This document shows positions 1 through 64,000 of a stretch of 64,000 nt of DNA, piece by piece (within the stretch, counting starts at the first letter, position 1; every line of letters begins with the position of its first letter). The notes beneath the pieces are model-generated. The model saw only the letters and a program-made list of their open reading frames with translations. It did no database searches and was not told where the DNA came from. This stretch comes from an archaeon. Its GTDB lineage: Bacteria > Gemmatimonadota > Glassbacteria > GWA2-58-10. The stretch is from positions 958 to 64,957 of the forward strand of contig DATKXY010000274.1 in NCBI GenBank assembly GCA_035528795.1, given 5' to 3'. The translations under genes were made by a program, and so were the position numbers.

Positions 1-1497
1 GAAATCCACAGTCTCTGCAAAAACCTCTCCTCCGATATTCAGATCAGCCGAGTCTTTGCCCTGCTCGATTGAGCAGGACAGGCGGTCCAGAGCGTTATTG
101 TAAAGGAAAATGATCTCTACGACTTTCTGTAAATCGTGGACACGGTTCTCGCGCAGGAATTGAAAAATGCGCCTGTAGACCTTGTAGAACTCCCCCCTGA
201 TTCGTCCATCCCGGGTAACCGGACTGGCCAGCCAGCGGTCGCGCTCCACTGCCATGTAATAGTTCAGGCCTTTTATACCGTGCATAAAACATGTCAGAGT
301 GGTGAACTCTAAATCTTCAGGCCATCTGGGCAGAAGCTGTTCAGAGAACCGGTATCCTGCGCCGAATTCCGGACGGAACGGATAAAGATTCAACCCGGCA
401 GCGGCCCGGCACAGCTCTCGCTCCTCAGTGAAATTTTCCCGCCTTGGATAGCCGTCTATACCGTCCAGAGCAATCAGGTCGACCGCTTCGGCAGCGGGAA
501 TGTTTACCGGGGCCCGGAAATCTTCAAGGGTGGAGTCAATAAACGGTATGCCGCTTATCCCGCGCTCTGTAAACATCATGGAAATCCTTTCCAGGCTCCA
601 GATCACACTCCACTCGCGAAACTCGACCCAATCCAGGTATGCAGGGAGATCCTGCATTTTTTCACCTGCAAAGCGGCGCGGGGGCTCAACCAGGGCGAAC
701 GATTCGTAGTTGGTCCCATAGCCGCGGTTCAGTCCCTGGATCCGGCCCTCGTATTTTTCTTCCAGGTGCTTTCGGTAAAGCGCCAGAGCGCTCGGATGGT
801 AATCGATCGTATAAGGCCGCCGGATGCGGTGAAAAAAGCTCAGCTCGTTGTCCGCCTGCATCGCGATAATCGGGCCTCCCCGGGTATGGAGCCGCCTGGC
901 CAGAATAGGCATCAAGGCCTCGAAATATATCCCGACTTCCTGATAAAACTTCTCACTGTAATAACTAGGCACAGGAAACTGTCCACCCACGGAATGAAGC
1001 ACTTCCACAGTGTCGACACTGGTCCGGGCAGCGATCTCCGGGTCAAAAAGTATGCGCTGCGGCAAGCCGTAATAGGTCAAGTCGCAGCCCAATTGCGGTC
1101 CCGGACAAACAATCACTTTGAAACCCTTATCAGCCGCCAGGTCGATAAAGGCGCCAATGTCCTTGCTCTTGTCGTAACGGCCGAAATCGAAACTGCCACG
1201 CTCAAGCTCATGCACCTCCCAGGGGATGCCGGTCGAGATGGTGTTGACCCCCATCCGGGAAAGCTGGTCAAAAATGTCCGGCCAGAGCGCAGCCTTGTGA
1301 CGCCAGTAGTGAAAACTGCCGCTATAAAGCGGATAAATCTTGCCATCGATAACAAAGCCTTTACGGCTGACCTCTACCGGACGATTCCCGGTTTCACCGG
1401 AACAGCCTGATCCCCCGAGAATTGTTTGTGACAGTAAAAGAGAGCCTGCGCCCAGCGTGTAAATGAATTCTTTCCTGTTTATTTTACCCTCTTTCAC
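1..1497 (-). CDS. Glycoside hydrolase family 35 beta-galactosidase-like protein, partial. The C-terminus lies beyond the window edge. N-terminal signal peptide with RK-variant Tat-like/lipoprotein features.
   Basis: I translated the reverse strand manually because the ORF is open to the window edge and is therefore absent from the ORF track. It reads MKEGKINRKEFIYTLGAGSLLLSQTILGGSGCSGE..., then IPWEVHE, then GGPIIAMQADNE. The last motif matches the GH35 catalytic-region signature (GPIIxxQxENEYG type). A GTG start lies at 1497-1495, with AAGGAA seven nt upstream. The plus-strand ORF 766..1410 in the track is antisense noise. Confidence 0.55.
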   Translation of the reverse strand, partial: MKEGKINRKEFIYTLGAGSLLLSQTILGGSGCSGETGNRPVEVSRKGFVIDGKIYPLYSGSFHYWRHKAALWPDIFDQLSRMGVNTISTGIPWEVHELERGSFDFGRYDKSKDIGAFIDLAADKGFKVIVCPGPQLGCDLTYYGLPQRILFDPEIAARTSVDTVEVLHSVGGQFPVPSYYSEKFYQEVGIYFEALMPILARRLHTRGGPIIAMQADNELSFFHRIRRPYTIDYHPSALALYRKHLEEKYEGRIQGLNRGYGTNYESFALVEPPRRFAGEKMQDLPAYLDWVEFREWSVIWSLERISMMFTERGISGIPFIDSTLEDFRAPVNIPAAEAVDLIALDGIDGYPRRENFTEERELCRAAAGLNLYPFRPEFGAGYRFSEQLLPRWPEDLEFTTLTCFMHGIKGLNYYMAVERDRWLASPVTRDGRIRGEFYKVYRRIFQFLRENRVHDLQKVVEIIFLYNNALDRLSCSIEQGKDSADLNIGGEVFAETVDF

Positions 1498-1648
1498 GAC
1501 CTGTTCCTTTTGCAGCCGGTATTTTTGTATCCGCCAGGAGGCTAACACATTTTGATCACGCCAGTACGCACACACAGGGCACCCCTGCGTCAGCACAAGG
1601 ATGGCCTTTTTTCTGAATAATCCGGGGATAAAAGATCTCTGCCATTCC

Positions 1649-2605
1649 TTAAAGGACAACCTCTACAATACTGTAAAAAAGGGGGATAGTAAAAAGCGCT
1701 ATCAGATAGGCGATCACCATAATTCCGCAAACGAGCTTTTCATCTCCGCCGAAATGCACGACCTGCAGGACCAGTGCTGTTGCCGGTGGCGAAGAAGCCT
1801 CGAGGATCCAGAATGCGTCCTCCAGTCTGCCGCCTGAAAACGAGGTGTATTTCAGGAGCACGAGCATTAAAACAGGTATGATCAACAGTTTTATTGCCAC
1901 CACCCGGCTGACTGTAAAAAAAGGTGGCATGCGGTTTACTCTGAGCGCTCCCATAGTCAATCCGAGCACCACCGTGGCCAGAGGCACGCAAGATTTGCCG
2001 ACCAGTTCGACCGAGCCCAGAAAAATCCGGGGGACAAAACCTGACAGACCTGTAAAAACCAGAGACATGGCCAGCACAGTCGCACAGAAAGGGGTGGTGA
2101 TAATCTGGCTCCATTTCACTCTCATGCCTTTCCGGTGCGAGATAAGAAAACTGGCCAGGCTCCAGAGCAAAGGGTTGTAACTTAAGAGCAGCAGAAAAAT
2201 ATAGATCGAGAAGCGCTCGAACTGGGCCGGGAACAGGACCTCGCCGATCGGCAAGACCAGGTACCCGGCGTTCTGGAAAACGGACAGGGCGCTCAGTGCA
2301 TAGCTCTGCTCATTGTCCCGCCTGAACACGAGGCGGGCAATGGCCAGCCCGACAAAAGTGATCGTGGCCCCCATAAGCGGAAACTTCCACCAGTGCGCAT
2401 AGTCTGATACCTCGAAATGTTGGATAATATTAGCGAATACAAGGCAGGGCAGAGAGAGATGCACCACCACTCCGCTCAGCGCCCGGACATGAGTCTCGTT
2501 AAAGATATTCCTGCGCACAAGCCAGGCGCTGGCAATTATTACGATAGCCACCTTGGTCAGAGCGGTAAAAGTGGCTAAAAAAGATACTGTCAACAGAGAA
2601 TACAA
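1649..2605 (-). CDS. AEC (auxin efflux carrier / malate permease-like) family membrane transporter
   Basis: 318-aa polytopic membrane protein with TM helices throughout and the general look of the AEC/MleP family. TTG start at 2605, preceded by GGGGGAAAATAAA. Confidence 0.65.
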   Translation of the reverse strand: MYSLLTVSFLATFTALTKVAIVIIASAWLVRRNIFNETHVRALSGVVVHLSLPCLVFANIIQHFEVSDYAHWWKFPLMGATITFVGLAIARLVFRRDNEQSYALSALSVFQNAGYLVLPIGEVLFPAQFERFSIYIFLLLLSYNPLLWSLASFLISHRKGMRVKWSQIITTPFCATVLAMSLVFTGLSGFVPRIFLGSVELVGKSCVPLATVVLGLTMGALRVNRMPPFFTVSRVVAIKLLIIPVLMLVLLKYTSFSGGRLEDAFWILEASSPPATALVLQVVHFGGDEKLVCGIMVIAYLIALFTIPLFYSIVEVVL

Positions 2606-2678
2606 TTTATTTTCCCCCGGAAAAAGCTCTTAAACATTCATTCAATACCGGCTCCTGCGAATTCCAGACGAATCTTAA

Positions 2679-2740
2679 TCTGGATTATTCACAAAATTTA
2701 GTAGAAAGGAATAGGTTTTCGGTTTCTCAAGCATTTGCTC
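2679..2740. repeat. Intergenic repeat module tctggattattcacaaaatttagtagaaaggaatagg. It is near-identical to 19310-19350.
   Basis: By direct comparison, 2679-2720 and 19310-19350 differ only by a 2-nt indel and about 3 substitutions. Read in the sense of the downstream minus-strand gene, both contain the core TGTGA(A)TAAT. Confidence 0.5.
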
Positions 2741-3175
2741 TAGACCGGATAAGAAGTCAGAAGTCAGGAGACAGGAGTCAGAAGTTTAAAAAACTTCTGG
2801 TTGCCGTTTGTTCATAATGGTCTGGAGTAGCGACAAGTTTTATGAAGAATAATCCGAGCTTAATTCTAACCAGAATAACATTACTCAAGAAAATAGGCTT
2901 TCCACCCGTTTTATTCAAGAAGTTCTTGGCTGCGAATGCCAGTCAAGGAGGGTAAAAATTAACTCCGGTTGAATCCAAAAACATTGACAACTGCAAGCGC
3001 TTATTCAAAGATTATAATCTTATCAGCCCGCTGTTTTGTTCTATCTCAAATGAAGGCAGGCATCTTAAATGTAAAAATTGACATCTGGTAAATTACTACT
3101 GATTACCCGACTTTTATAAAAAAATCAAAACTAATTATTTGAGAAAAATCAAACCAAAATATATCTGGAGAAAAG

Positions 3176-4573
3176 ATGGCTGAAAATAACCGTTTCGATC
3201 TTGTCATACTCGGCGGCGGACCCGGCGGTTATGTGGCGGCTATCAAGGCCGCGCAGGAAGGACTCTCTGCGGCTCTGGTCGAGTCTGACCTTCTGGGCGG
3301 GGTGTGTCTCAACTGGGGGTGTATTCCGAGCAAGGCGCTCCTGGCGAGCGCCCGGTTGTATGAAAATATTCTCCGGGCCAGAGATTTCGGGATCTCGACC
3401 GGTGAGATAAGCTACAACTGGGAGGCCATAGTCAAGCGGAGCCGTCAGGTTGCTGACCGCGCAGCCAAGGGCGTGGCCTACCTGATGAAAAAAAACGGGA
3501 TCACGGTATTTCAGGGCAAAGGCGTGCTGGCCGGACAAGGAAGGATACGCATCGAAGCCGGGGAAGAAAAGGCCGTCTCAGCCGGGAACATTATCCTGGC
3601 TACCGGGGCCCGCCCCAGCGAGATTCCAGGCATTAAAGCGGATGGAGAAACAGTGATCACCTCCCGCGAGGCCCTGGCCCTGAAACACAGGCCGGAGTCA
3701 ATCGTTATAGTGGGGGGAGGGGCGATAGGAATGGAATTCGCCTACCTGTTCAATGCTTTCGGCTCGCTGGTCACGGTTGTCGAGCTCCTGGAGCGGATCC
3801 TTCCCCAGGAGGACCAGGAGATTTCGGAGGAATTGAAAAGGCTTTACCAGCGGAAAGGGATGAACATCCTGACCGGTTCGCAGGTTGAGCGAATCGAAAC
3901 ACCGGCGAATAATAAAGTTTCGGTTCTGGTAAAAACCGGGGATAAATCCGAGAGTTTTGAGTGCGAAAAGGTTCTTGTCGCAGTGGGTGTGCGAGGCAAT
4001 GTCGAGGGAATCGGGTGCGAGGAGGCAGGAGTCGAGGTGGAAAAAGGATTTATCAAGGTGGACCGCAGCTACCGGACGACAGCTTCCGGTATCTGGGCGA
4101 TCGGGGATTGCATAGGGCCGCCGCTTTTGGCCCATGCCGCCTCAGCCGAGGGCATCTCTGCGGTTGAGTCGATTCTCGGCCGCAAAGCGCGCTTCATTGC
4201 CGGCGATCTGGTGCCCAGTTGCATCTACTGCCAGCCCCAGGTGGCGAGTGTCGGGTTGACCGAGGCCGCGGCCTTGCAAGCCGGCCATGAGGTGTCTGTG
4301 GGGCGCTTCCCGTTCCGGCCTCTCGGCAAGGCGCTGGCCCTGGGGGAGCGGGACGGTTTCGTGAAAGCAGTCGTGGACAAAAAGAGCGGGAAATTGCTAG
4401 GCATGCATATACTGGGCCCTGAGGCCACAGAGCTGATTCCGGAAGCTGTGTTTGCCAAATACACCGGCGCCAGTGCCGAGGAGATGCACCACGCCGTGCA
4501 CCCCCACCCTACGCTTTCGGAGGCCCTGGCCGAGGCCGTTTCCGCGGCTACAGGCGCGGCTATCCATCTTTAA
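3176..4573 (+). CDS. lpdA: Dihydrolipoyl dehydrogenase (E3 component)
   Basis: FAD-binding N-terminus GGGPGGYVAAIKAAQ, redox-active disulfide motif GGVCLNWGCIPSKALL, and C-terminal HPHPTLSEA interface motif. 465 aa. RBS GGAGAAAAG lies before the ATG. Confidence 0.9.
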   Translation: MAENNRFDLVILGGGPGGYVAAIKAAQEGLSAALVESDLLGGVCLNWGCIPSKALLASARLYENILRARDFGISTGEISYNWEAIVKRSRQVADRAAKGVAYLMKKNGITVFQGKGVLAGQGRIRIEAGEEKAVSAGNIILATGARPSEIPGIKADGETVITSREALALKHRPESIVIVGGGAIGMEFAYLFNAFGSLVTVVELLERILPQEDQEISEELKRLYQRKGMNILTGSQVERIETPANNKVSVLVKTGDKSESFECEKVLVAVGVRGNVEGIGCEEAGVEVEKGFIKVDRSYRTTASGIWAIGDCIGPPLLAHAASAEGISAVESILGRKARFIAGDLVPSCIYCQPQVASVGLTEAAALQAGHEVSVGRFPFRPLGKALALGERDGFVKAVVDKKSGKLLGMHILGPEATELIPEAVFAKYTGASAEEMHHAVHPHPTLSEALAEAVSAATGAAIHL

Positions 4574-4726
4574 AGAATGCATGCATAGGGTTTAACAGGT
4601 TGAATTACCTGATCTTAACAACCAGAAGAACAACTTAGTTTTTTCTGGACAAATCGGCCTGCAGTTAGTAAAATAACCTTTCATCCGAGACTAAACCCCT
4701 CACCCCAGGGCACGATTGCATACCTC

Positions 4727-5083
4727 ATGCAGAGCTACATAGCCATATTGATTACAATCGTTATTGCCGCGCTGTTAGTGGGTGCAGCCCTCATTCTCAG
4801 CGCGATTATCGGCCCTAAAAGCAAGACCGGCAAAGAGAAGGGAAGGCCTTTCGAATGCGGCAACATTCCCTTCGAAAGACCGGGAAAACGTTTCCCGGTG
4901 CACTTTTACGTAGTAGCCATCCTTTTCATAGTCTTCGATATCGAGATTGTTTTCCTTTACCCATGGATCGCTTCTTTCGGCGCAGTCGGCAAGTACGGCT
5001 TTTTCGCAGCGCTGTTCTTTGTGGCGGTCTTGACTTTCGGTCTGGTGTATGAATGGATCAGAGGGGGACTTGAATGGCACTGA
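4727..5083 (+). CDS. nuoA: NADH-quinone oxidoreductase subunit A
   Basis: 118-aa three-TM protein with PFECG and YVVAILFIVFDIEIVFLYPW motifs typical of NuoA/ND3. Confidence 0.9.
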   Translation: MQSYIAILITIVIAALLVGAALILSAIIGPKSKTGKEKGRPFECGNIPFERPGKRFPVHFYVVAILFIVFDIEIVFLYPWIASFGAVGKYGFFAALFFVAVLTFGLVYEWIRGGLEWH

Positions 5084-5550
5084 GACCCCTGCTGGGAAGC
5101 GCCAGTTTTATCACTGCCCGTCTGGATGAGGCGATTGCCTGGGCGCGGAAATTTTCGATCTTCCCTTACCCTTTTGTAACAGCCTGCTGCGGCATGGAGT
5201 ACATGTCGCTCTCTGCCGCTCACTACGACCTCGACCGCTTCGGGGCCGCTTTTCCACGCTTCACTCCCCGCCAGGCGGACCTCCTTCTCGTAGTGGGAAC
5301 GATCAGCCACAAGATAGCCCCGCTCCTCAGGCGGGTCTACGAGCAGATGACCGAGCCTAAATGGGTGATCGCTTTCGGGGTCTGTACCTGTACCGGCGGC
5401 TTTTACGACAACTACGCCACAGTGCAGGGCATTGACACGATCATCCCGGTGGATGTCTATATCCCGGGCTGCCCGCCCAGGCCGGAAACAGTGCTCCAGG
5501 GGATAATGCTGCTGCAGGAAAAAATCGCCAGGCAGAAACAGGAATACTGA
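5074..5550 (+). CDS. nuoB: NADH-quinone oxidoreductase subunit B
   Basis: CCGMEY...GTISHKIAP...GVCTCTGG...GCPPRP cysteine motifs of the N2 cluster subunit. Start overlaps the nuoA stop (ATGGCACTGA). Confidence 0.9.
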   Translation: MALRPLLGSASFITARLDEAIAWARKFSIFPYPFVTACCGMEYMSLSAAHYDLDRFGAAFPRFTPRQADLLLVVGTISHKIAPLLRRVYEQMTEPKWVIAFGVCTCTGGFYDNYATVQGIDTIIPVDVYIPGCPPRPETVLQGIMLLQEKIARQKQEY

Positions 5551-5698
5551 CCTCTCAGCTTGTTTACAATCGGTGCTGGACAGGTTAAACACATCGATAA
5601 ATTCTGTGCGGTAATTTTGTGCTGCCTCTTGATTAATCCAAGAAAGTGCGGAAGATTCAGCGGAGCGTTTTCTCAAATCTATTTGTGAGCAGGACAAA

Positions 5699-6190
5699 AT
5701 GGAACCGGTGACGGATAACAACACACTGAACACGCTCAGACACCGTTTTGGCGGGGCGATAATCGAAAGCGGACTCGACAGGGGAGACCTCGTAGCGATT
5801 GTAGCCAAAGAGCGCCTTCACGAAATAATCGTCTGTCTAAGAGACGAGCCGGGCCTGAATTTTAAAATGCTGATCGACATTTTTGGAGTGGACTTCCTCC
5901 CGCGCAAGCCCAGATTCGAGGTAGTGTATCATCTCCACTGTCCCGAGCGCAACGAACGGATCCGTCTGAAAGTACAAATCGAGGAACAGGACTGTGAAAT
6001 TGATACTGTCACGGACCTTTATGCCGGGGCCAACTGGTGTGAGCGTGAGACCTGGGACATGTTCGGGATAGTGTTCAAGGGCCACCCCGACCTCAAGCGC
6101 CTGCTGATGTACGAGCCGTTCGAGGGATATCCTCTGAGGCGCGATTACCCGATCAACAAACGTCAGCCGCTGATCGGCCCTCAAAACTAG
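5699..6190 (+). CDS. nuoC: NADH-quinone oxidoreductase subunit C
   Basis: EVVYHL...ERETWDMFGIVFKGHPDLKRLL...FEGYPLRRDYP, the canonical 30-kDa subunit motifs. Confidence 0.85.
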   Translation: MEPVTDNNTLNTLRHRFGGAIIESGLDRGDLVAIVAKERLHEIIVCLRDEPGLNFKMLIDIFGVDFLPRKPRFEVVYHLHCPERNERIRLKVQIEEQDCEIDTVTDLYAGANWCERETWDMFGIVFKGHPDLKRLLMYEPFEGYPLRRDYPINKRQPLIGPQN

Positions 6191-6215
6191 CCCTTGCTCG
6201 AAATCCGGGAAATTT

Positions 6216-7568
6216 ATGGAGACTTTCGAAAACAAAAACAATGAGCAACGCACCGAGACCATGTTTCTCAATGTGGGTCCCTCGCACCCGGCCATGCACG
6301 GTGTAATCCGCATTATCACCGAGCTCGAGGGTGAGCGGATCATGGGCGCCGAGGTGGAGATTGGGTATTTGCACCGCTGTTTCGAGAAGGACTGCGAGAA
6401 TGTCGGCTGGAACCAGGCTTTTCCTTATACGGACCGCTTGAACTACGTAAGCCCGCTTATAAATAACGTGGGCTGGGCCCTGGCAGTGGAAAAGCTGTTC
6501 GGCGTAACAGTGCCCGAGCGCTGCCAGTATATCCGGGTGATTATCTCCGAGCTGAGCCGTCTGGTCGATCACCTGACCTGTATTGGGGCTGCTGCCATGG
6601 AACTCGGGGCCATGACGGTTTTCCTCTATTTCATGAAAGCCAGGGAATATCTCTACGACCTGATCGAATGGCTCGCCGGCGCCCGGATAACTGTCTCCTA
6701 TGTCCGCGTGGGAGGGGTAAAGGGAGACCTCCCGGATGGGTTCGCCGAAAAAACGCGGACCGTGCTCCGGAAGCTGCCCTCGATTATCAAGGAGGTCGAC
6801 AAGCTCCTGACGCGCAACCGGATCTTTATCGACCGGATGAAAGGCCTGGGTCTGCTGGACCGCGAGCGCTCGCTCTCTTACGGGATCACAGGCCCGCTGA
6901 TCAGGGCTGTGGGCGTGCCCTACGATGTGCGCAAGGACATACCCTATCTGGTTTATGACCGGTTCGATTTCGAGATCCCGATCGCCGAGGACGGCGACAA
7001 CTACAGCCGCTACATGGTGCGCATGGAGGAAATGCGCCAGAGTATCAGGATTATCGAGCAGGCTCTCGATCAAATCCCCCCCGGGGCAATTGCTGTGGAC
7101 CCGGAGGGACGCGAGCTGACCGGAGCCGAGATGATTGAGCTGGCCAAGCTCGGGCGCACCAGGGAGTATATTGACGCCAGGGCCAGGGTGGATCTCACTC
7201 TCGAAGGCACTAATTCCGAGTGCGCTTCCCTGGTAAACCTGGCAGAAGAACGCAAGCTGAAACTGCCCTCCAAGGAAGAATGTTACGGCAATATCGAGGG
7301 CATGATGGCGCATTTCATGCAAATCATGGACAACTGGGGAATCCGTCCGCCTGAAGGCGAAGCCTATCAGGCTGTGGAAGGAGCCAACGGCGAGCTGGGG
7401 TTCTACCTCGTTTCCGATGGCAGCGGCAGGCCGATGCGCGCCCGCTGCCGGGGCCCGTGCTTTTTCCCCATGGCCGCCCTGCATGAGATGCTTATCGGCG
7501 ATATGGTGGCCGATATTATCCCTACTTTCGGCTCCATTAACATGATCGCCGGAGAGCTGGACCGCTGA
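6216..7568 (+). CDS. nuoD: NADH-quinone oxidoreductase subunit D
   Basis: MFLNVGPSHPAMHGVIRI...EIGYLHRCFEK. 450 aa, 49-kDa subunit. Confidence 0.9.
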   Translation: METFENKNNEQRTETMFLNVGPSHPAMHGVIRIITELEGERIMGAEVEIGYLHRCFEKDCENVGWNQAFPYTDRLNYVSPLINNVGWALAVEKLFGVTVPERCQYIRVIISELSRLVDHLTCIGAAAMELGAMTVFLYFMKAREYLYDLIEWLAGARITVSYVRVGGVKGDLPDGFAEKTRTVLRKLPSIIKEVDKLLTRNRIFIDRMKGLGLLDRERSLSYGITGPLIRAVGVPYDVRKDIPYLVYDRFDFEIPIAEDGDNYSRYMVRMEEMRQSIRIIEQALDQIPPGAIAVDPEGRELTGAEMIELAKLGRTREYIDARARVDLTLEGTNSECASLVNLAEERKLKLPSKEECYGNIEGMMAHFMQIMDNWGIRPPEGEAYQAVEGANGELGFYLVSDGSGRPMRARCRGPCFFPMAALHEMLIGDMVADIIPTFGSINMIAGELDR

Positions 7569-7723
7569 TTTTTCAATCGCCCGGTGACGGCTGACAGCTC
7601 GTGATTCAGTTATTTGGCAAGATATCAGGCAGGCCTTGAGTGCTTATGGATTCTACAACTAACTTCTCTGATTTTGCGTATCTTGCAGAATACAATGCCA
7701 CGCAGTGCGAAAGGGGAGGACAA

Positions 7724-9277
7724 ATGAAACGCCGCAGTCTTTTCGGGGGTCTGGGCGCTGCATTTACAAGCGCATTAGCGTTCAGCAATTTTATAGTTTC
7801 CAAAAAGGCAGGTGCAAAAACCTGGGCCTCTCAGCCAGTACTGAGAGATGGGACAATCAATCCCTGTGATGTAAAAATCAACTTGAAACCCGTGATGACA
7901 CATATAATTCACACCGGTAAATGGGAAGGGCCGTGCAGGTGGGACCCCGTGAGTGTCAGTGAAGAGAAAGCGCGGGCAGAAGAAAGTTTTATTAAATGGG
8001 CAAAGGAGTGCAAAGAAGGCAAAATAAATCTCGATGAAAAAAATGTAAAAATTCTGGAACCGGTCCATATAAAATTTGCGGAAGATTTTATTTTGAGACA
8101 GGAAGAAATAAATAAGCTGAAGCCGGACAGCCGGGAAATAGACGCTTGTTTTATCCTCGCCTATGGCTCTTCGATTTCCGCCTTTGAGATCGGCAAGCTG
8201 CTCGACAGGCCGATCATGATGGTTGGATTGAACTGCAGAAATGTCGATATCGCCGCTTATACAAGAAGCATGGGTTACGAGGCTTTCGTTCCCGCTGATT
8301 ATGCCGAGCTGAATAAACTTTTATCCTTATTGCGCGCCAGAAAAGTATTTAATCAGACCAGTATTTTATTCCCCACAGACAAAGGGTTGCCGGCGGTATG
8401 TTCGATCTGCGCCATAAACGACCTTCCGGAGCTTGAGGAAAAACTCGGCGTCGCAGTCAAACAGATCCCCTATAAAGAGCTTGACCAGGAAATGAACGAG
8501 GTGATGAACAGCAAAACCGAAAGGGAAAAAGCCGAGCAAGCTGCGGACAAATTGCTCCGGAATGCTCAAAAGTCCTTTATCGACAGGAAATACGTTGTCC
8601 GGAGCATTCAGTTTTATCAGACCGTGAAGAGCTTGATGAACAGGCACGGCTGCAATGCATTCACCATAGAATGTTTCGAGTTTTGCTCAAACAGGCTGCC
8701 GGAAAAATGGACCATTACCCCATGTTTGATCCACACTCTGCTCAGAGACCAGGGATATGCATCCTCGTGTGAGGCGGACCTGGGTTCATTGCTGGCTATG
8801 CAATTGTTAATGTCCGTATCGAATAAATCCTGCCACCAGGGTAACGCAGATCCGGTTCAAGGAAGTGAAGATACCTTTAAAATAAACCACAGCGCACCCA
8901 GCATAAAAATGAACGGTCTCGACCAGCCCTGCCTGCCTTACCAGTTGGGGCGCTTTGTTGCCTCCGGATGGGGCACCAAGGCAGTGATCAATTTCACGAA
9001 TAATACAGAAAAAACAGTCACCGTGGCCAGAGTCGATCCTACTGCATCAAAAGTGCTCGTGTTGAAGGGTGAGCTTGTGGGATCGAGCGGCTGGGACAAT
9101 GACTATCTTGGATGTTCTGTCGAAGCCGTGATCAAACCGCCGGATGGAAGAACCGGGGAATTCATGAAGAAGCGGATTGATTATGGAAATCATCTCCCCT
9201 GGGTTTACGGGGATTATTCCGAGGAAATACGTCAGCTTGGTGAAATGCTCAAGCTGGAGGTTGATGTTATTAGCTGA
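7724..9277 (+). CDS. Twin-arginine (Tat) signal-bearing secreted protein of unknown function, Cys-rich and low-GC, inserted inside the nuo operon.
   Basis: AGGGGAGGA RBS followed by ATG at 7724. The N-terminus MKRRSLFGGLGAAFTSALAFS is a textbook Tat motif (RRSLF plus hydrophobic core plus AFS). The gene is visibly more AT-rich than its nuo neighbours and has many Cys (VCSICAI, ECFEFC, SSCEADLG). No family recognised. The upstream in-frame ATG at 7640 is rejected as the start. Confidence 0.6.
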   Translation: MKRRSLFGGLGAAFTSALAFSNFIVSKKAGAKTWASQPVLRDGTINPCDVKINLKPVMTHIIHTGKWEGPCRWDPVSVSEEKARAEESFIKWAKECKEGKINLDEKNVKILEPVHIKFAEDFILRQEEINKLKPDSREIDACFILAYGSSISAFEIGKLLDRPIMMVGLNCRNVDIAAYTRSMGYEAFVPADYAELNKLLSLLRARKVFNQTSILFPTDKGLPAVCSICAINDLPELEEKLGVAVKQIPYKELDQEMNEVMNSKTEREKAEQAADKLLRNAQKSFIDRKYVVRSIQFYQTVKSLMNRHGCNAFTIECFEFCSNRLPEKWTITPCLIHTLLRDQGYASSCEADLGSLLAMQLLMSVSNKSCHQGNADPVQGSEDTFKINHSAPSIKMNGLDQPCLPYQLGRFVASGWGTKAVINFTNNTEKTVTVARVDPTASKVLVLKGELVGSSGWDNDYLGCSVEAVIKPPDGRTGEFMKKRIDYGNHLPWVYGDYSEEIRQLGEMLKLEVDVIS

Positions 9278-9352
9278 GCGCTGTGTTCTCTCTTCTGGAT
9301 TCAGTATTACTCAGTAATTGCCAATTTATCACTCTTAGGCCAGAGCTCCAGC

Positions 9353-9826
9353 ATGCCTGCAGTTTTTTCGGAGAAAGACAGGAAAATCATTGAAACGCTG
9401 ATCGAGCGCTACCCGCAGAAAAAGGCCGCCCTGGGGGATGTGCTCTATCTGGCCCAGGAGTGTTTCGGCAGCCTGACCCCGGAGGTGGAGGAGTATGTGG
9501 CCGGGGTGATGGACTTGCCGGTCTCCTATGTTCACCAGGTAGTGACCTTTTACACCATGTATCTGCGCAAGCCTCTGGGCAGGTACCACCTTACGCTGTG
9601 CGACAATGTGAGCTGCATGCTTTCCGGAGCGGAAGACCTCCTGGGCCACATCAAAAAGAAGCTGGGCCTCGAGGTAGGGGAAACCACTAAGGACGGGAAA
9701 TTCACTCTCTGGACAGTGGAGTGCCTGGGAGCCTGTGAGCTTGCGCCAGTGCTCATGGTAGGCGACAAGCTTTACGGTAATCTTACCGCTGAAAAAATAG
9801 ACAACCTCCTGGATTCTCTGGAGTGA
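9353..9826 (+). CDS. nuoE: NADH-quinone oxidoreductase subunit E (24-kDa, 2Fe-2S)
   Basis: LTLCDNVSCMLSGAEDL...ECLGACELAPV, the four-Cys thioredoxin-like pattern of NuoE. Confidence 0.85.
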   Translation: MPAVFSEKDRKIIETLIERYPQKKAALGDVLYLAQECFGSLTPEVEEYVAGVMDLPVSYVHQVVTFYTMYLRKPLGRYHLTLCDNVSCMLSGAEDLLGHIKKKLGLEVGETTKDGKFTLWTVECLGACELAPVLMVGDKLYGNLTAEKIDNLLDSLE

Positions 9827-9829
9827 GAC

Positions 9830-11101
9830 ATGGGTCAGGTTAAACTTATCAGCCGTTTTTTCGAGATCGAAAATTCTCATCTCCTCCCGGTTTACGAGAG
9901 GCACGGCGGTTATTCCGCGGCTCGTCGGGTAGTGACTGAAAAATGGCCGATGGAGAAGATCATCTCGACAGTCAAGGCCAGCAACCTGCGTGGTCTGGGC
10001 GGTGCTGGCTTTCCTACGGGTGTCAAGTGGGGCTTTGTCCCCCGGGATCAAGAGGGACCGAAATACCTGGTGGTAAATGCGGATGAGGCCGAGCCCGGCA
10101 CTTTCAAGGACCGCCAGGTGATGCTTAACGCCCCGCATCTTTTGATCGAGGGCATTATTATCGCCGCTCTGTCTTTCGGAGCAAAGGAAGCGTTCATCTA
10201 TATCCGGGGCGAATATTTCGAACCCTGCCTGGTGCTTAAACAGGCGCTCAAAGAGGCCGAAGAAGCGGGTTATCTGGGACATAACATTTTCGGAACCTCC
10301 CGCTCCCTCGAGGTAACTATCCACCGGGGAGCCGGAGCCTATATCTGCGGCGAGGAAACTGCGCTCCTCTCGAGCCTCGAAGGCTTCAAAGGATGGCCCA
10401 AGCTTAAGCCCCCCTTCCCTGCTTTAAAGGGCCTGTTCTCAAAGCCTACTATTATCAACAATGTGGAAACCCTCTCTTACGTTCCGATAGTGATCGATAA
10501 AGGACCGGAGTATTTCGCCGGACTCGGTGTCGAGCGTAGCGGCGGAGCGCGGCTGTTCGGGATAAGCGGCCATGTGAAGAAACCCGGGGTCTACGAGCTT
10601 GCCCTGGGCACACCGATGAGGGAGCTCATTTACGAGCATGCAGGCGGGATCAGGGAAAACAGGGCGCTTAAAGCGGTTATCCCCGGCGGCACAAGCTGCC
10701 CGGTCCTCAAAGCCGGGGAAGCTGATATTTCCCTCGATTTCGACAGCCTGGCGAAAATCGGCTCCATGCTGGGATCGGGCGGAGTGATCGTGATGGACGA
10801 GACCACCGATCTGGTCCGGGTGCTCCACCGGATCTGCAGGTTCTATGCGCACGAATCCTGCGGCCAGTGCACCCCCTGCCGCGAGGGGACCGGCTGGATG
10901 ACCCGGATCATGGAAAGGATCGCGGCTGGAGAGGGCCGCGCCAAGGACCTGGACAACCTGGTGGATATCGCCAATATGATCCTGGGCAACACGATCTGCC
11001 CTCTGGGAGATGCCGCGGCCATGCCGGTTGCCAGCTTTATCACCAAGTTCAGGGAAGAGTTCGAGGCAAAGGTCAAAGCCAAATCAGTCGCTGTGGGGTG
11101 A
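9830..11101 (+). CDS. nuoF: NADH-quinone oxidoreductase subunit F (51-kDa, FMN/NADH-binding)
   Basis: GLGGAGFPTGVKWGF (NADH/FMN site), GEETALLSSLEG, and ESCGQCTPCREG (4Fe-4S). Confidence 0.9.
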   Translation: MGQVKLISRFFEIENSHLLPVYERHGGYSAARRVVTEKWPMEKIISTVKASNLRGLGGAGFPTGVKWGFVPRDQEGPKYLVVNADEAEPGTFKDRQVMLNAPHLLIEGIIIAALSFGAKEAFIYIRGEYFEPCLVLKQALKEAEEAGYLGHNIFGTSRSLEVTIHRGAGAYICGEETALLSSLEGFKGWPKLKPPFPALKGLFSKPTIINNVETLSYVPIVIDKGPEYFAGLGVERSGGARLFGISGHVKKPGVYELALGTPMRELIYEHAGGIRENRALKAVIPGGTSCPVLKAGEADISLDFDSLAKIGSMLGSGGVIVMDETTDLVRVLHRICRFYAHESCGQCTPCREGTGWMTRIMERIAAGEGRAKDLDNLVDIANMILGNTICPLGDAAAMPVASFITKFREEFEAKVKAKSVAVG

Positions 11102-11120
11102 GTTTTCCAGCGGAGGAGTT

Positions 11121-12770
11121 TTGAGCCTGAACGGCATAAAAAAGGTCAGGGTGGTAATTGACGGGAACGAGCACCTCTTTCCCGTGGGGATGACAATCTT
11201 CGAGGCCGCAGAGAGCGTGGGGATCGAAATCCCCCATTACTGCTACCATCCCGGGCTTCCGATTGCCGGCGCCTGCAGGATGTGCCTGGTGGAGATCGAA
11301 AAAATACCCAAACTGCAGATCTCCTGCTATATGACAGTCGGGGACGGGATGGTGATCCGCACCAACACAGAGCGGGTGAAAAGGGCCCGGGCCGCAATGC
11401 TCGAATTCCACCTGGTGAACCACCCGCTCGACTGCCCGGTTTGCGACCAGGCCGGAGAATGCGGCCTTCAGATTTATTACATGACGCACGGCCTCTATAT
11501 CTCCAGACTGCTCGAGAACAAGGTCAAGAAGACCAAAAAGGCAGCCCAGATCGGCCCGCACGTGATGCTCGACCAGGAGCGCTGCATACTCTGCAGCCGG
11601 TGCGTCAGGTTTTGCGCCGAGATCTCGAAAAGCCACGAGCTGGGCATTTTCGAACGGGGAGACTACAGCGAGCTCGATATTTTCCCTGGCAAACAGCTCG
11701 ACAATCCTTACTCTGGCAATGTAGTGGATATCTGCCCGGTGGGCGCTTTGACAGACCGGGATTTCCGCTTCAAGACCAGGGTCTGGTACCTGGAAGAGGC
11801 TGAATCGGTGTGCCCGCGCTGCGCCAATGGATGCAACATCTATATCCACTACAATCTCAAGCGGCCATATAAGAACGACGGCCGACGGATAAGCCGTCTC
11901 AAGCCCCGCTACAACAGCGAGGTCAATGACTGGTGGATCTGCGATGAGGGCCGCTACTGTTTCAAGTTCGCAGATAACGATGACAGGCTCCTCGAGCCCC
12001 TTGTGCGCCAGGACAGCCGGACAGCCAGACCGGGATGGGAGGAGACTCTCGGGCGGGCCGCTGAAAGGCTGCGCGCCACCGCCGCCGCTGCTAAAGTGGA
12101 GGTGGCTGTCCTTGTTTCACCGCAAGCATCCAATGAAGAACTGCACATTACAAAGAGAATTTTCAACGAGCAGCTTCCGGGATGCGGGTTCTATTTCAGT
12201 GCGCTGTCGCCTTTCGAGCCTACTGAAGACAGCCTGCTGCGCAAAAAGGATAAAAACCCGAACACCAGAGGTGCAGAGCTTATGGGCTTGAGCTCGGATT
12301 CAGCCGGGGTGAAAAGCCTCGCTGAGCTCAAATCAGCGGCCCTGGCCGGCAAAATCGGCGCGCTCTTTATCGCCTACCATGATCCGCCGGGTCTGCCGGA
12401 ATCCGAAAACCGGGGCTGGGCTGAGGCCATCGAGCGCATACCTTTAATTATCTATCAGGGTACCAACAATACGGCAACCAGCCGCTCGGCGCATATTGTG
12501 CTTCCTGCGGCAACTTTCGCAGAGCGCGAGGGCACGGTGACAAATTCAAGCTCCAGAGTACAGATCCAACGGCGCGCTTTCAGCCCGGCGGGCGAGGCGC
12601 TTCCAGGCTGGGAGATCATGCGCTGCCTGGGCGAGGCATTGGGCGGAGTCTACAGGTTCGAAAATGCAGAGCAGGTTTTTGACGATATGGCTCAGAAATA
12701 TCCGGCCTTTGCCGGGCTGGACTATGGAAAAATCGGCTCATCAGGGATCATTGTAACGAGCGGGAAATAG
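11121..12770 (+). CDS. nuoG: NADH-quinone oxidoreductase subunit G, short form of about 549 aa
   Basis: VVIDGNEH...IPHYCYHPGLPIAGACRMCLVEIE (2Fe-2S ferredoxin), HPLDCPVCDQAGEC and CILCSRCVRFC (4Fe-4S). A TTG at 11121 preceded by GGAGGA is preferred as the start over the ATG at 11010, which lies 90 nt inside nuoF. The protein is markedly shorter than the 780-910-aa NuoG of model organisms. Confidence 0.8.
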   Translation: MSLNGIKKVRVVIDGNEHLFPVGMTIFEAAESVGIEIPHYCYHPGLPIAGACRMCLVEIEKIPKLQISCYMTVGDGMVIRTNTERVKRARAAMLEFHLVNHPLDCPVCDQAGECGLQIYYMTHGLYISRLLENKVKKTKKAAQIGPHVMLDQERCILCSRCVRFCAEISKSHELGIFERGDYSELDIFPGKQLDNPYSGNVVDICPVGALTDRDFRFKTRVWYLEEAESVCPRCANGCNIYIHYNLKRPYKNDGRRISRLKPRYNSEVNDWWICDEGRYCFKFADNDDRLLEPLVRQDSRTARPGWEETLGRAAERLRATAAAAKVEVAVLVSPQASNEELHITKRIFNEQLPGCGFYFSALSPFEPTEDSLLRKKDKNPNTRGAELMGLSSDSAGVKSLAELKSAALAGKIGALFIAYHDPPGLPESENRGWAEAIERIPLIIYQGTNNTATSRSAHIVLPAATFAEREGTVTNSSSRVQIQRRAFSPAGEALPGWEIMRCLGEALGGVYRFENAEQVFDDMAQKYPAFAGLDYGKIGSSGIIVTSGK

Positions 12771-12777
12771 TGAAGGT

Positions 12778-13869
12778 TTGTTTATGTTGATCGATCTGTT
12801 GATCAAAACAATTGTCATCCTTGTGGTCTTGAACGGGGTTCTCGCTTTCGGCGGGTTTCTCACCTGGGTTGAGCGCAAGCAGAGCGCGGTGATGCAGGAC
12901 CGTATCGGCGCAAACCGCGCCTCTATCCTCGGCTTCAGGCTCTGGGGGCTGTTTCATATCCTGAGCGACGGGATCAAGATGTTCGCCAAGGAGGAGTTCA
13001 CCCCGACCACCGAGTACCGCAAGCTGTTCTGGCTCGCCCCGTTTATCTCGTGGTTTTTCGCCCTGACAGCCTTTGCGGTCATCCCTTTCTCTGATACTAT
13101 CAGCCTGTGGGGCAAAGAGCTGACCCTTCAGATTGCCAACCCGGAGATCGGCATCCTGTTTGTTTTTGCGATGATGGGTATGTCGATCTACGGGGTGATC
13201 CTCGGCGGCTGGTCCTCGAGCAACAATTACGCCCTCCTGGGAGCCATGCGGGCCAGCGCGCAGATGATAAGCTACGAGGTGGCTCTGGCAGCTTCCGTGG
13301 TCGGGCCGCTGATCGTGTTCGGAACCCTGAACATGCAGAAAATTGTCGAGTGGCAGGGCCAGACTTACGGCGGCTGGCTGCCCCTGTGGGGAGTAGTGGT
13401 GCAGCCCCTGGCTTTTCTTCTGTTTATCACCGCCGGTGCGGCGGAAACCAAAAGGGTGCCTTTTGACCTGCCAGAGGGCGAGTCCGAGATTATCGGCTTC
13501 AACCTCGAGTATTCGAGCATGCGTTTCGGCGCTTTCATGTTCACTGACTTCGTGGAAAAGATACTCGTGTCCTGCCTGACTGTCACAGTGTTCCTGGGCG
13601 GCTGGCAGGTCCCGTTCCTGGCAGAGAGCGGCTTCGTTTACGGCCCGGAAACCTTGCTCCCGCTGGATATCAGGCTTGTCTGGCTGCTCCGGGCGGCCGC
13701 TTTCCTGGTCAAAGTCTGTATCGTGATCTATGTTCTGATGCTCGTGCGCTGGACCCTGCCCCGCTTCCGTTACGACCAGCTCATGCGCCTGGGCTGGAAA
13801 TTCCTGCTGCCGCTGGCTTTCGCCAATATAGTGGTCACTGCTGCGGTGGTCTTTATCCTGAATTCGTGA
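12778..13869 (+). CDS. nuoH: NADH-quinone oxidoreductase subunit H
   Basis: Polytopic protein with GFLTWVERK...MQDRIGANR...GLFHILSDGIKMF...EGESEI motifs of NuoH/ND1. Confidence 0.9.
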   Translation: MFMLIDLLIKTIVILVVLNGVLAFGGFLTWVERKQSAVMQDRIGANRASILGFRLWGLFHILSDGIKMFAKEEFTPTTEYRKLFWLAPFISWFFALTAFAVIPFSDTISLWGKELTLQIANPEIGILFVFAMMGMSIYGVILGGWSSSNNYALLGAMRASAQMISYEVALAASVVGPLIVFGTLNMQKIVEWQGQTYGGWLPLWGVVVQPLAFLLFITAGAAETKRVPFDLPEGESEIIGFNLEYSSMRFGAFMFTDFVEKILVSCLTVTVFLGGWQVPFLAESGFVYGPETLLPLDIRLVWLLRAAAFLVKVCIVIYVLMLVRWTLPRFRYDQLMRLGWKFLLPLAFANIVVTAAVVFILNS

Positions 13870-13910
13870 ATCAGACCGGATAAGTCATTTGTTGGAGGTT
13901 TTATATCATC

Positions 13911-14489
13911 TTGGGCAAGATAACTGTTAAAAAGATCGATACCAGGCCTACGCTCACCTTTCTCGAGCGCACGTACCTGAAAGAAATCCTGCGGGGTTTG
14001 TGGATCACCAACCTGCATTTCGTGGTCAATATCTTTTTCCACATCCTGCACCTGTTCGGGATCAGGACAAGACGAAAAGGGGCGGTGACAATCCAGTACC
14101 CGGAGGAGCACAGGGGCTACCACCGCCGCCTGCGCACCTCGCACTACTTGACAAAGCGCGAGGACGGCAGCCCGCGCTGCGTGGGCTGCATGATGTGCGA
14201 GACAGTCTGCCCGGCCCACTGTATCTTTATCACCGCTAAGGAACACCCGGACCCGAACGTGGAAAAACAGGCTTATTCCTATACTATCGATATGGGCAGG
14301 TGTGTCTACTGCGGGTTCTGTGTCGAGGCCTGCCCTGAGGATGCGATCCGCATGGACTCGGGCCACCTGGAGATCAGTGCCTACAGCCGGGAAGAAATGG
14401 TCTACCCCATAGACCGGCTGCTGAAGATCGAGCATGATCCCAAGCCGTACAAGGACTATGGAAAATATCTCGAGGAGTTTTTGAGGTAA
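13911..14489 (+). CDS. nuoI: NADH-quinone oxidoreductase subunit I (2x[4Fe-4S] ferredoxin)
   Basis: CVGCMMCETVCP and CVYCGFCVEACP tandem ferredoxin motifs. 192 aa. Confidence 0.85.
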   Translation: MGKITVKKIDTRPTLTFLERTYLKEILRGLWITNLHFVVNIFFHILHLFGIRTRRKGAVTIQYPEEHRGYHRRLRTSHYLTKREDGSPRCVGCMMCETVCPAHCIFITAKEHPDPNVEKQAYSYTIDMGRCVYCGFCVEACPEDAIRMDSGHLEISAYSREEMVYPIDRLLKIEHDPKPYKDYGKYLEEFLR

Positions 14490-14665
14490 GCTTTTTCGAC
14501 GCGAGACTGCCGGGTTATTAAACTCAAAGCATAGTAGTTTCGCGCATTACCCATTTTCAATACAGTTTCTTTTATATTTTAGTCTCCCCTTATTCCGCCT
14601 TTCTATAAAAGCTTTCATTAGTTAAGCCTTTACTCCTGCCTGCCGCCTGGATATTCCCGCCCTGT

Positions 14666-16609
14666 CTACCTCATGATCTGCTCTGCCAGCTCGAGGCGCG
14701 CCCTGTACCAGTCTTCCGGCCTGTGCGACCAGCTCCCCGGATCAGACACCGGGTCCCCTGGGAAAGGCCAGGTCTCCCGCAGGGCCCGCCTGATTATCCG
14801 GCTCACTATCCGGTCAGCCGCTGCCCCGCTGTCGCTGTTTTTCCGGGTGAGCAGCCAGAAATACTCGTAATCCTGAATACTGCGGCGCATCATTTTGAGC
14901 CTGATCGAGGGCAGCACCTCGCCAGGCAGGCCTATCTGTTCTCCCGGGTAAATATACATGACCCGGAGGTAGCTACCGCTAAGGTCCTCGCTCTTTCCCA
15001 TCCGGCGGAACACATTGCGCCCGCCGGTCACCGCGAACTCCCAGTCGCACACTCCGCCGATACGGTTCTTCCAGGCAATCCACATCCAGGTGCGGAACCC
15101 CAGGGACTCGCCGTTGACATTGTTAGTCCCGACAGCAGGCGCATAACCGTTGTAGAACCAGACATCGGTCCAGGGGCTTCCCGGGCGCATGTTGAGCACT
15201 TCCGGGACTAGACACACGCCGTGGCAGTTCCACAGATCGACCACATCTTTCAGATAGCTCACTGTCTCCCGGGTGCCGGGCGCGATCTTCCCGTCAACGT
15301 CGAGGTCAACAGCAGCGCTCAGGCCGTAATCGATATCAGTGCGGTATTTGATCCGTCCGGCGCCGCTCTCTTTGAGAATCTCCCCGAAGCGCCTGACCAG
15401 GCGCAGCTCCTTGCCCTGGGGTCCCGGCTCATCCACTCCGCCAGGGAAAAAGTAGATTCTCGTTTCAGTCCAGCCCCGCTCGTTGAAATGCCGCTCGAAC
15501 TCGAGGAGAATCCGCTTGAGGGCGGCTTCGTATTCAGGTGTAAAATGCTCTAAGGCGCTGTCTCCAGGCATAGGGAACGGCCAGTTGCGGCCCTTCCAGG
15601 CTCCCCCTTTGTCCTCGCGCCAGATTCGGGCGTCAATCGGCAGGACAATATGCTTTACAGGCTGCCCCCGGCCCGGGCCTTCCACGAATGCCGAGCCGTC
15701 GAAAAACCTGCCCCACCGCTGGTCGTACTGTCGCCAGTCAAACTTTACTCCATACCCTTCCCCCACCAGCTCCGGACCGATCGTGCTCGGGCAGAGAGTG
15801 AGCCTGTGGCTCTGGGCCATGCGCCAGGTTTTCAGTTCCAGCTCCTCCGGTCCCCTGGCGAGCCGTCCATAATCGAGGATCTCCCAGGTAGTGTGAAACT
15901 CATCCGGGATGGTGAAATCAAAAACCTCAAGCTCCATGGAGAGGACCAGGTCCGGTTCCCCCCCGGCGCTTACCTGCAGCGTGCCGCGATATTTTCCAGC
16001 GCTAGCGCTGTCCGGCACATAAAGGTCCATCCAGACAGCCTGGTTGGTCTGGGTCGTGAGATACTGAAAAGGCTTGCCTTCTTCATCGAGCGAATAAAAA
16101 TCCTCGCCCGGGATATCAAAAGGCGCCCCGTGTTTCTGCGCATCGAGCGGGATCAGGGCATCCGGGTACCAGCCGGTCTTTAAGGGAAAAAAGACACCCT
16201 TTTCCCTCTGGCTTCGGGTGAGTAGAATGTACCATTCCCTGAAAAGCCTGACCTGCGAGGCCGGGATGCTCGCGCCGCCTGCTGATTCGAGGCCCGACAC
16301 TCCGATTGAAACCCCTCTGACAGGCCGGTCTGTGGCGATAATCAACTGGCAGGAGACCACTTCATTGCAGGCAGCTTTGAGGGAGATCGTGCGGGAATAA
16401 GAGTCCCAGACCCAGTTTTTTTCCCTGCAGCCGGATTCGATTACAGGCCCGAAAAAGGTCTGCATCCCTTCGATTGCTCTTCCAGATTCCGGGTCAATCC
16501 GCACCCCGTCCCCGACAGCCCAGACATCCAGTGCGCAGGCGTGATCCACTGAAGAAAAAATTATGCCTGCCAAAATGAAGAAAAAGAGCGCATGACAGTT
16601 CATTTTCAT
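14666..16609 (-). CDS. Secreted 647-aa protein, a putative glycoside hydrolase (DUF4091/GH123-like). The family assignment is tentative.
   Basis: N-terminal signal peptide MKMNCHALFFFILAGIIFSSVDHACA. Size, the Trp/Tyr-rich composition and the sugar-gene context are consistent with DUF4091-type hydrolases. No catalytic motif could be confirmed by eye. Confidence 0.35.
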   Translation of the reverse strand: MKMNCHALFFFILAGIIFSSVDHACALDVWAVGDGVRIDPESGRAIEGMQTFFGPVIESGCREKNWVWDSYSRTISLKAACNEVVSCQLIIATDRPVRGVSIGVSGLESAGGASIPASQVRLFREWYILLTRSQREKGVFFPLKTGWYPDALIPLDAQKHGAPFDIPGEDFYSLDEEGKPFQYLTTQTNQAVWMDLYVPDSASAGKYRGTLQVSAGGEPDLVLSMELEVFDFTIPDEFHTTWEILDYGRLARGPEELELKTWRMAQSHRLTLCPSTIGPELVGEGYGVKFDWRQYDQRWGRFFDGSAFVEGPGRGQPVKHIVLPIDARIWREDKGGAWKGRNWPFPMPGDSALEHFTPEYEAALKRILLEFERHFNERGWTETRIYFFPGGVDEPGPQGKELRLVRRFGEILKESGAGRIKYRTDIDYGLSAAVDLDVDGKIAPGTRETVSYLKDVVDLWNCHGVCLVPEVLNMRPGSPWTDVWFYNGYAPAVGTNNVNGESLGFRTWMWIAWKNRIGGVCDWEFAVTGGRNVFRRMGKSEDLSGSYLRVMYIYPGEQIGLPGEVLPSIRLKMMRRSIQDYEYFWLLTRKNSDSGAAADRIVSRIIRRALRETWPFPGDPVSDPGSWSHRPEDWYRARLELAEQIMR

Positions 16610-16699
16610 AGCGGAACCCTCCTGTGCGGAATTCTATTTCAGGATTTCAGCAAAAAAAAGACCGCCTGCGGACGGTCCTTTTTTCAATATTTGAATTTC

Positions 16700-17908
16700 C
16701 TACTTCACCGGGTGGAAAGCAAAGTCTGTAAACTCAGGCATCTCGCCCACCAAGGGCGCGAGATAGTCGATAAAAGCCTGGGTCACGAACATGCCCGACT
16801 GGTCGATAAACTGATCCGGCATGGGTTTGGCCTTTACTGCCACCTCGCCCAGGAGGGCCGTGCCGAGCCTGGTGCAGTAGCAGCCGCCCTCGCTGCCCCG
16901 CTCGATCGAGACCATCAGCCCGGTTTTGCCCTCGCCGGCAAGCTCGACTGCCCGCTGGCCGCAGAGATAGGCTTCCTCGAGATCCAGGCAGCTTACACGG
17001 TCTGAGCCGCACATCTGCAGGGACTCGACCACCTGGAACTCACCCCTCTGACCCTTGAACCTGTCCCCGATCATCTTATGCAGCATCATCGCCGCGCTGG
17101 TGCCGCCCATGGCGCCGAACTCGACATTGCCGAAGCGGTCCACGGTCTGGGAGGCGGAGATCGGGGTGCCGTCAGCATAGGAGACACCTTCGCCGCAGGA
17201 GATCGAGCAGAAACCGTATTTCTTGTAGCATTCCCCGACCTTAGCCAGGAATTTTTCCTTGTCGAACGCGCGCTCGGGGATCAGGATAATGTGCGGCGGG
17301 TCCTCCTCGTTCTTTTTTGCGGCAATCGCGCTTGCAGCAAGCCAGCCTGAATCGCGCCCGACTGCCTGATAGATCACGTACTGGTCCACTTTCTGCATGT
17401 CACGGGCCAGGCGCCCGCCCTGCTGCACCGAAAGGGCCACGTAGCGGGCAGCGCTCGGGTAACCGGGCGTATGGTCAGTGCCGAAAAGGTCATTGTCCAC
17501 TGTTTTGGGGACACCGATGCCGTGGAGCTCGTAGCCGTTCTTCCTGCAATAGTCCTCGACCCTGTTGATCGTGTCCATGGAGTCATTGCCGCCGATCATG
17601 AAAAAGTAGCGGATGTCGTATTTTTTAAGGACTTTCAAAATCGCGGGAAAGTCCTTATCCTGCAGCTTGTGCCTGCATGAACCCAGTGCGCTTGAGGGTG
17701 TCTGGCGCAGGGCGGCTATGGTGCGCGGATCCTCTTTTTTCAGATCCGCGAGCATCTCTTTCATAAAGCCCTCGATACCCCAGCGCATCCCGTAGACCCC
17801 GCTGATACAGTCCTGGCGCATCGCAGCCTCGATCACCCCGCAGAGGCTCGAGTTGATTACCGAGGTCGGACCGCCGGACTGTCCGATAACAGCGTTTCCT
17901 TTAAGCAT
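16700..17908 (-). CDS. pfp: 6-phosphofructokinase, probably the pyrophosphate-dependent type
   Basis: IGQSGGPTSVINSS...FFMIGGNDSMDT...GIGVPKTVDNDL...MGGTSA. The PFK-A fold motifs carry the Gly-to-Asn/Asp and GGDG-to-GGND changes typical of PPi-PFK. An internal ATG at 17908 with a GGAG RBS is preferred over 17956. Confidence 0.75.
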   Translation of the reverse strand: MLKGNAVIGQSGGPTSVINSSLCGVIEAAMRQDCISGVYGMRWGIEGFMKEMLADLKKEDPRTIAALRQTPSSALGSCRHKLQDKDFPAILKVLKKYDIRYFFMIGGNDSMDTINRVEDYCRKNGYELHGIGVPKTVDNDLFGTDHTPGYPSAARYVALSVQQGGRLARDMQKVDQYVIYQAVGRDSGWLAASAIAAKKNEEDPPHIILIPERAFDKEKFLAKVGECYKKYGFCSISCGEGVSYADGTPISASQTVDRFGNVEFGAMGGTSAAMMLHKMIGDRFKGQRGEFQVVESLQMCGSDRVSCLDLEEAYLCGQRAVELAGEGKTGLMVSIERGSEGGCYCTRLGTALLGEVAVKAKPMPDQFIDQSGMFVTQAFIDYLAPLVGEMPEFTDFAFHPVK

Positions 17909-18064
17909 GGCATTACTCCGTTTATTCTGGCTTGAGTTTCTCCGATGAGCTACCATGCAAGCCAGGCTTGCAGGTAATAAAAGCTATCAAGTCTTTTCGC
18001 GAAACTCTTTATTTCAGGAATTGTCAACCCGTATTTTCGCGTTAATGATCAAACAGTACGTTTG

Positions 18065-19276
18065 TTAACCGGCAATCACCTTGAAAGTGCCGTCGGCATA
18101 AAACCGCGGACGGTCGTAAATCCTGACCCCCTTGACCACCCTGCTGATCACCCCGGCCTCAGAGGGGCTGTCGGGTTTCAGGCCGTAGGAAAGCGATTTA
18201 AAGACCCCGAGGCTCTGGCCGATAACGACATAAGCCGGGCTCTGGTAGTCATCGGGAATCTCGCAGCCATGCTCGATCACCAGGTCAGCCGCGGCTTTCA
18301 CCTCGGCATCCGCTTTCCTGCAGACTGCGATCTTTTTCATGCCGATTCCCTTATTCTTGACCCCGTTCATCAGGTCCAGCTCGTAGCGGTGAACCAGGGG
18401 CTCCTCGCTCATGAGATAGACAACCAGGGTGTCGTTATGGACCACCGCTTCCGGGCCGTGGCGCAGTCCCAGGAAACTGTCGAACTTGCCCACCACCTTG
18501 CCGTCTGTCTCCTCCTGGAGCTTGAGGTGGCATTCCTTGGCGCAGCCGAACAGGGTGTTCGAGCCCAGGAAAACCGCTCTCTCGAACGGCTCGCCGCACA
18601 GGGCTTCGAGAGCCCCGGAGTACTGGGCCATGATCTTTTTGCCTGCCGCAGCGAGCTCTTTGGCAATCTTAGCATAACGGGCAGTGTCCTTGATCGAGGC
18701 GATATACTGGCCCGCGACCACCATGCTCGAAAACGAGCTGGTCATGGCCAGGGACTTATCATTGGTTTTCTCTGGCAGAAGGATCAGCAGGCTCCGCCCT
18801 TTGGTCTCCCGGCCCATCTGGGCCAGCTTGCCGTCCTTGTTGCATGTAATCACGATATGTTTTATATCGCTCTTCGATTCCTCGCCCAGCACAAAGGTGC
18901 CCACGCTTTCCGGGCTGTTGCCCGAGCGGGCGAAATGCACCAGGAAATATTTCTTACCTGGCAGAAAGAAAGCCTCCGGGTCAGTGATAATCTCCGTGGT
19001 CCCCACTGCCTTGGCCTTATAATCGCTGACCTTATTGTACAGGCTCTCCAGACAGAGGCCGATAAAAGCCGAGGTCCCGGCGCCGGTGAGCAGGACCGTG
19101 CGATCAGTCTCTCCGCCCAGATAGGAGAGAATCTCCTTTTTCTGCTTTTCGAGAATCGCCAGGGTCTCAAGCCACATCTCGGGCTGCTGGTAAATCTCGG
19201 CGGGGGTGTACTCGGTGCCTTTGGCTTTCTTCTCTTTCCCAGGCGCCTGAATCAGTTTGAGCAATGCATCCGGCAT
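18065..19276 (-). CDS. SIS-domain sugar-phosphate isomerase, AgaS-like (putative galactosamine/tagatose-6-phosphate ketose-aldose isomerase)
   Basis: Two SIS repeats: VLLTGAGTSAFIG...HFARSGNSPESVG and VFLGSNTLFGCAKECHLKL. At 403 aa with a double SIS domain, it matches the AgaS/GlmS C-terminal-like family. Confidence 0.6.
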   Translation of the reverse strand: MPDALLKLIQAPGKEKKAKGTEYTPAEIYQQPEMWLETLAILEKQKKEILSYLGGETDRTVLLTGAGTSAFIGLCLESLYNKVSDYKAKAVGTTEIITDPEAFFLPGKKYFLVHFARSGNSPESVGTFVLGEESKSDIKHIVITCNKDGKLAQMGRETKGRSLLILLPEKTNDKSLAMTSSFSSMVVAGQYIASIKDTARYAKIAKELAAAGKKIMAQYSGALEALCGEPFERAVFLGSNTLFGCAKECHLKLQEETDGKVVGKFDSFLGLRHGPEAVVHNDTLVVYLMSEEPLVHRYELDLMNGVKNKGIGMKKIAVCRKADAEVKAAADLVIEHGCEIPDDYQSPAYVVIGQSLGVFKSLSYGLKPDSPSEAGVISRVVKGVRIYDRPRFYADGTFKVIAG

Positions 19277-19299
19277 TATAAACTCCTTCCAGGTAACTT

Positions 19300-19565
19300 A
19301 ATTATAAAATCTGGATTATCACAAAATTTAGTAAAATGGAATAGGCTTTAGGTCATTTGAAAGCGTTTTTAGCCGGCATTATTCACAAAATTAACCAAAG
19401 CCTGTACGGGCAGGCCCCTGTGCCTGCCCAATGTTTGGGATTTCCTCGATGTAAATCGGGCGGCCACGGGGGGCCGCCACTACAAAAACGGGAACGGAAA
19501 ATTTTTTTATGAATAATGGCGGTTAAACACACTGCCAGACCCACGAATTTTTCGATTTTTTTCTC
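19300..19565. repeat. Structured intergenic repeat element, copy A. It contains two TGTGA(A)TAAT modules (read on the minus strand), two GC-rich 7-bp-stem hairpins, and a 3' module aaaacgggaacggaaaatttttttatgaataatggcggttaaa.
   Basis: 19310-19350 matches 2679-2720. 19371-19392 (gccggcattattcacaaaatta) matches 32251-32270. The hairpins are ggcaggcccctgtgcctgcc and ggcggccacggggggccgcc. 19486-19535 aligns with 32348-32390 at roughly 80% identity. catttgaaagcgtt is also shared with 32640-32655. Confidence 0.55.
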
Positions 19566-19570
19566 ATCAC

Positions 19571-20725
19571 TCATAATCCGGACCTGGCGATCCGGTGCGC
19601 CTCGGCAACCGCCACCGCGAAATCGCGCACATCGATAGGATTGAACGAGGGGAGGTTCTCGTCCCTGGCGATTTGCTCCGCGCTGGTTCCTTTCTGCGCG
19701 GCCATTAAAGTCCTGGCAATCGTTTTGGGGATATCGCTCCTCTTGTCGCCGATAATAATGCTCAGGAAATCATCGCTGCCGAAAGCCTCCCGGCCGAACT
19801 CCCGCAGGCCCGCATCTTTCGAGTAATTGCCATCCTCGACTGCCGGGGAGATCAGGTCCACTCCGAAATCCTCATAGACCAGGGCCTTGCGGCCCGAGCG
19901 CTTCTCGAAATCAGATGTGATCGCTTTCAGGCTCGCGAAGTCGAAACCTTCCTTGTCCTTGTCATCGATCCAGATAGCGAGACGGTCCGGGCCTTGTTTC
20001 TCGACCCGCACGCTGATCAGGGGGTGGGTCTTGACCAGGGCTTTATAGAGCCCGCGCATGTTTTCCACCCCTGAGCTGAAACTGATCCTGCCCGCGGCCC
20101 TGTCGAACTCGACCTTGCTCTCCGGAGCACAGGCTTTTGCAAGCTGGGCCATATCGGGTCTGCGACCCTTGACAAGGGGATGCTCGAGCAGGTTCCCGTT
20201 CCGGTCGCCCTCGATATAGATCGCTCCGGCGCCGGTCGAGTAATTGCCCTGGAAAGCGACTTTCACCCTGCCCTCAGCGGCTGACAAGAGAACATCCCGC
20301 ACGAAATTCAGCGCTTCCTGCTCATTGTAAGGATAGAGGTAGTGAAATTCCCCTTTCCGCTCATAGACCATGCCGTATTCGCCTACAGTGCCTAATCCCT
20401 CCACCTTGAGACGGTTCTCCTTGAAAAATTCCATGCTCATCAGGTCCCAGCCGGTGCAAAGGGTGACCTCGATACCCCGGACGCCGATCAGGTAGCTGAT
20501 AGCCTCGCTCGATCCGGGGTACGGCGTAAGCTCGGAGTCGTCGCAGTCCACTATCGGTCCGTTGACATCCAGGCCGCAAACGATATTTCCGCCGACATTC
20601 CGGCCGGTCTCCCGGCTCACCTTGAGTATATCCCCGATCAGGTCGACCAGCTTGTCTTTGTCGAGCGCCAGTTTTTGCGCAATCTTTTCCACAGGCGCGG
20701 ACAGCTTAATTTCTGAAAAAGACAT
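19571..20725 (-). CDS. Hypothetical protein, possibly a HAD-like hydrolase. The call is weak.
   Basis: 384 aa. The C-terminal IIIGDKRSD resembles HAD motif IV (GDxxxD), but motif I (LDVNGPI) is atypical. Co-directional with the AgaS-like gene. Confidence 0.3.
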   Translation of the reverse strand: MSFSEIKLSAPVEKIAQKLALDKDKLVDLIGDILKVSRETGRNVGGNIVCGLDVNGPIVDCDDSELTPYPGSSEAISYLIGVRGIEVTLCTGWDLMSMEFFKENRLKVEGLGTVGEYGMVYERKGEFHYLYPYNEQEALNFVRDVLLSAAEGRVKVAFQGNYSTGAGAIYIEGDRNGNLLEHPLVKGRRPDMAQLAKACAPESKVEFDRAAGRISFSSGVENMRGLYKALVKTHPLISVRVEKQGPDRLAIWIDDKDKEGFDFASLKAITSDFEKRSGRKALVYEDFGVDLISPAVEDGNYSKDAGLREFGREAFGSDDFLSIIIGDKRSDIPKTIARTLMAAQKGTSAEQIARDENLPSFNPIDVRDFAVAVAEAHRIARSGL

Positions 20726-20786
20726 CCTTCCTCCGCTAAATACAAATAAACGATTACCGATATGTATGTTCCATGTGGATTAAAAC

Positions 20787-21743
20787 TCAGCCCAGCGACG
20801 GCGTAACCCTGATTGTCCGCAGATCCTTTTCGCCGGGTCCAAGCTGCACCACTCCGACTTTGCGGTCAAAAGGCTCCTGTTCCTCGTGGTCGTCCATTCC
20901 CTGCCAGGGCTCGATACAGATAAATTCATAGCCCGGCTCGGACCAGAACCCCAGATGGGGAAAGTCCGGGAAATCCACGCGGATCGAGACCCTGGCTGAC
21001 CGGTCCTCGAGCGTTACCGTACGCATGGCCGGATCATCTATCCCGTACATGAGCGTAGCCTCGAGCTCCTCCTCGGTCCAGCTCAGCGGGCCGCCCACCT
21101 CAACGAGACTCGTCTCGCCGGTAAGCCTGCAGTGCTCGTTGTTGTGATATTTTCTGATCTTCCCCTGAGGGAGAACCAGGCGGCAGTCGCTCTTTTTCCC
21201 CTTTCCCGGGAAAATAGGGGTCCTGAAACCGGGATGCCAGCCGAAACAGTAGTACATCGGCTCATCACCGGGATTGGTGATCTCGAAGGTCACGGAAACG
21301 ACATTGCCTTTAAGCTCGAATACGAGAGCGAGACGGAAATCGAAAGGATAATACCCGCGGGTATAGTCATTGGCCAGGAGGCAGTAATGCGCGAGCGCCC
21401 GGCCGGCCTCATCGGCTCTCACCAATTCGAACACGCTGTGCCTGGCGACCCCGTGGTTCCCGGGTGTTTTGATAACTTTCGAGCCCAGGCGGCTCTCCTT
21501 GTTTTTCAGCCCGCCGACAATGGGAAAAAGCACGGTAGCGCGATTTTTCCAGCCTGATTCCGGAGCTTCCGCCTCGGAGTCGCGGTACATAAGAGGCACC
21601 TCCTGGCCGCTTTTCGGGTCAGTGAGCCGGTAACCGATCATCTCACAGCCCAGGCGGTTTATCATCACCCTGGTCCCGGCCTTTTCGTCTGTCAGCAGAT
21701 CGATTTTGCGCTGGTTATCCAGCTTTACGACATAAGAGCTCAT
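20787..21743 (-). CDS. Aldose 1-epimerase family protein (galactose mutarotase-like, YihR-type)
   Basis: 318 aa with a GWHPGF motif and the overall beta-sandwich mutarotase pattern (HG...; YCFGWHPGFRTP). Confidence 0.65.
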   Translation of the reverse strand: MSSYVVKLDNQRKIDLLTDEKAGTRVMINRLGCEMIGYRLTDPKSGQEVPLMYRDSEAEAPESGWKNRATVLFPIVGGLKNKESRLGSKVIKTPGNHGVARHSVFELVRADEAGRALAHYCLLANDYTRGYYPFDFRLALVFELKGNVVSVTFEITNPGDEPMYYCFGWHPGFRTPIFPGKGKKSDCRLVLPQGKIRKYHNNEHCRLTGETSLVEVGGPLSWTEEELEATLMYGIDDPAMRTVTLEDRSARVSIRVDFPDFPHLGFWSEPGYEFICIEPWQGMDDHEEQEPFDRKVGVVQLGPGEKDLRTIRVTPSLG

Positions 21744-21947
21744 CTCCTGTTCTCCTCGGGATTGCCGCCGGAGTTTTCCGGTAAGTAGTACTCAGGATGT
21801 CTGGCACTTTAAAAATGGTAATGGCAGAAGTTAAATTATTCGGACGTGCCAATTTAACATTTTTTTCATCTCAAGTCAAAACTTAATCCGGACATGCATC
21901 ACCGAGCGGCCTTGACAAGCCGGAGGTGAAACCGATATTTTTTCCGC

Positions 21948-22661
21948 ATGCACATCTACCGGAAAAGTCTGCTTGACGGAGCCTCTGCGGCGCGGGGCAC
22001 TGCGGTGGTGATCGATGTCTTCCGGGCTTTCACCTGCGGAAGTATTCTCCTGGATTACGGTGTCTCCAGCCTGCTCCTGGAAGAGGACCCGGCCCGAGTG
22101 CTCCGGCTCAAGGAAAAGCACGGGTATATCGCCCTGGGAGAGCGCGGGGGTATAATGGTGGAGGGGTTCGACCTGGGCAACTCGCCGACTGAAATTGTGG
22201 CCCGGGGCAGAGATTTTTTCCAGGGCCGGACCGTGGTCATGCGCACCTCGGCAGGGGTGCGGGGAATTTTCGCGGCCATGAAACACTGCCAGCATGTATA
22301 TGCCGGCTCATACACCACAGCGCCCGCCCTGGCCGCCCTGCTCAAAAAAGAAAACCCCGCCGAGGTGCACCTGGTGGCCATGGGCTGGAATGGAAAAGAC
22401 CCGGCGCCTGAGGACGAGCACTGCGCAGCCTTTATCCACCACCTGCTTGATCCGGGCTCCCCTTACAGCCATCTCTCCGCTCTGCGGGAGATCCTCTCCC
22501 ACGAGAGCGCGCAGAAATTCCTCCGGGGCAATAAGCCCCATTTCCCGCCCACTGATGTCCCTTACTGCCTGGGAGTGGGTCTTTTCGGGATGGCGATGAA
22601 AGTATCTTCCACGCCGGAGGGGCTCGAGCTCTGCCCTGTCTTGGTGAAGCTTGAGTGGTGA
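21948..22661 (+). CDS. 2-phosphosulfolactate phosphatase (ComB) family protein
   Basis: 237 aa. The N-terminal VVIDVFRAFTCGS and central GERGG...GFDLGNSP resemble the ComB family. Confidence 0.5.
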   Translation: MHIYRKSLLDGASAARGTAVVIDVFRAFTCGSILLDYGVSSLLLEEDPARVLRLKEKHGYIALGERGGIMVEGFDLGNSPTEIVARGRDFFQGRTVVMRTSAGVRGIFAAMKHCQHVYAGSYTTAPALAALLKKENPAEVHLVAMGWNGKDPAPEDEHCAAFIHHLLDPGSPYSHLSALREILSHESAQKFLRGNKPHFPPTDVPYCLGVGLFGMAMKVSSTPEGLELCPVLVKLEW

Positions 22662-22955
22662 AAAGGCCGAGACAGACCTTTGTATATGCGTAACGCAAAA
22701 ACTAAACACTGCTACTTTTTGATACCTGATAAACCGCTTTAAATCCCCACAACTATTTTTCTTATTACATCACTTTCTTATTTTCATTTTTTATCGAGTA
22801 AATATTGTTTTTATAATTTAGTAAAAAATTATTTAACTTATGTTAACGTTATTTTTTGATTTTATTTTTATTGACTTAACCATGTTTTTTTATTAAATTA
22901 TATTACAACGTTTTATTTATATTTTACAGTCTTTTTATCACTGAAAGGAGGATCC

Positions 22956-22988
22956 ATGAAATTGATTTTATCCCTTTGTCTTGTTTAA
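22956..22988 (+). other. Mini-ORF MKLILSLCLV (10 codons) with a strong AAGGAGGA RBS, in the AT-rich leader of the lipoprotein gene. It is a possible leader peptide.
   Basis: aaggaggatccATGaaattgattttatccctttgtcttgttTAA. The Shine-Dalgarno is perfect and the spacing is 5 nt. It lies 32 nt upstream of the 23020 start. Confidence 0.25.
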
Positions 22989-23019
22989 TTTCATTTAATC
23001 TTTAAACAAGAAGGTTAAA

Positions 23020-23808
23020 ATGAAAAAGTTATTAGCTGTTTTGGCTGCAATTTCTGTCATTTTCATCCTTTATTTCGCCTGCGAGACAGACGATCCCAAG
23101 CTTTCTTCCTCCCCCGAATTAGCTGCTGCAGAAAAAGAGGTTGCCACTTTATCAGTTTCCATAAAAACAAACGGAGGGCCGGTCAGGAAATTTAAGCTTC
23201 AGGCAATCGAGTGGGATGGAGTACAGGATATCCAACCCGATAAGTTTTATGAGATGTCAGCAGAAAAAAGGAATTCCTTTCAGGAAAAATTAGAAACCCA
23301 GAGAGGTAAGAAAGCAACAGGAGTAAAAACGAAAGTATCCGTAAACAGAGACAGTCCGGAATTGGCGGGGTGGGATTCAGCACCGGGTTTATTCGCTTAT
23401 GCTTCTGCTGAATGTTTTACTAGCAGCTGCCATGGCTCCTGTCAGACTACTGCAAGTCAATATTACTATAATACCAAGACACATGAACATGAGTTTTGCA
23501 GTCCGGGAAAATATCGTTATTACTCTCATGAAGATGAATTCTCAGAATGGAGTGAAATAGATACGCAATACGACAATGATGACCCCCGATTAACCTGTGA
23601 GAGTATTTTAGTAAGAGATGATTATTATTATGCTTGGTGGGATACTATAAGTGTATGGAGAATAAGATTAGCTGCAATGCCTGGAGGAGATGATGACGAA
23701 AAAGATAATCCTCCTTCCCCACCATATGATTGGGAGGATATTGTAATTCAAAAATGGATAAAAATTCCAGGGGATGCTGTCAACGCAAGTGATAATTGTG
23801 GCAACTGA
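23020..23808 (+). CDS. Putative lipoprotein (262 aa) of unknown function, AT-rich and probably horizontally acquired.
   Basis: MKKLLAVLAAISVIFILYFAC signal with a Cys lipobox-like end. Codon usage is AT-rich in a roughly 60% GC genome. The protein has an acidic, Tyr/Trp-rich C-terminal half. Confidence 0.55.
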   Translation: MKKLLAVLAAISVIFILYFACETDDPKLSSSPELAAAEKEVATLSVSIKTNGGPVRKFKLQAIEWDGVQDIQPDKFYEMSAEKRNSFQEKLETQRGKKATGVKTKVSVNRDSPELAGWDSAPGLFAYASAECFTSSCHGSCQTTASQYYYNTKTHEHEFCSPGKYRYYSHEDEFSEWSEIDTQYDNDDPRLTCESILVRDDYYYAWWDTISVWRIRLAAMPGGDDDEKDNPPSPPYDWEDIVIQKWIKIPGDAVNASDNCGN

Positions 23809-24174
23809 AAGACAATGGATTGAAGTCCATCGTATCCGAGTGCTTGATTCACTTACTTATAACAGGATATCTGTTTTTCGCAATTATAGAGTACTCATTA
23901 ATGTATTAGATTAAACCTTCTTTCAGGCGGTCAAGGTTCTCACAATTAGCCTTGTCTGCCTGAAAGACTTCTATGAAGATATTCTAATTTTTTTTTGTGT
24001 ATAAATAGTTAAAGTGTTTTTTTAACGTATGAAACCATTATTTCATACAAGATTCGGTTAAAGCATTAATAACAGTTTTTCTTAATTCTTTAAACATTCA
24101 GCTTAGAATTCAGATTATTCCCCTGATCCCTCCACTTTAAAGCCGTAAAGTACAATCAAACAGGCTTTCCCCTG

Positions 24175-26268
24175 ATGGGATATTTCCAAAAAATCGCCCC
24201 GGCTTTTTTATGCTGCTGCTTTATCTGTTTAGGAACCGGACTCTCTGCCGAGCTTAGACAGGATAGCATTCCAATTGCATTTTCAAGCATCCAGTACCCT
24301 GTGGTCAGCCAGGGAACGGGACTCCGCCACGGAGACCCAGGCTGGGTCAGGAAAATGGCCCGCCGAAAACAACTTCGCCGCAAAGCCGGCAGAAAAGAGG
24401 CCGCTCTCCAGGCTCTGCAGCCTGATAAGTTCTATCTGCCTGTCCTGCTGGGGAGTTTCAGCGACAGGGATGAGAGTCATTCAGTGGAAGACTTCCAGGA
24501 CCTGCTATTTGACAACAACCCCTCTGGCACAATGACAGGTTATTTCAGTGAAAATTCTTATGGACAGCTCCTCCTCACCGGCAAAGTGTACGGCTGGCTC
24601 CAGGTCGACCATCCCGTGGATTATTACGCTGCAACCGCCTGGGACGCAAACAGCTTCCCACAAAACATCGCGGGGTTCGTTACGGAAATAGTTACCGAGG
24701 CAGACCCGGTGGTGGATTTCAGTTTTTACGACAATGACGGCCCTGACGGCGTGCCAAACTCTGGGGACGATGACGGTTATGTGGATGCGGTGATGATAGT
24801 TTATGCGGGCGTTTACGGGGAAAACAGCCTTCCTGTTGCGGGTCTTCAGGGAGCCCTGGGAGGGCTTGGAAGCCAAACTTATACAACTGGCGATCCTTCT
24901 TCCAATGGAGGAAGTGTAAAAATTCGTGTTTTTACCCTGGTTCCGGAATTACTTCAAGACAGCATTTTCCCTATTGGGGTGGCCTGCCACGAGTTCTGTC
25001 ATGTCCTCGGTCTGCCGGACTTGTATGATCACACTCTCAATTCCGTGGGATTAGGGTACTGGTGTATTATGTCTTTTGGGAATAATCCTCCAGGAGGAAA
25101 GCCCACCCACCTGTCAGCCTGGTGCAAAATGCAGCTAGGGTGGGTCACTCCTGTTGAGGTCAATGAAGACAAAACCATTAATCTCGATCCGGTTGAAACG
25201 AATTCCAAAGTCTATATGATCTGGGAGGACGGATACAGGCTGAGCCGCTATTTCCTTCTCGAAAACCGGCAGAGAACTGGATTCGACACCGGTCTGCCAG
25301 GCTCCGGTATGTTGATTTACCATGTTGACGAGAATAAATGGTTCGGGAAACCTTCTTTTTTTAGAGGAGGCTCGCAAAATAACGATTTCACTCATAAACT
25401 GGTCGATCTCGAAGAAGCCGACGGGAAGTGTGATTTAGACTACTCCAGGAATCCCGGGGATGCGGGAGATCCTTTCCCAGGCCTGAGTAACAACCGAACG
25501 TTCGATGATCTCTCAAACCCGGACACTAAAGACTATGATGGTAATTCCACGGGTGTCGCGGTCACAAATATCAGCTATTCGAACTGGCCTGCGATGCAGG
25601 CCGACATTACAGTACGAACCCCGTTAGGATATGCTATCGTATATGATCATAATGGTATAACCGGCTATGGCTGGGATGTAGGCTCCTGGTGGGGAGGGGT
25701 GCTATTCAAGGCAGGCAAACATGGTATCCTGGCTGCTCTGGATCTAGGCTTTCCATACCCTGTAGAGGAATACGAAATCAAAATATACCGCACTATCACT
25801 GATTCTGTTCCCTCAGGCCTGATCCATACTGTTTCCGGAGAAACCGCCACACCCGGATGGCACACGATAAACTTGATTAATAAGAAGATAATAGTAGAAG
25901 AGGATCAGGAGTTTCTTGTTACCTATAGGTCTAACAGTGGAATCTGGTATGATCCTTACTCAGAATACACAGGACGCTCATACTTTTCCGACAGCGGCAG
26001 ATACTTTTCCCCCCTGCCGGGCCGGGAATACGGCAATTTCAACCTCCGGGCGCGGATCAATACGGCTGATTACCTGGAGAATATCGTGCTGTGCGATTTT
26101 AACGCAGACGGAAATATGGATAATGAAGATGTAATAGCACTGTTGAAATACCTGCATGAAAACCCGGGAGACCCAAAAGCGGATTTCAACCGGGACGGCA
26201 AAGCCAACATATTGGATGCCATTGCCATGCTGCGTGCCCAGCATACAGGCGCCTGCCCTGACAGGTGA
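24175..26268 (+). CDS. M6-family (immune inhibitor A-like) zinc metalloprotease with a C-terminal dockerin-type duplicated Ca-binding module
   Basis: HEFCHVLGLPDLYD contains the HExxH zincin motif and a downstream D/Y, in the InhA/M6 arrangement. The C-terminus DFNADGNMDNEDVIALLKYL...DFNRDGKANILDAIAMLRA is a pair of dockerin-I-like repeats. An N-terminal signal peptide is present. Confidence 0.65.
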   Translation: MGYFQKIAPAFLCCCFICLGTGLSAELRQDSIPIAFSSIQYPVVSQGTGLRHGDPGWVRKMARRKQLRRKAGRKEAALQALQPDKFYLPVLLGSFSDRDESHSVEDFQDLLFDNNPSGTMTGYFSENSYGQLLLTGKVYGWLQVDHPVDYYAATAWDANSFPQNIAGFVTEIVTEADPVVDFSFYDNDGPDGVPNSGDDDGYVDAVMIVYAGVYGENSLPVAGLQGALGGLGSQTYTTGDPSSNGGSVKIRVFTLVPELLQDSIFPIGVACHEFCHVLGLPDLYDHTLNSVGLGYWCIMSFGNNPPGGKPTHLSAWCKMQLGWVTPVEVNEDKTINLDPVETNSKVYMIWEDGYRLSRYFLLENRQRTGFDTGLPGSGMLIYHVDENKWFGKPSFFRGGSQNNDFTHKLVDLEEADGKCDLDYSRNPGDAGDPFPGLSNNRTFDDLSNPDTKDYDGNSTGVAVTNISYSNWPAMQADITVRTPLGYAIVYDHNGITGYGWDVGSWWGGVLFKAGKHGILAALDLGFPYPVEEYEIKIYRTITDSVPSGLIHTVSGETATPGWHTINLINKKIIVEEDQEFLVTYRSNSGIWYDPYSEYTGRSYFSDSGRYFSPLPGREYGNFNLRARINTADYLENIVLCDFNADGNMDNEDVIALLKYLHENPGDPKADFNRDGKANILDAIAMLRAQHTGACPDR

Positions 26269-26515
26269 CTGGAGTCCGTTATTTTTCCAACACATAATCT
26301 TTTGTTTTTGCGTTTCCTATGCATAATCATTAGGAAAAATAATCAGGCAGGGAACCCGGATCAGTATATACACTGCCTGCTCTTGCCAAACCTTTTACTT
26401 CCTATTTATCTGTTTTATGGCGGGTTATCTCGCCTTAAATCTTGTAAATTATGTCCTTGCCGGAAGCAAACAGTCTGCCACGGGCGGCCCGGTTTATCAA
26501 CCACGCATGGACAGG

Positions 26516-27925
26516 TTACTTCTTCAACCTTACCACCACGCAGCGCTGCATATCCCTGGCCCTTGCCGCTCCGGCCTTTTCGACCGGAAATTTCCCGCCA
26601 GCCAGAGCTGCCAGGCGAGCCTGGTCCACTCCCTCTCCGGTCAGGTAATCCCGGACAGCATGGGCCCTTCTGAAAGAAATCCCCAGACTGTTTTTGCTCT
26701 CGCCTGCCTGGTCAGCATAGCCGATGATCTCGAGCTTCACCCAGTCCGCTGATTTCAGAAGGCGGGCAAGCTGCTCCAACTGGCTGTAGAACCCCGGTTT
26801 GATCTGTGAGCTGTTGAGATCGAAAAACACCTGCAAGTAGAAATCTTCCGCACCGATTAGCGGGCAGCCTTTTTCATCCACCGGAAGAGAGGCCGGGGTG
26901 CCAGGGCACTGGTCAATCCCGTCAGGAACACCATCACGGTCCGAATCGAGCATCCGGCCGCTTTGATCGACCACCGCGCCCCTGGGTGTGTCGGGTTCGA
27001 GGTCAAGGTCATCAGGCACGCTGTCACCATCCGAATCAGGGAGCGGAACCGGTTCCTCTTCCTTGACTACCAAATTTTCAAGCGGACAGCCCTGGTCGTC
27101 CACCTGCACGCCTGCCGGAGTGTCCGGGCACATGTCCAGATAATCAGGCACCCCGTCACTGTCCATGTCAACCGGGCAGCCGCTCTTTGTGACTGCAACC
27201 TCCGGCGGGGTGTCCGGGCATTCGTCCATCTCATCCTGCACACCGTCCCTGTCCGTGTCCACTGCCTCTTTGGCCACCTTGCCGAAAAGGATAGTCACCC
27301 CTGCGCCGAACTCCCAGTTGTGGGTCTCCCGGTCTCCGCGCAAATCACTGTCAATAAAGTCGCGCTCCAGGTAATGGTCATGCACATCACAGCACAAACC
27401 GACATAGCTTTGCAAGAAATACTCAAAGCCGGCGCCGAAAATTATCAGGTCGCGCTTTTCACTCTTTTCGCTATCCAGCCCGGCACTGTTAGTCTTATCA
27501 ATAGCATAGTCGAACTTCATCTCGGCCTGTCCCAGAGCCACTGAAAGATAAGGCACGAAAGAGCCGAGAGGCAGATTTATGCGGGCACCCCCGCCATATG
27601 CGTCATAACGCGCGCTGTTTGGCAGCAGACCCTGCTGGCCCTCGGAAACGACCCCTTTAAGGCCGCGCATATAGAAGCCTTCAATCCCGAGAACAGAGCA
27701 CAGGTCAAAGCCTGCCCTTGCTCCCCACAGGGGCCCGTTCTCCAGAAGATTGGCCGGCTGATACTCCATCCAGTGGCCGAGCACGGGACTGACATACAGG
27801 GTGCCCAGCCTGTGGTTTGCCTGGACCGGCCGGGTCCAGACAAAAAAGACCGCCAATAACCCAGCAAGCCGGATAAAGCCTGGATTGATCAAGCGCATTG
27901 TTTCTCTAAAAAAAAAACGAGACAT
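26516..27925 (-). CDS. OmpA-family outer-membrane protein with an N-terminal beta-barrel-like domain and thrombospondin type-3 (TSP3) Ca-binding repeats
   Basis: Signal peptide, then repeated D-x-D-x-DG-x-x-D-x-x-D-x-CPDTP units (DTDRDGVQDEMDECPDTP, DMDSDGVPDYLDMCPDTP, DSDRDGVPDGIDQCPGTP). The C-terminus is OmpA-like (ESKNSLGISFRRAHAVRDYL). Confidence 0.75.
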   Translation of the reverse strand: MSRFFFRETMRLINPGFIRLAGLLAVFFVWTRPVQANHRLGTLYVSPVLGHWMEYQPANLLENGPLWGARAGFDLCSVLGIEGFYMRGLKGVVSEGQQGLLPNSARYDAYGGGARINLPLGSFVPYLSVALGQAEMKFDYAIDKTNSAGLDSEKSEKRDLIIFGAGFEYFLQSYVGLCCDVHDHYLERDFIDSDLRGDRETHNWEFGAGVTILFGKVAKEAVDTDRDGVQDEMDECPDTPPEVAVTKSGCPVDMDSDGVPDYLDMCPDTPAGVQVDDQGCPLENLVVKEEEPVPLPDSDGDSVPDDLDLEPDTPRGAVVDQSGRMLDSDRDGVPDGIDQCPGTPASLPVDEKGCPLIGAEDFYLQVFFDLNSSQIKPGFYSQLEQLARLLKSADWVKLEIIGYADQAGESKNSLGISFRRAHAVRDYLTGEGVDQARLAALAGGKFPVEKAGAARARDMQRCVVVRLKK

Positions 27926-27956
27926 TTTCCCTTTGACAGTGCTCTGCGTACCTTGA

Positions 27957-29336
27957 TTAATGCTTTAACCTAACAATTACGCAGCGCTGCAGCGATTTAT
28001 CCCTTGCGGGCTTGCCCGGTTCGACAGGAAACTCTCCGCCGGCCAGCAGCTCCAGGCGACCCTCAGCAACTCCCTCGCTCACCAGATAATCCCGGACAGC
28101 CCGGGCCCTTCTTTCGGAAAGTCTGAGATTGGACTCCAAGGAACCGAGATTGTCTGTGTAGCCTATCAGCTCAAGCTCCACTTTGGGAGCTAATTTCATG
28201 AGCTGCGCAATCCGGACCATGTCGCCAAAGAACCGGGCCCCGACCTGAGCCCGATTACTCGGGAATAAAACTTCCAGATAAAACTCTTGCGGGGTCACGC
28301 GGGAGCAGCCTTTTTCATCCACCGGGAGATTGGGCGGAGAGTCAGGGCACTTGTCAATACCGTCGGGAACTCCGTCACTGTCCGAATCAACCGTCCTGCC
28401 GCTTGCATCGACCACCGCGCCTTTTGGAGTGTTCGGTTCAATGTCTAGTTGGTCTATTATACCGTCGCCGTCTTTATCAGCGGGAGGCACAGGTTTTTCT
28501 ACCGCTTTCTTTTCCACCGGGCAGCCCTGTTCATCTACCCGGGTGCCGGCCGGGGTATCCGGGCAGCGGTCCAGGTAATCCGGCACCCCATCCTGGTCTT
28601 TATCGATCGGGCAGCCGTTAGAGTAAACCTCGACTCCAAGCGGTGTACCTGGACACTGGTCTTTTTCATCCGGGATCCCGTCGCTGTCGGAGTCCACCAC
28701 CTTCTTCTCTACTCTGCCGAAAAGGATCGTAATTCCGGCGCCCACCTCCAGGTTGTGGTTCTTACGGTCGCCGCGCAAATCGCCGTCAATAAAATCGCGG
28801 TCCAGGTAATGGTCATAGGCTTCGAAACGCAAGCCCAGATGCCTGTTAACGAAGCATTCAAAGCCTGCACCGAAAACAAGCAGCTTACGTTTTTCATTTT
28901 TTTCTACAGAGACCGGCTCCCCATTGATATCTCTGATCGGGGAATCGAGCTGCATTTCGGCCCGCCCGGTAGAGACTGAAAAAAACGGGACTACGGGGCC
29001 GAGCGGAAGAGTGATGCGGGCTCCGACACCGTATGCATCATAGCGCGCAGATTGTTTTAATTTTCCAGGCGTATCGTCCGGGCTGATCTCCGATGGTCCG
29101 CGCATATAGAAACCTTCAATCCCTAAAACAGGGCAGAAATCGAGGCCTCCTCTTACTCCCCACAGCGGTCCGTCATCCAGACGGTTGGCGACGTAATAAT
29201 CCATCCAGTGGCCCAGCACAGGGCTGACATGCAAGGTGCCTGCGCGGTGGTTGCCCGCAGCCGCAGGCTGAACCCAGACAAAAAATACAGCCAGGACCAA
29301 AAGCCGGAATAAAATCTGACGAAATAACTGCATCAT
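27957..29336 (-). CDS. Paralogous OmpA-family/TSP3-repeat outer-membrane protein (tandem duplicate of 26516..27925)
   Basis: Same architecture and about 55-60% identity by eye (GTLHVSPVLGHWMDY..., DSDSDGIPDEKDQCPGTP, LSERRARAVRDYL). Confidence 0.75.
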   Translation of the reverse strand: MMQLFRQILFRLLVLAVFFVWVQPAAAGNHRAGTLHVSPVLGHWMDYYVANRLDDGPLWGVRGGLDFCPVLGIEGFYMRGPSEISPDDTPGKLKQSARYDAYGVGARITLPLGPVVPFFSVSTGRAEMQLDSPIRDINGEPVSVEKNEKRKLLVFGAGFECFVNRHLGLRFEAYDHYLDRDFIDGDLRGDRKNHNLEVGAGITILFGRVEKKVVDSDSDGIPDEKDQCPGTPLGVEVYSNGCPIDKDQDGVPDYLDRCPDTPAGTRVDEQGCPVEKKAVEKPVPPADKDGDGIIDQLDIEPNTPKGAVVDASGRTVDSDSDGVPDGIDKCPDSPPNLPVDEKGCSRVTPQEFYLEVLFPSNRAQVGARFFGDMVRIAQLMKLAPKVELELIGYTDNLGSLESNLRLSERRARAVRDYLVSEGVAEGRLELLAGGEFPVEPGKPARDKSLQRCVIVRLKH

Positions 29337-29414
29337 TCCTCCAGATAAAGTGAGATGATTTGATTATAACGACATAGAATGAGTGTGTTTCATGGATAAA
29401 ACGCGTCGAATATA

Positions 29415-29440
29415 AACCCGAACTCTAGCCAAAAATATTT
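29415..29440. repeat. 26-nt intergenic repeat tctagccaaaaatatttgaaatttat. A second copy lies at 47299-47324.
   Basis: The two copies match at 25 of 26 positions by direct comparison. Confidence 0.5.
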
Positions 29441-29824
29441 GAAATTTATCGCAATCTATTCAGTTGATCGACCTGAGATCATTCTCGATCTGTTTTTAAG
29501 GAGAATTCAGGAGACAGAAGTCAGGAGTCAGCCATTCATGGCGCTTCGCGTCACCCTGAAAGAAACGAAAATATATAGATCTGTAGGGACACAGCATGCT
29601 GTGTCCGTTCATTGGCCATTATTTAAACCAAGATATTCGACCAATTGGATATGTATTTTCATAGTAGAATATAAAATTTTCCCCCCTGCCCCAAGTAACC
29701 TGCCCCGGCCTTTTCTACCATGCTTCGGACTCGATGTATTTGGGGCGGGGACCACTGACTACTGACTCCTGTATTCTGTATTCTCACATCGACAATTTGT
29801 TGTCGATGTAGGCGCATTAAGCGC

Positions 29825-30568
29825 CTAATAACAGTGCAACTGGGAAGCGAAACAGGCGCGGATCCGGTCTGTGCGGGCCTGATCGCTGACAGATACCACA
29901 GGGGGCTCCTCCCCGGCTCGGGCCATTTTTTCGGCAACCCTGATCACCAGGCAATTGATAATGAAAGAATGCAGAATGGTCGCCACAGCCCCCACTTTTA
30001 TTTCCGGATAGCCTTTTACTGGAATAACAGTCTCCTGGGGGTCCATGTGGTTGTCGATAACCATATCTGCCACCTCGAACAGGTTCTTGCCGGTAGGGTG
30101 GCGGTTGGCTGCGGCTTCCGGCACGGAGCGGGAGAAAGCCGGGCAGGTTATGGCTATCACTTTTGCGCCTAGCTCCCTGGCCCGGATAGCGGCCTGGACA
30201 CAAACAGCGTTGAAGCCATAAGCATTGGCGATAATCAACACATCCCCCTGGCCGATCCCGTAATAAGCCAGACAGGCGTCGGCATGTGAGCTTTGTCCCT
30301 CGAGGCGGTGGGCGAAACGCATACCGTTGGCTGCACTTAACGATATATCCAGCAGTGCGTTAATCGGTATCAATCCGCCCTTGCGGCAGAAAGCATCCTC
30401 GGCGGCGATATTGCTGTGCACCCCGGGACCATAAATATGGACGACCTTGCCCTGGCGAAACCTCTGTAGCATGGCTTCCGCTGCTGAGTCGATAACATGG
30501 CGCTCATTTTCGAGCACCTTGCCAAGACAGGCGCTAACATATTCCAGATATTGAGCTAAACCATCCAC
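29825..30568 (-). CDS. SIS-domain phosphosugar-binding protein (single SIS, about 247 aa)
   Basis: VHIYGPGVHSNIAAED ... DVLIIANAYGFNAVCVQAAIRARELGAKVIAIT matches the SIS-domain glycine-rich and Ser/Thr-loop patterns. Confidence 0.5.
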   Translation of the reverse strand: MDGLAQYLEYVSACLGKVLENERHVIDSAAEAMLQRFRQGKVVHIYGPGVHSNIAAEDAFCRKGGLIPINALLDISLSAANGMRFAHRLEGQSSHADACLAYYGIGQGDVLIIANAYGFNAVCVQAAIRARELGAKVIAITCPAFSRSVPEAAANRHPTGKNLFEVADMVIDNHMDPQETVIPVKGYPEIKVGAVATILHSFIINCLVIRVAEKMARAGEEPPVVSVSDQARTDRIRACFASQLHCY

Positions 30569-30621
30569 TTTTTTTCACCCGCTGTTTAACAAAATAGGGT
30601 TCCCTGTAGTAAGAGCCGGGT

Positions 30622-32220
30622 TCAGCTCTCTTTCTCCAGACTTTCCCCATCTAAGGATTTGGACTCCAGATTCAAGGAAGTGGGCACTATCTTACCTGTC
30701 TGGCGGTGGAGATAACCTGGTATTTTCTCGTGGCTTGCCGGGGTAACCTCTTCATCGTACCCATTTTTAGCAGCGATTGCCGCCCCGATCAGCATTATCC
30801 CACCCCCGACAAAAATCGACTCTCCATATCCGCCGATAGTCAAATAGTAGAGCACACCGACCATAATGGCCAGGACCAATACCAGGGGCAAAGCAAAAAT
30901 CATTTTTTTAAATGCATTGGTCATACGGATATTCCCGGACAAATTATCGAAATAATAATTAATGACCTGATTTGCAGCTCTCTGGGATGAATCGAAATAA
31001 AAAAAATTTCCAAGACAGGTAAGAATAAAAAATTCCTGTTCCATCTTGGAGGTGTACTTGCCGTATAAATAATGCTCTTCTTTGTCCAGGCTTTTGATTA
31101 CCGCCACAACATAGCCTCCAGACAGCCGGTAACACTGTCCCTCTTTTACTGGTGATTGAAGATTGTAGAGCACCTCGGAGCGCAGAAAAAACTTGCCTTT
31201 CTTGGTCTGCTTTGCCTGACTGAAAAAGCTGTTACTGATAGTCCGCCGCGCATGAGACATATCTGAGCCTGCGACAGCCGGGCAGACAAAATCATATTGC
31301 AAGGCCACTTCATGAGCGCCTATCACCGCTTTAGAGCGAATATAGTCTTTGAGGCTCGAGACACCATTTTCCTCTATCTCCGCCACAATGATTTCGATAT
31401 ACAACTCCAGCATGACTTTCCTGAGACGGCTGAATTCACAGGGGTATTCGCTGAACATTTCGAACAACTGATCGCATTTTGCAGCAGCTTCACCTTTAAA
31501 TGTATTCTCCAGGGTGAGATTTTCCTTAATATCCATAATCTTCTTGGAGGCTTCCGCCATTTTATAATCTAGGTAGTTCTTGCTCACCAGGTTTTCATTA
31601 AAAACAGCAGGCAATCCCACCTCGCTAATTATCGCGTTAATGCTCAAATCGCTCTCTGGAACTCCTTTGAGCACGCGGTAGCGGGAATTAAAGAATTTGT
31701 GGAGGCCTTTATCCCAGATGTAATCGTACAACCGCATGAGCTCGAGCTCCTGGATCAGCTCGATCAACCGCTCGTTGGACTGATTGCCGAAAATCATAAA
31801 ATAGAGCTTTTTCAGCTCCTGATTCTCAAGCTCCCGGGCACCAAACAAATTGACCAGGCTTTTCCCCTCCGCCCTGGGAGAAAGCATTAGCTGGAGCGTG
31901 GCGATCTCACAACTTTTCGGCATCTGGTCAAGCTGGAAAACCCCGGCCGCTTTTCTGTCAAGAAATTTATCGAGCAGCGTTAAACTTATACCATGCCTTA
32001 AAGAAATAGCTGACATGCCGCCGTAATTTCTGGCCAATATCTCCTCTATTATCTGGGCGAAATATTCAACTTCCTCGGCCCCCTCGACCAATGTGGGCAG
32101 ACGGCTTAGCTTGATCTGATCCCTGATGTAATTTTTATTGATCATCCAGGTACCAGTTTTTGCAACGGAACCTGCAGGAGAAAAATGCTCCGACCCGATT
32201 TCCATTTTATTTTCGGACAT
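30622..32220 (-). CDS. Hypothetical 532-aa protein with two C-terminal TM helices and a possible N-terminal HTH. Low-GC gene.
   Basis: No family recognised. MSAISLRHGISLTLLDKFL resembles an XRE-type helix-turn-helix. The C-terminus MIFALPLVLVLAIMVGVLYYL...IMLIGAAIAA contains TM helices. Codon usage is AT-rich. Confidence 0.45.
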   Translation of the reverse strand: MSENKMEIGSEHFSPAGSVAKTGTWMINKNYIRDQIKLSRLPTLVEGAEEVEYFAQIIEEILARNYGGMSAISLRHGISLTLLDKFLDRKAAGVFQLDQMPKSCEIATLQLMLSPRAEGKSLVNLFGARELENQELKKLYFMIFGNQSNERLIELIQELELMRLYDYIWDKGLHKFFNSRYRVLKGVPESDLSINAIISEVGLPAVFNENLVSKNYLDYKMAEASKKIMDIKENLTLENTFKGEAAAKCDQLFEMFSEYPCEFSRLRKVMLELYIEIIVAEIEENGVSSLKDYIRSKAVIGAHEVALQYDFVCPAVAGSDMSHARRTISNSFFSQAKQTKKGKFFLRSEVLYNLQSPVKEGQCYRLSGGYVVAVIKSLDKEEHYLYGKYTSKMEQEFFILTCLGNFFYFDSSQRAANQVINYYFDNLSGNIRMTNAFKKMIFALPLVLVLAIMVGVLYYLTIGGYGESIFVGGGIMLIGAAIAAKNGYDEEVTPASHEKIPGYLHRQTGKIVPTSLNLESKSLDGESLEKES

Positions 32221-32224
32221 AATG

Positions 32225-32395
32225 ATCAGAATATTAACCCGTATTATTCACAAATTACCACAAAACTCGTAGGAGCGGACCGATGTGTCCGCCCGTCGTT
32301 CGGTAATTTTTCAATGGTAATCGGGCGCACACGCGGGTGCGCCCCTTCAAAAAACGAGAACAGAAAATTTTTATGAATTTTCCGGGTTAAATAAA
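32225..32395. repeat. Structured intergenic repeat element, copy B. It lies immediately 5' of the 30622..32220 gene.
   Basis: It contains attattcacaaatt (TGTGAATAAT on the minus strand), the hairpin gggcgcacacgcgggtgcgccc, and aaaacgagaacagaaaatttttatgaattttccgggttaaa. It is homologous to copy A (19371-19535). Confidence 0.55.
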
Positions 32396-32665
32396 TAAAT
32401 ATAATAAAATAGTTCTTCTATTGATTAATTCGCAACTATTTTTTAAAAATCAAGGAAACCCGCTAGACTTTCAGTGCACATGGCTGTTAAACCGGAAAGG
32501 CTAAAAGCGTGTTGATTATTAACCATTCACATTGGATTGAAATGAAAAGACGCCTGAGGGATATTGTTAAATCCTAATATATCAATAATTTGCATTGGCG
32601 GTTCGCCAACCGCCCCTACGATCCGGGTACCTTTAATCATTTGAAAGCGTTGTTTCAACCTATTT

Positions 32666-33415
32666 CTAAACCTCCCGATTAATGATAGAGGCTGCATATG
32701 CAGCGCCGAAACCATTATCGATATTGACAACCGTCACACCGGCGGAGCATGAATTGAGCATGGTCAGCAAGGCGGACAGACCGCCGAAGCTTGCGCCATA
32801 GCCCACGCTGGTAGGCACTGCAATTACCGGCCGGTCCACCAGGCCGCCGACAACCGAGGCCAAAGCTCCTTCCATGCCGGCAACCACAATCACCACAGCA
32901 GCCGAAACCAGATCATCCTTGCGGTAAAGGAGACGGTGGAGTCCGGCCACACCTACATCGTAGATCCGCTGTACAGGGCTGCCCAAAACTTCCGCGGTGA
33001 CCGCCGCCTCCTCAGCAATGGGAATGTCGCTGGTGCCGGCGCAAACCACTGTTATCGTGCCCCGCATTTTCGGCGGCTTCCCTTTGGACACAGAAACGAT
33101 TCGCGCCTTCTCATGGTAGACAGCCTCCGGAAAAGCTTCTTTTATAAGCCCGGCTACACTCTGCGTAACCCTGGTGGCCAGCAGGCTGCTGCCTTGCTCG
33201 AGAATGCGCTGGGCAATCGCTAATACCTGCTCGGGCGATTTGCCCAGGCAGAAAATAACCTCCGGAAAACCGCTGCGCAGTTCGCGGTGATGGTCCACTA
33301 CCGCAAAACCCAGCTCCTCAAACGGCAGAGTCTTGAGCATTGCCATCGCCTGCTCGACAGTAAGCTCTCCCTTTTTGAGCCGGGTCAGGATTTTTTTTAT
33401 CCGCTCAGGGTGCAT
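32666..33415 (-). CDS. LarB-like PurE-related (NCAIR mutase-like) protein, a putative nickel-pincer cofactor biosynthesis carboxylase/hydrolase
   Basis: 249 aa. The C-terminal VVIVVAGMEGALASVVGGLVDRPVIAVPTSVGYG is PurE-like. An N-terminal extension of about 100 aa is typical of LarB. Confidence 0.5.
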   Translation of the reverse strand: MHPERIKKILTRLKKGELTVEQAMAMLKTLPFEELGFAVVDHHRELRSGFPEVIFCLGKSPEQVLAIAQRILEQGSSLLATRVTQSVAGLIKEAFPEAVYHEKARIVSVSKGKPPKMRGTITVVCAGTSDIPIAEEAAVTAEVLGSPVQRIYDVGVAGLHRLLYRKDDLVSAAVVIVVAGMEGALASVVGGLVDRPVIAVPTSVGYGASFGGLSALLTMLNSCSAGVTVVNIDNGFGAAYAASIINREV

Positions 33416-34392
33416 TGATATCTCTCCAGATATTGGCTGAAAATTCTTTGGACTTGATTCAGGCTCAGGCAGCTAAAAAGCTCCCGGCGCAGGTGCGAAC
33501 TCTCAGGCAAGCCACGGGTATAGCAGCCGAAATGCCTCCGCATGATGATAATCCCACGGGCGGCCCCGTGCTTTTCAACCATCATTACCGTATGTTCCAA
33601 AACCTGGTCGAACCGTTCCTGCAGGGATGGATCACCGGGGTCTCCGCGACCGGCGATCAGCGCCCTGGCGCGGCGGAAGATCCAGGGATTACCCATAGCC
33701 CCGCGGCCTATCATCACCGCATCGCAACCTGTGCTCCGGAACATCTCCAGGGCATCCTGCGGCTCGAAAACATCCCCGCTGCCTATTATCGGTACCGGGG
33801 AAATGCGTTTGAGCTGCTCAATCCGGCTCCAGTCGCTCCGGCCGGCGAACCTCTGATCCCGGGTGCGCGGATGAAGTGTCAGGGCGCTGATCCCAGCATC
33901 GAAAAGCCGCCGGGCCACCTCGAGATAATTGATCTGGCCGGGCTCCCAGCCACTGCGGATTTTGGCGGTTACCGGGATTCCGCGCGCATTTTTTACGGCT
34001 TCACGCACCAGGCTAGCGACAAGCTCGGGATTACGCAAAAGCGAAGCTCCCCCGTTTCTTTTGACCACCTTGGGTACCGGACAGCCGAAATTGAGATCAA
34101 TGAAATCCGGCTTGAACTCCGCAATAATCTCGCAGGCAGAGCCTATAACCTCAGGATGGGCCCCGAACAGTTGGATACCCAAAGGCCTTTCCTCAGGGGT
34201 AAAAAAAACGAGCTCTCTGGTTGCAGCCCCGCCACGCACCAGACCGTCAGCGCTCACCATTTCAGTCCAGGTGATATCAGCGCCCATCCGGCGGCAAATC
34301 CGCCGGAATATCGAACCCGTGATCCCCGCCATGGGAGCGAGTATTAGTTTATTACTGAAATCCATTTTAACCAGGGGCCTGAGAAAGTCCAA
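33397..34392 (-). CDS. dusB: tRNA-dihydrouridine synthase
   Basis: LILAPMAGITGSIFRRICRRMGADITWTEMVSA...IDLNFGCPVPKVVKRNGGASLL is the Dus TIM-barrel signature with the catalytic Cys in NFGCP. The gene overlaps the LarB-like gene by 19 nt. Confidence 0.8.
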   Translation of the reverse strand: MDFLRPLVKMDFSNKLILAPMAGITGSIFRRICRRMGADITWTEMVSADGLVRGGAATRELVFFTPEERPLGIQLFGAHPEVIGSACEIIAEFKPDFIDLNFGCPVPKVVKRNGGASLLRNPELVASLVREAVKNARGIPVTAKIRSGWEPGQINYLEVARRLFDAGISALTLHPRTRDQRFAGRSDWSRIEQLKRISPVPIIGSGDVFEPQDALEMFRSTGCDAVMIGRGAMGNPWIFRRARALIAGRGDPGDPSLQERFDQVLEHTVMMVEKHGAARGIIIMRRHFGCYTRGLPESSHLRRELFSCLSLNQVQRIFSQYLERYQCTLSG

Positions 34393-34439
34393 TATTCACA
34401 ATTTGCTCTTTGACTGAATTATTCATAAACCAGCATACC

Positions 34440-34680
34440 CTCGCTTGGGCACAACGAAGCATGAAAATCAAGAAGACACACCCGGTCCGCTTCGCGCCCC
34501 ACCCCTCTCAAGAGGGGACTTTCATGTAAATTCCCCCAAGCCCTGCGTAGGTGGACCTGTCTGTCCGACCGAAGGCTGATATGTTTCGGTCAGGCCAGGG
34601 CGCACGCACAGGTGCGTCCCTGCCCAAACACCGGGATGACATTTTTACGAATAATCCGGACTGCAAGATATTATTAAAAA
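34440..34680. repeat. Structured intergenic repeat element, copy C (a more diverged relative of copies A and B)
   Basis: cagggcgcacgcacaggtgcgtccctg plus gacatttttacgaataatccgga parallels the copy B modules gggcgcacacgcgggtgcgcccc and atttttatgaattttccggg. Confidence 0.4.
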
Positions 34681-34903
34681 TTCTTTAGCTGTTCAAGCTT
34701 ATTGACACAATAAATATAATCCTCGCTATCTGCATCGCCTAATACTTGCCAAGATCATCCCGCCAATTTAGCTTAAAAGCCTTCCATGTTTAATTTAATC
34801 CGTTTTTATTCTTTATTTAATTACATGCAGCTTGCCGGGTGTATAATTTTTCTTGCTTTTGCGTGCCCACGGATTGAGGCGAGACATTTCGTTTAAAAGT
34901 TAA

Positions 34904-35581
34904 TTGCCGAGCGGGATTTGCCTGATGAAAGAGAATCAAATCCATGAAGTGATTGAGAAACTGAAATCAGCCGCTGAAAGCTGGAACGTGCCGATTGTGA
35001 CCGATATCAGCCGCCAGCGGCGGGACCCGTTCAAGGTATTGATCGGCACTGTGTTATCATTGAGAACCAAGGATGAAACCACTGCCCGGGCCGTGGAACG
35101 TCTTTTCAAATTGGCGGAAACTCCCGCCCAAATGCTCCAGCTCTCGGCAGAACTCATCGCCAAGGCAATCTATCCTGTAGGCTTTTACAAGACCAAAGCC
35201 GCCAACATTCTTCGAATTTGCAGTCAGCTTGTCGAAAAGCATGACGGAATCGTGCCGGATGAGATCGACGAGCTTTTAACTTTCCAGGGCGTGGGCCGCA
35301 AGACAGCGAACCTAGTGGTAACGCTCGGTTACGGCAAGCCCGGGATTTGTGTCGACACCCATGTACACCGGATCTCGAACCGCCTTGGATATGTCAAAAC
35401 CAAATCCCCGGAAAAAACAGAATTCGCCCTCCGTAAGCGGCTCCCTTCCCAATACTGGATAATCTATAATGACCTGCTGGTGGCATTCGGGCAAAACCTG
35501 TGCAAACCGATTTCCCCTTTTTGCTCCCGCTGCCCCTTAAGCCATCTTTGCGAGCGGGTCGGGGTGAACCGCTTCCGCTAG
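34904..35581 (+). CDS. nth: Endonuclease III (DNA glycosylase/AP lyase)
   Basis: HhH-GPD motif (LTFQGVGRKTANLVV), catalytic Lys/Asp context, and a C-terminal 4Fe-4S loop CKPISPFCSRCPLSHLC. Confidence 0.85.
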   Translation: MPSGICLMKENQIHEVIEKLKSAAESWNVPIVTDISRQRRDPFKVLIGTVLSLRTKDETTARAVERLFKLAETPAQMLQLSAELIAKAIYPVGFYKTKAANILRICSQLVEKHDGIVPDEIDELLTFQGVGRKTANLVVTLGYGKPGICVDTHVHRISNRLGYVKTKSPEKTEFALRKRLPSQYWIIYNDLLVAFGQNLCKPISPFCSRCPLSHLCERVGVNRFR

Positions 35582-35650
35582 CGCTCAAGCTGCTGCGCCG
35601 AAAGGTTCCGCTCCCTTGATACAACAGCACTCGCCGGTGAAACCTGGCGC

Positions 35651-36796
35651 TCAGGCGACATTATCGGATTTGTCGAATTCCTCGATAAATTTCATGGTCT
35701 TGTCCAGTTTCTCGCGCAGTTTAATAGAAACCACCTGCATCTCTCCGACTTTCTGGCCGAGCACTCCGGAAAGATCAATAGCCAACTCTCTCGGCTCGCA
35801 CAAAGGATTGGGAAAACCGTTTTCATGGGCCAGGTTCTCGGCTTTGGCTACTATACAGGCCCCGAAAGCAGTTTCCCGGCCGAGCGCCTCATCGAAACCG
35901 AAAGTACCGCAATGGTGCAGGCCTACAAGCTCGCAAATCTCCCGGTGAATTTTCCACTGCTCGGCGAGCATCTTACCGGCAATCAAGTGGTTGAAACCAA
36001 ACGCCTCCTCCTCAAGCTGCATCGGGTTCTCCGGCCTGGGCTGGCCTTTCAGGCGCCCGAAAAGACCGGCGGCGGTTTCCTGATCGTAGTGGCTGTAAAG
36101 CACCCAGCCGATATCGTGCAAAAGCGCCGCTGTGGTGATAGCCCCCACGTTACGGGTATAGCGGAGAACCTCGCGCAAAATGTATTCGGCGCAAACCGAA
36201 ACCGCATGCGAATGTTTCCAGAACCCCAACAGGTCGAAATATTCGCTCTCTGCCTTGCTCTTGCTCAAGCCCGAGCGGATAACATGCTGAAAGATTATAT
36301 TTTTCACCTCATTGTAACCCAGATAGGTAATCGCCCGCTGAAGAGAATCTATATGATAGCGCAGGCCGAATGCCGCAGAGTTGACTGTCTTAAGAATTTT
36401 AGCGGCATAAAAAGGATTCGACACCACGAACATGGCAATTTCGCGGGGCTCCATATCATAGTTGATCTCAATCAGCGGGGTTTCGCCTAGATCCGGCAAA
36501 TCGCGCAGCACATGCTCCAGCCGCCAGACTGTCTCGACCTCGACCTGAGAGCGGGTCATCGGCCGCCAGCCTGCCGCTGAGGGCAGCTCGACAGGTTGAG
36601 CCTTGATCTCGGGAGAGATGTTCCTGGCCCCGGCAGGCCGGGAATCTCCCGGGGTCTCCTGCGGCGCCTGACTCTTCCGGTCATACCTGATGATACGCTG
36701 CTGAGGCGGTTTTTTTCTGCCGGAACGCAAGCGCAGCACAAGGTAGATAACAGAAAGCACCATAGCAAATAAAACGAAAAAATCCAATATTGTCAT
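35651..36796 (-). CDS. HDOD-domain signalling protein with an N-terminal TM anchor
   Basis: N-terminal TM helix (ILDFFVLFAMVLSVIYLVL), then HDOD-like FGLRYHIDSLQRAITYLG...LLHDIGWV...GLHHCG. Confidence 0.5.
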   Translation of the reverse strand: MTILDFFVLFAMVLSVIYLVLRLRSGRKKPPQQRIIRYDRKSQAPQETPGDSRPAGARNISPEIKAQPVELPSAAGWRPMTRSQVEVETVWRLEHVLRDLPDLGETPLIEINYDMEPREIAMFVVSNPFYAAKILKTVNSAAFGLRYHIDSLQRAITYLGYNEVKNIIFQHVIRSGLSKSKAESEYFDLLGFWKHSHAVSVCAEYILREVLRYTRNVGAITTAALLHDIGWVLYSHYDQETAAGLFGRLKGQPRPENPMQLEEEAFGFNHLIAGKMLAEQWKIHREICELVGLHHCGTFGFDEALGRETAFGACIVAKAENLAHENGFPNPLCEPRELAIDLSGVLGQKVGEMQVVSIKLREKLDKTMKFIEEFDKSDNVA

Positions 36797-37024
36797 GGCC
36801 CGTTATCCTGTTGAAGAAAGTAAAATCATTCAAATTCAAACAATTTCTAGCTATTCTATACCTCAGGCTTATCGACTGTCAAGCGTAAAGCCCGAAATGT
36901 AAATATTAATTGCAAAACCCCCTTCTAGAGCTTGACTGATGCCAAGGTTTATTGATACTATTGTTTATGAATTTATCTTAAATCTTTGACCTGCTCCATA
37001 CTCTCTCTTTATTGAGAGGTCTTC

Positions 37025-40000
37025 TTGCTCCACTCCAAAATCATAGGCCGGCTTTTTATCACTTTAACTTTTCCCCTTTGCAGCCTGGCACTCTCCGCTG
37101 GAGCACAGAAAGAGGATTCACCACTCGATTCACTCCGAGTTGAGAACTACCAGCTCAAAGAACGCCTGAATTTTCTGGAGGCGCGCAGGGAAGCTTTCCG
37201 CTGGGGCCGTTTCACTGAGGGCGCAGTGCTTCGCTCGGGATCGGTCATGCATTCGGAGCTCACACCTGAGGGAAGGCTGGCCTTTGCCACAGACAGGCAG
37301 GGAGTTATCTTTTTCGATGGGACTGTTTTCGAGATTGTAAACAGCCGCTTCTCCGGGCTCCAGGATGATTTTGTCACCTCACTGGCCCCCCTTGACGGAA
37401 ACCGGGCCTACCTGGCTACAGGCTCCGGCCTTGTTTTTTACGACCAGGGAACCGTGACCAGATGTGAAAATATCCCCGCTGAACTGGAAACAGCACCGGT
37501 AAGCTGCCTGGCGGCTCAAGGAGAAAAAGATCTCTGGGTCGGCACGCAGGGCATGGGGCTTTGGCATCTCTCAGGGGACAGGTGGGAAAACTTCCAAGCA
37601 GATACGGATTCCACGGGCCTGAGTAATAACGATATCAACTCTCTGGTTGTGGAACCGAACACGGAAACGGTTTGGGTCGGCACGGCAGGCGGAGGCGTTT
37701 ACCGCCTGGGTCCCCAAGGCTGGCAGAGATTCGAGGAGCCCCTTGGACCTGGAAGCAGTGAGGTGTATTGTCTGACCCTGGATGCCGACGGTCTGATTTG
37801 GATCGGCACGGTCAGTGCCGGCGCAGGTTTCTGGGATGGTATCGCCTGGCGCAAAGCCCCCCTCCCTTTGGAGGAAAACGAAGGGGTGGTCAATATCGCC
37901 GTGCTCTCTGATGGAGACCTGTTTTTCGGCTCCACCGCCGGCTCTTTTATCTACGACCGGGCAGCCGGACTCTGGCAGAGGCTCCCGGTTCCGGAAGAGC
38001 TGGCCCCCTATCCGATAATTTCAGCCTGCGAAGCCTGCGACCACCTCTGGCTCTCCCCCTCCGGCCAGGGCCTCTACCTCTATGACCGGGGCGTGATCGA
38101 ACGCTACAGCCAGGAACAAGGTCTGCCTTCAAACATAGTCTACCATATCGCCCAGGCGGAAGACAACCGCATCTGGTGCGCCACATGGAACGGGGTCGGT
38201 ATTTTCGACGGGCGAAGGTGGAAAAGAATGGGACGCGGGGATGGTCTGCCCAGCGACCTTGTCAATTTCGTTCTTTTCGGCAAGGAGGACAAGGCCTGTT
38301 TTGGTACGCACAGTGGCGTGGCCATTCTTTCCGCGGGACAGTGGACGGTTTATGACCGGGATAACGGCCTGACGAGCAACACTATCAACCACCTCTCGCT
38401 GGACAGCCGAAACAGGCTCTGGATCAGTACAGAGGGCGGAGGTCTGGGTGTTCTGGAGGGCGATTCGCTGAAAATATTCAGCGCCAGCGACGGGCTGCCC
38501 AGCAATCAGGTGCAGGCAGCGGCAAATGAGCCGAATGGCACTGTGTGGGTGGCAACCAAAAGGGGGCTGGCCTGTATCGAGCAGGGCCGGGTATTCCCGG
38601 TTGCCGAGGATCAAAGCTCGCCCGGATCAAGGCCCGGCCCATATCATTTCACTGCGCTGGAGGTCACCGCGGACGGTTCGCTGTGGGCCGCCACATACGG
38701 CCAGGGAGTATGGCGTAAAAATGCGCAAGACCAGTGGCGCCAGTTTACTGTAGATAACGGACTGAACTCTAATGAAGTCTATGCAATTGCCAGCAGCCGG
38801 GATGGACGCCTGTTTTTCGGCACAACGATGGGTTTAAGCCTTTATGACGGAAAGTACTGGAGGTCATACGGACCTGCCGACGGCCTTATCTCAGGCGCGG
38901 TCAAAAGTATCACCCCGGCAACTGACGGCGCGCTCTGGCTGGCTTCCGAGGACCAGGGAATTGTCCGTTTCGACCTGACTCGCTTCCAGCCCCCGGAAAC
39001 TTACATCCGCACACCGGAGGGGCTGCTTGTATGCCAGAATGTAAAAAACCGGCTCGTGCAGCTTGTGGCTGCGCAAGACAAAAATAGCGCTCCAGCGCAA
39101 GCCGACACCGCCGGGGGCGTTTTTTATCTTGAAAACCAGTATTATTTCGCCTTACCGGGACCGGCTGTTGTGGATACATTGAGCGCAAGCCGGCTCGAAC
39201 TCTCCGCTTTGGCCATGACACCCTGGTGGCCTGAAACAGCCAAGCAATTCCGTTACAGCTATAAGCTCGACAACAATCCCTGGACTGATTTCAGCTACCA
39301 GGGCACGATCGGCTTCCATGGGCTCGAGCGCGGGATGCACGTGATCAATGTCCGGGCCAAGGGCCCTCACCTGCGGGTTGATCCCACGGCAGCCATTTAC
39401 AGATTCTATGTGGATATACCCACGCTCTGGAGCGACTGGCGCACTTATGCTCTGGCGCTGATCCTCCTTTCCGGGATTTTTGCCGTTATCTTCCGCAAAC
39501 AGCTGACCTGGTACCTCGGCAAACTCCGCCATAGGCATTTCAGGCCTCTCACCCCGAATCCATTCAACCCCAATGTACCGGTAAGAGAAAAAGAGCGCTT
39601 TTTCGGCCGGGAAGAGACACTCAAGGCCTTGAGCGAATCTTTCACCTCGGGACATGTTTCGCTTATTATCCACGGTGAGGAAAAGATCGGCGTGACAAGT
39701 CTCCTGACACAGGCTGCCGATCATGTTAAACAACAGGGAGCCAAAGCTCTGTACCTCGACCTGGCAAGGCTCTACTTCCAGGATGTGAAAGCCTTTATCA
39801 AACACCTGAGCCTTCTGTTGGCCAATGAAACTCCCCCAGCCCCTGATCTGGACAAACAGGCCGATGTATCGCTGGAGGATTTCCGGGAGCTTGTCGGCCA
39901 GGAACAAAGCCCAGTACTCTTCTTTTTTGATAACGCCGAGCTTTTCGGCCGCCTGATTCTCCGCGATGAAAAATCGGGTTCCGAGCTCGCTTCCTGTTTT

Positions 40001-41893
40001 CGTGAGCTGCTGCTCAGCGACAACGGTGCCAGCTTCGTTTTCGGGCTCAAGGCCCTGAACCTTTTCCGGGAACAGGTGGAAGTGCTTTTCGATGTGAGCC
40101 GGATTATCCGTGTCGGCGAGGTCACCCGGGAAGCCGCAAAAGCAATTATCACCAAACCTCTCGCCGGCCGGGCGCTGTTGCATGATGACGCCCTGGACCT
40201 GCTGGTAAGTCTGGCCGGAGGCCATCCTTACCTGCTTTACTGCCTGGGCCAGGAACTGGTGGAACAAGTGAACCGGGAGCGCACAAATCTCTGCACTGAG
40301 GGTCTGGTGTCCCGGACCGTGGAGAGCCTGCTCAAGAACCCACCTGTGCTGCTTGTTGACTGCTGGGATGAGTTGACCAAAAGGGAGAAGCTACTCCTTG
40401 CAGCGGCGGTTTCGGTGTCTTTTTCCAGCGAGAAGCCGGTGATCTTGAGCCTGTCGGACATTGTCGGCATCCTGAGCTCGCACCGGATATCCTTGCTCGA
40501 GGAGGAGCTGGCCAAGGCCTCCGCAGATCTTTCCCATCGAGAATTACTGCTCACCGAGGACGGTGGCGCCAGGATCCGGGTGGAGGATTCACTCTTGAAC
40601 CGCTGGATCTGCGCCAATCAGAATATAGACCTTATCAATGCCCTCGAGGAGTACGATCTGGGCGAGGCCATGCGCAAACTAGGCGATGAACTCGCCCACT
40701 CCTTCAAGATGGATGAGCTGGCCAGGCGAATACTCTCCTTCCTGGACGGGCTGCTGCATTTCGAATGGGGAGCACTCCTGGCCGCGCAGAGCAAGAAGGG
40801 GGAGGGAGAGCAAATACCGCTGACGCAACTTGGAACTGCCGGTTCCGGAGCCCACGGGATAAAACTTCCCGAGAGCCTCTCCGCCAGGATGCTTGAGAGA
40901 TTGAGCCTTAAAGGCGGCGCACTGACTGTCGAGGGACAGGCCCCAGGCGAGGACTCTACTGACCAACCATGGCCATTCCAGCCGGGCACCCTGCTTGTAC
41001 CCATGATGACAAGAGGTACATTTGCGGGTCTCCTCGCTCTCAGCAGAAGGAGGGACGGCGAGCGCTACAGCCGAAGGGACAGGCTGTTTGTGGAAACGAT
41101 CGCCGAGCAGGTCGCTGTGTCTATGGAAAATGTCCGGCTCTACGAAGAAGAAACCGAAAAAGAAAGATTGAAACAGGAACTGGAAACGGCCCGCAAGATG
41201 CAGATGGCCATCCTGCCGGAAAGAAAACCCCAACTCCCTGACCTGGATATTTATGCCTATCTCAACCCGGCAACCGAGGTGGGAGGCGATTACTTCGATT
41301 ATATCCAGGTCGATGGCTCGAAGCTACTTTTTATTATCGCTGATGTAAGCGGCCACGGAATAAGCGCCAGCACCCTGGTATATATGGCAAAAAGCTGTAT
41401 TTTCAACCAGATCAAAACCGACTACAGCGTGGAAAAAGTGATGGCGGCGATGAACGACATGGTCTATGGGGTGCTCAAAGAACGATTGCTGATGACTTTC
41501 TGCTATGCGATATTCGATTTGGAAAAACGCACTCTCAGCTATTCAATCGCCGGACACCCGTTCCCATATCATTACCATGCAAGAGAGGGAAAGCTCAAAG
41601 AGCTGGAGCTTTCCGCCTATCCCCTGGGTGTCACCCCCAAGGCCAAATATAAATCAGTTGAAATCAGTTATCAGCCCGGTGACCTTTTCGCTTTTTACTC
41701 GGATGGAATTATCGAGGGCTCGAATCCCGGCGGCGAGCAATTCGGTTTTCTGCGCTTCGAGCAAATTATTCTCGATAACAAGGATCTTGACGCCGAGGGA
41801 ATAAACCGGAACATGATCGATAGTTTTCATGTTTTCTCAAAAGGTAATCCACAGGACGATGATGTAACTCTGGTAACGATCAAGGCCCAATGA
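37025..41893 (+). CDS. Giant (1622-aa) sensor serine phosphatase. Domain order: signal peptide, periplasmic two-component-regulator beta-propeller repeats plus Y_Y_Y-like region, TM helix, degenerate P-loop NTPase (AAA-like), GAF-like domain, PP2C/SpoIIE phosphatase.
   Basis: Signal peptide LFITLTFPLCSLALSA. Reg_prop-like repeats include GLSNNDINSLVVEPNTETVWVGTAGGGVYRL and LPSNQVQAAANEPNGTVWVAT. TM segment WRTYALALILLSGIFAVIF. NTPase-like FFGREETLKAL...SLIIHGEEKIGVTSLL. The PP2C domain has MQMAILP...GGDYFDY...LFIIADVSGHGISAS...FAFYSDGIIE and C-terminal DDDVTLV. Confidence 0.75.
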   Translation: MLHSKIIGRLFITLTFPLCSLALSAGAQKEDSPLDSLRVENYQLKERLNFLEARREAFRWGRFTEGAVLRSGSVMHSELTPEGRLAFATDRQGVIFFDGTVFEIVNSRFSGLQDDFVTSLAPLDGNRAYLATGSGLVFYDQGTVTRCENIPAELETAPVSCLAAQGEKDLWVGTQGMGLWHLSGDRWENFQADTDSTGLSNNDINSLVVEPNTETVWVGTAGGGVYRLGPQGWQRFEEPLGPGSSEVYCLTLDADGLIWIGTVSAGAGFWDGIAWRKAPLPLEENEGVVNIAVLSDGDLFFGSTAGSFIYDRAAGLWQRLPVPEELAPYPIISACEACDHLWLSPSGQGLYLYDRGVIERYSQEQGLPSNIVYHIAQAEDNRIWCATWNGVGIFDGRRWKRMGRGDGLPSDLVNFVLFGKEDKACFGTHSGVAILSAGQWTVYDRDNGLTSNTINHLSLDSRNRLWISTEGGGLGVLEGDSLKIFSASDGLPSNQVQAAANEPNGTVWVATKRGLACIEQGRVFPVAEDQSSPGSRPGPYHFTALEVTADGSLWAATYGQGVWRKNAQDQWRQFTVDNGLNSNEVYAIASSRDGRLFFGTTMGLSLYDGKYWRSYGPADGLISGAVKSITPATDGALWLASEDQGIVRFDLTRFQPPETYIRTPEGLLVCQNVKNRLVQLVAAQDKNSAPAQADTAGGVFYLENQYYFALPGPAVVDTLSASRLELSALAMTPWWPETAKQFRYSYKLDNNPWTDFSYQGTIGFHGLERGMHVINVRAKGPHLRVDPTAAIYRFYVDIPTLWSDWRTYALALILLSGIFAVIFRKQLTWYLGKLRHRHFRPLTPNPFNPNVPVREKERFFGREETLKALSESFTSGHVSLIIHGEEKIGVTSLLTQAADHVKQQGAKALYLDLARLYFQDVKAFIKHLSLLLANETPPAPDLDKQADVSLEDFRELVGQEQSPVLFFFDNAELFGRLILRDEKSGSELASCFRELLLSDNGASFVFGLKALNLFREQVEVLFDVSRIIRVGEVTREAAKAIITKPLAGRALLHDDALDLLVSLAGGHPYLLYCLGQELVEQVNRERTNLCTEGLVSRTVESLLKNPPVLLVDCWDELTKREKLLLAAAVSVSFSSEKPVILSLSDIVGILSSHRISLLEEELAKASADLSHRELLLTEDGGARIRVEDSLLNRWICANQNIDLINALEEYDLGEAMRKLGDELAHSFKMDELARRILSFLDGLLHFEWGALLAAQSKKGEGEQIPLTQLGTAGSGAHGIKLPESLSARMLERLSLKGGALTVEGQAPGEDSTDQPWPFQPGTLLVPMMTRGTFAGLLALSRRRDGERYSRRDRLFVETIAEQVAVSMENVRLYEEETEKERLKQELETARKMQMAILPERKPQLPDLDIYAYLNPATEVGGDYFDYIQVDGSKLLFIIADVSGHGISASTLVYMAKSCIFNQIKTDYSVEKVMAAMNDMVYGVLKERLLMTFCYAIFDLEKRTLSYSIAGHPFPYHYHAREGKLKELELSAYPLGVTPKAKYKSVEISYQPGDLFAFYSDGIIEGSNPGGEQFGFLRFEQIILDNKDLDAEGINRNMIDSFHVFSKGNPQDDDVTLVTIKAQ

Positions 41894-44043
41894 AAAAAAA
41901 TCAGCCCATAAAAAAAGTCAGTGAAGCCGCGGTCGAAAAAACGGTCGGCAGGCTTGTCGAATTGTCCCGAATCAGCAGTCTCTTTCTGGAAGCCGAAAAA
42001 GTCGAGGCGGCGCTTGCCGAAGCGCTCGGGATAATCCGGCGCCTGCTCTGCCATGAGAGGGTATATATCTATCTATACGAAGAGGATGACAGGCTGCTTC
42101 TGCCCTTTGACTCAAGCCAGAACACCGCCTGCCCACCGCTCGAGCTGCCCCAAAGCCTGCTGCGACCGCCTGAAGACCGGCGGAAAGGGCCTAAGCTCCA
42201 GTTGAATGACCTTAATAAATTGATTTACTTGAATGGGAAAAACCATTCGGAGCCATGGAGTCTTTTCTTTCAATTAAACAGAAATGCTCTCAAAAAACTC
42301 GAGATCCGGCTGATCGTCCCCCTGGGTACAGGCCGCGATTTCCTGGGCGCGATCCTCCTCGGCGAAAAAAACCGGGATCTCCGGTTGAGCCGGGATCAGC
42401 TTGAGCTGCTGGAGGCTGCGCACATGGAACTCTCTCTCGGTCTGGCCCGCTTCAAGCTTCTGAAATCGATCAAGCGCTCGCATTACGAGACAAAACTCAA
42501 GATTCTCGAACTGGAAACCCTGCAGGACATCGGAATAGCTATTGCAAGTATTCTCGACCTTGATCAACTGACAAAGGAGCTTCTTCTGCGAGCGGTCTCA
42601 GTGCTCAATGTCAACCGGGCAATGGTACTGGTTAAACGGCCGGGCGAAAGTATCCTCAGCCGTATCGATAAGGAACCGGAGCCTATGTATGTGGCTGAAA
42701 CCTTTGGTTTGGAAAGGGCCGAGACAGATAAATTATGCTTTTTCGGCGGCTGCGATGCGGTTCTGGAGAATCTGAGGAAAAGAATCCCCACGATTCTTAA
42801 CGATTCCAAGGCTATTCCCCAGGCTCTTGACTGCGGAAAACTGCTGGTGATGCCGATTCAGTTCAAGGGTGAGCTGCTGGGATGCATTATGGTTGGCGAC
42901 AAGGAAGGCCGTTATGGGCAGTTTCCTGATTTCGACCAGGGTGACCTGAGCCTGCTCGGCGCCATGGCCAACCAGGCGGGAGCCGCTATCTCAAATGCCA
43001 AGCTGTACAGTAATGTGCTGGAAATGAAACAATATAACGAGAACATTCTCACCAGTATCGCCAGCGGGGTGATCACCACTGATAACGAAGGCAGAGTGGT
43101 GAGCTATAACGATTCGGCGGCGAAGATTTTCTCAATCCCCGCTTCTCAGGCGATAGGGTTGAAAATTGAGGAGCTTTTCTCAGCGGTAGATCAAGTCACT
43201 CTGGCCGAGAAACTGGCTGCCACTTTAAAAGAGGGAAGCACTTACCAGGAGACAAACCTGCGAGCTCGCACCCCTGCCGGGTCAGAAATTGTATTTAATA
43301 TCAGCCTGACCCAACTTTATGCAGAGGACGAGAAAAAAAGCACCAGAGGCGTGGTGGTCTCAGTGGAAAACATCTCCGAGGGGGCCAGAGTCAAAGAAAT
43401 GCTCAAGCGCTATGTCAGCGCGAATATAGTGGATCTGGCGCTGGAGAAAGAACACGAGCTGGCCCTGGGCGGCAAATTATGCGAGGTTACCATTCTTTTT
43501 ACCGATATACGGGGATTCACCGAAATGAGCGAGGAGAAAACACCCGGGGAAGTAGTCGACCTTCTCAACAGCTATTTTGACTTGATGATTGATGTGGTTT
43601 TTCGTTACAATGGTACAGTGGATAAAATTGTGGGCGATGAACTAATGGTCCTTTTCGGCGCTCCTTTCGCTTTCAAGGATGACACGCACCGTGCTGTGGG
43701 CTGTGCTCTGGCCATGCTCGAAGCGCTCGGAGAGTTCAACAAGCGCCGTCTGCCGGAAGGGCATGCTCCCCTGGCAATCGGTATCGGTCTGAACCGGGGC
43801 TCTGTGATCTCAGGCAATATCGGCTCGACAAAGCATATGGATTACACGGTCATCGGGGATGCCGTGAACCTGGCCAGCCGCCTTGTAGGCCATGCTGCTA
43901 AAGGTCAGATTCTGATCTCACGCAGCGTGTACGAAAACCTGAACAACTCATTCCTCTGCCGCAGGATGGAAAACATCCGGGTCAAGGGCAAAAAGGACCC
44001 GATAGAAGTTTTCGAGGTTCTGCACAAAAACAGACAAAAATAA
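41890..44043 (+). CDS. GAF/PAS-containing class III adenylate cyclase
   Basis: The C-terminal CHD has ILFTDIRGFTEMSE (metal Asp), KIVGDELMVLFGAP (substrate Lys), YTVIGDAVNLASRL (Asp gives adenine specificity), plus IGIGLNRGSVISGNIGS. Upstream are GAF-like and PAS-like regions. The ATGA start overlaps the stop of the preceding gene. Confidence 0.8.
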   Translation: MKKNQPIKKVSEAAVEKTVGRLVELSRISSLFLEAEKVEAALAEALGIIRRLLCHERVYIYLYEEDDRLLLPFDSSQNTACPPLELPQSLLRPPEDRRKGPKLQLNDLNKLIYLNGKNHSEPWSLFFQLNRNALKKLEIRLIVPLGTGRDFLGAILLGEKNRDLRLSRDQLELLEAAHMELSLGLARFKLLKSIKRSHYETKLKILELETLQDIGIAIASILDLDQLTKELLLRAVSVLNVNRAMVLVKRPGESILSRIDKEPEPMYVAETFGLERAETDKLCFFGGCDAVLENLRKRIPTILNDSKAIPQALDCGKLLVMPIQFKGELLGCIMVGDKEGRYGQFPDFDQGDLSLLGAMANQAGAAISNAKLYSNVLEMKQYNENILTSIASGVITTDNEGRVVSYNDSAAKIFSIPASQAIGLKIEELFSAVDQVTLAEKLAATLKEGSTYQETNLRARTPAGSEIVFNISLTQLYAEDEKKSTRGVVVSVENISEGARVKEMLKRYVSANIVDLALEKEHELALGGKLCEVTILFTDIRGFTEMSEEKTPGEVVDLLNSYFDLMIDVVFRYNGTVDKIVGDELMVLFGAPFAFKDDTHRAVGCALAMLEALGEFNKRRLPEGHAPLAIGIGLNRGSVISGNIGSTKHMDYTVIGDAVNLASRLVGHAAKGQILISRSVYENLNNSFLCRRMENIRVKGKKDPIEVFEVLHKNRQK

Positions 44044-44048
44044 TTGAC

Positions 44049-44486
44049 ATGGGCAGCGAAAAATTAAAATTCGACAGTTGCGTGACTATGACTGTGCCGA
44101 TGGAGGCCAACCAGGAGCTCAAAGTGGCCGAGCGGGCGGAAGAGCTGGCTGTCCGGCTGGGCTTCGAGCGGGATCCGATCGATGAGATAAAGCTCGCCCT
44201 GATTGAAGCCGTAATAAACGCCATCGAGCATGGCAGCAGCCCTGAGCGCAAGGTATTTATTACCTTCGGACTCAACCGGAAGCCTCGCCGGATGGCAATT
44301 GTCATCTCGGATTCCGGCTCAGGCTTTGATCCCGGCGCTGTCGAAATACCGGACATCAAGAAAAAGATGCAAAAAGGCACGCGCAAAAGGGGCTGGGGAC
44401 TGAAAATCATGCGCAGTCTGATGGATGAAGTACGGGTTGAATCTTCCCGGGGTGGGACGCAAATTACCTTGATCAAAAACGGTTAA
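44049..44486 (+). CDS. Anti-sigma regulatory factor-type Ser/Thr kinase (RsbW/SpoIIAB-like HATPase_c)
   Basis: N-box EAVINAIEHG, G1 VISDSGSGFD, G2 RGWGLKIM. 145 aa. It starts 6 nt after the cyclase stop. Confidence 0.75.
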   Translation: MGSEKLKFDSCVTMTVPMEANQELKVAERAEELAVRLGFERDPIDEIKLALIEAVINAIEHGSSPERKVFITFGLNRKPRRMAIVISDSGSGFDPGAVEIPDIKKKMQKGTRKRGWGLKIMRSLMDEVRVESSRGGTQITLIKNG

Positions 44487-44628
44487 AAGTAATTTGACAA
44501 TTAAGCCAGTTCTCTCTACATTAATTCTAGATCTCTGTTAACCTGTTTGCCAAATAGCTTGCTAAAAGAAAATTATGCATCTTGAAACCCAGTTCCATTG
44601 TTCATCCAGATTACCGGAGTAACCACTT

Positions 44629-44979
44629 ATGGCAGAAAATTTTCAAGTAACCATTCGCCGGGAGATTAACTACGCTATCCTTTATACTGATGGCTATATT
44701 AACAATACCGGCGGCGAAAAGATCGCCCAGGAATGTTACAAACTGCTGGATGAAGGGATAAAGCGTTTCATCCTCAATCTGGCCAAGTCACCGATTGTCA
44801 ATAGTGTAGGTATTGCCGTGCTGATTGAGCTCATTGAGAGGGTGCGGGAAGAGGGTGAAAAAGTGATTTTTTGCAATTGCACCCCGGTGATCTCAAAAAC
44901 CTTTAAAATTATGGGATTGACCCAATATGCCGAACTATACGATGATGAAAGGGAAGCTATTGGTAACATTTCATCATGA
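44629..44979 (+). CDS. STAS-domain anti-sigma-factor antagonist (RsbV/SpoIIAA-like)
   Basis: 116 aa. The KRFILNLAKSPIVNSVGIAVLIEL beta-alpha pattern places a Ser (S59, nt 44803-44805) where SpoIIAA-type proteins are phosphorylated. Confidence 0.7.
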   Translation: MAENFQVTIRREINYAILYTDGYINNTGGEKIAQECYKLLDEGIKRFILNLAKSPIVNSVGIAVLIELIERVREEGEKVIFCNCTPVISKTFKIMGLTQYAELYDDEREAIGNISS

Positions 44980-44998
44980 GACAGCGGCGGGCGCAGAA

Positions 44999-46156
44999 AT
45001 GAAAAGGTTTGTCCTCTTATTGGCGATGTTTTTCCTTATGGGTGCGGTCGCCCCTTTGCAAGCCGTATTCGATAAAGCGCAGCTCAACGATAAAAGGTAT
45101 ATCAACATCGTCTTTATCCTCGACTGCTCGGCAAGCATGAACAAGATAATCGGCCCGGTGCGCAAGATCGACATCGCTAAAAAAACCGTGGAATCGATTA
45201 TCAAAAACCTGGCAGTAGAAAGCCATGATGCCGCTTCAATGAAAACGGCTTTGAGAGTTTTCGGTTCCAAGTTCTACAAATGGAAACAGAACTGCGATGA
45301 CACCAGCCTTGAAGTGGCGCTGGATGATATCGAAAAAACCCTGAATCCCATTCTGATCACGGTTAAAAATGTCACGGCCAAAGGCCAGAGTTCGCTTTCT
45401 CTGACCATGGATGCGCTTAAAGGGGATTTCCCGGAAGAGAATGACCAGAGCAATTTTATTGTGGTAGTTTCCGACGGCGATGAATCCTGCGGAGGAAGCC
45501 CTTGCGCTGCTGTTAAACAACTCGCCAGCACAAGCCAGGGGGTTTCTGTAAACACTCTCGGTGTGGAGACCGACCCTGCCGGTTACGAGAATCTCAATTG
45601 TATGGCCAATGCCGGCAACGGCTTATATTTCGACAGCAAGGATGTAGAGGATTTTATTCTTTTCCTCAAAGATAATAACAAAATTATACAGGAAAACCGT
45701 CGGCTGTTCGCTCTGCAAGCCTCAAAGAGCGCGAATGATACTACGCGAATCAAGAAGCGCGATGTGACCGCCGATCTGAAAGAATATGTTCTTGAAGAAG
45801 CTTCTCCGCTCTATCCGGACCGGGATGAACGTTTTCCTGCCATTGATACCTTGAAACCCGAGGACAAACTGTTTTTGATCTCTTCCAGAGGACTCTGGCT
45901 TAATGTTTTCGCACCGGCGAAGCAGATCCAGGGCTGGATCCTGGCCAAAACCGGAGGATCGGAGTACTCGGTAACCGTAACTGATGACAAAACACCTCTT
46001 TATGTGGAGAAGAGCCCATCGAGCCAGGTAGCCGTTTATCTGAACGCGGGCGACCAGCTTACTGTCTTAAAAAAAGAAGGCGCCTGGTATAATGTTTTCA
46101 ACTCGAAACTTAATCTCAAGGGATGGGTTATCGCATTCAATGTAGCGGAGAATTGA
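44999..46156 (+). CDS. Secreted von Willebrand factor A (VWA) domain protein with a C-terminal SH3b-like domain
   Basis: Signal peptide MKRFVLLLAMFFLMGAVAPLQA. VWA fold with IVFILDCSASM (MIDAS DxSxS) and VVVSDGDESCGG. C-terminal SH3b-like GAWYNVFNSKLNLKGWV. A start at 44999 is preferred over the in-frame ATG at 44927, which overlaps the STAS gene. Confidence 0.6.
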   Translation: MKRFVLLLAMFFLMGAVAPLQAVFDKAQLNDKRYINIVFILDCSASMNKIIGPVRKIDIAKKTVESIIKNLAVESHDAASMKTALRVFGSKFYKWKQNCDDTSLEVALDDIEKTLNPILITVKNVTAKGQSSLSLTMDALKGDFPEENDQSNFIVVVSDGDESCGGSPCAAVKQLASTSQGVSVNTLGVETDPAGYENLNCMANAGNGLYFDSKDVEDFILFLKDNNKIIQENRRLFALQASKSANDTTRIKKRDVTADLKEYVLEEASPLYPDRDERFPAIDTLKPEDKLFLISSRGLWLNVFAPAKQIQGWILAKTGGSEYSVTVTDDKTPLYVEKSPSSQVAVYLNAGDQLTVLKKEGAWYNVFNSKLNLKGWVIAFNVAEN

Positions 46157-46234
46157 ATTCCAATGCCTGGGTGGCTGGATTGGCTTGGAATTTTCCTGTG
46201 GCGATCTGATTAATCCTCAACCATAGGCGAAGAT

Positions 46235-47239
46235 ATGCCTGGAGTTCTGAAAAAGTTCAAAAAAGGCGATGTGATTATCGCCGAGGGTACCACAGGCAAA
46301 TTCCTTTATATCATTGAATCTGGCAAAGTCGAGGTGACCAAGGAAAGCCCTACCGGTCCTTTGCAACTTGCCACTTTGGGCCCCAATGAAGTTTTCGGCG
46401 AAATGAGCCTGATTGACGACCGTTTCAGCCGCCGCACCGCCACAGTCCGAGCCATTGAGGACAGCCAGGTAATAGTCCTCGACAGACGGGGGTTTGACAG
46501 TTACATCAATCAGGCCTCCCCCGGTATCTTCAACCTGATCAAAAGACTCTCCAAACGTCTGCGGGAAACAAACGATATTATCACCCGCGCTGGTGGAGAT
46601 GTGCATAACCTTCCTAAAGCCCTCAAAACAAAACCGGTCACCGGGGATAAAGAGCAAAAACTCACTTTCGACCAGATGGCTGAATCAGTAGAAGCCGCAG
46701 TTGACCTCAACCTCATGCCGAAAAAATTCAAAAAAGACCAATTGCTGATCAGGGAGAACGCCGATGCAATGAGCCTTTTCCTGATCAGGGACGGAGCAGT
46801 CAAGATTTTCAAGAAACTGGGCGACCAGGAAGTCGAGATCGACACTCTCTGCGCCAGTGAGGTGTTTGGCGAGATCAGCATGTTCGGCGACGGGAAGCGC
46901 TTTGTGACTGCAAAAGCCATTGAAGACGGGGAAGCGGTCGTTTTCAGCAAGAAACAAATGGACGAAATGCTTCGCAAAGCCCCGCTCGAGCTTTTTTTGA
47001 TTATGGAATGCATGACCCAGAAGTTGAAAAGGATTACCTTGCGTTTTCTGGAACAGATGGATGAAAAACAAAAATCAGAGAGTGTGTGCCGGAAACTGGA
47101 AGCGGAGCTGAACGACTTGAAAAAAGAGAATTTGACGCTTCAGGAAAACCTCAAGAAAATGCGCGAAAATCAAACTGCCAGACCTGCTTTCACCCCTGTC
47201 GATCCCGCTTCGCCACCCCAGGATAATGAGATCACCTGA
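46235..47239 (+). CDS. Tandem cyclic-nucleotide-binding (cNMP) domain protein with a C-terminal coiled-coil. No recognisable HTH.
   Basis: Two cNMP motifs, FGEMSLIDDRFSRRTATVRA and FGEISMFGDGKRFVTAKA (the conserved Gly-Glu...Arg-(T/S)-A phosphate-binding cassette). The C-terminal KLEAELNDLKKENLTLQENLKKM is coiled-coil. Confidence 0.75.
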   Translation: MPGVLKKFKKGDVIIAEGTTGKFLYIIESGKVEVTKESPTGPLQLATLGPNEVFGEMSLIDDRFSRRTATVRAIEDSQVIVLDRRGFDSYINQASPGIFNLIKRLSKRLRETNDIITRAGGDVHNLPKALKTKPVTGDKEQKLTFDQMAESVEAAVDLNLMPKKFKKDQLLIRENADAMSLFLIRDGAVKIFKKLGDQEVEIDTLCASEVFGEISMFGDGKRFVTAKAIEDGEAVVFSKKQMDEMLRKAPLELFLIMECMTQKLKRITLRFLEQMDEKQKSESVCRKLEAELNDLKKENLTLQENLKKMRENQTARPAFTPVDPASPPQDNEIT

Positions 47240-47248
47240 GCCTTTTCA

Positions 47249-47290
47249 GGCAGAACTTCGCCCCTGCCATCCGGATTTCACCTTTATTTC
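47249..47290 (+). terminator. Candidate intrinsic terminator after the cNMP-binding gene
   Basis: ggcagaacttcgcccctgcc has a 5-bp GC stem and is followed by the T-rich tract atttcacctttatttcttct. It is weak. Confidence 0.25.
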
Positions 47291-47298
47291 TTCTAAAA

Positions 47299-47324
47299 TC
47301 TAGCCAAAGATATTTGAAATTTAT
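47299..47324. repeat. Second copy of the 26-nt repeat tctagccaaagatatttgaaatttat
   Basis: 25 of 26 positions match 29415-29440. Confidence 0.5.
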
Positions 47325-47439
47325 TTTATCTAACCACTAAGTAACTATGTTGCTTAGTGCTATAGTTCGAAAGTTCGGAGATGTATTTTATTCATAGTAC
47401 ACGAGTCCTTAAATGCGGCTAAGCGGTCGCCCTCTGGCA

Positions 47440-47660
47440 GTTCCACGGATCCAGTTTATGCGGCGGGCGGAGAATGTCTTGAGCGCCCGCACTATTTCGG
47501 GCAATCCAGGAGTAGGGGCGGGTTTTAAACCCGCCCTCCCGGCTGTGAATAATCGTGACCTTTCAGGCGAATCGAACCACGGTGATAGTTCGTTAAGGGC
47601 GGGTTTGAAACCCGCCCCTACCAGTAAAAATGTCTGGATTGAATAATACGTCATAATATT
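47440..47660. repeat. Structured repeat element, copy D. It is a tandem duplication of a module made of a perfect GC palindrome plus TGAATAAT.
   Basis: GGGCGGGTTTTAAACCCGCCC (47516-47536, a perfect 21-nt palindrome) and GGGCGGGTTTGAAACCCGCCC (47597-47617), 81 bp apart. Each is followed within 10-23 nt by TGAATAAT (47546-47553 and 47640-47647). The core matches the TGTGAATAAT motif of copies A and B. Confidence 0.55.
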
Positions 47661-47967
47661 TATGAAATCATATACTTAGTGTCTTTGTGGTTAAAAATGT
47701 AAGAGATATTCTCTTAGAGCGAATTTGTAAGAATCTATTGGCATCCAGTTTATGTCAGAATGATTCTTGAGTTTGACCTGGAGCTTGTTTATAGTTAAAT
47801 TTTTTGTTAGTGGAGTTATATCCGCACTGTTCAGGGTGATTAGAGAATCCGGTGGTGGGGGCCGGCCCCCACGCCCCTCTTTCGCCCACTTAAACTATCT
47901 GTAACCTTGCAGTCAAACCGACTGGTTTTTTATGACCAACCCAGGTTAAAACAAGGAACCTCCGTCA

Positions 47968-48927
47968 GTGGAAAAAACTCTGCTCAAGCCCCGAAGACTC
48001 AAACAGGGTGACACCGTGGGCCTGGCAGCCCCGGCAAGCCCCCTGCTCACTTACCGCGATATCTCGCGGGCCGAGCATGTGCTCGCCGGCATGGGGTTCA
48101 AGGTGCGCCGCGGCCGGTTCATTCGCCGCAGGACAGGCTTTCTCGCCGGCAGCGACCGTGAGCGCGCCGCTGATCTCAACTCCATGTTCGCAGACCCCTC
48201 GGTGCAAGGTATTTTCACCCTCCGGGGCGGCTACGGAAGCGGCCGCCTGCTCGGGCTTCTCGATTGGGACACTATCCAGGCCAACCCCAAGGTCATTGTC
48301 GGCCACAGCGATCTGACCGCGCTGCTTATCTCTATTTACCAGCGGACAGGCATGGTAACTTTCTGGGGCCCGCTGGCAGGCTACGATCTCGGCCGCTCAC
48401 CCTCCCCTTTTAAACTGAAATGGCTCAAAGCAGTGACTTGCGAAAGCCAGTCCGGCATGAGGCTGCCCAAAGGCCCGGGAGCCGCGGGCCGCCGCTGGCG
48501 CGTGCTGGGCGGGAGCGGGGTGGCCGAGGGCCGCCTGGTCGGAGGGAACCTGAGCCTTCTGGCAAGCCTGATGGGCACGCCGTATGAAATCGACACCAGG
48601 GGCAAGCTCCTTTTTTTCGAAGATGTGGATGAAGACCCATACAGGATCGACCGGATGCTCAATCAGCTCGATCTGGCGGATAAATTGCGCGCGGCTGCGG
48701 GGATTCTGGTGGGACGGTTCATGAACTGCGAGTCAAGCGGAAGGATGCGGCGCTCGTTCGGTTTGCGCCATGTGCTGAAAGAAAGATTGGGCGGCCTCGG
48801 CATCCCGGTGGTCTATGGAGCTCCTATCGGTCACGAGCCTGAAAAAATAACCCTTCCCCTCGGAGTAACGGCCCGCCTGTCGGCCAAGGACAGGAGCCTC
48901 ACCCTGCTCGAGCCGGCGGTCTTGTGA
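47968..48927 (+). CDS. ldcA: LD-carboxypeptidase (muramoyltetrapeptide carboxypeptidase, peptidase S66)
   Basis: GDTVGLAAPASP...GYGSGRLL...KVIVGHSDLTALL (nucleophilic Ser in GHSD) ... C-terminal AP/IGHE catalytic region. GTG start. Confidence 0.75.
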   Translation: MEKTLLKPRRLKQGDTVGLAAPASPLLTYRDISRAEHVLAGMGFKVRRGRFIRRRTGFLAGSDRERAADLNSMFADPSVQGIFTLRGGYGSGRLLGLLDWDTIQANPKVIVGHSDLTALLISIYQRTGMVTFWGPLAGYDLGRSPSPFKLKWLKAVTCESQSGMRLPKGPGAAGRRWRVLGGSGVAEGRLVGGNLSLLASLMGTPYEIDTRGKLLFFEDVDEDPYRIDRMLNQLDLADKLRAAAGILVGRFMNCESSGRMRRSFGLRHVLKERLGGLGIPVVYGAPIGHEPEKITLPLGVTARLSAKDRSLTLLEPAVL

Positions 48928-48977
48928 GGGACCGGTCAAGCCTTCGTGAAACCTGAAAAAAGCTTCTCCTGAAATAA

Positions 48978-51698
48978 TCAAAAAAAGCTCCGCAGCTTTT
49001 CCTTCACCTGTTCATAGGAACAGGGCTTGAGAAGGAAATCATTGGCGCCTTCCTTAGTGGTCTGCTTGAGAAGGATACTCGAGTTCAGGTCGCTCATCAC
49101 GATTACCGGCAAATCCCTGGTCTTCTCTTCCGATCTCAGCGCCTTGAGCGCTTCAAGGCCATTCATCACGGGCATCCGTAAATCGAGAAAAATAATATCC
49201 GGTCTGTCCTTGGCCGTTTTGGCCAGCGCCGCCCTGCCATTGATAGCGGCTGTTGCTTTGAACCCGTCCTTAACGAGCTTGCGGCACATATCCTGGCAGA
49301 ACTGGATGTCGTCATCGGCCACCAGTACGTTTATACCATTTTCCCGCTTGCTGATTTTGGTCATCGAGCGCTCGAGATTATTTTTCACCATCTCATTCTT
49401 ATCGTTGACCACAGCTTTTAAAAGCGCCTTCAACTGCGGCTGATTGTGCCCGATCTCGCCGATAACCCACACTGCGCTGGCCCGCATCTTGGGTTCCAGG
49501 TCCAGCAGCATATCCTGCAGCACAGTGTCAATCTCCTTGTGGCCGAAATTCCAGATCGCCTTGAGCGCATTGGCTCTCACCCGGTTGTCCTTGTCGAACT
49601 TGTATTTCATCAGGATGCCCAGGACATTGCGGTTACCTATCGCTTCGAGCGACTCGATCACATTGGCCCTCACCCTGGCATCCGGATCATTCAGCAGTTT
49701 CATCAACAGGCCGGATTCTTTCTGGTTCAGCATATCGGCAATCAACTTGACTGCTGTCGCCCGTACCTTGTTATCTTCATCGATCACGATCTCAGACAGG
49801 GTCCTAGCTGTAAAATCGGCGTTTTCGTGAATCAAAATGGCCAGAACCTTTTGAGTGGTCTTGGGATTGGTCAGTTCCATATCTTTCAGGTAGCCGTATT
49901 TATTATCCAGGCCGACCACCAGCTCGATGAGCTTTTTTTTCTGCTGGATACCCAGCACAGGCTTTTCTTCATTCTCCTTCAATATCCGCAGGATGATCTT
50001 TATCACTGTGTTGCGGGCCATGTTGCGCAAAAACTCACTCTTGTACTGGGAAAGCGGAAGAATATGTCTGAGGGTTTCCAGCCCGCCCAGGTAAGCTATT
50101 TCTTTCAGGACTTTAATCTTTGTCGGGTCGGGCATTTGTTTCAATTCAGCGGCCAGAAGGACAACCCGTTTTTCCGGATCCTTCTCATCCGCAGAGCTTT
50201 TTTTCTCTCCGACCGCCTCTGCTCCCGGCTCCTCCTTCCTGCCCGGTTCTGTTTTCTCTTCCACCGGCGCCTCTGCACCCTCAGGTGACGGCTCTTCTTT
50301 CAATTCAGTCTTTAAAGCTTCAATCTCACCCCGGACTTCCTCAAAGATCTGCCTGGCCTTTTTCTCGATCTGGGCTCTCTGGAAAGCGGACAACTCGACA
50401 AAAAAATACAGGCTCTGGGTGAGCCGCATTATGTTTTCGTTATAGGTACGGATGATCTTATTCTGGTAGTCCACGTTATTTTTCTTCTTGTATTCCTCGA
50501 GCTTCTTTTCGACCAGGGATATCTGTTCCTCGAGCAGGGAAACGTTGCCCAGCCGATGAATCAAGAGATTAATGTCGCTTTCTTCCAAGGGGTTTTCTCT
50601 TTTTTCGCTGTCCGCCTTGGACCCTTCTGATTCATCGAGTTTTTTACGGAAAAGCAGGTACGACTCCAACTGGGATTTCTGTTCAAGAGAAAGCCTCTGT
50701 TTGTCCGCGTCCTTGATCTCCAGCAAGCTTACCAGTCTGACTACTGTATCGTAATCCATTTCATCGATCCAGGCCTTGCGGTTGTCCTTGGCCACCTTTG
50801 CCCCTGAATTCATGGCAATGATTCTCTTATAAACCAAAGCCTCCAGCAGGGCTTCAAGTTCAAACTCGTAGTATGTGCGGAACTTTTCCAGCAGGCCCTT
50901 GATCACGTTCTGGCTGTCTGTAATATATACCTCATCTATCACCTGTCTGATCTCGCTGAGCGGATCATGGTCGCGGCTCGTTTCGATCAGTTTGTTGGCC
51001 CAAAATTTCAGCTTGTGGCAAATCAGAACCTGCTTTTTCAGGCTGGAAATCGGTTCTCCATGCTGGATTTCATCATCCAGCCTCTGGGAAAGCGAAGTTT
51101 TCTTGCCCTGGTCCAGCCTGGTGCGTTCTACATTCAGAGTATTGAACTGATCTAGATAAAAGAAAAACCGCAGCAGCGTATCCTCTTCATCGATAAAACT
51201 CTTGAAGCGGCTTTTCACCGACTCCAGCTTTTCTCCCTCGATACTTTCCTGCTGGTAAGTATAACGTAAAAAGATCAGGATAAAATAATGCCCGAATAAC
51301 GAGACATCTCCGGCAAACAGCTTTTCCAGGGCATCAAGCTTGGTGCTGAAATATTCTTCCAGGACGGCCTGGCGACTTTCCGCGTTACCCGCAGTGGTGA
51401 GCCTGTCATTGAAAACAGAGTCCAGAATCGCAAATGCCCCGATAAAGGTCTCACCGAGGGTAGTTTTTTCCAGGCGCAAATTCGGATGCTGGTCCAAAAA
51501 GAACTGTCTGAATCTGCCGTCTTTTGTCAGTTTGTCGTAGCGCCCCCCGAAGATCAGAGGGATATCTTCCTTAAGCCGGTTCAATCCCTCCTGAACACTC
51601 AGGCTTTTCAAGGAATTGATCCGGTTTTCAAGAAATTTGCGAGCCTCGACACCCGGATTTAGTCTCAGACCGAATTGCATAAGTATCTCTTTCTTCAT
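48978..51698 (-). CDS. 906-aa protein with a large N-terminal unknown domain, PBS-lyase-type HEAT repeats, a Glu/Lys-rich linker and a C-terminal response-regulator receiver (REC) domain
   Basis: The C-terminus INVLVADDDIQFC...DIIFLDLRMPVMNGLEALK...PVIVMSD...ANDFLLKP is a CheY-like REC with the phospho-acceptor Asp in FLDL. The HEAT repeats include LLNDPDARVRANVIESL, DKDNRVRANALKAI and LLDLEPKMRASAVWVIG. Confidence 0.65.
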   Translation of the reverse strand: MKKEILMQFGLRLNPGVEARKFLENRINSLKSLSVQEGLNRLKEDIPLIFGGRYDKLTKDGRFRQFFLDQHPNLRLEKTTLGETFIGAFAILDSVFNDRLTTAGNAESRQAVLEEYFSTKLDALEKLFAGDVSLFGHYFILIFLRYTYQQESIEGEKLESVKSRFKSFIDEEDTLLRFFFYLDQFNTLNVERTRLDQGKKTSLSQRLDDEIQHGEPISSLKKQVLICHKLKFWANKLIETSRDHDPLSEIRQVIDEVYITDSQNVIKGLLEKFRTYYEFELEALLEALVYKRIIAMNSGAKVAKDNRKAWIDEMDYDTVVRLVSLLEIKDADKQRLSLEQKSQLESYLLFRKKLDESEGSKADSEKRENPLEESDINLLIHRLGNVSLLEEQISLVEKKLEEYKKKNNVDYQNKIIRTYNENIMRLTQSLYFFVELSAFQRAQIEKKARQIFEEVRGEIEALKTELKEEPSPEGAEAPVEEKTEPGRKEEPGAEAVGEKKSSADEKDPEKRVVLLAAELKQMPDPTKIKVLKEIAYLGGLETLRHILPLSQYKSEFLRNMARNTVIKIILRILKENEEKPVLGIQQKKKLIELVVGLDNKYGYLKDMELTNPKTTQKVLAILIHENADFTARTLSEIVIDEDNKVRATAVKLIADMLNQKESGLLMKLLNDPDARVRANVIESLEAIGNRNVLGILMKYKFDKDNRVRANALKAIWNFGHKEIDTVLQDMLLDLEPKMRASAVWVIGEIGHNQPQLKALLKAVVNDKNEMVKNNLERSMTKISKRENGINVLVADDDIQFCQDMCRKLVKDGFKATAAINGRAALAKTAKDRPDIIFLDLRMPVMNGLEALKALRSEEKTRDLPVIVMSDLNSSILLKQTTKEGANDFLLKPCSYEQVKEKLRSFF

Positions 51699-52294
51699 CA
51701 GGGGTACATTCGATTAGTACATTATCTATAATAATTGGACATGATATTTAAATCAATCATGTTGTCAAGAAAACAGCTTGCAAGCTTCCCCTTGAATTCC
51801 TCTCTCTTGATATGTACCCGCCGGCTCTCAAGCCGGGAGTTCTATTTTCAAACCTGGAGGCCCGCCAATAATTAAATACTTTCCGCCAAATAACTTTTCA
51901 AAACTAACCCTTCGGGAGAAAAAATATTGACAGTTTGTTCCCTTAAGTTTAAAATAAGGTTATGCATTTCAACCGGTCTCACCACTTGCGGAAAAAGCGT
52001 TCAGACCCTAAGTGAGAAAAACGATTTAAATCATTTTTTCACTATCCAAGTCGCCGAGGGTGTGTCGATGATCAGTCTGATAAGTTTAGAAAAAGGCCGG
52101 TCCTGGTGCGGCAGGGAATTCCTTTGGCGTAAACTTCACCATAACGCCCGAGCACTATTACGCCCGCAACCCTAGAAGACAAAATGAGCTTGTTTTTTCT
52201 GACACCGTGGGCGCTATAAAGCTTCCGCGGTTTTTTGATTTAAAGGAGTACCTGGTCTCGCGCCGCTGGTACCGAAAAGATTGGGGATCCTCTT

Positions 52295-53782
52295 ATGTCA
52301 CAAATAATTCCCGAGAAGAAAGAGTTCCTTGCCAAAGCCAAACCAGGCAGAATCGTCTCGGTGGCTACCGAGCTTTACACGGATACCGAGACACCAATCA
52401 GCGTGTTCAAGAAAATCTGCGAGCCGAGCGAATACGCTTTTCTATTGGAAAGCGTGGAGATGGAGGAAAAGATCGGACGTTTCTCTTTCCTCGGTCTCTC
52501 TCCATATGTCACTTTCCAGGCTCGCGGCTCACAGATCGAGTTAACCAGAGATGGAAAGGTGAGCCGCTTCGAGGGTAATCCGATAGAATACCTGAAAGAC
52601 TGGATAAAAACTTACAAACCGGTGCCGATCGAGGGGCTGCCCAGGTTTCAATGCGGAATTGTGGGTTACTTTTCTTATGATATCGTCCGCTATTTTGAAA
52701 AAATTCCCTGTACCAAGCCCGACCCTCTGGTCCTTCCTGATTGCTTCCTGATGGTTGCTGACCGGTTGATTGTTTTTGACCATGTCAAGCATACCCTGAT
52801 TGTCATTGTCAGTGCCTTTATCGAAAAAGGCGACCACCCGGACTCGATTTATGAGGCGACCTGCGAAAAAATACGCTGGATTGTCCGGCGGATTAATGAA
52901 ATCGTGCTCGTGCCCCAGAACCTGAGGCCGCCGAGCGAAAGATCATCCCTTAAAACCTCTTCGAACACCACCTGCGAGGATTACATAAGGATGGTGCGGC
53001 GGGCCAAAGAATATATTTACAAGGGAGACATTTTCCAGGTCGTGCTGAGCCAGCGGCTGTCTGCAGAGCTCAAGGGAGACCCCTTCAATGTCTACCGGGC
53101 GCTGCGGCGGATCAACCCCTCACCTTATATGTTTTACCTGAAGTTTGGAGAGCTTAAGATCGCCGGCTCGTCACCGGAGGTTCTGGTCAGGGTGGAAAAT
53201 GGAGTGGTCACTAGCCGGCCCCTGGCAGGCACCAGGCCGCGCGGAGCAAGTCCCGAGAAAGATAAAAAGCTCGAAAAAGAGCTGCTGGCAGATCCCAAGG
53301 AAAGGGCCGAGCATGTGATGCTTGTCGATCTGGGGCGCAACGATCTGGGGCGCATCTGCCGCTACGGCACAGTCAAGGTCACCGAGCAGCTGGCTATCGA
53401 GCGCTATTCCCACGTAATGCATATTGTGTCCAATGTAGAAGGCCGCCTGCGGCCGGAGGTCAACGCCCTCGATGTACTGGGCGCCTGTTTCCCTGCGGGC
53501 ACTGTGAGCGGCGCCCCGAAAGTCAGGGCCATGGAGATTATCGATGAACTGGAGAAAGAAACCAGGGGCATCTACGCCGGAAGCGTGGGCTATATCGATT
53601 TTTCCGGGAACCTGGATTTTTGTATCACCATCCGCACAATCGTGATTAAAGGCTCCACCGCTTATGTTCAGGCCGGGGCCGGCCTGGTCGCCGACTCCGA
53701 TCCCCGGCGCGAGTACCAGGAAACTCTCAACAAAGCAAAAGCGCTGCTTAAAGCTATCGAGCAATCGCAGGAGTTCCTATGA
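52295..53782 (+). CDS. trpE: Anthranilate synthase component I
   Basis: [17 protein letters not shown] (Trp feedback region), [11 protein letters not shown], and the C-terminal chorismate-binding motifs [17 protein letters not shown]. Confidence 0.9.
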
Positions 53783-54351
53783 TCCTTGTCATTGACAACT
53801 ATGACTCTTTTACCTATAATCTCGTCCAGTATCTGGGTGAAATGGGCGCTGATATTGCTGTCTACCGCAACGATAAGATCACGGTAGAGGAGGCTGAAGC
53901 CCTGAATCCCAAGGGGCTGATCATCTCGCCCGGCCCGGGTACGCCGAATGATGCCGGGATATCGCTCAAGCTGATTACCCGTCTTGAAAACCGCCTCCCC
54001 ATCCTGGGTGTCTGCCTGGGCCACCAGTGCATAGGCCAGGCCTATGGAGGACGGGTGGTGGGAGCTCCCACTCTGATGCACGGTAAAACCAGTTTGATCC
54101 ATCACGATGGCTCATCTCTTTACAAAGGCGTCGCTAACCCCTTCGAAGCCACGCGCTACCATTCTCTGGTTGTGGACCGGGATTCTTTCCCCGGATGCCT
54201 CGCCATAACGGCCCGGACAGAGGACGGGGTGATTATGGGCCTGCGCCATGCCCAATTTCCAGTCGAAGGAGTGCAGTTCCACCCGGAATCGTTCCTGACT
54301 ACTGAGGGCAAAAAAATTCTGCGTAATTTTCTTGATCGGGTAAAAGAATAA
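53779..54351 (+). CDS. trpG: Anthranilate synthase component II (glutamine amidotransferase)
   Basis: [15 protein letters not shown]...ILGVCLGHQ (catalytic Cys)...HPES. The start overlaps the trpE stop. Confidence 0.85.
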
Positions 54352-54427
54352 AAACAAGTCACTACTGGAGCAGTCAGAATGGGAAAACTGGCACGAAGTT
54401 TTCAGGATCTACCGGAAGCCTGTTCTA

Positions 54428-55081
54428 ATGCCTGGGCGGAATTCTGTCTTCCGGGCACTGATCACTTTATATTTGAATAATTACCAAATGACGGCTATGG
54501 ACTACGGACGCATTAAAAGGGAACTAGGCCCGCCGGATGCCCGGTGGATCTGTGTGTTCGGCACCTCGGATCCTGCAGATACCCAAAGCGTGGAAGAATC
54601 CGAACGCATGGGGCGCGCTCTGGCTCAAGCCGGTTATGTCGTGGTTACCGGCGGCTACGGAGCGGCCATGGAGGGAGCAAACCGCGGAGCGCAAGCAGCC
54701 GGGGGGTATTCAGTCGGTGTTACCTGCTCCCTCTTTTCCCGTAAACCCAATGCCTATTTAAACCACAGGTTCGAGGCGGACAGCCTGCTCCAGAGGCTCG
54801 AAACCCTGCTCCGGCTCGGGGATGGTTATGTGGCTGGAAAAGGCGGGACAGGCACCCTGGCCGAGATTGCCCTGGCCTGGGAATATATCAACAAGCGCAT
54901 TCTGCCCGGCAGAGCACTGGTGCTCCTGGGCGACTTCTGGTCCGTGCTGCCTGAAATCATGCGCAACGCCAAGGCCGCCCCGGGTGTCAGTCTCGGACGG
55001 GCATCGGAATCAATAGCCACAGCCCGGGATGTCCAGGAGGCAGTGCGAATTCTCAATCAAACACTCGGCAAATCCGCATGA
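54428..55081 (+). CDS. LOG-family (TIGR00730-like Rossmann) protein, a putative nucleotide 5'-monophosphate nucleosidase, inserted in the trp operon
   Basis: ICVFGTSDP...YVVVTGGYGAAMEGANRGA...GGTGTLAEI matches the LOG family GGYGxME and GGxGTxxE motifs. The true start may be the internal ATG near 54488. Confidence 0.6.
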   Translation: MPGRNSVFRALITLYLNNYQMTAMDYGRIKRELGPPDARWICVFGTSDPADTQSVEESERMGRALAQAGYVVVTGGYGAAMEGANRGAQAAGGYSVGVTCSLFSRKPNAYLNHRFEADSLLQRLETLLRLGDGYVAGKGGTGTLAEIALAWEYINKRILPGRALVLLGDFWSVLPEIMRNAKAAPGVSLGRASESIATARDVQEAVRILNQTLGKSA

Positions 55082-55136
55082 GCTAAGATACGGTGGAGGC
55101 TGCCCGATACATTTGCAAGCAGCAGGAGAAATCAAC

Positions 55137-56159
55137 ATGCTAGTTGTCGAGGCGATCCGCTCCCTGGTGGAGGGCCGCGATCTGAGCGCTGAACAAGCCC
55201 GGGGGGCGATGAACGAGATTATGGAGGGCAAAGCGCTGCCCTCACAAATTGGAGCCTTTCTAACCGCGCTGCGGATTAAAGGCGAAACTGTGGCAGAGAT
55301 CACTGCCTTTGCCCAGGTGATGCGCGACAAGGTCACCCGCGTGGAATCCCGCGCCCATGCCGTGGTGCTTGATACCTGCGGTACCGGGGGGGATGGATCA
55401 TGCAGTTTTAACATTTCCACGGCTGCAGCCTTTGTGGCCTCCGGAGCCGGGGTCCCGGTAGCCAAGCACGGGAACCGCTCAGTGTCGAGCGCCTGCGGAA
55501 GCGCCGATGTACTTAAAGAGCTCGGGGTAAATATCCAGGCCGGCCCTGAAACAGTCAGCCGCTGCCTGGATCAAGCAGGGATCTGCTTCATCTTCGCTCC
55601 GCTGTTTCATCCGGCGATGAAGCATGCGATCGGGCCGCGGCGCGAAATCGCTATCCGGACGGTGTTCAATATTCTGGGGCCCCTGACCAACCCGGCGGGC
55701 GCCAAATGCCAGCTCCTGGGCGTTTACTCCGCAGAGCTGACAGAGAAGCTGGCCGGAGTGCTGGCCGGGCTGGGCAGCCGCAAGGCTTATGTAGTCCACG
55801 GGCACGGCGGTATCGATGAGGTGTCGCTCAGCGGGCCGACTAAAATCGCCGAGCTCAAGGATGGCAAGGTAAAAAGTTATACTGTCAAGCCTCAGGACTT
55901 CAAGCTTGCACCTCAGCCACCCGAGGCGATTCGAGGAGGCGAGGCTCCAGAGAACGCCCGGATATTCAAGGAAGTGCTCGAGGGCCGGGCCGGGGCTTAC
56001 AGGGACGCGGTGCTTCTCAACGCCGGGGCTGCAATCAGCGCTTTCCACGAAAGGATGTCGATTGCGGAAGGGATCGGGCTGGCAGCAGAATCAGTGGACA
56101 GCGGCAAGGCAGCCGTGAAGCTCGCTGAGCTGATCGAGCTGACAAACGAGGCCCCTTGA
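55137..56159 (+). CDS. trpD: Anthranilate phosphoribosyltransferase
   Basis: DTCGTGGDGSCSFNISTAAAFVASGAGVPVAKHGNRSVSS, the canonical TrpD PRPP-binding motif. Start ATG at 55137, after GGAGAAATCAAC. Confidence 0.85.
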   Translation: MLVVEAIRSLVEGRDLSAEQARGAMNEIMEGKALPSQIGAFLTALRIKGETVAEITAFAQVMRDKVTRVESRAHAVVLDTCGTGGDGSCSFNISTAAAFVASGAGVPVAKHGNRSVSSACGSADVLKELGVNIQAGPETVSRCLDQAGICFIFAPLFHPAMKHAIGPRREIAIRTVFNILGPLTNPAGAKCQLLGVYSAELTEKLAGVLAGLGSRKAYVVHGHGGIDEVSLSGPTKIAELKDGKVKSYTVKPQDFKLAPQPPEAIRGGEAPENARIFKEVLEGRAGAYRDAVLLNAGAAISAFHERMSIAEGIGLAAESVDSGKAAVKLAELIELTNEAP

Positions 56160-56206
56160 TCCGGCTGGAGCTATAATGAATATAAAAAGCATCCTTTAGA
56201 ATCCAC

Positions 56207-57022
56207 ATGCCAGTATTTGATAAAAAAAGTATCCTTGACAAGATACTCGAGCATAAAAGGCAGGAGGTTGCCGCAGCCCAAAGAGAGCTGCCCCTGAATG
56301 AGCTTAAAAGCAGGCTGCGCGACCTGCCGCAGTCCCGCGGGAAGAGCCGTTTTGCTCGAGCGCTGACTAAAACGGATAAAGTATCCCTGATCGCCGAGAT
56401 CAAAAAGGCCAGCCCCTCGGCCGGGCTGATCCGCGAAGATTTCGATCCCCGCGCGCTCGGGGCGGCTTACGCAGAGGGAGGAGCGAGCGCTTTAAGTGTC
56501 TTGACCGACAGGAAATATTTCCAGGGAGCGGATGAATACCTTGTCCAGGCCAAGGCCGCTTCCGGCCTGCCGGCGCTCAGGAAAGATTTCACTGTGTCGG
56601 CATACCAGCTTTACGATTCCTGTCTCCTTGGCGCAGATTGCGTGCTTTTAATCGCTGCCGCTCTCGAGGAGGGCCGGCTTGCCGAGTTTATCGCCCTGGC
56701 TGATGAGCTCTCCCTTGATGCCCTGGTCGAGGTGCATAACCAGGCCGAGCTCGAGCTGGCAGTCGCCTGCAAAGCCCGGATCATCGGGGTCAATAACCGG
56801 GACCTGAAGACATTCGAGGTCCTGCTGAAAGTCTCGGAAAATCTGGCCGAGCTTTTACCGTCTTCCTGCGTCAAGGTCTCCGAGAGCGGCATTTCAAGCC
56901 ACGGCCATATCAGGCTTCTTGGCTCTCTGGGCTACGATGCGGTCCTGGTGGGCGGACACCTGATGCGGGCAGCCGATCCTGCAGCCGCTGTGAGGACCCT
57001 CATGAACGGGAACTCCCTTTGA
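56207..57022 (+). CDS. trpC: Indole-3-glycerol phosphate synthase
   Basis: LIAEIKKASPSAGLI...ALSVLTDRKYFQG...LRKDF...GVNNRDL, the IGPS (beta/alpha)8 motifs. Confidence 0.85.
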   Translation: MPVFDKKSILDKILEHKRQEVAAAQRELPLNELKSRLRDLPQSRGKSRFARALTKTDKVSLIAEIKKASPSAGLIREDFDPRALGAAYAEGGASALSVLTDRKYFQGADEYLVQAKAASGLPALRKDFTVSAYQLYDSCLLGADCVLLIAAALEEGRLAEFIALADELSLDALVEVHNQAELELAVACKARIIGVNNRDLKTFEVLLKVSENLAELLPSSCVKVSESGISSHGHIRLLGSLGYDAVLVGGHLMRAADPAAAVRTLMNGNSL

Positions 57023-57639
57023 GAGTACGAGTCAAAATCTGCGGGATCACCCGCCTGGAGGATGCGCTTGCAGCCGCACGGCTCGGCGCCCATGCAGTGG
57101 GCTTCGTGTTTCACCCCCCGAGTCCGCGCTATATCGAGCCTGCCTCGGCAGCGGCAATCGTAAAGAAGCTGCCTGCTTTTCTCACTACCGTGGGCGTGTT
57201 CGTGGATCTCGATCAGGAAACCGTGCGGTGCACTGCAGCGCTGTCTGGTGTGGATGTTGTTCAGCTTCACGGCTCGGAGAGCCCTGAGTACTGCCAGGGT
57301 CTGGGGCTTAAATGGATCAAGAGCTTTCGTATCGGGAGCCCGGAAGACCTGAAACTTCTCGCCCCATACGGCGCGGACAGGGACTTCCTGCTAGATAGCA
57401 GCATAGAGGGGCTCCCCGGCGGGACCGGCCGGACATTCAACTGGGAGTGGGCCGCCGGCGCAGGCCGCTACGGCAGGATCATCCTGGCTGGAGGCCTGAC
57501 GCCTGAGAACGTGGCCCGGGCCGTGGCCCTGGTAAACCCTGTGGGTGTGGATGTCTCGAGCATGGTGGAAAAAGCCCCCGGGATAAAAGATGTCGATAAA
57601 ATGGCCGCCTTTATCAATGCGGTGCGAAATATAGATTGA
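57019..57639 (+). CDS. trpF: Phosphoribosylanthranilate isomerase
   Basis: MRVRVKICGITRLEDALAAARLGAHAVGFVF...LLDS...AGGLTPENV. Confidence 0.85.
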   Translation: MRVRVKICGITRLEDALAAARLGAHAVGFVFHPPSPRYIEPASAAAIVKKLPAFLTTVGVFVDLDQETVRCTAALSGVDVVQLHGSESPEYCQGLGLKWIKSFRIGSPEDLKLLAPYGADRDFLLDSSIEGLPGGTGRTFNWEWAAGAGRYGRIILAGGLTPENVARAVALVNPVGVDVSSMVEKAPGIKDVDKMAAFINAVRNID

Positions 57640-57737
57640 TATCTTTGAAGTCAAGCTCCGACTGATGCGCAAAATCATCCATAACCAGCCAACCGTCAAT
57701 CCGGTTGACCGGTGCGGTTACATGAAAGGCAACCAAG

Positions 57738-58607
57738 ATGAAAATCAAAATCGGGCTGCCGAAAGGCAGCCTGCAGGAAGCCACTTTCGAGCTTTTCCGC
57801 AGGGCCGGATACAATTTCAGCATCTCCGAGCGCAGCTACTTCCCTTCGATCGATGACCCGGAGATCGAGGCCATGCTGATCAGGGCCCAGGAGATGGCCC
57901 ACTATGTCGAGGTCGGAGTGTTCGATGCCGGGCTGACCGGCAAGGACTGGATTCTCGAGAACGGGGCGGATGTAGTGGAAGTCGCCGACCTGGTCTACGC
58001 CAAACGGAGCATGCGCCCGGTGCGCTGGGTGCTCGCAGTGCCCAATGACTCGCCGGTCCAGTCAGTGAAAGACCTCGAGGGCGCGAAGATCTCTACCGAG
58101 GTGGTCAATATCGCCCGCAGGTACCTGGAAGATCACGGGGTAACCGCTGAGGTCGAATTCTCCTGGGGCGCAACCGAAGCCAAAGTCCCAGACCTGGCGG
58201 ATGCGATTATCGAGGTGACAGAGACTGGCAGCTCTCTACGGGCCAATAACCTGCGGATTGTGGAGACCGTGCTCGAGTCCACCACCAGGCTGATCGCGAA
58301 CAAAAAAGCCTGGAGCGATCCAGGCAAGCGGGAAAAAATCGAGAATATCGCCCTGATGCTCAAAGGCGCTATCGAGGCTGAGGGCAAAGTAGGAATAAAG
58401 CTGAATGTGCTAAAATCCCACCTGGCTGAGCTGGTCCGGATCCTTCCGGCAATGAAAAATCCCACGATCAGCTCATTGAATGACCCGGAATGGGTGGCAG
58501 TGGAGGTGATTCTGGATGAAAACATTGTCCGCAAGATCGTGCCCGAGCTGAAAAAGAAAGGCGGGCGCGATATAATCGAATACCCGCTGAACAAGGTCAT
58601 TCCCTGA
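57738..58607 (+). CDS. hisG: ATP phosphoribosyltransferase, long form with a C-terminal regulatory domain
   Basis: [25 protein letters not shown]...[18 protein letters not shown]. At 289 aa it carries the C-terminal His-binding regulatory domain. Confidence 0.85.
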
Positions 58608-58631
58608 TAACAACCGAAGGTCGGGAAAGAG

Positions 58632-59921
58632 ATGATTAAGATCATTCAGGAAAAAGGCGAGGATTTTCTCGCTGATCTCGCCAGGCGCAAGGCTGAAGAC
58701 CTGGACCGGGTGACTGCTGAGGTGTCCGAGATTATCCGCCGGGTGCGCAAGGAGGGTGACCGGGCCCTTGTTGAATTCACCCGGCGTTTCGACAAAGTCA
58801 GTCTGGCCCCTGAGCGCTTCCGGGTCACGGATCAGGAAATCGATCGGGCCGAAAGCAGCCTGGACACCGGGCTCAAAAAAGCCTTAAGCTCGGCTTACAA
58901 GCGAATCTGCGATTACCACGGCAGGCAGCTTGCCAACTCCTGGTTTACCACAGGTCCGGATGGGGAAATTCTTGGCCAGCGGATTCTGCCGGTCGAGTCC
59001 GCGGCTATCTACGCCCCTGGAGGCAAAGCCGCCTATCCGAGCAGCGTGCTTATGGGAGCAGGCGCTGCGCGGACTGCCGGCGTGAAAAGGCTGGTGCTCC
59101 TCTCCCCTCCCGATCCCGAGGGCGGGATCAACCCTGCGGTCCTTTTCGCCGCGCGAACGCTCGGAAAAGTGGATGAGATATACCGTCTCGGCGGAGCGCA
59201 CGCTATTGCCGCAGCGGCTTACGGGACAGAGAGCCTGCGCCCGGTAGATGTGATCGCCGGGCCGGGGAATATCTATGTCACCGCTGCTAAAAAACTGGTT
59301 TACGGAACAGTGAATATCGACATGCTGGCAGGCCCGAGCGAGATACTGGTAATTGCAGACAGCTCGGCGCGCCCGGCGTGGATTGCCGCTGACCTGTTGA
59401 GCCAGGCCGAACACGATGAGCGCTCAGCCTGCTGTCTTGTAACCACAAGCAGCGATTTAGCCGGGCGGGTTCAAAAAGAGCTCGAGGCTCAGCTTGAGCG
59501 CCTGCCTAAAAAGGAGATCGCAGCTCAGGCAATACAAAACTTCGGCGCGATTCTCCTGGCCCGGGACCTGGATGAGGCGGCCTTTCTGGCCAACCTCTTC
59601 GCCCCGGAGCATCTCGAGCTCCTCGTGGCCGATCCCTGGTCGCTCCTGGGCAGGATACAAAACGCCGGGGCCGTTTTCCTAGGACCGTACACCCCTGAGG
59701 CGGTCGGCGACTACTGGGCCGGACCGAATCATGTGCTCCCTACCGGGGGCTCGGCGAAAAATTTCTCTCCTCTCGGAGTGGAGGTGTTTCTTAAAAGATC
59801 GAGCCTGATCTCTTTCAACCGGCCAGCCTTCGAGCGGGCGCTTAAACCAGTAACCCTGATGGCACGGGCCGAGGGCCTCGAGGCCCACGCCCGCTCCATG
59901 GAAATAAGGAAAGAAAAATAA
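58632..59921 (+). CDS. hisD: Histidinol dehydrogenase
   Basis: IYAPGGKAAYPSSVLM...AGPSEILVIAD...LLSQAEHD...GDYWAGPNHVLPTGG, the HisD signature. Confidence 0.9.
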   Translation: MIKIIQEKGEDFLADLARRKAEDLDRVTAEVSEIIRRVRKEGDRALVEFTRRFDKVSLAPERFRVTDQEIDRAESSLDTGLKKALSSAYKRICDYHGRQLANSWFTTGPDGEILGQRILPVESAAIYAPGGKAAYPSSVLMGAGAARTAGVKRLVLLSPPDPEGGINPAVLFAARTLGKVDEIYRLGGAHAIAAAAYGTESLRPVDVIAGPGNIYVTAAKKLVYGTVNIDMLAGPSEILVIADSSARPAWIAADLLSQAEHDERSACCLVTTSSDLAGRVQKELEAQLERLPKKEIAAQAIQNFGAILLARDLDEAAFLANLFAPEHLELLVADPWSLLGRIQNAGAVFLGPYTPEAVGDYWAGPNHVLPTGGSAKNFSPLGVEVFLKRSSLISFNRPAFERALKPVTLMARAEGLEAHARSMEIRKEK

Positions 59922-59923
59922 AG

Positions 59924-61006
59924 ATGAACCTTAGCCGCTCGGTAAAAAATATTGTCCGCCCGGACCTCCTGGAGCTTAAAGCCTATCGGTCGCCCTGTTT
60001 CGAGTATCAAATCAAGCTCGACTTGAACGAAAGCCCGTTCGACCTGCCGGAAGAGATCAAGGAAGCGATATTCGAGCGCACAAGAGGACTTCTCTGGCAG
60101 CGCTATCATGATGAGTTCGAAACGCCGCTCAAAAAAGCCCTGGCCGATCATGTCGGGCACGATTCCAGGGGCGTCCTGATTGGAAACGGCTCAAACGAGC
60201 TCATTTTTCATACCCTGCTCTCGACAGTCAAAAACAGTGGAGCGGTGGTCTCTCTTGAGCCTTCTTTCAGCCTGTACCGCCAGAACGTGAAAGTCCTCGG
60301 GGGAAAGCCGGTGCCATTCTGGCTCAGCGGCGAGTCTTTTACCGTGGATCCCCGGGAGGTCATCCGGCTCGCCCGGGATTCCAAGGCTGATGCAGTGGTG
60401 CTCTGTTCGCCCAATAACCCGACCGGCGGCCGCATTCCCAACGAGGTGATCGAAAAAATCGCCCATTCAGTGGAAGCGGCTGTCGTTGTGGATGAGGCTT
60501 ACGCGCATTTTGCCGGGGACAATGCCCTGGGCCTTTTGCGAAAATGCCCGAACCTGATCGTGATTCGGACTTTCAGCAAGGCTTTCGGCCTGGCTGGCCT
60601 GCGTTTCGGTTTCGCGCTCTGCGCTCCCGAGCTTGCAGAGCAAATCTGCAAGGTGCAGCTTCCGCACCATGTAAACTTTTTCACCCAACTCGCCGCTCTC
60701 ACTCTGCTTGAGCGGCCCGAGCTTGTCGAGCAACGAGTGGCGGAAATCAAGCAGGGCCGAAAACACCTTCAAACTGAATTATCAAAAATAACAGGCCTCA
60801 AGGTCTTTCCCAGTGAGACTAATTTCGTGATGATAGAATGCAATGCAAAATCTCCAGCCGAGATTTTCGAGGGTCTGCTCTCCCGCGGCATTCTGGTGCG
60901 GGATATAAGCAAGTACCAGGGGCTCGGGCGCTGCCTGCGGATCACTGTGGGGCCTCCCCGTGATAATGATGCGTTTCTTGAGGCGCTCAGAGAGGTCACA
61001 GCATGA
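59924..61006 (+). CDS. hisC: Histidinol-phosphate aminotransferase
   Basis: Class II aminotransferase with LDLNESP, NPTGG, and a PLP-Lys in IVIRTFSKAFGLAGLRFG. Confidence 0.85.
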   Translation: MNLSRSVKNIVRPDLLELKAYRSPCFEYQIKLDLNESPFDLPEEIKEAIFERTRGLLWQRYHDEFETPLKKALADHVGHDSRGVLIGNGSNELIFHTLLSTVKNSGAVVSLEPSFSLYRQNVKVLGGKPVPFWLSGESFTVDPREVIRLARDSKADAVVLCSPNNPTGGRIPNEVIEKIAHSVEAAVVVDEAYAHFAGDNALGLLRKCPNLIVIRTFSKAFGLAGLRFGFALCAPELAEQICKVQLPHHVNFFTQLAALTLLERPELVEQRVAEIKQGRKHLQTELSKITGLKVFPSETNFVMIECNAKSPAEIFEGLLSRGILVRDISKYQGLGRCLRITVGPPRDNDAFLEALREVTA

Positions 61007-62043
61007 AATCCACGGAATTCAGAAAGCTTTCGGTAGCCTCCGGGGGGCTCTGGAAAAGGAAAGACCCGCAGCCTGTGCCTCTTGAGACAGTAGACGCGGT
61101 GATTTTCGATGTCGACGGGGTCCTGGTTGAGGTAAGCGGCTCTTTCCGCCATGTAATAAGCCAGAGCGTACAGTTCTATTTCAACCGGATCCTTGAAGTT
61201 CCCGGAGAAGAGCGCCTGGTCTCAGGAGAGGAGACAGGGCTTTTCAAGCTCGCCGGCAATTTCAACAACGACTGGGATGTTACCAAAGGCGCAGTGGCCT
61301 ATGGCCTGATGAAGCTAATGAATCTTGACGGTGTGAGTGATAAAAATATCGAGCATCTACGAAAAAAAACGCCGGCGCTCGAGGAGTTTACCGAAGAGAT
61401 CAAAAACCGCGGCGGAGGATTAAGAGTGACTCTCGAGATTATCCGCGAGAAACTCGGGAAACAAGACTTTTCCAGGTTCACGAGCCTTTACAGGCCTGAC
61501 CTTATCAGGCAGCTCTTTTTAGAGCATTACGCCGGTTCCGGGCTCTGCCGGGCCCTTTACGGTTTCGATCCCCGGTATGCGGAAGGGCCCGGACTGATAG
61601 AACGGGAACGTGACATCGTGGATGTCCCGCTCTTGAGAAAAACGGCAGCCAATGGCATTGCTCTCGGCATTCTCTCAGGCAGGATTCCATCCGAGGCCGA
61701 ATACCTTTTCCGGAAGAACGGGATGGACAGTCTTCTGAACCCGGATTTCGTGGTGACTGACGACGGGTCCCTGCCGTCAAAACCTGACCCTGCCGGATTG
61801 AGCCTTCTGGCCCGGAAAATGGGTTTCCAGGCCGCGATCTATGTGGGCGATGTTCCGGATGACTGGACCACGGTCTCCGCTTATAACTCCCAATCCCGGA
61901 ATACCGCCCCGATCGCCTGCTGCATGGTACAGACCGGAGCGGTCTCGGACAAGCTCATATCGCTTTTCTATGAAGAGTCCGGAGTGGACTACGTAGCCGC
62001 TGATGTCAACTGTCTGCTTAAAGCGCTGCTTTTGCATAGATAA
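61003..62043 (+). CDS. HAD-superfamily hydrolase (subfamily IA-like), a candidate histidinol-phosphate phosphatase
   Basis: Motif I AVIFDVDGVLV, motif II ILSGR, motif III KPDP, motif IV YVGDVPDD. 346 aa with a large cap insertion. ATGA start overlap with the hisC stop. It sits between hisC and a monofunctional hisB. Confidence 0.6.
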   Translation: MKSTEFRKLSVASGGLWKRKDPQPVPLETVDAVIFDVDGVLVEVSGSFRHVISQSVQFYFNRILEVPGEERLVSGEETGLFKLAGNFNNDWDVTKGAVAYGLMKLMNLDGVSDKNIEHLRKKTPALEEFTEEIKNRGGGLRVTLEIIREKLGKQDFSRFTSLYRPDLIRQLFLEHYAGSGLCRALYGFDPRYAEGPGLIERERDIVDVPLLRKTAANGIALGILSGRIPSEAEYLFRKNGMDSLLNPDFVVTDDGSLPSKPDPAGLSLLARKMGFQAAIYVGDVPDDWTTVSAYNSQSRNTAPIACCMVQTGAVSDKLISLFYEESGVDYVAADVNCLLKALLLHR

Positions 62044-62217
62044 GCGCTGAAACAAATAGGGCTATAAAGAAACCTTTGACAAATGTTATCATTCTACCCA
62101 AAAGACATTGACTATTTTTATAACGCTTTATAAATCAATAGGTTATTGTAGGGGCGGCTCGCGAACCCCCCTGCAGACCTTCCCCTCGAAACCCGATTTT
62201 AATCCAGGGAGCGCCCA

Positions 62218-62811
62218 ATGAGTTCCCCAAGAACCGCCACTGTAGAAAGAAAAACCAGCGAAACGGATATCCGCTTGACGCTGAACCTGGACGGCATGGG
62301 CGAAAGCTCTGTCGCAACCGGCATCGGTTTTTTTGACCACATGCTCACCGCCCTTGCCAGACATGCGCGTTTCGATATCGATCTGACCTGTAAGGGAGAT
62401 TTACATATCGACGAGCACCACTCGGTCGAGGATGTGGGGATCGTGGTTGGAGAGGCTTTGCGAAAAGCATTAGGCGATAAGTCCGGTATCAGGCGGTTTT
62501 CCCAGGGCTATGCTCCCCTGGATGAGGCATTGAGCAGGGTCGTGGTTGACTTGAGCGGCAGAGGTCTCCTTATTTTCCGCGGTGACCTTAAGCGGGAAAA
62601 GGTCGGGGACATGAGCACCGAGCTGGTGGAGGATTTCTGGCGCGCCCTGGCCTCGAAGGCAGGAATCACCATGCACATGGAGTTCCTTTACGGCGTCAAT
62701 ACGCACCACCTGGTGGAAAGCATGTTTAAAGCGGCTGCCCTGGCCCTTCACCAGGCCACGAGAATCGTTCCCGGAGCCGAGGAGGTTCCCTCGACAAAAG
62801 GGGTTCTCTAA
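62218..62811 (+). CDS. hisB: Imidazoleglycerol-phosphate dehydratase (monofunctional)
   Basis: RKTSETDI...GIGFFDHML...DLHIDEHHSVEDVGI...HHLVESMFKA. The IGPD Mn-binding His/Glu motifs are present. At 197 aa it has no fused phosphatase domain. Confidence 0.85.
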   Translation: MSSPRTATVERKTSETDIRLTLNLDGMGESSVATGIGFFDHMLTALARHARFDIDLTCKGDLHIDEHHSVEDVGIVVGEALRKALGDKSGIRRFSQGYAPLDEALSRVVVDLSGRGLLIFRGDLKREKVGDMSTELVEDFWRALASKAGITMHMEFLYGVNTHHLVESMFKAAALALHQATRIVPGAEEVPSTKGVL

Positions 62812-62995
62812 GCAAGGCCGGGCGGTCGGCTGCGCTTTTTCAGCGGACTGAGGGTATCCCGGCCCGCCCCCGGCTTTCCGAAAACGTTGACAATAAACAT
62901 TGAAACACTCTTTTTCAACTTTCTGACTAATCAGAATACTTCCTTAATGCTCACAAATGTTCCCGGTTAAAACCAGTTAAGAATAATTTTAGGGA

Positions 62996-63595
62996 ATGAT
63001 CAACATAATCGACTTCAAAATGGGCAACCTGCGCAGTGTCGAGAAGGCCTTTCACCACCTGGGATTCGAGGCGGCTATCAGCCAGGAACCCCGTGACATC
63101 CCCGGAGCAAGCCATCTGGTCCTGCCCGGGGATGGGGCTTTCGGCAAAAGCATGCAGCATATCCGCGAAATGGGCTTCGAGGACCCGATAAGGGAATTCA
63201 TCTCCTCAGGCCGGCCCTTTCTGGGCATCTGTGTGGGTTTCCAGCTCCTTTTCGGGACCAGCGAGGAAATGGGAATCCACAAGGGTTTCGGCCTTTTCCA
63301 GGGCGCGGTCAAAAAATTTCCCAAAGGCAGAAAGATCCCCCACATGGGCTGGAACCAGGTGAGCTGGCGCCGCATATCTGCGCTTTCCGCAGGCATCCCG
63401 GATAACTCCTATTTTTATTTCGTGCACTCCTATTATGCAGCGGCCACTGATCCTGATAATATACTCGGCACCACGGATTACGGGATAAATTTTGTTTCGG
63501 TCGCCGGACAGAGAAACATTTTCGCGGTGCAGTTCCACCCGGAGAAAAGCCAGGAGGCGGGATTGCGGCTGTTGAAAAATTTCGCCGAAATATAA
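62996..63595 (+). CDS. hisH: Imidazole glycerol phosphate synthase, glutamine amidotransferase subunit
   Basis: MINIIDFKMGNLRSV...LGICVGFQLL (catalytic Cys)...VQFHPEKS. Confidence 0.85.
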   Translation: MINIIDFKMGNLRSVEKAFHHLGFEAAISQEPRDIPGASHLVLPGDGAFGKSMQHIREMGFEDPIREFISSGRPFLGICVGFQLLFGTSEEMGIHKGFGLFQGAVKKFPKGRKIPHMGWNQVSWRRISALSAGIPDNSYFYFVHSYYAAATDPDNILGTTDYGINFVSVAGQRNIFAVQFHPEKSQEAGLRLLKNFAEI

Positions 63596-63638
63596 GCTGT
63601 TACAGCATGGTTTTAACGCAACTCTAAGGAGCCCAGGC

Positions 63639-64000
63639 TTGGATATTATCCCAGCGATAGATCTGATGGGCGGCCGCGCGGTTCGGCTGCGCCAGGGCAA
63701 AAAGAGCGAGCGGACCACTTATTTCGATGATCCGGTTGAGCCTGCCCTGGCTTTTGTAACAGAAGGCGCCAGGTATCTCCATGTGGTGGACCTTGACGGG
63801 GCTTTCGAGGGTCAGTCGAAAAACCTCGCTGTTGTGCGCAGGATTGTGGAGGCCGTGGGTTCACAGGTTTGCCTTCAGCTCGGGGGTGGGATCCGCAATT
63901 CAGAGGGGATCGAGCGGGCGCTGGGCCTGGGAGTTGACCGGGTGATTCTCGGCACTGCAATCCTGGCCGACCCGAAACTCCTGCGCAGCGCAGTTATAAG
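63639..64000 (+). CDS. hisA: 1-(5-phosphoribosyl)-5-[(5-phosphoribosylamino)methylideneamino]imidazole-4-carboxamide isomerase, partial. The C-terminus lies beyond the window.
   Basis: LDIIPAIDLMGGRAVRLRQG...LHVVDLDGA...LQLGGGIR. A TTG start at 63639 follows an AAGGA RBS. Confidence 0.75.
   Translation, partial: MDIIPAIDLMGGRAVRLRQGKKSERTTYFDDPVEPALAFVTEGARYLHVVDLDGAFEGQSKNLAVVRRIVEAVGSQVCLQLGGGIRNSEGIERALGLGVDRVILGTAILADPKLLRSAVI

Follow-up and report, generated by a model that had tools for sequence, protein, structure and literature searches.

A propeller-bearing PP2C sensor phosphatase with a degenerate AAA+/STAND-like module heads a putative cAMP-linked partner-switch operon in Candidatus Glassbacteria

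The sensor phosphatase gene is intact and lineage-specific

To what output would a membrane-anchored serine phosphatase with a very large secreted input domain report, and how would its signal cross the membrane? This question is raised by a gene within a 64,000-nucleotide stretch of Glassbacteria DNA (the window), in which it occupies positions 37025 to 41893 of the forward strand, as do all features described below at their own coordinates. The gene encodes 1622 aa in an uninterrupted open reading frame (ORF) and starts with TTG, 5 nt downstream of a Shine-Dalgarno-like GAGAGG. An initial annotation of the window had described the product as a periplasmic propeller, a transmembrane (TM) helix, an AAA-like NTPase, a GAF domain and a PP2C domain, and had allowed for an assembly chimera around 39400-39600. 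This concern can be set aside: the ORF is not a chimera, because the protein (P0001 is identical) or its locus is found unchanged in JGI, ENA and Logan assemblies, 16 full-length orthologues with 43-66% identity are collinear across the junction, and base composition shows no break there. The 1622-aa ORF is real.

A search for homologues with the same domain order recovered about 20 collinear orthologues, every one from Candidatus Glassbacteria metagenome-assembled genomes (MAGs). The resulting sensor family alignment comprises 17 rows, metagenomic throughout, one of which (P0017) is frameshifted and lacks the PP2C domain. The proposed domain order proved right, with Reg_prop, GAF and SpoIIE matches all above Pfam cut-offs: from the N-terminus, a signal peptide, two Reg_prop propellers, a Y_Y_Y-like immunoglobulin (Ig) domain, the TM helix, an AAA+/STAND-like module, GAF, a linker helix and PP2C (SpoIIE). 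From these sequence features, the best explanation is that the product is a sensor phosphatase of type-I membrane topology confined to Candidatus Glassbacteria.

The predicted periplasmic domain is homologous to hybrid two-component sensors

Kyte-Doolittle hydropathy exceeds 1.6 in two segments only, aa 6-24 and aa 805-823, in agreement with the earlier prediction of a signal peptide plus one TM helix near residue 800. The first segment (hydropathy 1.73) forms the core of a predicted signal peptide (aa 1-27; 37025..37105) that would be cleaved between AGA and Q, and the N-termini of the orthologues are equivalently hydrophobic. The second (WRTYALALILLSGIFAVIF; 39437..39493) has the highest hydropathy of the protein, 1.86, and is directly followed by the strongly basic stretch RKQLTWYLGKLRHRHFR.

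Downstream of the signal peptide, the structural model and the conserved columns both indicate a periplasmic helix (aa 32-57; 37118..37195) with the pattern LxxENxxLxERLxxLEARRExFRW; N41, L44, L51, E56, R59 and W60 are conserved in or near it. The helix corresponds to residues 4-29 of the periplasmic model, where pLDDT is below 50 from about model residue 22 on. It is followed by two seven-bladed Reg_prop beta-propellers (aa ~74-649; 37244..38971), detected by Pfam (111 bits, E 1.5e-33, cut-off 20.4) and visible in the model as 14 four-strand blades. Profile and structure searches agree with this assignment: the periplasmic module matches the BT4663 sensor (4a2l) with E 1e-55 by sequence profile, and the model matches hybrid two-component sensor domains in Foldseek with E 1e-34 over ~790 aligned columns. 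Full-length matches were obtained to 4a2l, 3v9f and 3ott, and the predicted domain aligns end to end with the sensor domains of BT4663, BT3049 and BT4673 at 17-19% identity.

The segment between propellers and membrane (aa ~658-796; 38996..39412) is all-beta in the model, lies within the Foldseek alignment and is predicted to be a beta-sandwich, a Y_Y_Y-like Ig domain carrying a variable insert. Neither the whole protein nor the isolated segment matched Pfam Y_Y_Y (PF07495) at E≤1. Aligned by hhalign with seven Pfam-verified Y_Y_Y segments, it gave a probability of 36% and E 3.7e-4 over 77 in-register columns; profile comparison and predicted fold thus hint only weakly at Y_Y_Y membership. Of the Reg_prop/Y_Y_Y module described previously, the propellers are therefore secure, but the second half has no Pfam match. 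The accompanying view that the input side is of the type seen in hybrid two-component sensors is borne out by the homology.

The Bacteroides BT4663, BT3049 and BT4673 sensors likewise carry two Reg_prop propellers and then an Ig-like domain, placed between a signal/TM segment and a TM helix. The Glassbacteria protein differs from them in its additional conserved N-terminal helix, in the lack of a Pfam-detected Y_Y_Y and in its output, which is a Ser/Thr phosphatase rather than a histidine kinase with receiver and AraC domains. Judged by homology alone, at 17-19% identity, the ligand of the periplasmic domain might be a glycan.

A GAF domain and a highly conserved helix precede the PP2C output

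At the C-terminal end, a GAF domain (aa 1230-1366; 40712..41122; Pfam 25.5 bits, cut-off 22.4) is joined to a PP2C/SpoIIE domain (aa 1431-1621; 41315..41887; PF07228, 148.5 bits, E 2.8e-43, cut-off 25). The linker helix between them (aa 1367-1400; 41123..41224) is conserved more strongly than any other part of the protein, with a mean pairwise identity in the sensor family of 0.80 compared to 0.39-0.62 in the other domains. The PP2C acidic motifs are GGD (1422), DVSGHG (1440), SDG (1560) and DDD (1612-1613); D1422 is invariant, and at least 90% of the 17 rows have D1440, D1560 and D1612-1613, with the frameshifted P0017 as the exception. We take these aspartates to be the metal-binding sites of a PPM phosphatase. 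RssB, Rv1364c and SiaA are the PDB relatives of the PP2C domain, and the GAF region shows weak similarity, in the PDB, to the GAF of a cGMP phosphodiesterase (E 1.6e-4). The conserved linker fits the general model in which PPM phosphatases are activated through a coiled-coil linker (PMC12143880).

In its C-terminal SpoIIE-family PP2C with conserved acidic motifs, its GAF and helical linker immediately before PP2C, and its nearby genes for a cognate STAS protein and an RsbW-like kinase, the protein resembles RsbU/RsbP/SpoIIE-type phosphatases (the RsbU-RsbV-RsbW system of B. subtilis and the GAF-containing RsbZ of C. difficile). Unlike these, it is membrane-anchored, with ~800 aa of periplasmic input and a degenerate AAA+/STAND-like module of ~400 aa ahead of GAF, and its operon has no sigma factor gene and places an adenylate cyclase gene between the phosphatase and kinase genes.

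The propeller input on a PP2C had been described as part of an unusual architecture, but this combination is common. Reg_prop, mostly with Y_Y_Y, occurs together with SpoIIE in 43 of the 103 non-family clusters of our top list, and JGI has a name for such proteins, 'serine phosphatase RsbU/ligand-binding sensor domain-containing protein'. These widespread, uncharacterised Reg_prop-Y_Y_Y-SpoIIE proteins (~1000-1150 aa) share propeller input and PP2C output with the Glassbacteria sensor; they differ from it in having no AAA+/STAND-like module and usually no GAF. At the three such loci that we inspected, there were no STAS, RsbW or cyclase neighbours.

The operon encodes an adenylate cyclase, an RsbW-like kinase and a STAS protein

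Six genes lie on one strand, with the sensor first. The second (41890..44043), whose start overlaps the sensor stop codon by 4 nt, encodes a predicted class IIIb adenylate cyclase with a weak GAF, a GAF, a PAS and a cyclase domain (Pfam Guanylate_cyc, 116 bits). Its motifs 'vdKivGD' and 'dYTvIGdaVNLASR' have Lys and Thr as in the proven adenylate cyclase CyaB of P. aeruginosa (3r5g), to which it aligns with 134 bits, where the guanylate cyclase Cya2 has Glu and Gly. Like class IIIb adenylate cyclases of the CyaB type, it combines this substrate pair with GAF and PAS domains before the cyclase domain, and it differs from them by sitting in a partner-switch operon and by being fused to an RsbW-like kinase in two lineages. 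We take its GAF-GAF-PAS layout to recall that of Anabaena CyaB1.

The third gene (44049..44486), which starts 5 nt past the cyclase stop, encodes an RsbW/SpoIIAB-like serine kinase of 145 aa (HATPase_c_2, E 2e-23) in whose sequence the N-box, DxGxG and GxGL motifs can be recognised and the N and G boxes are intact. The fourth (44629..44979) encodes a single-domain STAS protein of 116 aa (Pfam STAS, E 4e-13) that has the conserved Ser, as Ser59 of the motif VNSVG, and a sub-cut-off match to the NCBIfam anti-sigma-factor-antagonist superfamily. With the kinase and STAS genes two to three genes 3' of the sensor, an arrangement kept at orthologous loci, the partner-switch reading given earlier is apt. 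The last two genes encode a secreted, periplasmic VWA and SH3_3 protein (44999..46156), which has its own signal peptide and the MIDAS motif DCSAS and measures 385 aa from Met25, a start that gene callers also chose elsewhere, and a tandem cNMP-binding protein (46235..47239; two Pfam cNMP_binding stretches, E 1e-41) that ends in a coiled coil and in which we found no DNA-binding or enzymatic domain. The cAMP-centred character of the operon had not been described in the initial annotation.

Gene order within the operon is kept in orthologous loci down to 44% identity. PP2C/cyclase and cyclase/kinase junctions are overlapping or ≤5 nt, the latter at every locus examined. Because the flanking gene order (Dus, HhH-GPD, HDOD, LdcA and HEAT-REC) is likewise conserved in this single lineage, operon synteny is weak evidence of functional linkage.

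Cyclase-kinase fusions argue against a purely sigma-directed switch

In P0287, represented by two assemblies, cyclase and RsbW-like kinase form one in-frame polypeptide, and a divergent fusion with 43% identity and a different linker occurs in P0332, where the STAS gene lies 3' of the fusion and PP2C is absent upstream; the sources are one MAG lineage and one low-coverage contig of 2.2 kb (coverage 1.8). These in-frame fusions argue for physical association of cyclase and kinase. They speak to association, not to the direction of control, and the kinase could phosphorylate the cyclase or merely co-localise with it.

The fusions also bear on a conventional sigma-factor switch, an unlikely but serious contender in which STAS, once dephosphorylated by the PP2C sensor, would capture an RsbW-like anti-sigma kinase and free an unlinked sigma factor, while cyclase and cNMP-binding protein would be separate or modulatory and co-transcribed by chance. 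The best NCBIfam matches of kinase and STAS are indeed RsbW/SpoIIAB and anti-sigma-factor antagonists, sigma control is what such modules are best known for (reviewed in PMC12143880), and adjacency is devalued by the synteny of the whole region. However, the RsbW and SpoIIAB matches lie far under their cut-offs (60 versus 145 bits and 57 versus 135 bits), and we found no sigma-70-family gene among the ORFs scanned in the operon and the rest of the window. Moreover, the kinase is bound physically to the cyclase in the two fusions, and the tight cyclase/kinase junction is constant across the loci examined.

The AAA+/STAND-like module has degenerate Walker A and Walker B motifs

Between the membrane and GAF lies a region (aa 835-1235; 39527..40729) with the parts of an AAA+/STAND-like module: an N-terminal arm (FRPxxPNPFxP...FxGRE), a nucleotide-binding-like domain, a helical lid carrying a GGxP motif and a winged helix. 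Homology is clear by profile search, despite Pfam scores that all stay below their cut-offs (AAA_35, 20.2 against 27; AAA_16, 21 against 32.6; ATPase_2, 18.7 against 33.2; nSTAND1, 14.8 against 27.1), and the predicted fold of nucleotide-binding domain, lid and winged helix is present and intact. The AAA-like domain reported previously is where it was said to be, but its NTPase motifs are degenerate. In the Walker A remnant GEEKIGVTS (39674..39700), V890 takes the position of the P-loop lysine; V, L, I or M stands there throughout the sensor family (17/17), and 156/156 other representative domains have Lys. In the Walker B remnant VLFFFDNAE (39914..39940), D969 is kept and the catalytic Glu is replaced by N970; this Glu is missing in 17/17 family members (N in 14, and D, R or G in the rest), whereas 148 of 155 other representative domains have 'DE'.

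The closest relatives are ATPases of the type 'NPYxxGxP...FFGRE...GxRRxGKTS...DE[FY][DE]' (in the range of Pfam ATPase_2, AAA_16, AAA_35 and nSTAND1), with Cdc6/ORC and PAB2304 (2qen) among solved relatives. They share the fold and the arm motif with the Glassbacteria module, and three members (P0033, P0049 and P0057) also have a propeller-Y_Y_Y-TM front end. In canonical members GK[TS] and DE are preserved and the protein often stops after the winged helix, whereas in the sensor family both motifs are degenerate and GAF-PP2C has been added. Among the 150 best module representatives, PP2C co-occurs with the module only in the sensor family. What is unusual about the protein is a degenerate AAA+/STAND-like relay sitting between the membrane and GAF-PP2C.

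Degeneration has not been accompanied by decay. Identity within the module across the sensor family is 0.41-0.49, compared to 0.50 in the propellers; being as conserved as the sensor domains, the module has been retained. In the former nucleotide pocket, G889, D969, E972, R993 and S1025-R1026 are invariant and S892 is present in at least 90% of rows, and a sister clade sharing the Walker B 'DNAE' retains the P-loop Lys. As an aside, the sensor-1 position reads 'FGL' in the sensor family and 'G[TSR]' in canonical relatives; this is a reading of the alignments without statistics.

Could the module still be a working switch, in which non-canonical binding of a nucleotide or phosphorylated ligand would gate PP2C by oligomerisation, as in true STANDs? 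The intact fold, the conserved P-loop glycines, [ST]S pair, Asp969, Glu972 and several arginines, a constraint similar to that on other domains and the lysine of the 'DNAE' sister clade all speak for such a role. Set against them are the hydrophobic residue at the lysine position and the loss of the catalytic Glu in every family member, the unbroken conservation of Lys in the other relatives and, by eye, the altered sensor-1 position, so that we consider a working switch improbable. Because Walker A Lys and Walker B Glu are lost throughout the family, nucleotide dependence of the phosphatase, which had been suggested for assay, is unlikely. The module probably serves as a structural relay rather than as a nucleotide switch.

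Alternative roles for the cyclase

The GAF domain directly ahead of PP2C, its weak similarity to a cGMP-phosphodiesterase GAF and the translational coupling of sensor and cyclase genes would be compatible with a reverse wiring, in which cAMP from the cyclase would bind the sensor GAF and control PP2C, making the cyclase an input rather than an output. The NKFDE-type motif is a mark of cNMP-binding GAF domains, and by inspection by eye it was not seen in the sensor GAF. Reverse wiring would also leave the cyclase-kinase fusions unexplained in an operon that already encodes a dedicated tandem cNMP receptor, and we regard it as very unlikely.

Hardly credible, and already effectively refuted, is that the locus serves anti-phage defence (a Pycsar-like cyclase with a cNMP-binding effector, or STAND-type defence) or that the long ORF is an artefact: in PADLOC, the cyclase matches Pycsar cyclase models (E 6e-25) and the cNMP-binding protein matches PycTIR effector models (E 8e-20), but over generic cyclase and CNB domains only, with no TIR or membrane effector part and no PADLOC match in the sensor phosphatase, the cyclase has the adenylate-type Lys/Thr, the cluster is fixed, syntenic and chromosomal across the whole lineage, and an artefact is excluded by the independent assemblies and collinear orthologues.

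A putative partner switch with cAMP output

SiaABCD of P. aeruginosa, in which a PP2C/kinase/STAS-like switch governs a nucleotide cyclase, provides a precedent; it consists of the PP2C SiaA, the kinase SiaB, the STAS-like SiaC and the diguanylate cyclase SiaD (PMC7647112, PMC8457831). The Glassbacteria operon follows the same logic, with a membrane PP2C sensor, a switch kinase, a phosphorylatable small partner and a nucleotide cyclase in one operon, and the PP2C domain of SiaA (6k4e) is a detectable relative of that of the sensor (E 2.5e-12). The sensor is nevertheless not a SiaA orthologue by NCBIfam NF038263 (45.4 bits versus a cut-off of 700 bits). Furthermore, the Glassbacteria cyclase belongs to class III and SiaD to the GGDEF enzymes, a canonical STAS (PF01740) stands in place of a SiaC-type partner, and the fusions join cyclase to kinase, not to STAS.

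We consider it an evenly balanced proposition that the Glassbacteria sensor phosphatase feeds a SiaABCD-like partner switch with cAMP output. What the sequences show directly is the anatomy, the degenerate motifs, the conserved gene cluster, the adenylate-type residues of the cyclase and the cyclase-kinase fusions; we infer the wiring, together with the ligand, the way in which regulation runs, the substrate of the phosphatase and the contact between kinase and cyclase. According to this proposal, the periplasmic double propeller and Ig-like domain would bind an extracellular ligand, and the secreted co-encoded VWA-SH3 protein may take part in sensing it. The signal would pass through the single TM helix into the AAA+/STAND-like module, which, because its Walker A lysine and Walker B glutamate are lost, would most likely act as a nucleotide-independent conformational or oligomerisation relay controlling GAF and the conserved linker helix. 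This helix would set the dimer-dependent activity of PP2C, as in other PPM phosphatases. The RsbW-like kinase would phosphorylate STAS at Ser59 and PP2C would dephosphorylate it, so that unphosphorylated STAS could capture the kinase. Instead of a sigma factor, the kinase would have the co-translated class IIIb adenylate cyclase as its alternative partner. In this way the switch would govern how much cAMP is made, and the tandem cNMP-binding protein would act as the cAMP reader.

More tentatively, and at slightly less than even confidence, we propose that this is a previously undescribed kind of partner switch, with a class III adenylate cyclase as its regulated target: an RsbW-like kinase, fused to the cyclase in some lineages, would hold it, a periplasmic propeller sensor would set STAS phosphorylation through PP2C, and a pseudo-ATPase (a dead STAND/ORC-like module) would couple PP2C to the membrane as the transmembrane relay. 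If this is true, extracellular glycan or envelope sensing in Candidatus Glassbacteria would be tied directly to cAMP through serine phosphorylation.

Sensor gene and predicted topology

The sensor phosphatase is encoded by a single forward-strand ORF that runs from a TTG start at 37025 to 41893 (1622 aa), with a GAGAGG motif 5 nt 5' of the start. Because a hydropathy scan detected only two strongly hydrophobic segments, aa 6-24, which resembles the core of a signal peptide and precedes AGA/Q, and aa 805-823, followed by a very basic stretch, we predict that about 780 residues are extracytoplasmic, that the chain crosses the membrane once and that about 800 residues are cytoplasmic. This agrees with the initial annotation, which had proposed a signal peptide and one transmembrane helix near residue 800.

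The same annotation had raised the concern that the gene might be an assembly chimera joined near residue 800. Base composition has no break along the gene, and the identical protein (cluster P0001) occurs on three JGI contigs. An identical copy of the cyclase encoded downstream lies on five contigs drawn from ENA, Logan, JGI and NCBI; on the 65-kb ENA contig, gene calling gives the same 1622-aa product upstream of the cyclase. The suggested search for homologues with the same domain order returned 16 full-length orthologues (1533-1660 aa, 43-66% identity) that are collinear through about residue 800. An identical ORF in separate assemblies and 16 collinear orthologues show that the gene is no chimera. 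A further relative on a 279-kb JGI contig (P0017) is frameshifted to 1193 aa; its frame breaks inside the AAA+-like module, leaving the C-terminal 90 or so residues out of frame, and the cause is either pseudogenization or a sequencing error.

Periplasmic propellers and their fusion to PP2C

Reg_prop repeats score 111 bits in the sensor (E 1.5e-33), above the curated Pfam cut-off. A profile of the family's periplasmic part matched the sensor domains of three Bacteroides hybrid two-component systems, 4a2l (BT4663, E 1e-55), 3v9f (BT3049, E 2e-52) and 3ott (BT4673, E 1e-33), and, more weakly, PorZ. The AlphaFold model of this region (12-sequence input, pLDDT 80) opens with an N-terminal helix, continues with 14 four-stranded blades arranged as two propellers of seven blades each and closes with a C-terminal beta-sandwich, and Foldseek aligned it with the same three structures over about 790 columns (E 1e-34 to 1e-30). 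The Reg_prop/Y_Y_Y input read from the sequence thus stands as far as the propellers are concerned, by Pfam, profile and model alike, but the Y_Y_Y label found no Pfam match in the sensor, nor in the isolated segment at E<=1. Alignment of the segment with seven Pfam-verified Y_Y_Y segments in hhalign was in register and weakly positive (probability 36%, E 3.7e-4), and we therefore call the predicted beta-sandwich a divergent Y_Y_Y-like Ig domain.

The best 120 clusters from a full-length sensor search comprised 16 family members, one frameshifted copy and 103 others. In 43 of these 103 non-family clusters, Reg_prop, mostly with Y_Y_Y, is combined with SpoIIE in proteins of about 1000-1700 aa, mostly about 1000-1150 aa, so that propeller-PP2C fusions are not unusual, contrary to the rarity first attributed to them. 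JGI names some of them 'serine phosphatase RsbU/ligand-binding sensor domain-containing protein'. We found nothing relevant in the literature on Reg_prop with SpoIIE or on a regulator propeller with RsbU, and no STAS, RsbW or cyclase neighbours at the three simple propeller-PP2C loci inspected (P0058, P0084, P0019). The architecture is common but unstudied, and should not in itself count as the novelty.

A conserved operon and cyclase-kinase fusions

The sensor stop codon is overlapped by 4 nt by the start of a GAF-PAS class III cyclase gene (41890-44043, +; P0269), and 5 nt after the cyclase gene lies the gene for an RsbW/SpoIIAB-like kinase (145 aa, +). Genes follow for a STAS protein (116 aa, +) with a conserved Ser in the motif VNSVG, a secreted VWA-SH3_3 protein (44999-46156, +) with an intact DxSxS motif (MIDAS DCSAS), and a tandem cNMP-binding protein (46235-47239, +) with a C-terminal coiled coil and without a DNA-binding domain. 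Kinase and STAS genes on the same strand bear out the partner-switch flavour given to the sensor at the outset. Since it has its own signal peptide, the VWA-SH3 protein is predicted to be periplasmic like the propellers, and it could be a co-receptor. The substrate pair of the cyclase is Lys/Thr, as in P. aeruginosa CyaB, a proven adenylate cyclase, whereas the corresponding residues of the guanylate cyclase Cya2 are Glu/Gly. The NCBI source of an identical cyclase is a MAG named '[archaeon]', probably a taxonomic mislabel of the bin, because the locus is bacterial, as are its orthologues and the genes it contains (OmpA, nuo, partner switch), and belongs to Candidatus Glassbacteria.

The six-gene set recurs in orthologous loci down to 44% identity, with sensor/cyclase and cyclase/kinase junctions that overlap or nearly abut. 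Among species-representative genomes, all 11 loci recovered belong to MAGs labelled Candidatus Glassbacteria or 'Gemmatimonadales', and the sensor phosphatase is lineage-specific. Because the flanking genes are also syntenic, operon synteny within one lineage is weak evidence alone. Nor do GAF-PAS cyclases outside Glassbacteria generalize the association, since the two such loci inspected (P0306, P0312) have no partner-switch neighbours. Consensus scans for promoters and terminators were uninformative, giving promoter-like sites upstream of the sensor and STAS genes and no convincing internal terminator. The site between the kinase and STAS genes, which lie 143 nt apart (44486-44629), is a consensus match only (TTGACA, 17 nt, TACATT at 44494-44522); because of its position, the six genes may form two transcription units.

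Two fused proteins bear on how these components work together. P0287, from the same MAG as the sensor orthologue P0009, joins cyclase and kinase in one 871-aa polypeptide with a 22-residue linker; this in-frame Glassbacteria fusion (locus L019 5623-8238, also L020 113-2728) was recovered in two assemblies, the NCBI MAG and one from Logan. When the cyclase-kinase half of P0287 served as query, it located P0332, a second, divergent in-frame fusion (565 aa, 43% identity) with a different linker and the Lys/Thr pair kept. It occupies 166-1863 of a 2.2-kb contig of coverage 1.8 (L025), on which a STAS gene follows 10 nt downstream (1874-2191) and no PP2C gene lies upstream. As sequences, the two fusions tie the RsbW-like kinase physically to a predicted adenylate cyclase, and they suggest that cyclase, kinase and STAS protein form one unit, to which in Glassbacteria the propeller-PP2C protein would give the input. 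Partner switches are known best for controlling sigma factors, and a conventional switch of that kind, with an unlinked sigma factor as its target, is an alternative we hold to be unlikely, though worth keeping in view; no sigma factor was seen among the window ORFs scanned.

Around the operon, a divergent HDOD/HD-domain protein is encoded upstream of the sensor (35651-36796, -); it is kept at loci L003 and L004, and a FliG-like gene replaces it at L001. Downstream, a 730-nt ORF-poor gap after the cNMP-binding gene holds a perfect palindromic hairpin, GGGCGGGTTT[T/G]AAACCCGCCC, in two copies 81 nt apart (47512-47621). None of 100 shuffles produced a match, and no third copy exists in the window; the pair resembles a REP-like element or a pair of terminators. 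The next gene downstream encodes an LD-carboxypeptidase (Peptidase_S66) homologue (47968-48927). Farther off are a complex I cluster (6216-14489, +; NuoD, F, G, H and I homologues) with a 545-aa ORF without Pfam match directly after nuoD (7640-9277), tandem paralogues combining an outer-membrane beta-barrel, thrombospondin type 3 repeats and an OmpA domain (26516-27925 and 27957-29336, -), and a 532-aa ORF without Pfam match (30622-32220, -) that has syntenic counterparts in L003 (527 aa) and L004 (536 aa). Rfam and tRNA scans found no RNA genes in the whole window.

A degenerate AAA+/STAND-like module

Every Pfam score of the sensor for AAA_35, AAA_16, ATPase_2 and nSTAND1 fell below cut-off. 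In a search of 1.84 billion proteins, a profile of aa 830-1235 matched 8693 cluster representatives (E<=1e-3), and the AlphaFold model of the module (pLDDT 81, pTM 0.75) shows a nucleotide-binding-like domain with five strands, together with a helical lid and a winged helix. The wider module family carries an N-terminal arm 'NPYxxGxP...FFGRE', Walker A 'GxRRxGKTS' and Walker B 'hhhhDE[FY][DE]', and in the aligned domains of other representatives the P-loop Lys is present in 156/156 and 'DE' in 148/155. The sensor P-loop, which falls precisely where strand 1 of the model gives way to helix 1, reads GEEKIGVTS; the Lys position is V, L, I or M in all 17 members of the query family. The sensor has FFFDN as its Walker B, and 14 of the 17 share the N.

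The nucleotide control implied by the initial annotation is thus made improbable by loss of the Lys in 17/17 members and of the Walker B Glu across the family. Rather, we predict an AAA+/STAND-like fold with dead catalytic motifs that serves as a pseudo-ATPase relay. The module is maintained under selection and is not decaying, because its mean pairwise identity (0.41-0.49) is on a par with that of the sensor domains (propellers 0.50; GAF 0.39). Many invariant pocket residues would fit a module that still binds nucleotide or another ligand non-canonically, but given the universal loss of Lys and Glu in the family we find such binding doubtful. A 'shifted lysine', a K/R three residues before the lost Lys, was considered as compensation and rejected, because canonical GxRRxGKTS relatives also have Arg there.

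Relatives place the predicted pseudo-ATPase relay in context. P0033, P0049 and P0057 share the propeller-Y_Y_Y-TM front, carry canonical motifs and end after the winged helix; their modules are predicted ATP-competent versions. In a sister clade (P0125-P0129, P0131, P0132, P0156), whose complete members span 1900-2230 aa, the propeller is followed by an Ig-like domain, TM, the NTPase module, Ser/Thr kinase, GAF and HisKA-HATPase, and the clade's module keeps the P-loop Lys with a Walker B 'DNAE' as in the query family. Among the module's 150 best representatives, PP2C accompanies it in the query family only. The truly unusual feature of the sensor is the degenerate relay between the membrane and GAF-PP2C, and the ATP-competent relatives and the kinase-output sister clade offer a comparative series for what such modules add besides hydrolysis.

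GAF-PP2C output

The GAF domain (aa 1230-1366) scores 25.5 bits against a Pfam cut-off of 22.4, and SpoIIE/PP2C (aa 1431-1621) scores 148.5 bits, above its curated cut-off. Of the PPM acidic motifs, GGD1422 is invariant, and D1440 (DVSGHG), SD1560G and D1612-D1613 are present in at least 90% of aligned rows, so that by its motifs the PP2C end looks active. Among solved structures, it is closest to P. aeruginosa RssB, M. tuberculosis Rv1364c and the PP2C domain of SiaA. No part of the sensor is better conserved than the 34-residue helix that joins GAF to PP2C (0.80 identity). Feedback of cAMP on the sensor GAF domain strikes us as very unlikely; inspection by eye found no NKFDE-type cNMP-binding motif in either GAF region.

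A probable cAMP-output partner switch

The anatomy, motif loss, operon conservation, adenylate-type residues and fusions that we observed belong to a cluster that is probably a cAMP-output partner switch headed by a pseudo-ATPase-relay sensor phosphatase. We propose that a ligand docks on the periplasmic propellers, possibly together with the VWA-SH3 protein, and that docking would rearrange the TM helix and the pseudo-ATPase module, a change that would pass through GAF and the linker helix to set the level of PP2C activity. PP2C would remove the phosphate placed by the kinase on its presumed substrate, STAS Ser59; unphosphorylated STAS protein may then bind the kinase, and the cyclase would be freed or otherwise altered, the sign being conjectural. 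The tandem cNMP-binding protein would read the cAMP, with a putative downstream effect. The initial interpretation therefore survives in its anatomy and its partner-switch flavour, but not in the rarity of the propeller-PP2C pairing or the implied nucleotide control.

Although PADLOC matched PycC to the cyclase (E 6e-25) and PycTIR to the tandem cNMP-binding protein (E 8e-20), a defence system, taken jointly with an artefact, is barely credible and we reject that identity, as the sensor has no PADLOC match and the Pycsar matches cover only generic cyclase and cNMP-binding domains, with no TIR or membrane effector part.

To our knowledge, few enzyme outputs of partner switches have been described, such as the diguanylate cyclase SiaD and an Anabaena glycosyltransferase. 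A full-text literature search found no paper on a partner switch gating a class III adenylate cyclase; an Anabaena partner-switch paper was set aside as a precedent, its mentions of 'adenylate cyclase' referring to a two-hybrid assay. In P. aeruginosa SiaABCD, a PP2C phosphatase and a kinase balance the phosphorylation of a STAS-like protein that activates a diguanylate cyclase (PMC7647112, PMC8457831), a logic that parallels the switch proposed for Glassbacteria. If the proposed gating of a class III adenylate cyclase is true, cAMP would join the outputs of partner switches, and the sensor and its operon provide a concrete, testable signalling hypothesis for Glassbacteria, a lineage known from metagenomes only.

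What the first reader, a model, noticed from the sequence alone, without database searches (positions are those of the whole stretch)
61003..62043. HAD-IA-like hydrolase between hisC and a monofunctional hisB is a candidate for the missing histidinol-phosphate phosphatase
The his genes here are G-D-C-[HAD]-B-H-A. hisB (197 aa) is dehydratase-only, so the pathway needs a separate histidinol-phosphatase. No HisN (IMPase-type), PHP-type HisJ or DDDD-type HisB-N is present. The HAD protein has all four HAD motifs (DVDGVL; S; K; GDxxDD). Its start overlaps the hisC stop (ATGA), which implies translational coupling. Its cap insertion (346 aa total) is much larger than in typical beta-PGM-like enzymes, so it may be a distinct histidinol-phosphatase lineage.
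Basis: partly seen in the sequence, partly recalled or inferred. Interest (0 to 1): 0.6.

Follow-up and report, generated by a model that had tools for sequence, protein, structure and literature searches.

The report
Archaeal-type histidinol phosphatase in his operon
The gene between hisC and hisB encodes a HAD-family phosphatase related to the histidinol-phosphate phosphatases reported as proven in Thermococcus and Nitrosopumilus, so it very probably supplies the 'missing' step of histidine synthesis here; this helps annotation but is not a new kind of enzyme.

Summary
ORF 61003-62043 (+, 346 aa) starts in an ATGA overlap with the hisC stop. It carries all four HAD motifs and lies in hisG-hisD-hisC-HAD-hisB-hisH-hisA, and hisB encodes the dehydratase only. 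No other histidinol-phosphate phosphatase (HolPase) type was found in the window.

The functional guess is well supported. The 'distinct lineage' idea is not.
- **Family.** The protein belongs to the TIGR01548-related HAD group. That group contains the monofunctional HolPases of Thermococcales (toHisN) and, according to the literature, Nitrosopumilus Nmar_1556 (nmHisN).
- **Homology.** Profile-profile probability against the Thermococcales group is 99.95% (E 2e-37), covering core and cap. The only solved relative is Tt82 (6iah).
- **Fingerprint.** Two of the four published specificity residues (K82, D90) are invariant. The other two are F48 and R49, where nmHisN has Y and D.
- **Context.** In 20 of the 21 most similar species genomes, spanning several bacterial phyla, the gene directly adjoins his genes, and every downstream hisB identified is short.
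- **Fusions.** Relatives occur fused to HisC or to HisD inside his operons.

No activity was measured. The Nmar_1556 sequence could not be obtained, and the rest of the genome is unseen.

Verdict: a new bacterial member of a known enzyme kind, with moderate annotation value.

The parts
57738..58607 (+). hisG, long-form ATP phosphoribosyltransferase (289 aa)
   Evidence: TIGR00070 and TIGR03455, both above cut-off
58632..59921 (+). hisD, histidinol dehydrogenase (429 aa). It consumes the product of the proposed phosphatase.
   Evidence: TIGR00069, 517 bits
59924..61006 (+). hisC, histidinol-phosphate aminotransferase (360 aa). It makes the proposed substrate.
   Evidence: TIGR01141, 300.5 bits against a cut-off of 276.55
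60990..60995 (+). GAGAGG Shine-Dalgarno-like hexamer inside the end of hisC, 7 nt before the HAD start codon
   Evidence: Read directly from the sequence
61003..61006 (+). ATGA overlap: the HAD start codon and the hisC stop codon share bases. Translational coupling is inferred.
   Evidence: In one search the same geometry (ORF start 3 nt before the upstream stop) is seen with hisC in L005, L007, L011, L025, L031, L033 and L034, and with hisD in L024.
61003..62043 (+). Candidate monofunctional histidinol-phosphate phosphatase (346 aa), HAD superfamily, TIGR01548-related, toHisN/nmHisN type
61003..61092 (+). N-terminal extension (residues 1-30). It is predicted to form a beta-hairpin (strands 9-13 and 16-19). 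It is present in the bacterial long forms and absent from Thermococcales and haloarchaeal members.
   Evidence: Alignment; model (block pLDDT 96 for residues 11-30)
61108..61125 (+). HAD motif I, DVDGVL. D36 is the nucleophile and D38 the general acid/base; roles are assigned by analogy with HAD enzymes.
   Evidence: D36, D38, G39 and V40 are invariant in 117 sequences
61132..61617 (+). Single all-helical cap inserted directly after motif I (about residues 44-205, nine predicted helices). It includes F48-R49 at the start of the first cap helix and the RGGGL motif (136-140).
   Evidence: Model; hhalign alignment; conservation
61243..61278 (+). Cap signature FKLAGNFNNDWD (residues 81-92). It contains K82 and D90, which correspond to the published specificity residues K/R56 and E/D64.
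   Evidence: K82, G85, N88, D90 and W91 are invariant in 28 diverse sequences. They align with R48, G51, D55 and D56 of Tt82.
61672..61683 (+). HAD motif II region, LSGR (S225, G226, R227)
   Evidence: G226 and R227 are invariant
61777..61791 (+). HAD motif III, SKPDP (K260)
   Evidence: K260 and P261 are invariant
61846..61863 (+). HAD motif IV, GDVPDD (D283, D286, D287; Mg2+ ligands by analogy)
   Evidence: G282, D283, D286 and D287 are invariant
62044..62217 (.). 174-nt spacer between the HAD gene and hisB, AT-rich (44% GC against 53% for the window). It holds TTGACA- and TTGACT-like hexamers followed by TATAAA. A possible internal promoter; not tested.
   Evidence: The consensus scanner did not report it. 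No Rfam match.
62218..62811 (+). hisB, monofunctional imidazoleglycerol-phosphate dehydratase (197 aa)
   Evidence: NF002109 and NF002111 above cut-off. It aligns only to positions 164-355 of bifunctional model NF003937.
62996..63595 (+). hisH (199 aa)
   Evidence: TIGR01855
63639..64000 (+). hisA, cut by the end of the window. hisF follows on the longer contig.
   Evidence: Called genes of L001, shifted by 51002

Best explanation
The ORF encodes the monofunctional L-histidinol-phosphate phosphatase of this his operon. It would catalyse step 8 of histidine synthesis, between HisC and HisD. It is a bacterial, long-cap member of the HAD group that contains the reported Thermococcales enzymes (toHisN) and, per the literature, Nitrosopumilus nmHisN.

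Proposed mechanism:
- D36 attacks the phosphate of histidinol phosphate, and D38 acts as general acid/base.
- S225 and K260 hold the phosphate.
- D283, D286 and D287 hold Mg2+.
- The helical cap closes over the site and selects the substrate through the invariant K82...N88-D90-W91 loop and the first cap helix (F48, R49, I52).
- The gene is translated in step with hisC through the ATGA overlap.

Shown here: the homology, the motifs, the conserved context and the fusions. Inferred: the catalytic roles (from general HAD chemistry and the published nmHisN alanine scan) and the activity itself.
For: 1. **Homology to reported HolPases.**
- hhalign of the family alignment against the Thermococcales/Thermoplasmatota group gives probability 99.95%, E 2e-37, over 242 columns covering core and cap.
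- The family profile hits PDB 6iah (Tt82, Thermococcus thioreducens) at E 1.9e-33. The next hit is at 5.6e-12.
- Foldseek of a pLDDT-94 model against 6iah gives E 8e-11 and TM 0.82 normalised to the target.
- The T. kodakarensis member P0333 lies at the end of hisZGDBHAFIE-hisC, overlapping hisC.
- PMC10804674 and PMC5516325 cite Lee et al. 2008 for HolPase activity of this Thermococcales enzyme.
- PMC10804674 shows that Nmar_1556, a HAD gene between hisC and hisB, is a specific HolPase.

2. **Specificity residues.**
- K82 and D90 are invariant or nearly so in 117 homologues. They correspond to K/R56 and E/D64 of the published fingerprint.
- The aromatic residue lies 12 residues after the nucleophile, as in Tt82.
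- Fingerprints among the 117 homologues: F-R-K-D in 63, Y-R-K-D in 30.
- Y-R-K-D is what the paper reports for Euryarchaeota cluster II and delta-proteobacteria.

3. **Conserved context.**
- Of the 21 most similar species genomes, 20 have the gene directly next to hisC or hisD and/or hisB. The 21st has hisB 2.5 kb downstream. In all, 28 of 80 loci are his-adjacent.
- These loci carry Glassbacteria, Actinomycetota, Atribacterota, Fervidibacter, Abditibacteriota, Armatimonadota and Anaerolineae labels.
- In the 17 loci where a downstream hisB ORF was identified, it is about 195-205 aa, except one mechanically called ORF of 234 aa.

4. **Rosetta-stone fusions.**
- At least seven representative proteins are an aminotransferase domain fused to this HAD. 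The two scanned with NCBIfam (P0228, P0256) score above the HisC cut-off on TIGR01141.
- One representative is HisD fused to this HAD.
- Both fusion types sit in his operons directly upstream of, or close to, a monofunctional hisB.

5. **Need and absence of alternatives.** hisB here lacks a phosphatase domain, and no other HolPase type is in the window.
Against: - No enzymatic or genetic test exists for this protein or for any bacterial long-cap member.
- Two of the four fingerprint residues differ from the two characterised enzymes: F48 for Y and R49 for D. Y24A and D25A each cut nmHisN kcat/KM by more than 200-fold (PMC10804674).
- That paper calls HolPase assignment for the R-containing clusters 'less reliable'.
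- The protein scores 99 bits on TIGR01548, below the 140.2 cut-off.
- It is only about 24% identical to the Thermococcales proteins.
- The title of the Tt82 structure paper speaks of 'diverse substrate specificity' (citation seen; paper not held).
- Family members are not always his-linked. Haloarchaeal and Desulfobacterales members lie elsewhere.
- Only 64 kb of the genome is visible, so another HolPase may exist.
- The Nmar_1556 sequence itself was never aligned.
Confidence: 0.8

Rival explanations
1. It is a general or differently specialised HAD phosphatase (sugar phosphate, phosphoglycolate or similar) that merely travels with the his genes. The true HolPase would be encoded elsewhere in the genome.
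For: - Tt82, the only solved relative, was published under a title claiming diverse substrate specificity (citation).
- Weak NCBIfam hits to phosphoglycolate phosphatase and PpaX models.
- F48 and R49 differ from the characterised fingerprint.
- Only one window of the genome is visible.
Against: - The generic models score 13-29 bits against cut-offs of 180-415.
- The hisC/hisD-HAD-hisB placement is kept across phyla in 20 of the 21 closest genomes.
- Fusions to HisC and to HisD are hard to explain for an unrelated phosphatase.
- The cap residues K82, N88, D90 and W91 are invariant.
Confidence: 0.09
2. It replaces HisE (phosphoribosyl-ATP pyrophosphatase), since hisIE is missing from this his cluster and HAD-family pyrophosphatases exist.
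For: - No PRA-CH or PRA-PH gene lies in the cluster trpE...hisF on the longer contig.
- Structural matches include the Bacteroides HAD pyrophosphatase BT2127.
- GapMind 2026 lists hisI/hisE as another common gap.
Against: - T. kodakarensis and the HisC-HAD fusion locus L088 carry hisIE as well as this HAD.
- The fusion partners are HisC and HisD, the enzymes either side of the HolPase step.
- The BT2127 matches are much weaker (E about 1e-7, TM about 0.43) than Tt82.
Confidence: 0.03
3. It is an independently recruited HolPase lineage derived from beta-PGM-like HAD-IA enzymes, unrelated to any known HolPase.
For: - The cap is unusually long and the protein has 346 residues.
- It scores below the TIGR01548 cut-off.
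Against: - Full-length profile homology, cap included, to the Thermococcales group.
- The cap signature is shared with TIGR01548 members and with Tt82.
- The same operon position as Nmar_1556 (PMC10804674).
Confidence: 0.03
4. It is a HolPase with a second physiological substrate, such as phosphoserine. That compound shares the R-CH(NH3+)-CH2-O-PO3 skeleton, so the enzyme could fill two pathway gaps.
For: - Price et al. 2018 note the chemical similarity and considered such bifunctionality.
- serB and hisN gaps often co-occur.
Against: - nmHisN did not hydrolyse O-phospho-L-serine or eight other compounds.
- No serine-pathway genes lie nearby.
Confidence: 0.05

Closest known systems
Monofunctional HAD ('DDDD') HolPase of Thermococcales: toHisN of T. 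onnurineus (Lee et al. 2008, J Bacteriol 190:2629). Relatives include T. kodakarensis P0333 and Tt82 (PDB 6iah).
   Same: - HAD core with a single helical cap inserted after motif I.
- The aromatic residue lies 12 residues after the nucleophile, and the basic and acidic cap residues are 8 apart.
- The gene directly follows and overlaps hisC.
- Full-length profile homology.
   Different: - About 24% identity.
- The Thermococcales proteins are about 240 aa with a seven-helix cap. This protein is 346 aa with nine cap helices, a 30-residue N-terminal beta-hairpin extension and a longer C-terminus.
- The fingerprint is Y-D-R-D there and F-R-K-D here.
nmHisN (Nmar_1556) of Nitrosopumilus maritimus (Kinateder et al. 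2024, PMC10804674)
   Same: - A HAD gene between hisC and hisB.
- One large cap described as nine helices.
- The fingerprint spacing fits: Y24/K56/E64 there against F48/K82/D90 here.
- A Mg2+-dependent, specific HolPase.
   Different: - It is archaeal.
- The fingerprint is Y-D-K-E.
NCBIfam TIGR01548 (HAD-SF-IA-hyp1), a 'hypothetical equivalog' with no assigned function
   Same: - It is the best family hit (E 2e-28, full profile length).
- Haloarchaeal members and the HisC-fused forms reach or approach the cut-off.
   Different: This protein scores 99.2 bits against a cut-off of 140.2, so it is a divergent relative. About 65 extra residues interrupt the profile match.
HisB-N, the phosphatase domain of bifunctional HisB (E. 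coli, Salmonella)
   Same: The same superfamily, the same chemistry and the same pathway step.
   Different: - HisB-N has minimal loop caps with a zinc-binding motif and is fused to IGPD.
- No meaningful sequence match here: TIGR01656 at E 0.027 and 14 bits.
paHisN (PA0335) type, SerB-like HAD HolPases of beta- and gamma-proteobacteria
   Same: A monofunctional HAD HolPase that fills the same gap.
   Different: - A different cap architecture (four helices plus a turn) and a different fingerprint (D16-D18-Y47), according to PMC10804674.
- It is not his-operon linked in the same way.
PDB 1qyi (S. aureus Q8NW41, structural-genomics protein of unknown function)
   Same: Best Foldseek E-value (1.5e-11, TM 0.60 normalised to the query). 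It is a large-cap HAD of similar size at 380 aa.
   Different: - 18% identity.
- The profile match covers only the C-terminal core.
- No evidence for the cap signature or for a his context.

Membership tests
toHisN/nmHisN-type monofunctional HAD HolPase | Four HAD core motifs with the catalytic Asp pair | tested here: met
   DVDGVL 36-41, S225, K260, GDVPDD 282-287. The catalytic residues are invariant in 117 homologues.
toHisN/nmHisN-type monofunctional HAD HolPase | One large all-helical cap inserted directly after motif I, with no second cap | tested here: met
   The AlphaFold2 model (pLDDT 94) has nine helices between residues 48 and 201. The cap aligns with the Thermococcales cap.
toHisN/nmHisN-type monofunctional HAD HolPase | Detectable full-length homology to a characterised member or its close relatives | tested here: met
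   - hhalign 99.95%, E 2e-37.
- Profile against 6iah, E 1.9e-33.
- Foldseek TM 0.82.
- BLASTP against T. kodakarensis P0333, E 2e-10.
- That P0333 is the enzyme named in Lee 2008 is inferred from organism and operon position.
toHisN/nmHisN-type monofunctional HAD HolPase | Specificity fingerprint Y24-D25-K/R56-D/E64 (PMC10804674) | tested here: inconclusive
   - K82 and D90 are present and invariant.
- F48 replaces Y, and R49 replaces D.
- R at this position is what the paper reports for Euryarchaeota cluster II and delta-proteobacteria.
- F and Y alternate among his-linked orthologues, about 19 F to 8 Y.
toHisN/nmHisN-type monofunctional HAD HolPase | Gene located in a his cluster next to hisC and/or hisB | tested here: met
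   Seen in the window, in 28 of 80 related loci including 20 of the 21 closest, and in T. kodakarensis.
toHisN/nmHisN-type monofunctional HAD HolPase | Direct alignment with Nmar_1556 | not tested
toHisN/nmHisN-type monofunctional HAD HolPase | Mg2+-dependent hydrolysis of L-histidinol phosphate | not testable with these tools
   Needs an enzyme assay or complementation.
NCBIfam TIGR01548 | Whole-protein score at or above the curated cut-off of 140.2 bits | tested here: not met
   99.2 bits, E 2.1e-28, covering profile positions 1-194 of 197. It is the best hit but lies below the cut-off.
HisB-N type HolPase domain (TIGR01656) | Match to the histidinol-phosphatase domain model | tested here: not met
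   14.4 bits against a cut-off of 84.15.
IMPase-type HisN / PHP-type HisJ | Inositol monophosphatase (PF00459) or PHP (PF02811) domain | tested here: not met
   Pfam finds only PF00702 and PF13419.
Phosphoglycolate phosphatase / beta-PGM-like HAD-IA | Equivalog-level match (TIGR01449, TIGR02009) | tested here: not met
   22.7 and 18.7 bits against cut-offs of 180 and 153.

The most novel reading that the evidence does not exclude
The bacterial long-cap clade may not be a free-standing copy of the archaeal enzyme. It may work in physical association with HisC and/or HisD as a histidinol-phosphate channelling unit. The clade-specific N-terminal beta-hairpin and enlarged cap would serve as docking surfaces. 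The F48/R49 pair would reflect a re-tuned substrate pocket. The recurrent HisC-HAD and HisD-HAD fusions and the start/stop overlaps would then be traces of that association.
Probability: 0.12. Interest if true: 0.55.

Novelty: new member of a known kind. Interest (0 to 1): 0.38.

Why it matters
Histidinol-phosphate phosphatase is the step of histidine synthesis most often unassigned. GapMind 2026 still finds it missing in 42 of 208 prototrophs. NCBI's model for this family still carries no function, and the exact protein is deposited only as 'HAD family hydrolase'.

The comparative evidence gathered here extends a function shown in archaea, and predicted for 22 delta-proteobacterial sequences, to his operons of several mostly uncultured bacterial phyla. 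That evidence consists of his-operon linkage in MAGs labelled Glassbacteria, Atribacterota, Armatimonadota, Abditibacteriota, Fervidibacter, Actinomycetota and Chloroflexota, together with the HisC and HisD fusions.

If one long-cap member is confirmed biochemically, a family-level annotation rule could close part of that gap and reduce false predictions of histidine auxotrophy in MAGs. It does not reveal a new enzyme class.

Tried and rejected
**Attempts to align directly with Nmar_1556 (all failed).**
- No supplementary text is held for PMC10804674.
- A search seeded with Tt82 fragments returned Thermococcales and Thermoplasmatota only.
- A search seeded with the only Y-D-R-D protein in hand (P0247) returned Myxococcales, Desulfobacterales and Anaerolineae.
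- Three cluster look-ups gave almost no organism names.

**Papers not held.** Lee et al. 2008 and the Tt82 structure paper are not in the library. Their content is cited second-hand or by title only.

**Other dead ends.**
- Exact-protein look-ups for two window ORFs failed. I scanned those regions with Pfam instead.
- The promoter/terminator scan of the his region was not above shuffled expectation and missed the hexamers in the HAD-hisB spacer.
- Rfam found nothing in the window.

**Readings rejected.**
- HisE replacement, because hisIE co-occurs with this HAD elsewhere.
- Phosphoglycolate phosphatase, beta-PGM or PpaX, because all score far below cut-off.
- HisB-N type, because there is no match.
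Full report
**1. The observation**

The ORF at 61003..62043 on the + strand encodes 346 aa. Its ATG overlaps the hisC stop codon as ATGA at 61003-61006. A GAGAGG hexamer sits 7 nt upstream.

- motif I: DVDGVL, residues 36-41;
- motif II: S225, within LSGR;
- motif III: K260, within SKPDP;
- motif IV: GDVPDD, residues 282-287.

NCBIfam equivalog models confirm hisG, hisD, hisC and hisH. hisC scores 300.5 bits on TIGR01141, above the 276.55 cut-off. hisB is 197 aa. It matches only monofunctional IGPD models and aligns to positions 164-355 of the bifunctional HisB model, so it has no phosphatase domain.

On a longer metagenome contig the full order is trpE-trpG-(LOG-like)-trpD-trpC-trpF-hisG-hisD-hisC-HAD-hisB-hisH-hisA-hisF, followed by an F-type ATP synthase operon.

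No IMPase, PHP or HisB-N-type protein was found among called genes or ORFs of at least 180 aa in the window.

The gene is real:
- the identical protein occurs on 10 metagenome contigs;
- it has 127 homologues at E<=1e-3;
- its AlphaFold2 model has mean pLDDT 94 and pTM 0.89.

**2. Family assignment**

Pfam sees only generic HAD domains. The 191-position Hydrolase profile is stretched over residues 30-287.

The best NCBIfam hit is TIGR01548 (HAD-SF-IA-hyp1). It scores E 2e-28 over the full profile length but 99 bits, below the 140.2 cut-off. Phosphoglycolate phosphatase, beta-PGM, PpaX and HisB-N models score 13-23 bits against cut-offs of 84-415.

An alignment of 117 homologues gives these invariant residues:
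- the catalytic residues;
- G226, R227 and E231;
- a cap signature K82-x-A-G-x-F-N88-x-D90-W91, in which K82 and W91 are nearly invariant.

The model shows a Rossmann-like core and a single cap of nine helices between residues 48 and 201. It also shows an N-terminal beta-hairpin at residues 9-19. Only the bacterial long forms have this hairpin.

**3. Link to known histidinol-phosphate phosphatases**

The literature already describes this situation.
- Kinateder et al. 2024 (PMC10804674) followed an uncharacterised hydrolase gene lying between hisC and hisB in Thaumarchaeota (Nmar_1556).
- They showed it to be a Mg2+-dependent HolPase with kcat/KM about 1.1e4 M-1 s-1. It was inactive on nine other phosphoesters.
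- They described it as a HAD with one nine-helix cap.
- They defined a fingerprint Y24-D25-K/R56-D/E64, shared with toHisN of Thermococcus onnurineus (Lee et al. 2008).
- They reported Y-R-K-D in a Euryarchaeota cluster and in 22 delta-proteobacterial sequences.

I could not obtain the Nmar_1556 sequence. I could test the Thermococcales branch.
- The only PDB relative is 6iah, phosphatase Tt82 of T. thioreducens. It scores phmmer E 1.3e-7 and family-profile E 1.9e-33, against 5.6e-12 for the next entry. Foldseek gives E 8.3e-11 and TM 0.82 normalised to Tt82.
- A search seeded with Tt82 recovered the Thermococcales/Thermoplasmatota group, including the T. kodakarensis KOD1 protein P0333.
- P0333 is the last gene of hisZ-G-D-B-H-A-F-IE-hisC-HAD. 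It overlaps hisC and is followed by the trp operon.
- Profile-profile comparison of my family alignment with that group gives probability 99.95%, E 2e-37, over 242 aligned columns that include the cap.

In these alignments S47-F48-R49 falls on S-Y-D of Tt82. K82 falls on R48 and D90 on D56. The aromatic residue is 12 residues after the nucleophile in both proteins. The basic and acidic cap residues are 8 apart, as in the published numbering.

TIGR01548 is also the best NCBIfam hit of the other members tested:

| Protein | TIGR01548 bits |
|---|---|
| T. kodakarensis P0333 | 57 |
| Window protein | 99 |
| HisD-fused form P0149 | 112 |
| HisC-fused forms P0256, P0228 | 140, 151 |
| Haloarchaeal P0088 | 216 |

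The window protein therefore lies inside the span of a single homologous group.

**4. Comparative genomics**

A scan of one genome per GTDB species returned 80 loci. I mapped the window's His proteins onto them with tblastn.
- Of the 21 most similar loci, 20 have the HAD gene directly flanked by hisC or hisD upstream and/or hisB downstream. The 21st has hisB 2.5 kb downstream.
- In total 28 of 80 loci are his-adjacent.
- These loci carry labels of Ca. Glassbacteria, 'Gemmatimonadales', Actinomycetota MAGs, Atribacterota, Ca. Fervidibacter, Abditibacteriota, Armatimonadota and Anaerolineae.
- In the 17 loci where a downstream hisB ORF was identified, it is about 195-205 aa, so monofunctional. 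One mechanically called ORF is 234 aa.
- In at least eight loci the ORF start lies 3 nt before the upstream stop, the same overlap geometry as in the window.

Haloarchaeal members (Y-R-K-D) are not his-linked.

Among his-adjacent loci position 48 is F in about 19, Y in 8 and I in 1. The Y-to-F change therefore appears tolerated within a conserved context. This is an inference, not a measurement.

**5. Fusions**

An HMMER search of 1.84 billion cluster representatives found 422 clusters at E<=1e-30. Among the top 150:
- seven proteins of 544-580 aa have an N-terminal class I/II aminotransferase domain and this HAD at the C-terminus. The two scanned with NCBIfam, P0228 and P0256, score above the TIGR01141 HisC cut-off;
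- one protein of 730 aa is HisD followed by this HAD;
- the fusions inspected carry the S-Y-R ... K-x-x-G-G-[FY]-N-N-D-W signature.

Their contigs read [HisD-HAD]-hisC-hisB(196 aa) and [HisC-HAD]-hisB(195 aa)-hisH-hisA-hisF/IE.

HisC makes histidinol phosphate and HisD consumes histidinol. Fusion to exactly these two enzymes points to the step between them. The presence of hisIE in that second locus, and in T. kodakarensis, argues against the idea that the HAD replaces the pyrophosphatase HisE.

**6. Mechanism (inferred)**

By standard HAD chemistry:
- D36 forms the aspartyl-phosphate intermediate and D38 acts as acid/base;
- S225 and K260 bind the phosphate;
- D283, D286 and D287 bind Mg2+.

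By analogy with the nmHisN alanine scan:
- K82 would stabilise the transition state or protonate the leaving group;
- D90 and the aromatic residue at position 48 would contact the imidazole;
- I52 matches accessory residue I28.

R49 cannot play the role proposed for D25. Its function is unknown.

The ATGA overlap and the upstream Shine-Dalgarno-like hexamer suggest coupled translation with HisC.

**7. Weaknesses**

- No activity data exist for this protein or for any long-cap bacterial member.
- Two fingerprint residues differ from both characterised enzymes. The source paper itself rates R-containing clusters as less certain.
- Identity to Thermococcales proteins is only about 24%.
- The title of the Tt82 paper claims diverse substrate specificity. 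The paper is not held, so I could not check whether histidinol phosphate was tested.
- Some family members lie outside his clusters. Desulfobacterales-type members sit next to a second, SerB-like HAD.
- Only 64 kb of the genome is visible.

**8. Verdict**

The suggestion of a distinct lineage is not supported. This is a bacterial, long-cap member of the archaeal-type (toHisN/nmHisN, TIGR01548-related) HolPase group.

Its value is practical. The family still has no functional name in NCBIfam. GapMind 2026 neither cites the 2024 paper nor closes the hisN gap. The bacterial distribution and the HisC/HisD fusions found here go beyond the 22 delta-proteobacterial sequences noted in print.

Noticed in passing
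whole window; L001 14943-21041: The exact HAD protein is deposited in NCBI as 'MAG TPA: HAD family hydrolase [archaeon]'. The contig, however, carries a bacterial F-type ATP synthase operon and OmpA-type outer-membrane proteins. Its trp-his genes are 60-85% identical and fully syntenic to Ca. Glassbacteria and 'Gemmatimonadales' MAGs. The MAG's 'archaeon' label looks wrong.
   Followed up: partly
P0228, P0240, P0241, P0249, P0256, P0257, P0264 (aminotransferase-HAD); P0149 (HisD-HAD); loci L087, L088: Natural fusions of this HAD family to a HisC-like aminotransferase and to histidinol dehydrogenase, located inside his operons next to a monofunctional hisB. P0228 and P0256 are confirmed as HisC by NCBIfam. 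I found no mention of these fusions in the searchable literature, including a 2024 survey of archaeal fusion proteins.
   Followed up: partly
window 52295-63595 and L086 (T. kodakarensis): trp and his genes form one co-directional block here (trpE-G-x-D-C-F then hisG-D-C-HAD-B-H-A-F) and in the Glassbacteria-like relatives. T. kodakarensis has the mirror arrangement: the his operon ends in hisC-HAD and is followed directly by trpCDEGFBA. trpB and trpA are absent from the block in this window.
   Followed up: no
window 54428-55081 (+): A LOG / 'lysine decarboxylase-like' gene (PF03641, PF18306; 217 aa) is inserted between trpG and trpD. This is an odd passenger in a tryptophan operon.
   Followed up: no
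L089 5306-6957; L090 4928-7002: Desulfobacterales-type relatives carry the Y-R-K-D signature (SYR...KQSGGLNNDW). They are not in his clusters. In both loci examined they follow a second, SerB-like HAD gene (PF12710). In L089 they also lie near a choline-kinase-like gene and an amino-acid permease. Their substrate may differ, or his genes are simply dispersed there.
   Followed up: partly
window 62044-62217 and 62812-62995: hisB is flanked by unusually long spacers of 174 and 184 nt. The corresponding HAD-hisB gaps are 56-81 nt in the closest relatives. The upstream spacer is AT-rich, with TTGACA/TTGACT and TATAAA-like hexamers, which suggests an internal promoter. There is no Rfam match.
   Followed up: partly
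L001 13414-14937 (just beyond the window end): hisIE is absent from the his cluster. hisF is followed by a 132-aa ORF with no Pfam hit, and then by the ATP synthase operon. Where this organism encodes PR-ATP pyrophosphatase and PR-AMP cyclohydrolase is unknown.
   Followed up: no
PDB 1qyi (not in window): The best Foldseek E-value was to S. aureus Q8NW41, a 380-aa large-cap HAD of unknown function from structural genomics (TM 0.60, 18% identity). It may be a distant structural cousin of this long-cap group.
   Followed up: no
window 37025-44043 (+): A 1622-aa protein (Reg_prop, GAF and SpoIIE phosphatase domains) is followed, with a start/stop overlap, by a 717-aa GAF-PAS-guanylate/adenylate cyclase. 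A tandem cNMP-binding-domain protein lies at 46235-47239. Together they form a sizeable cyclic-nucleotide signalling neighbourhood.
   Followed up: no
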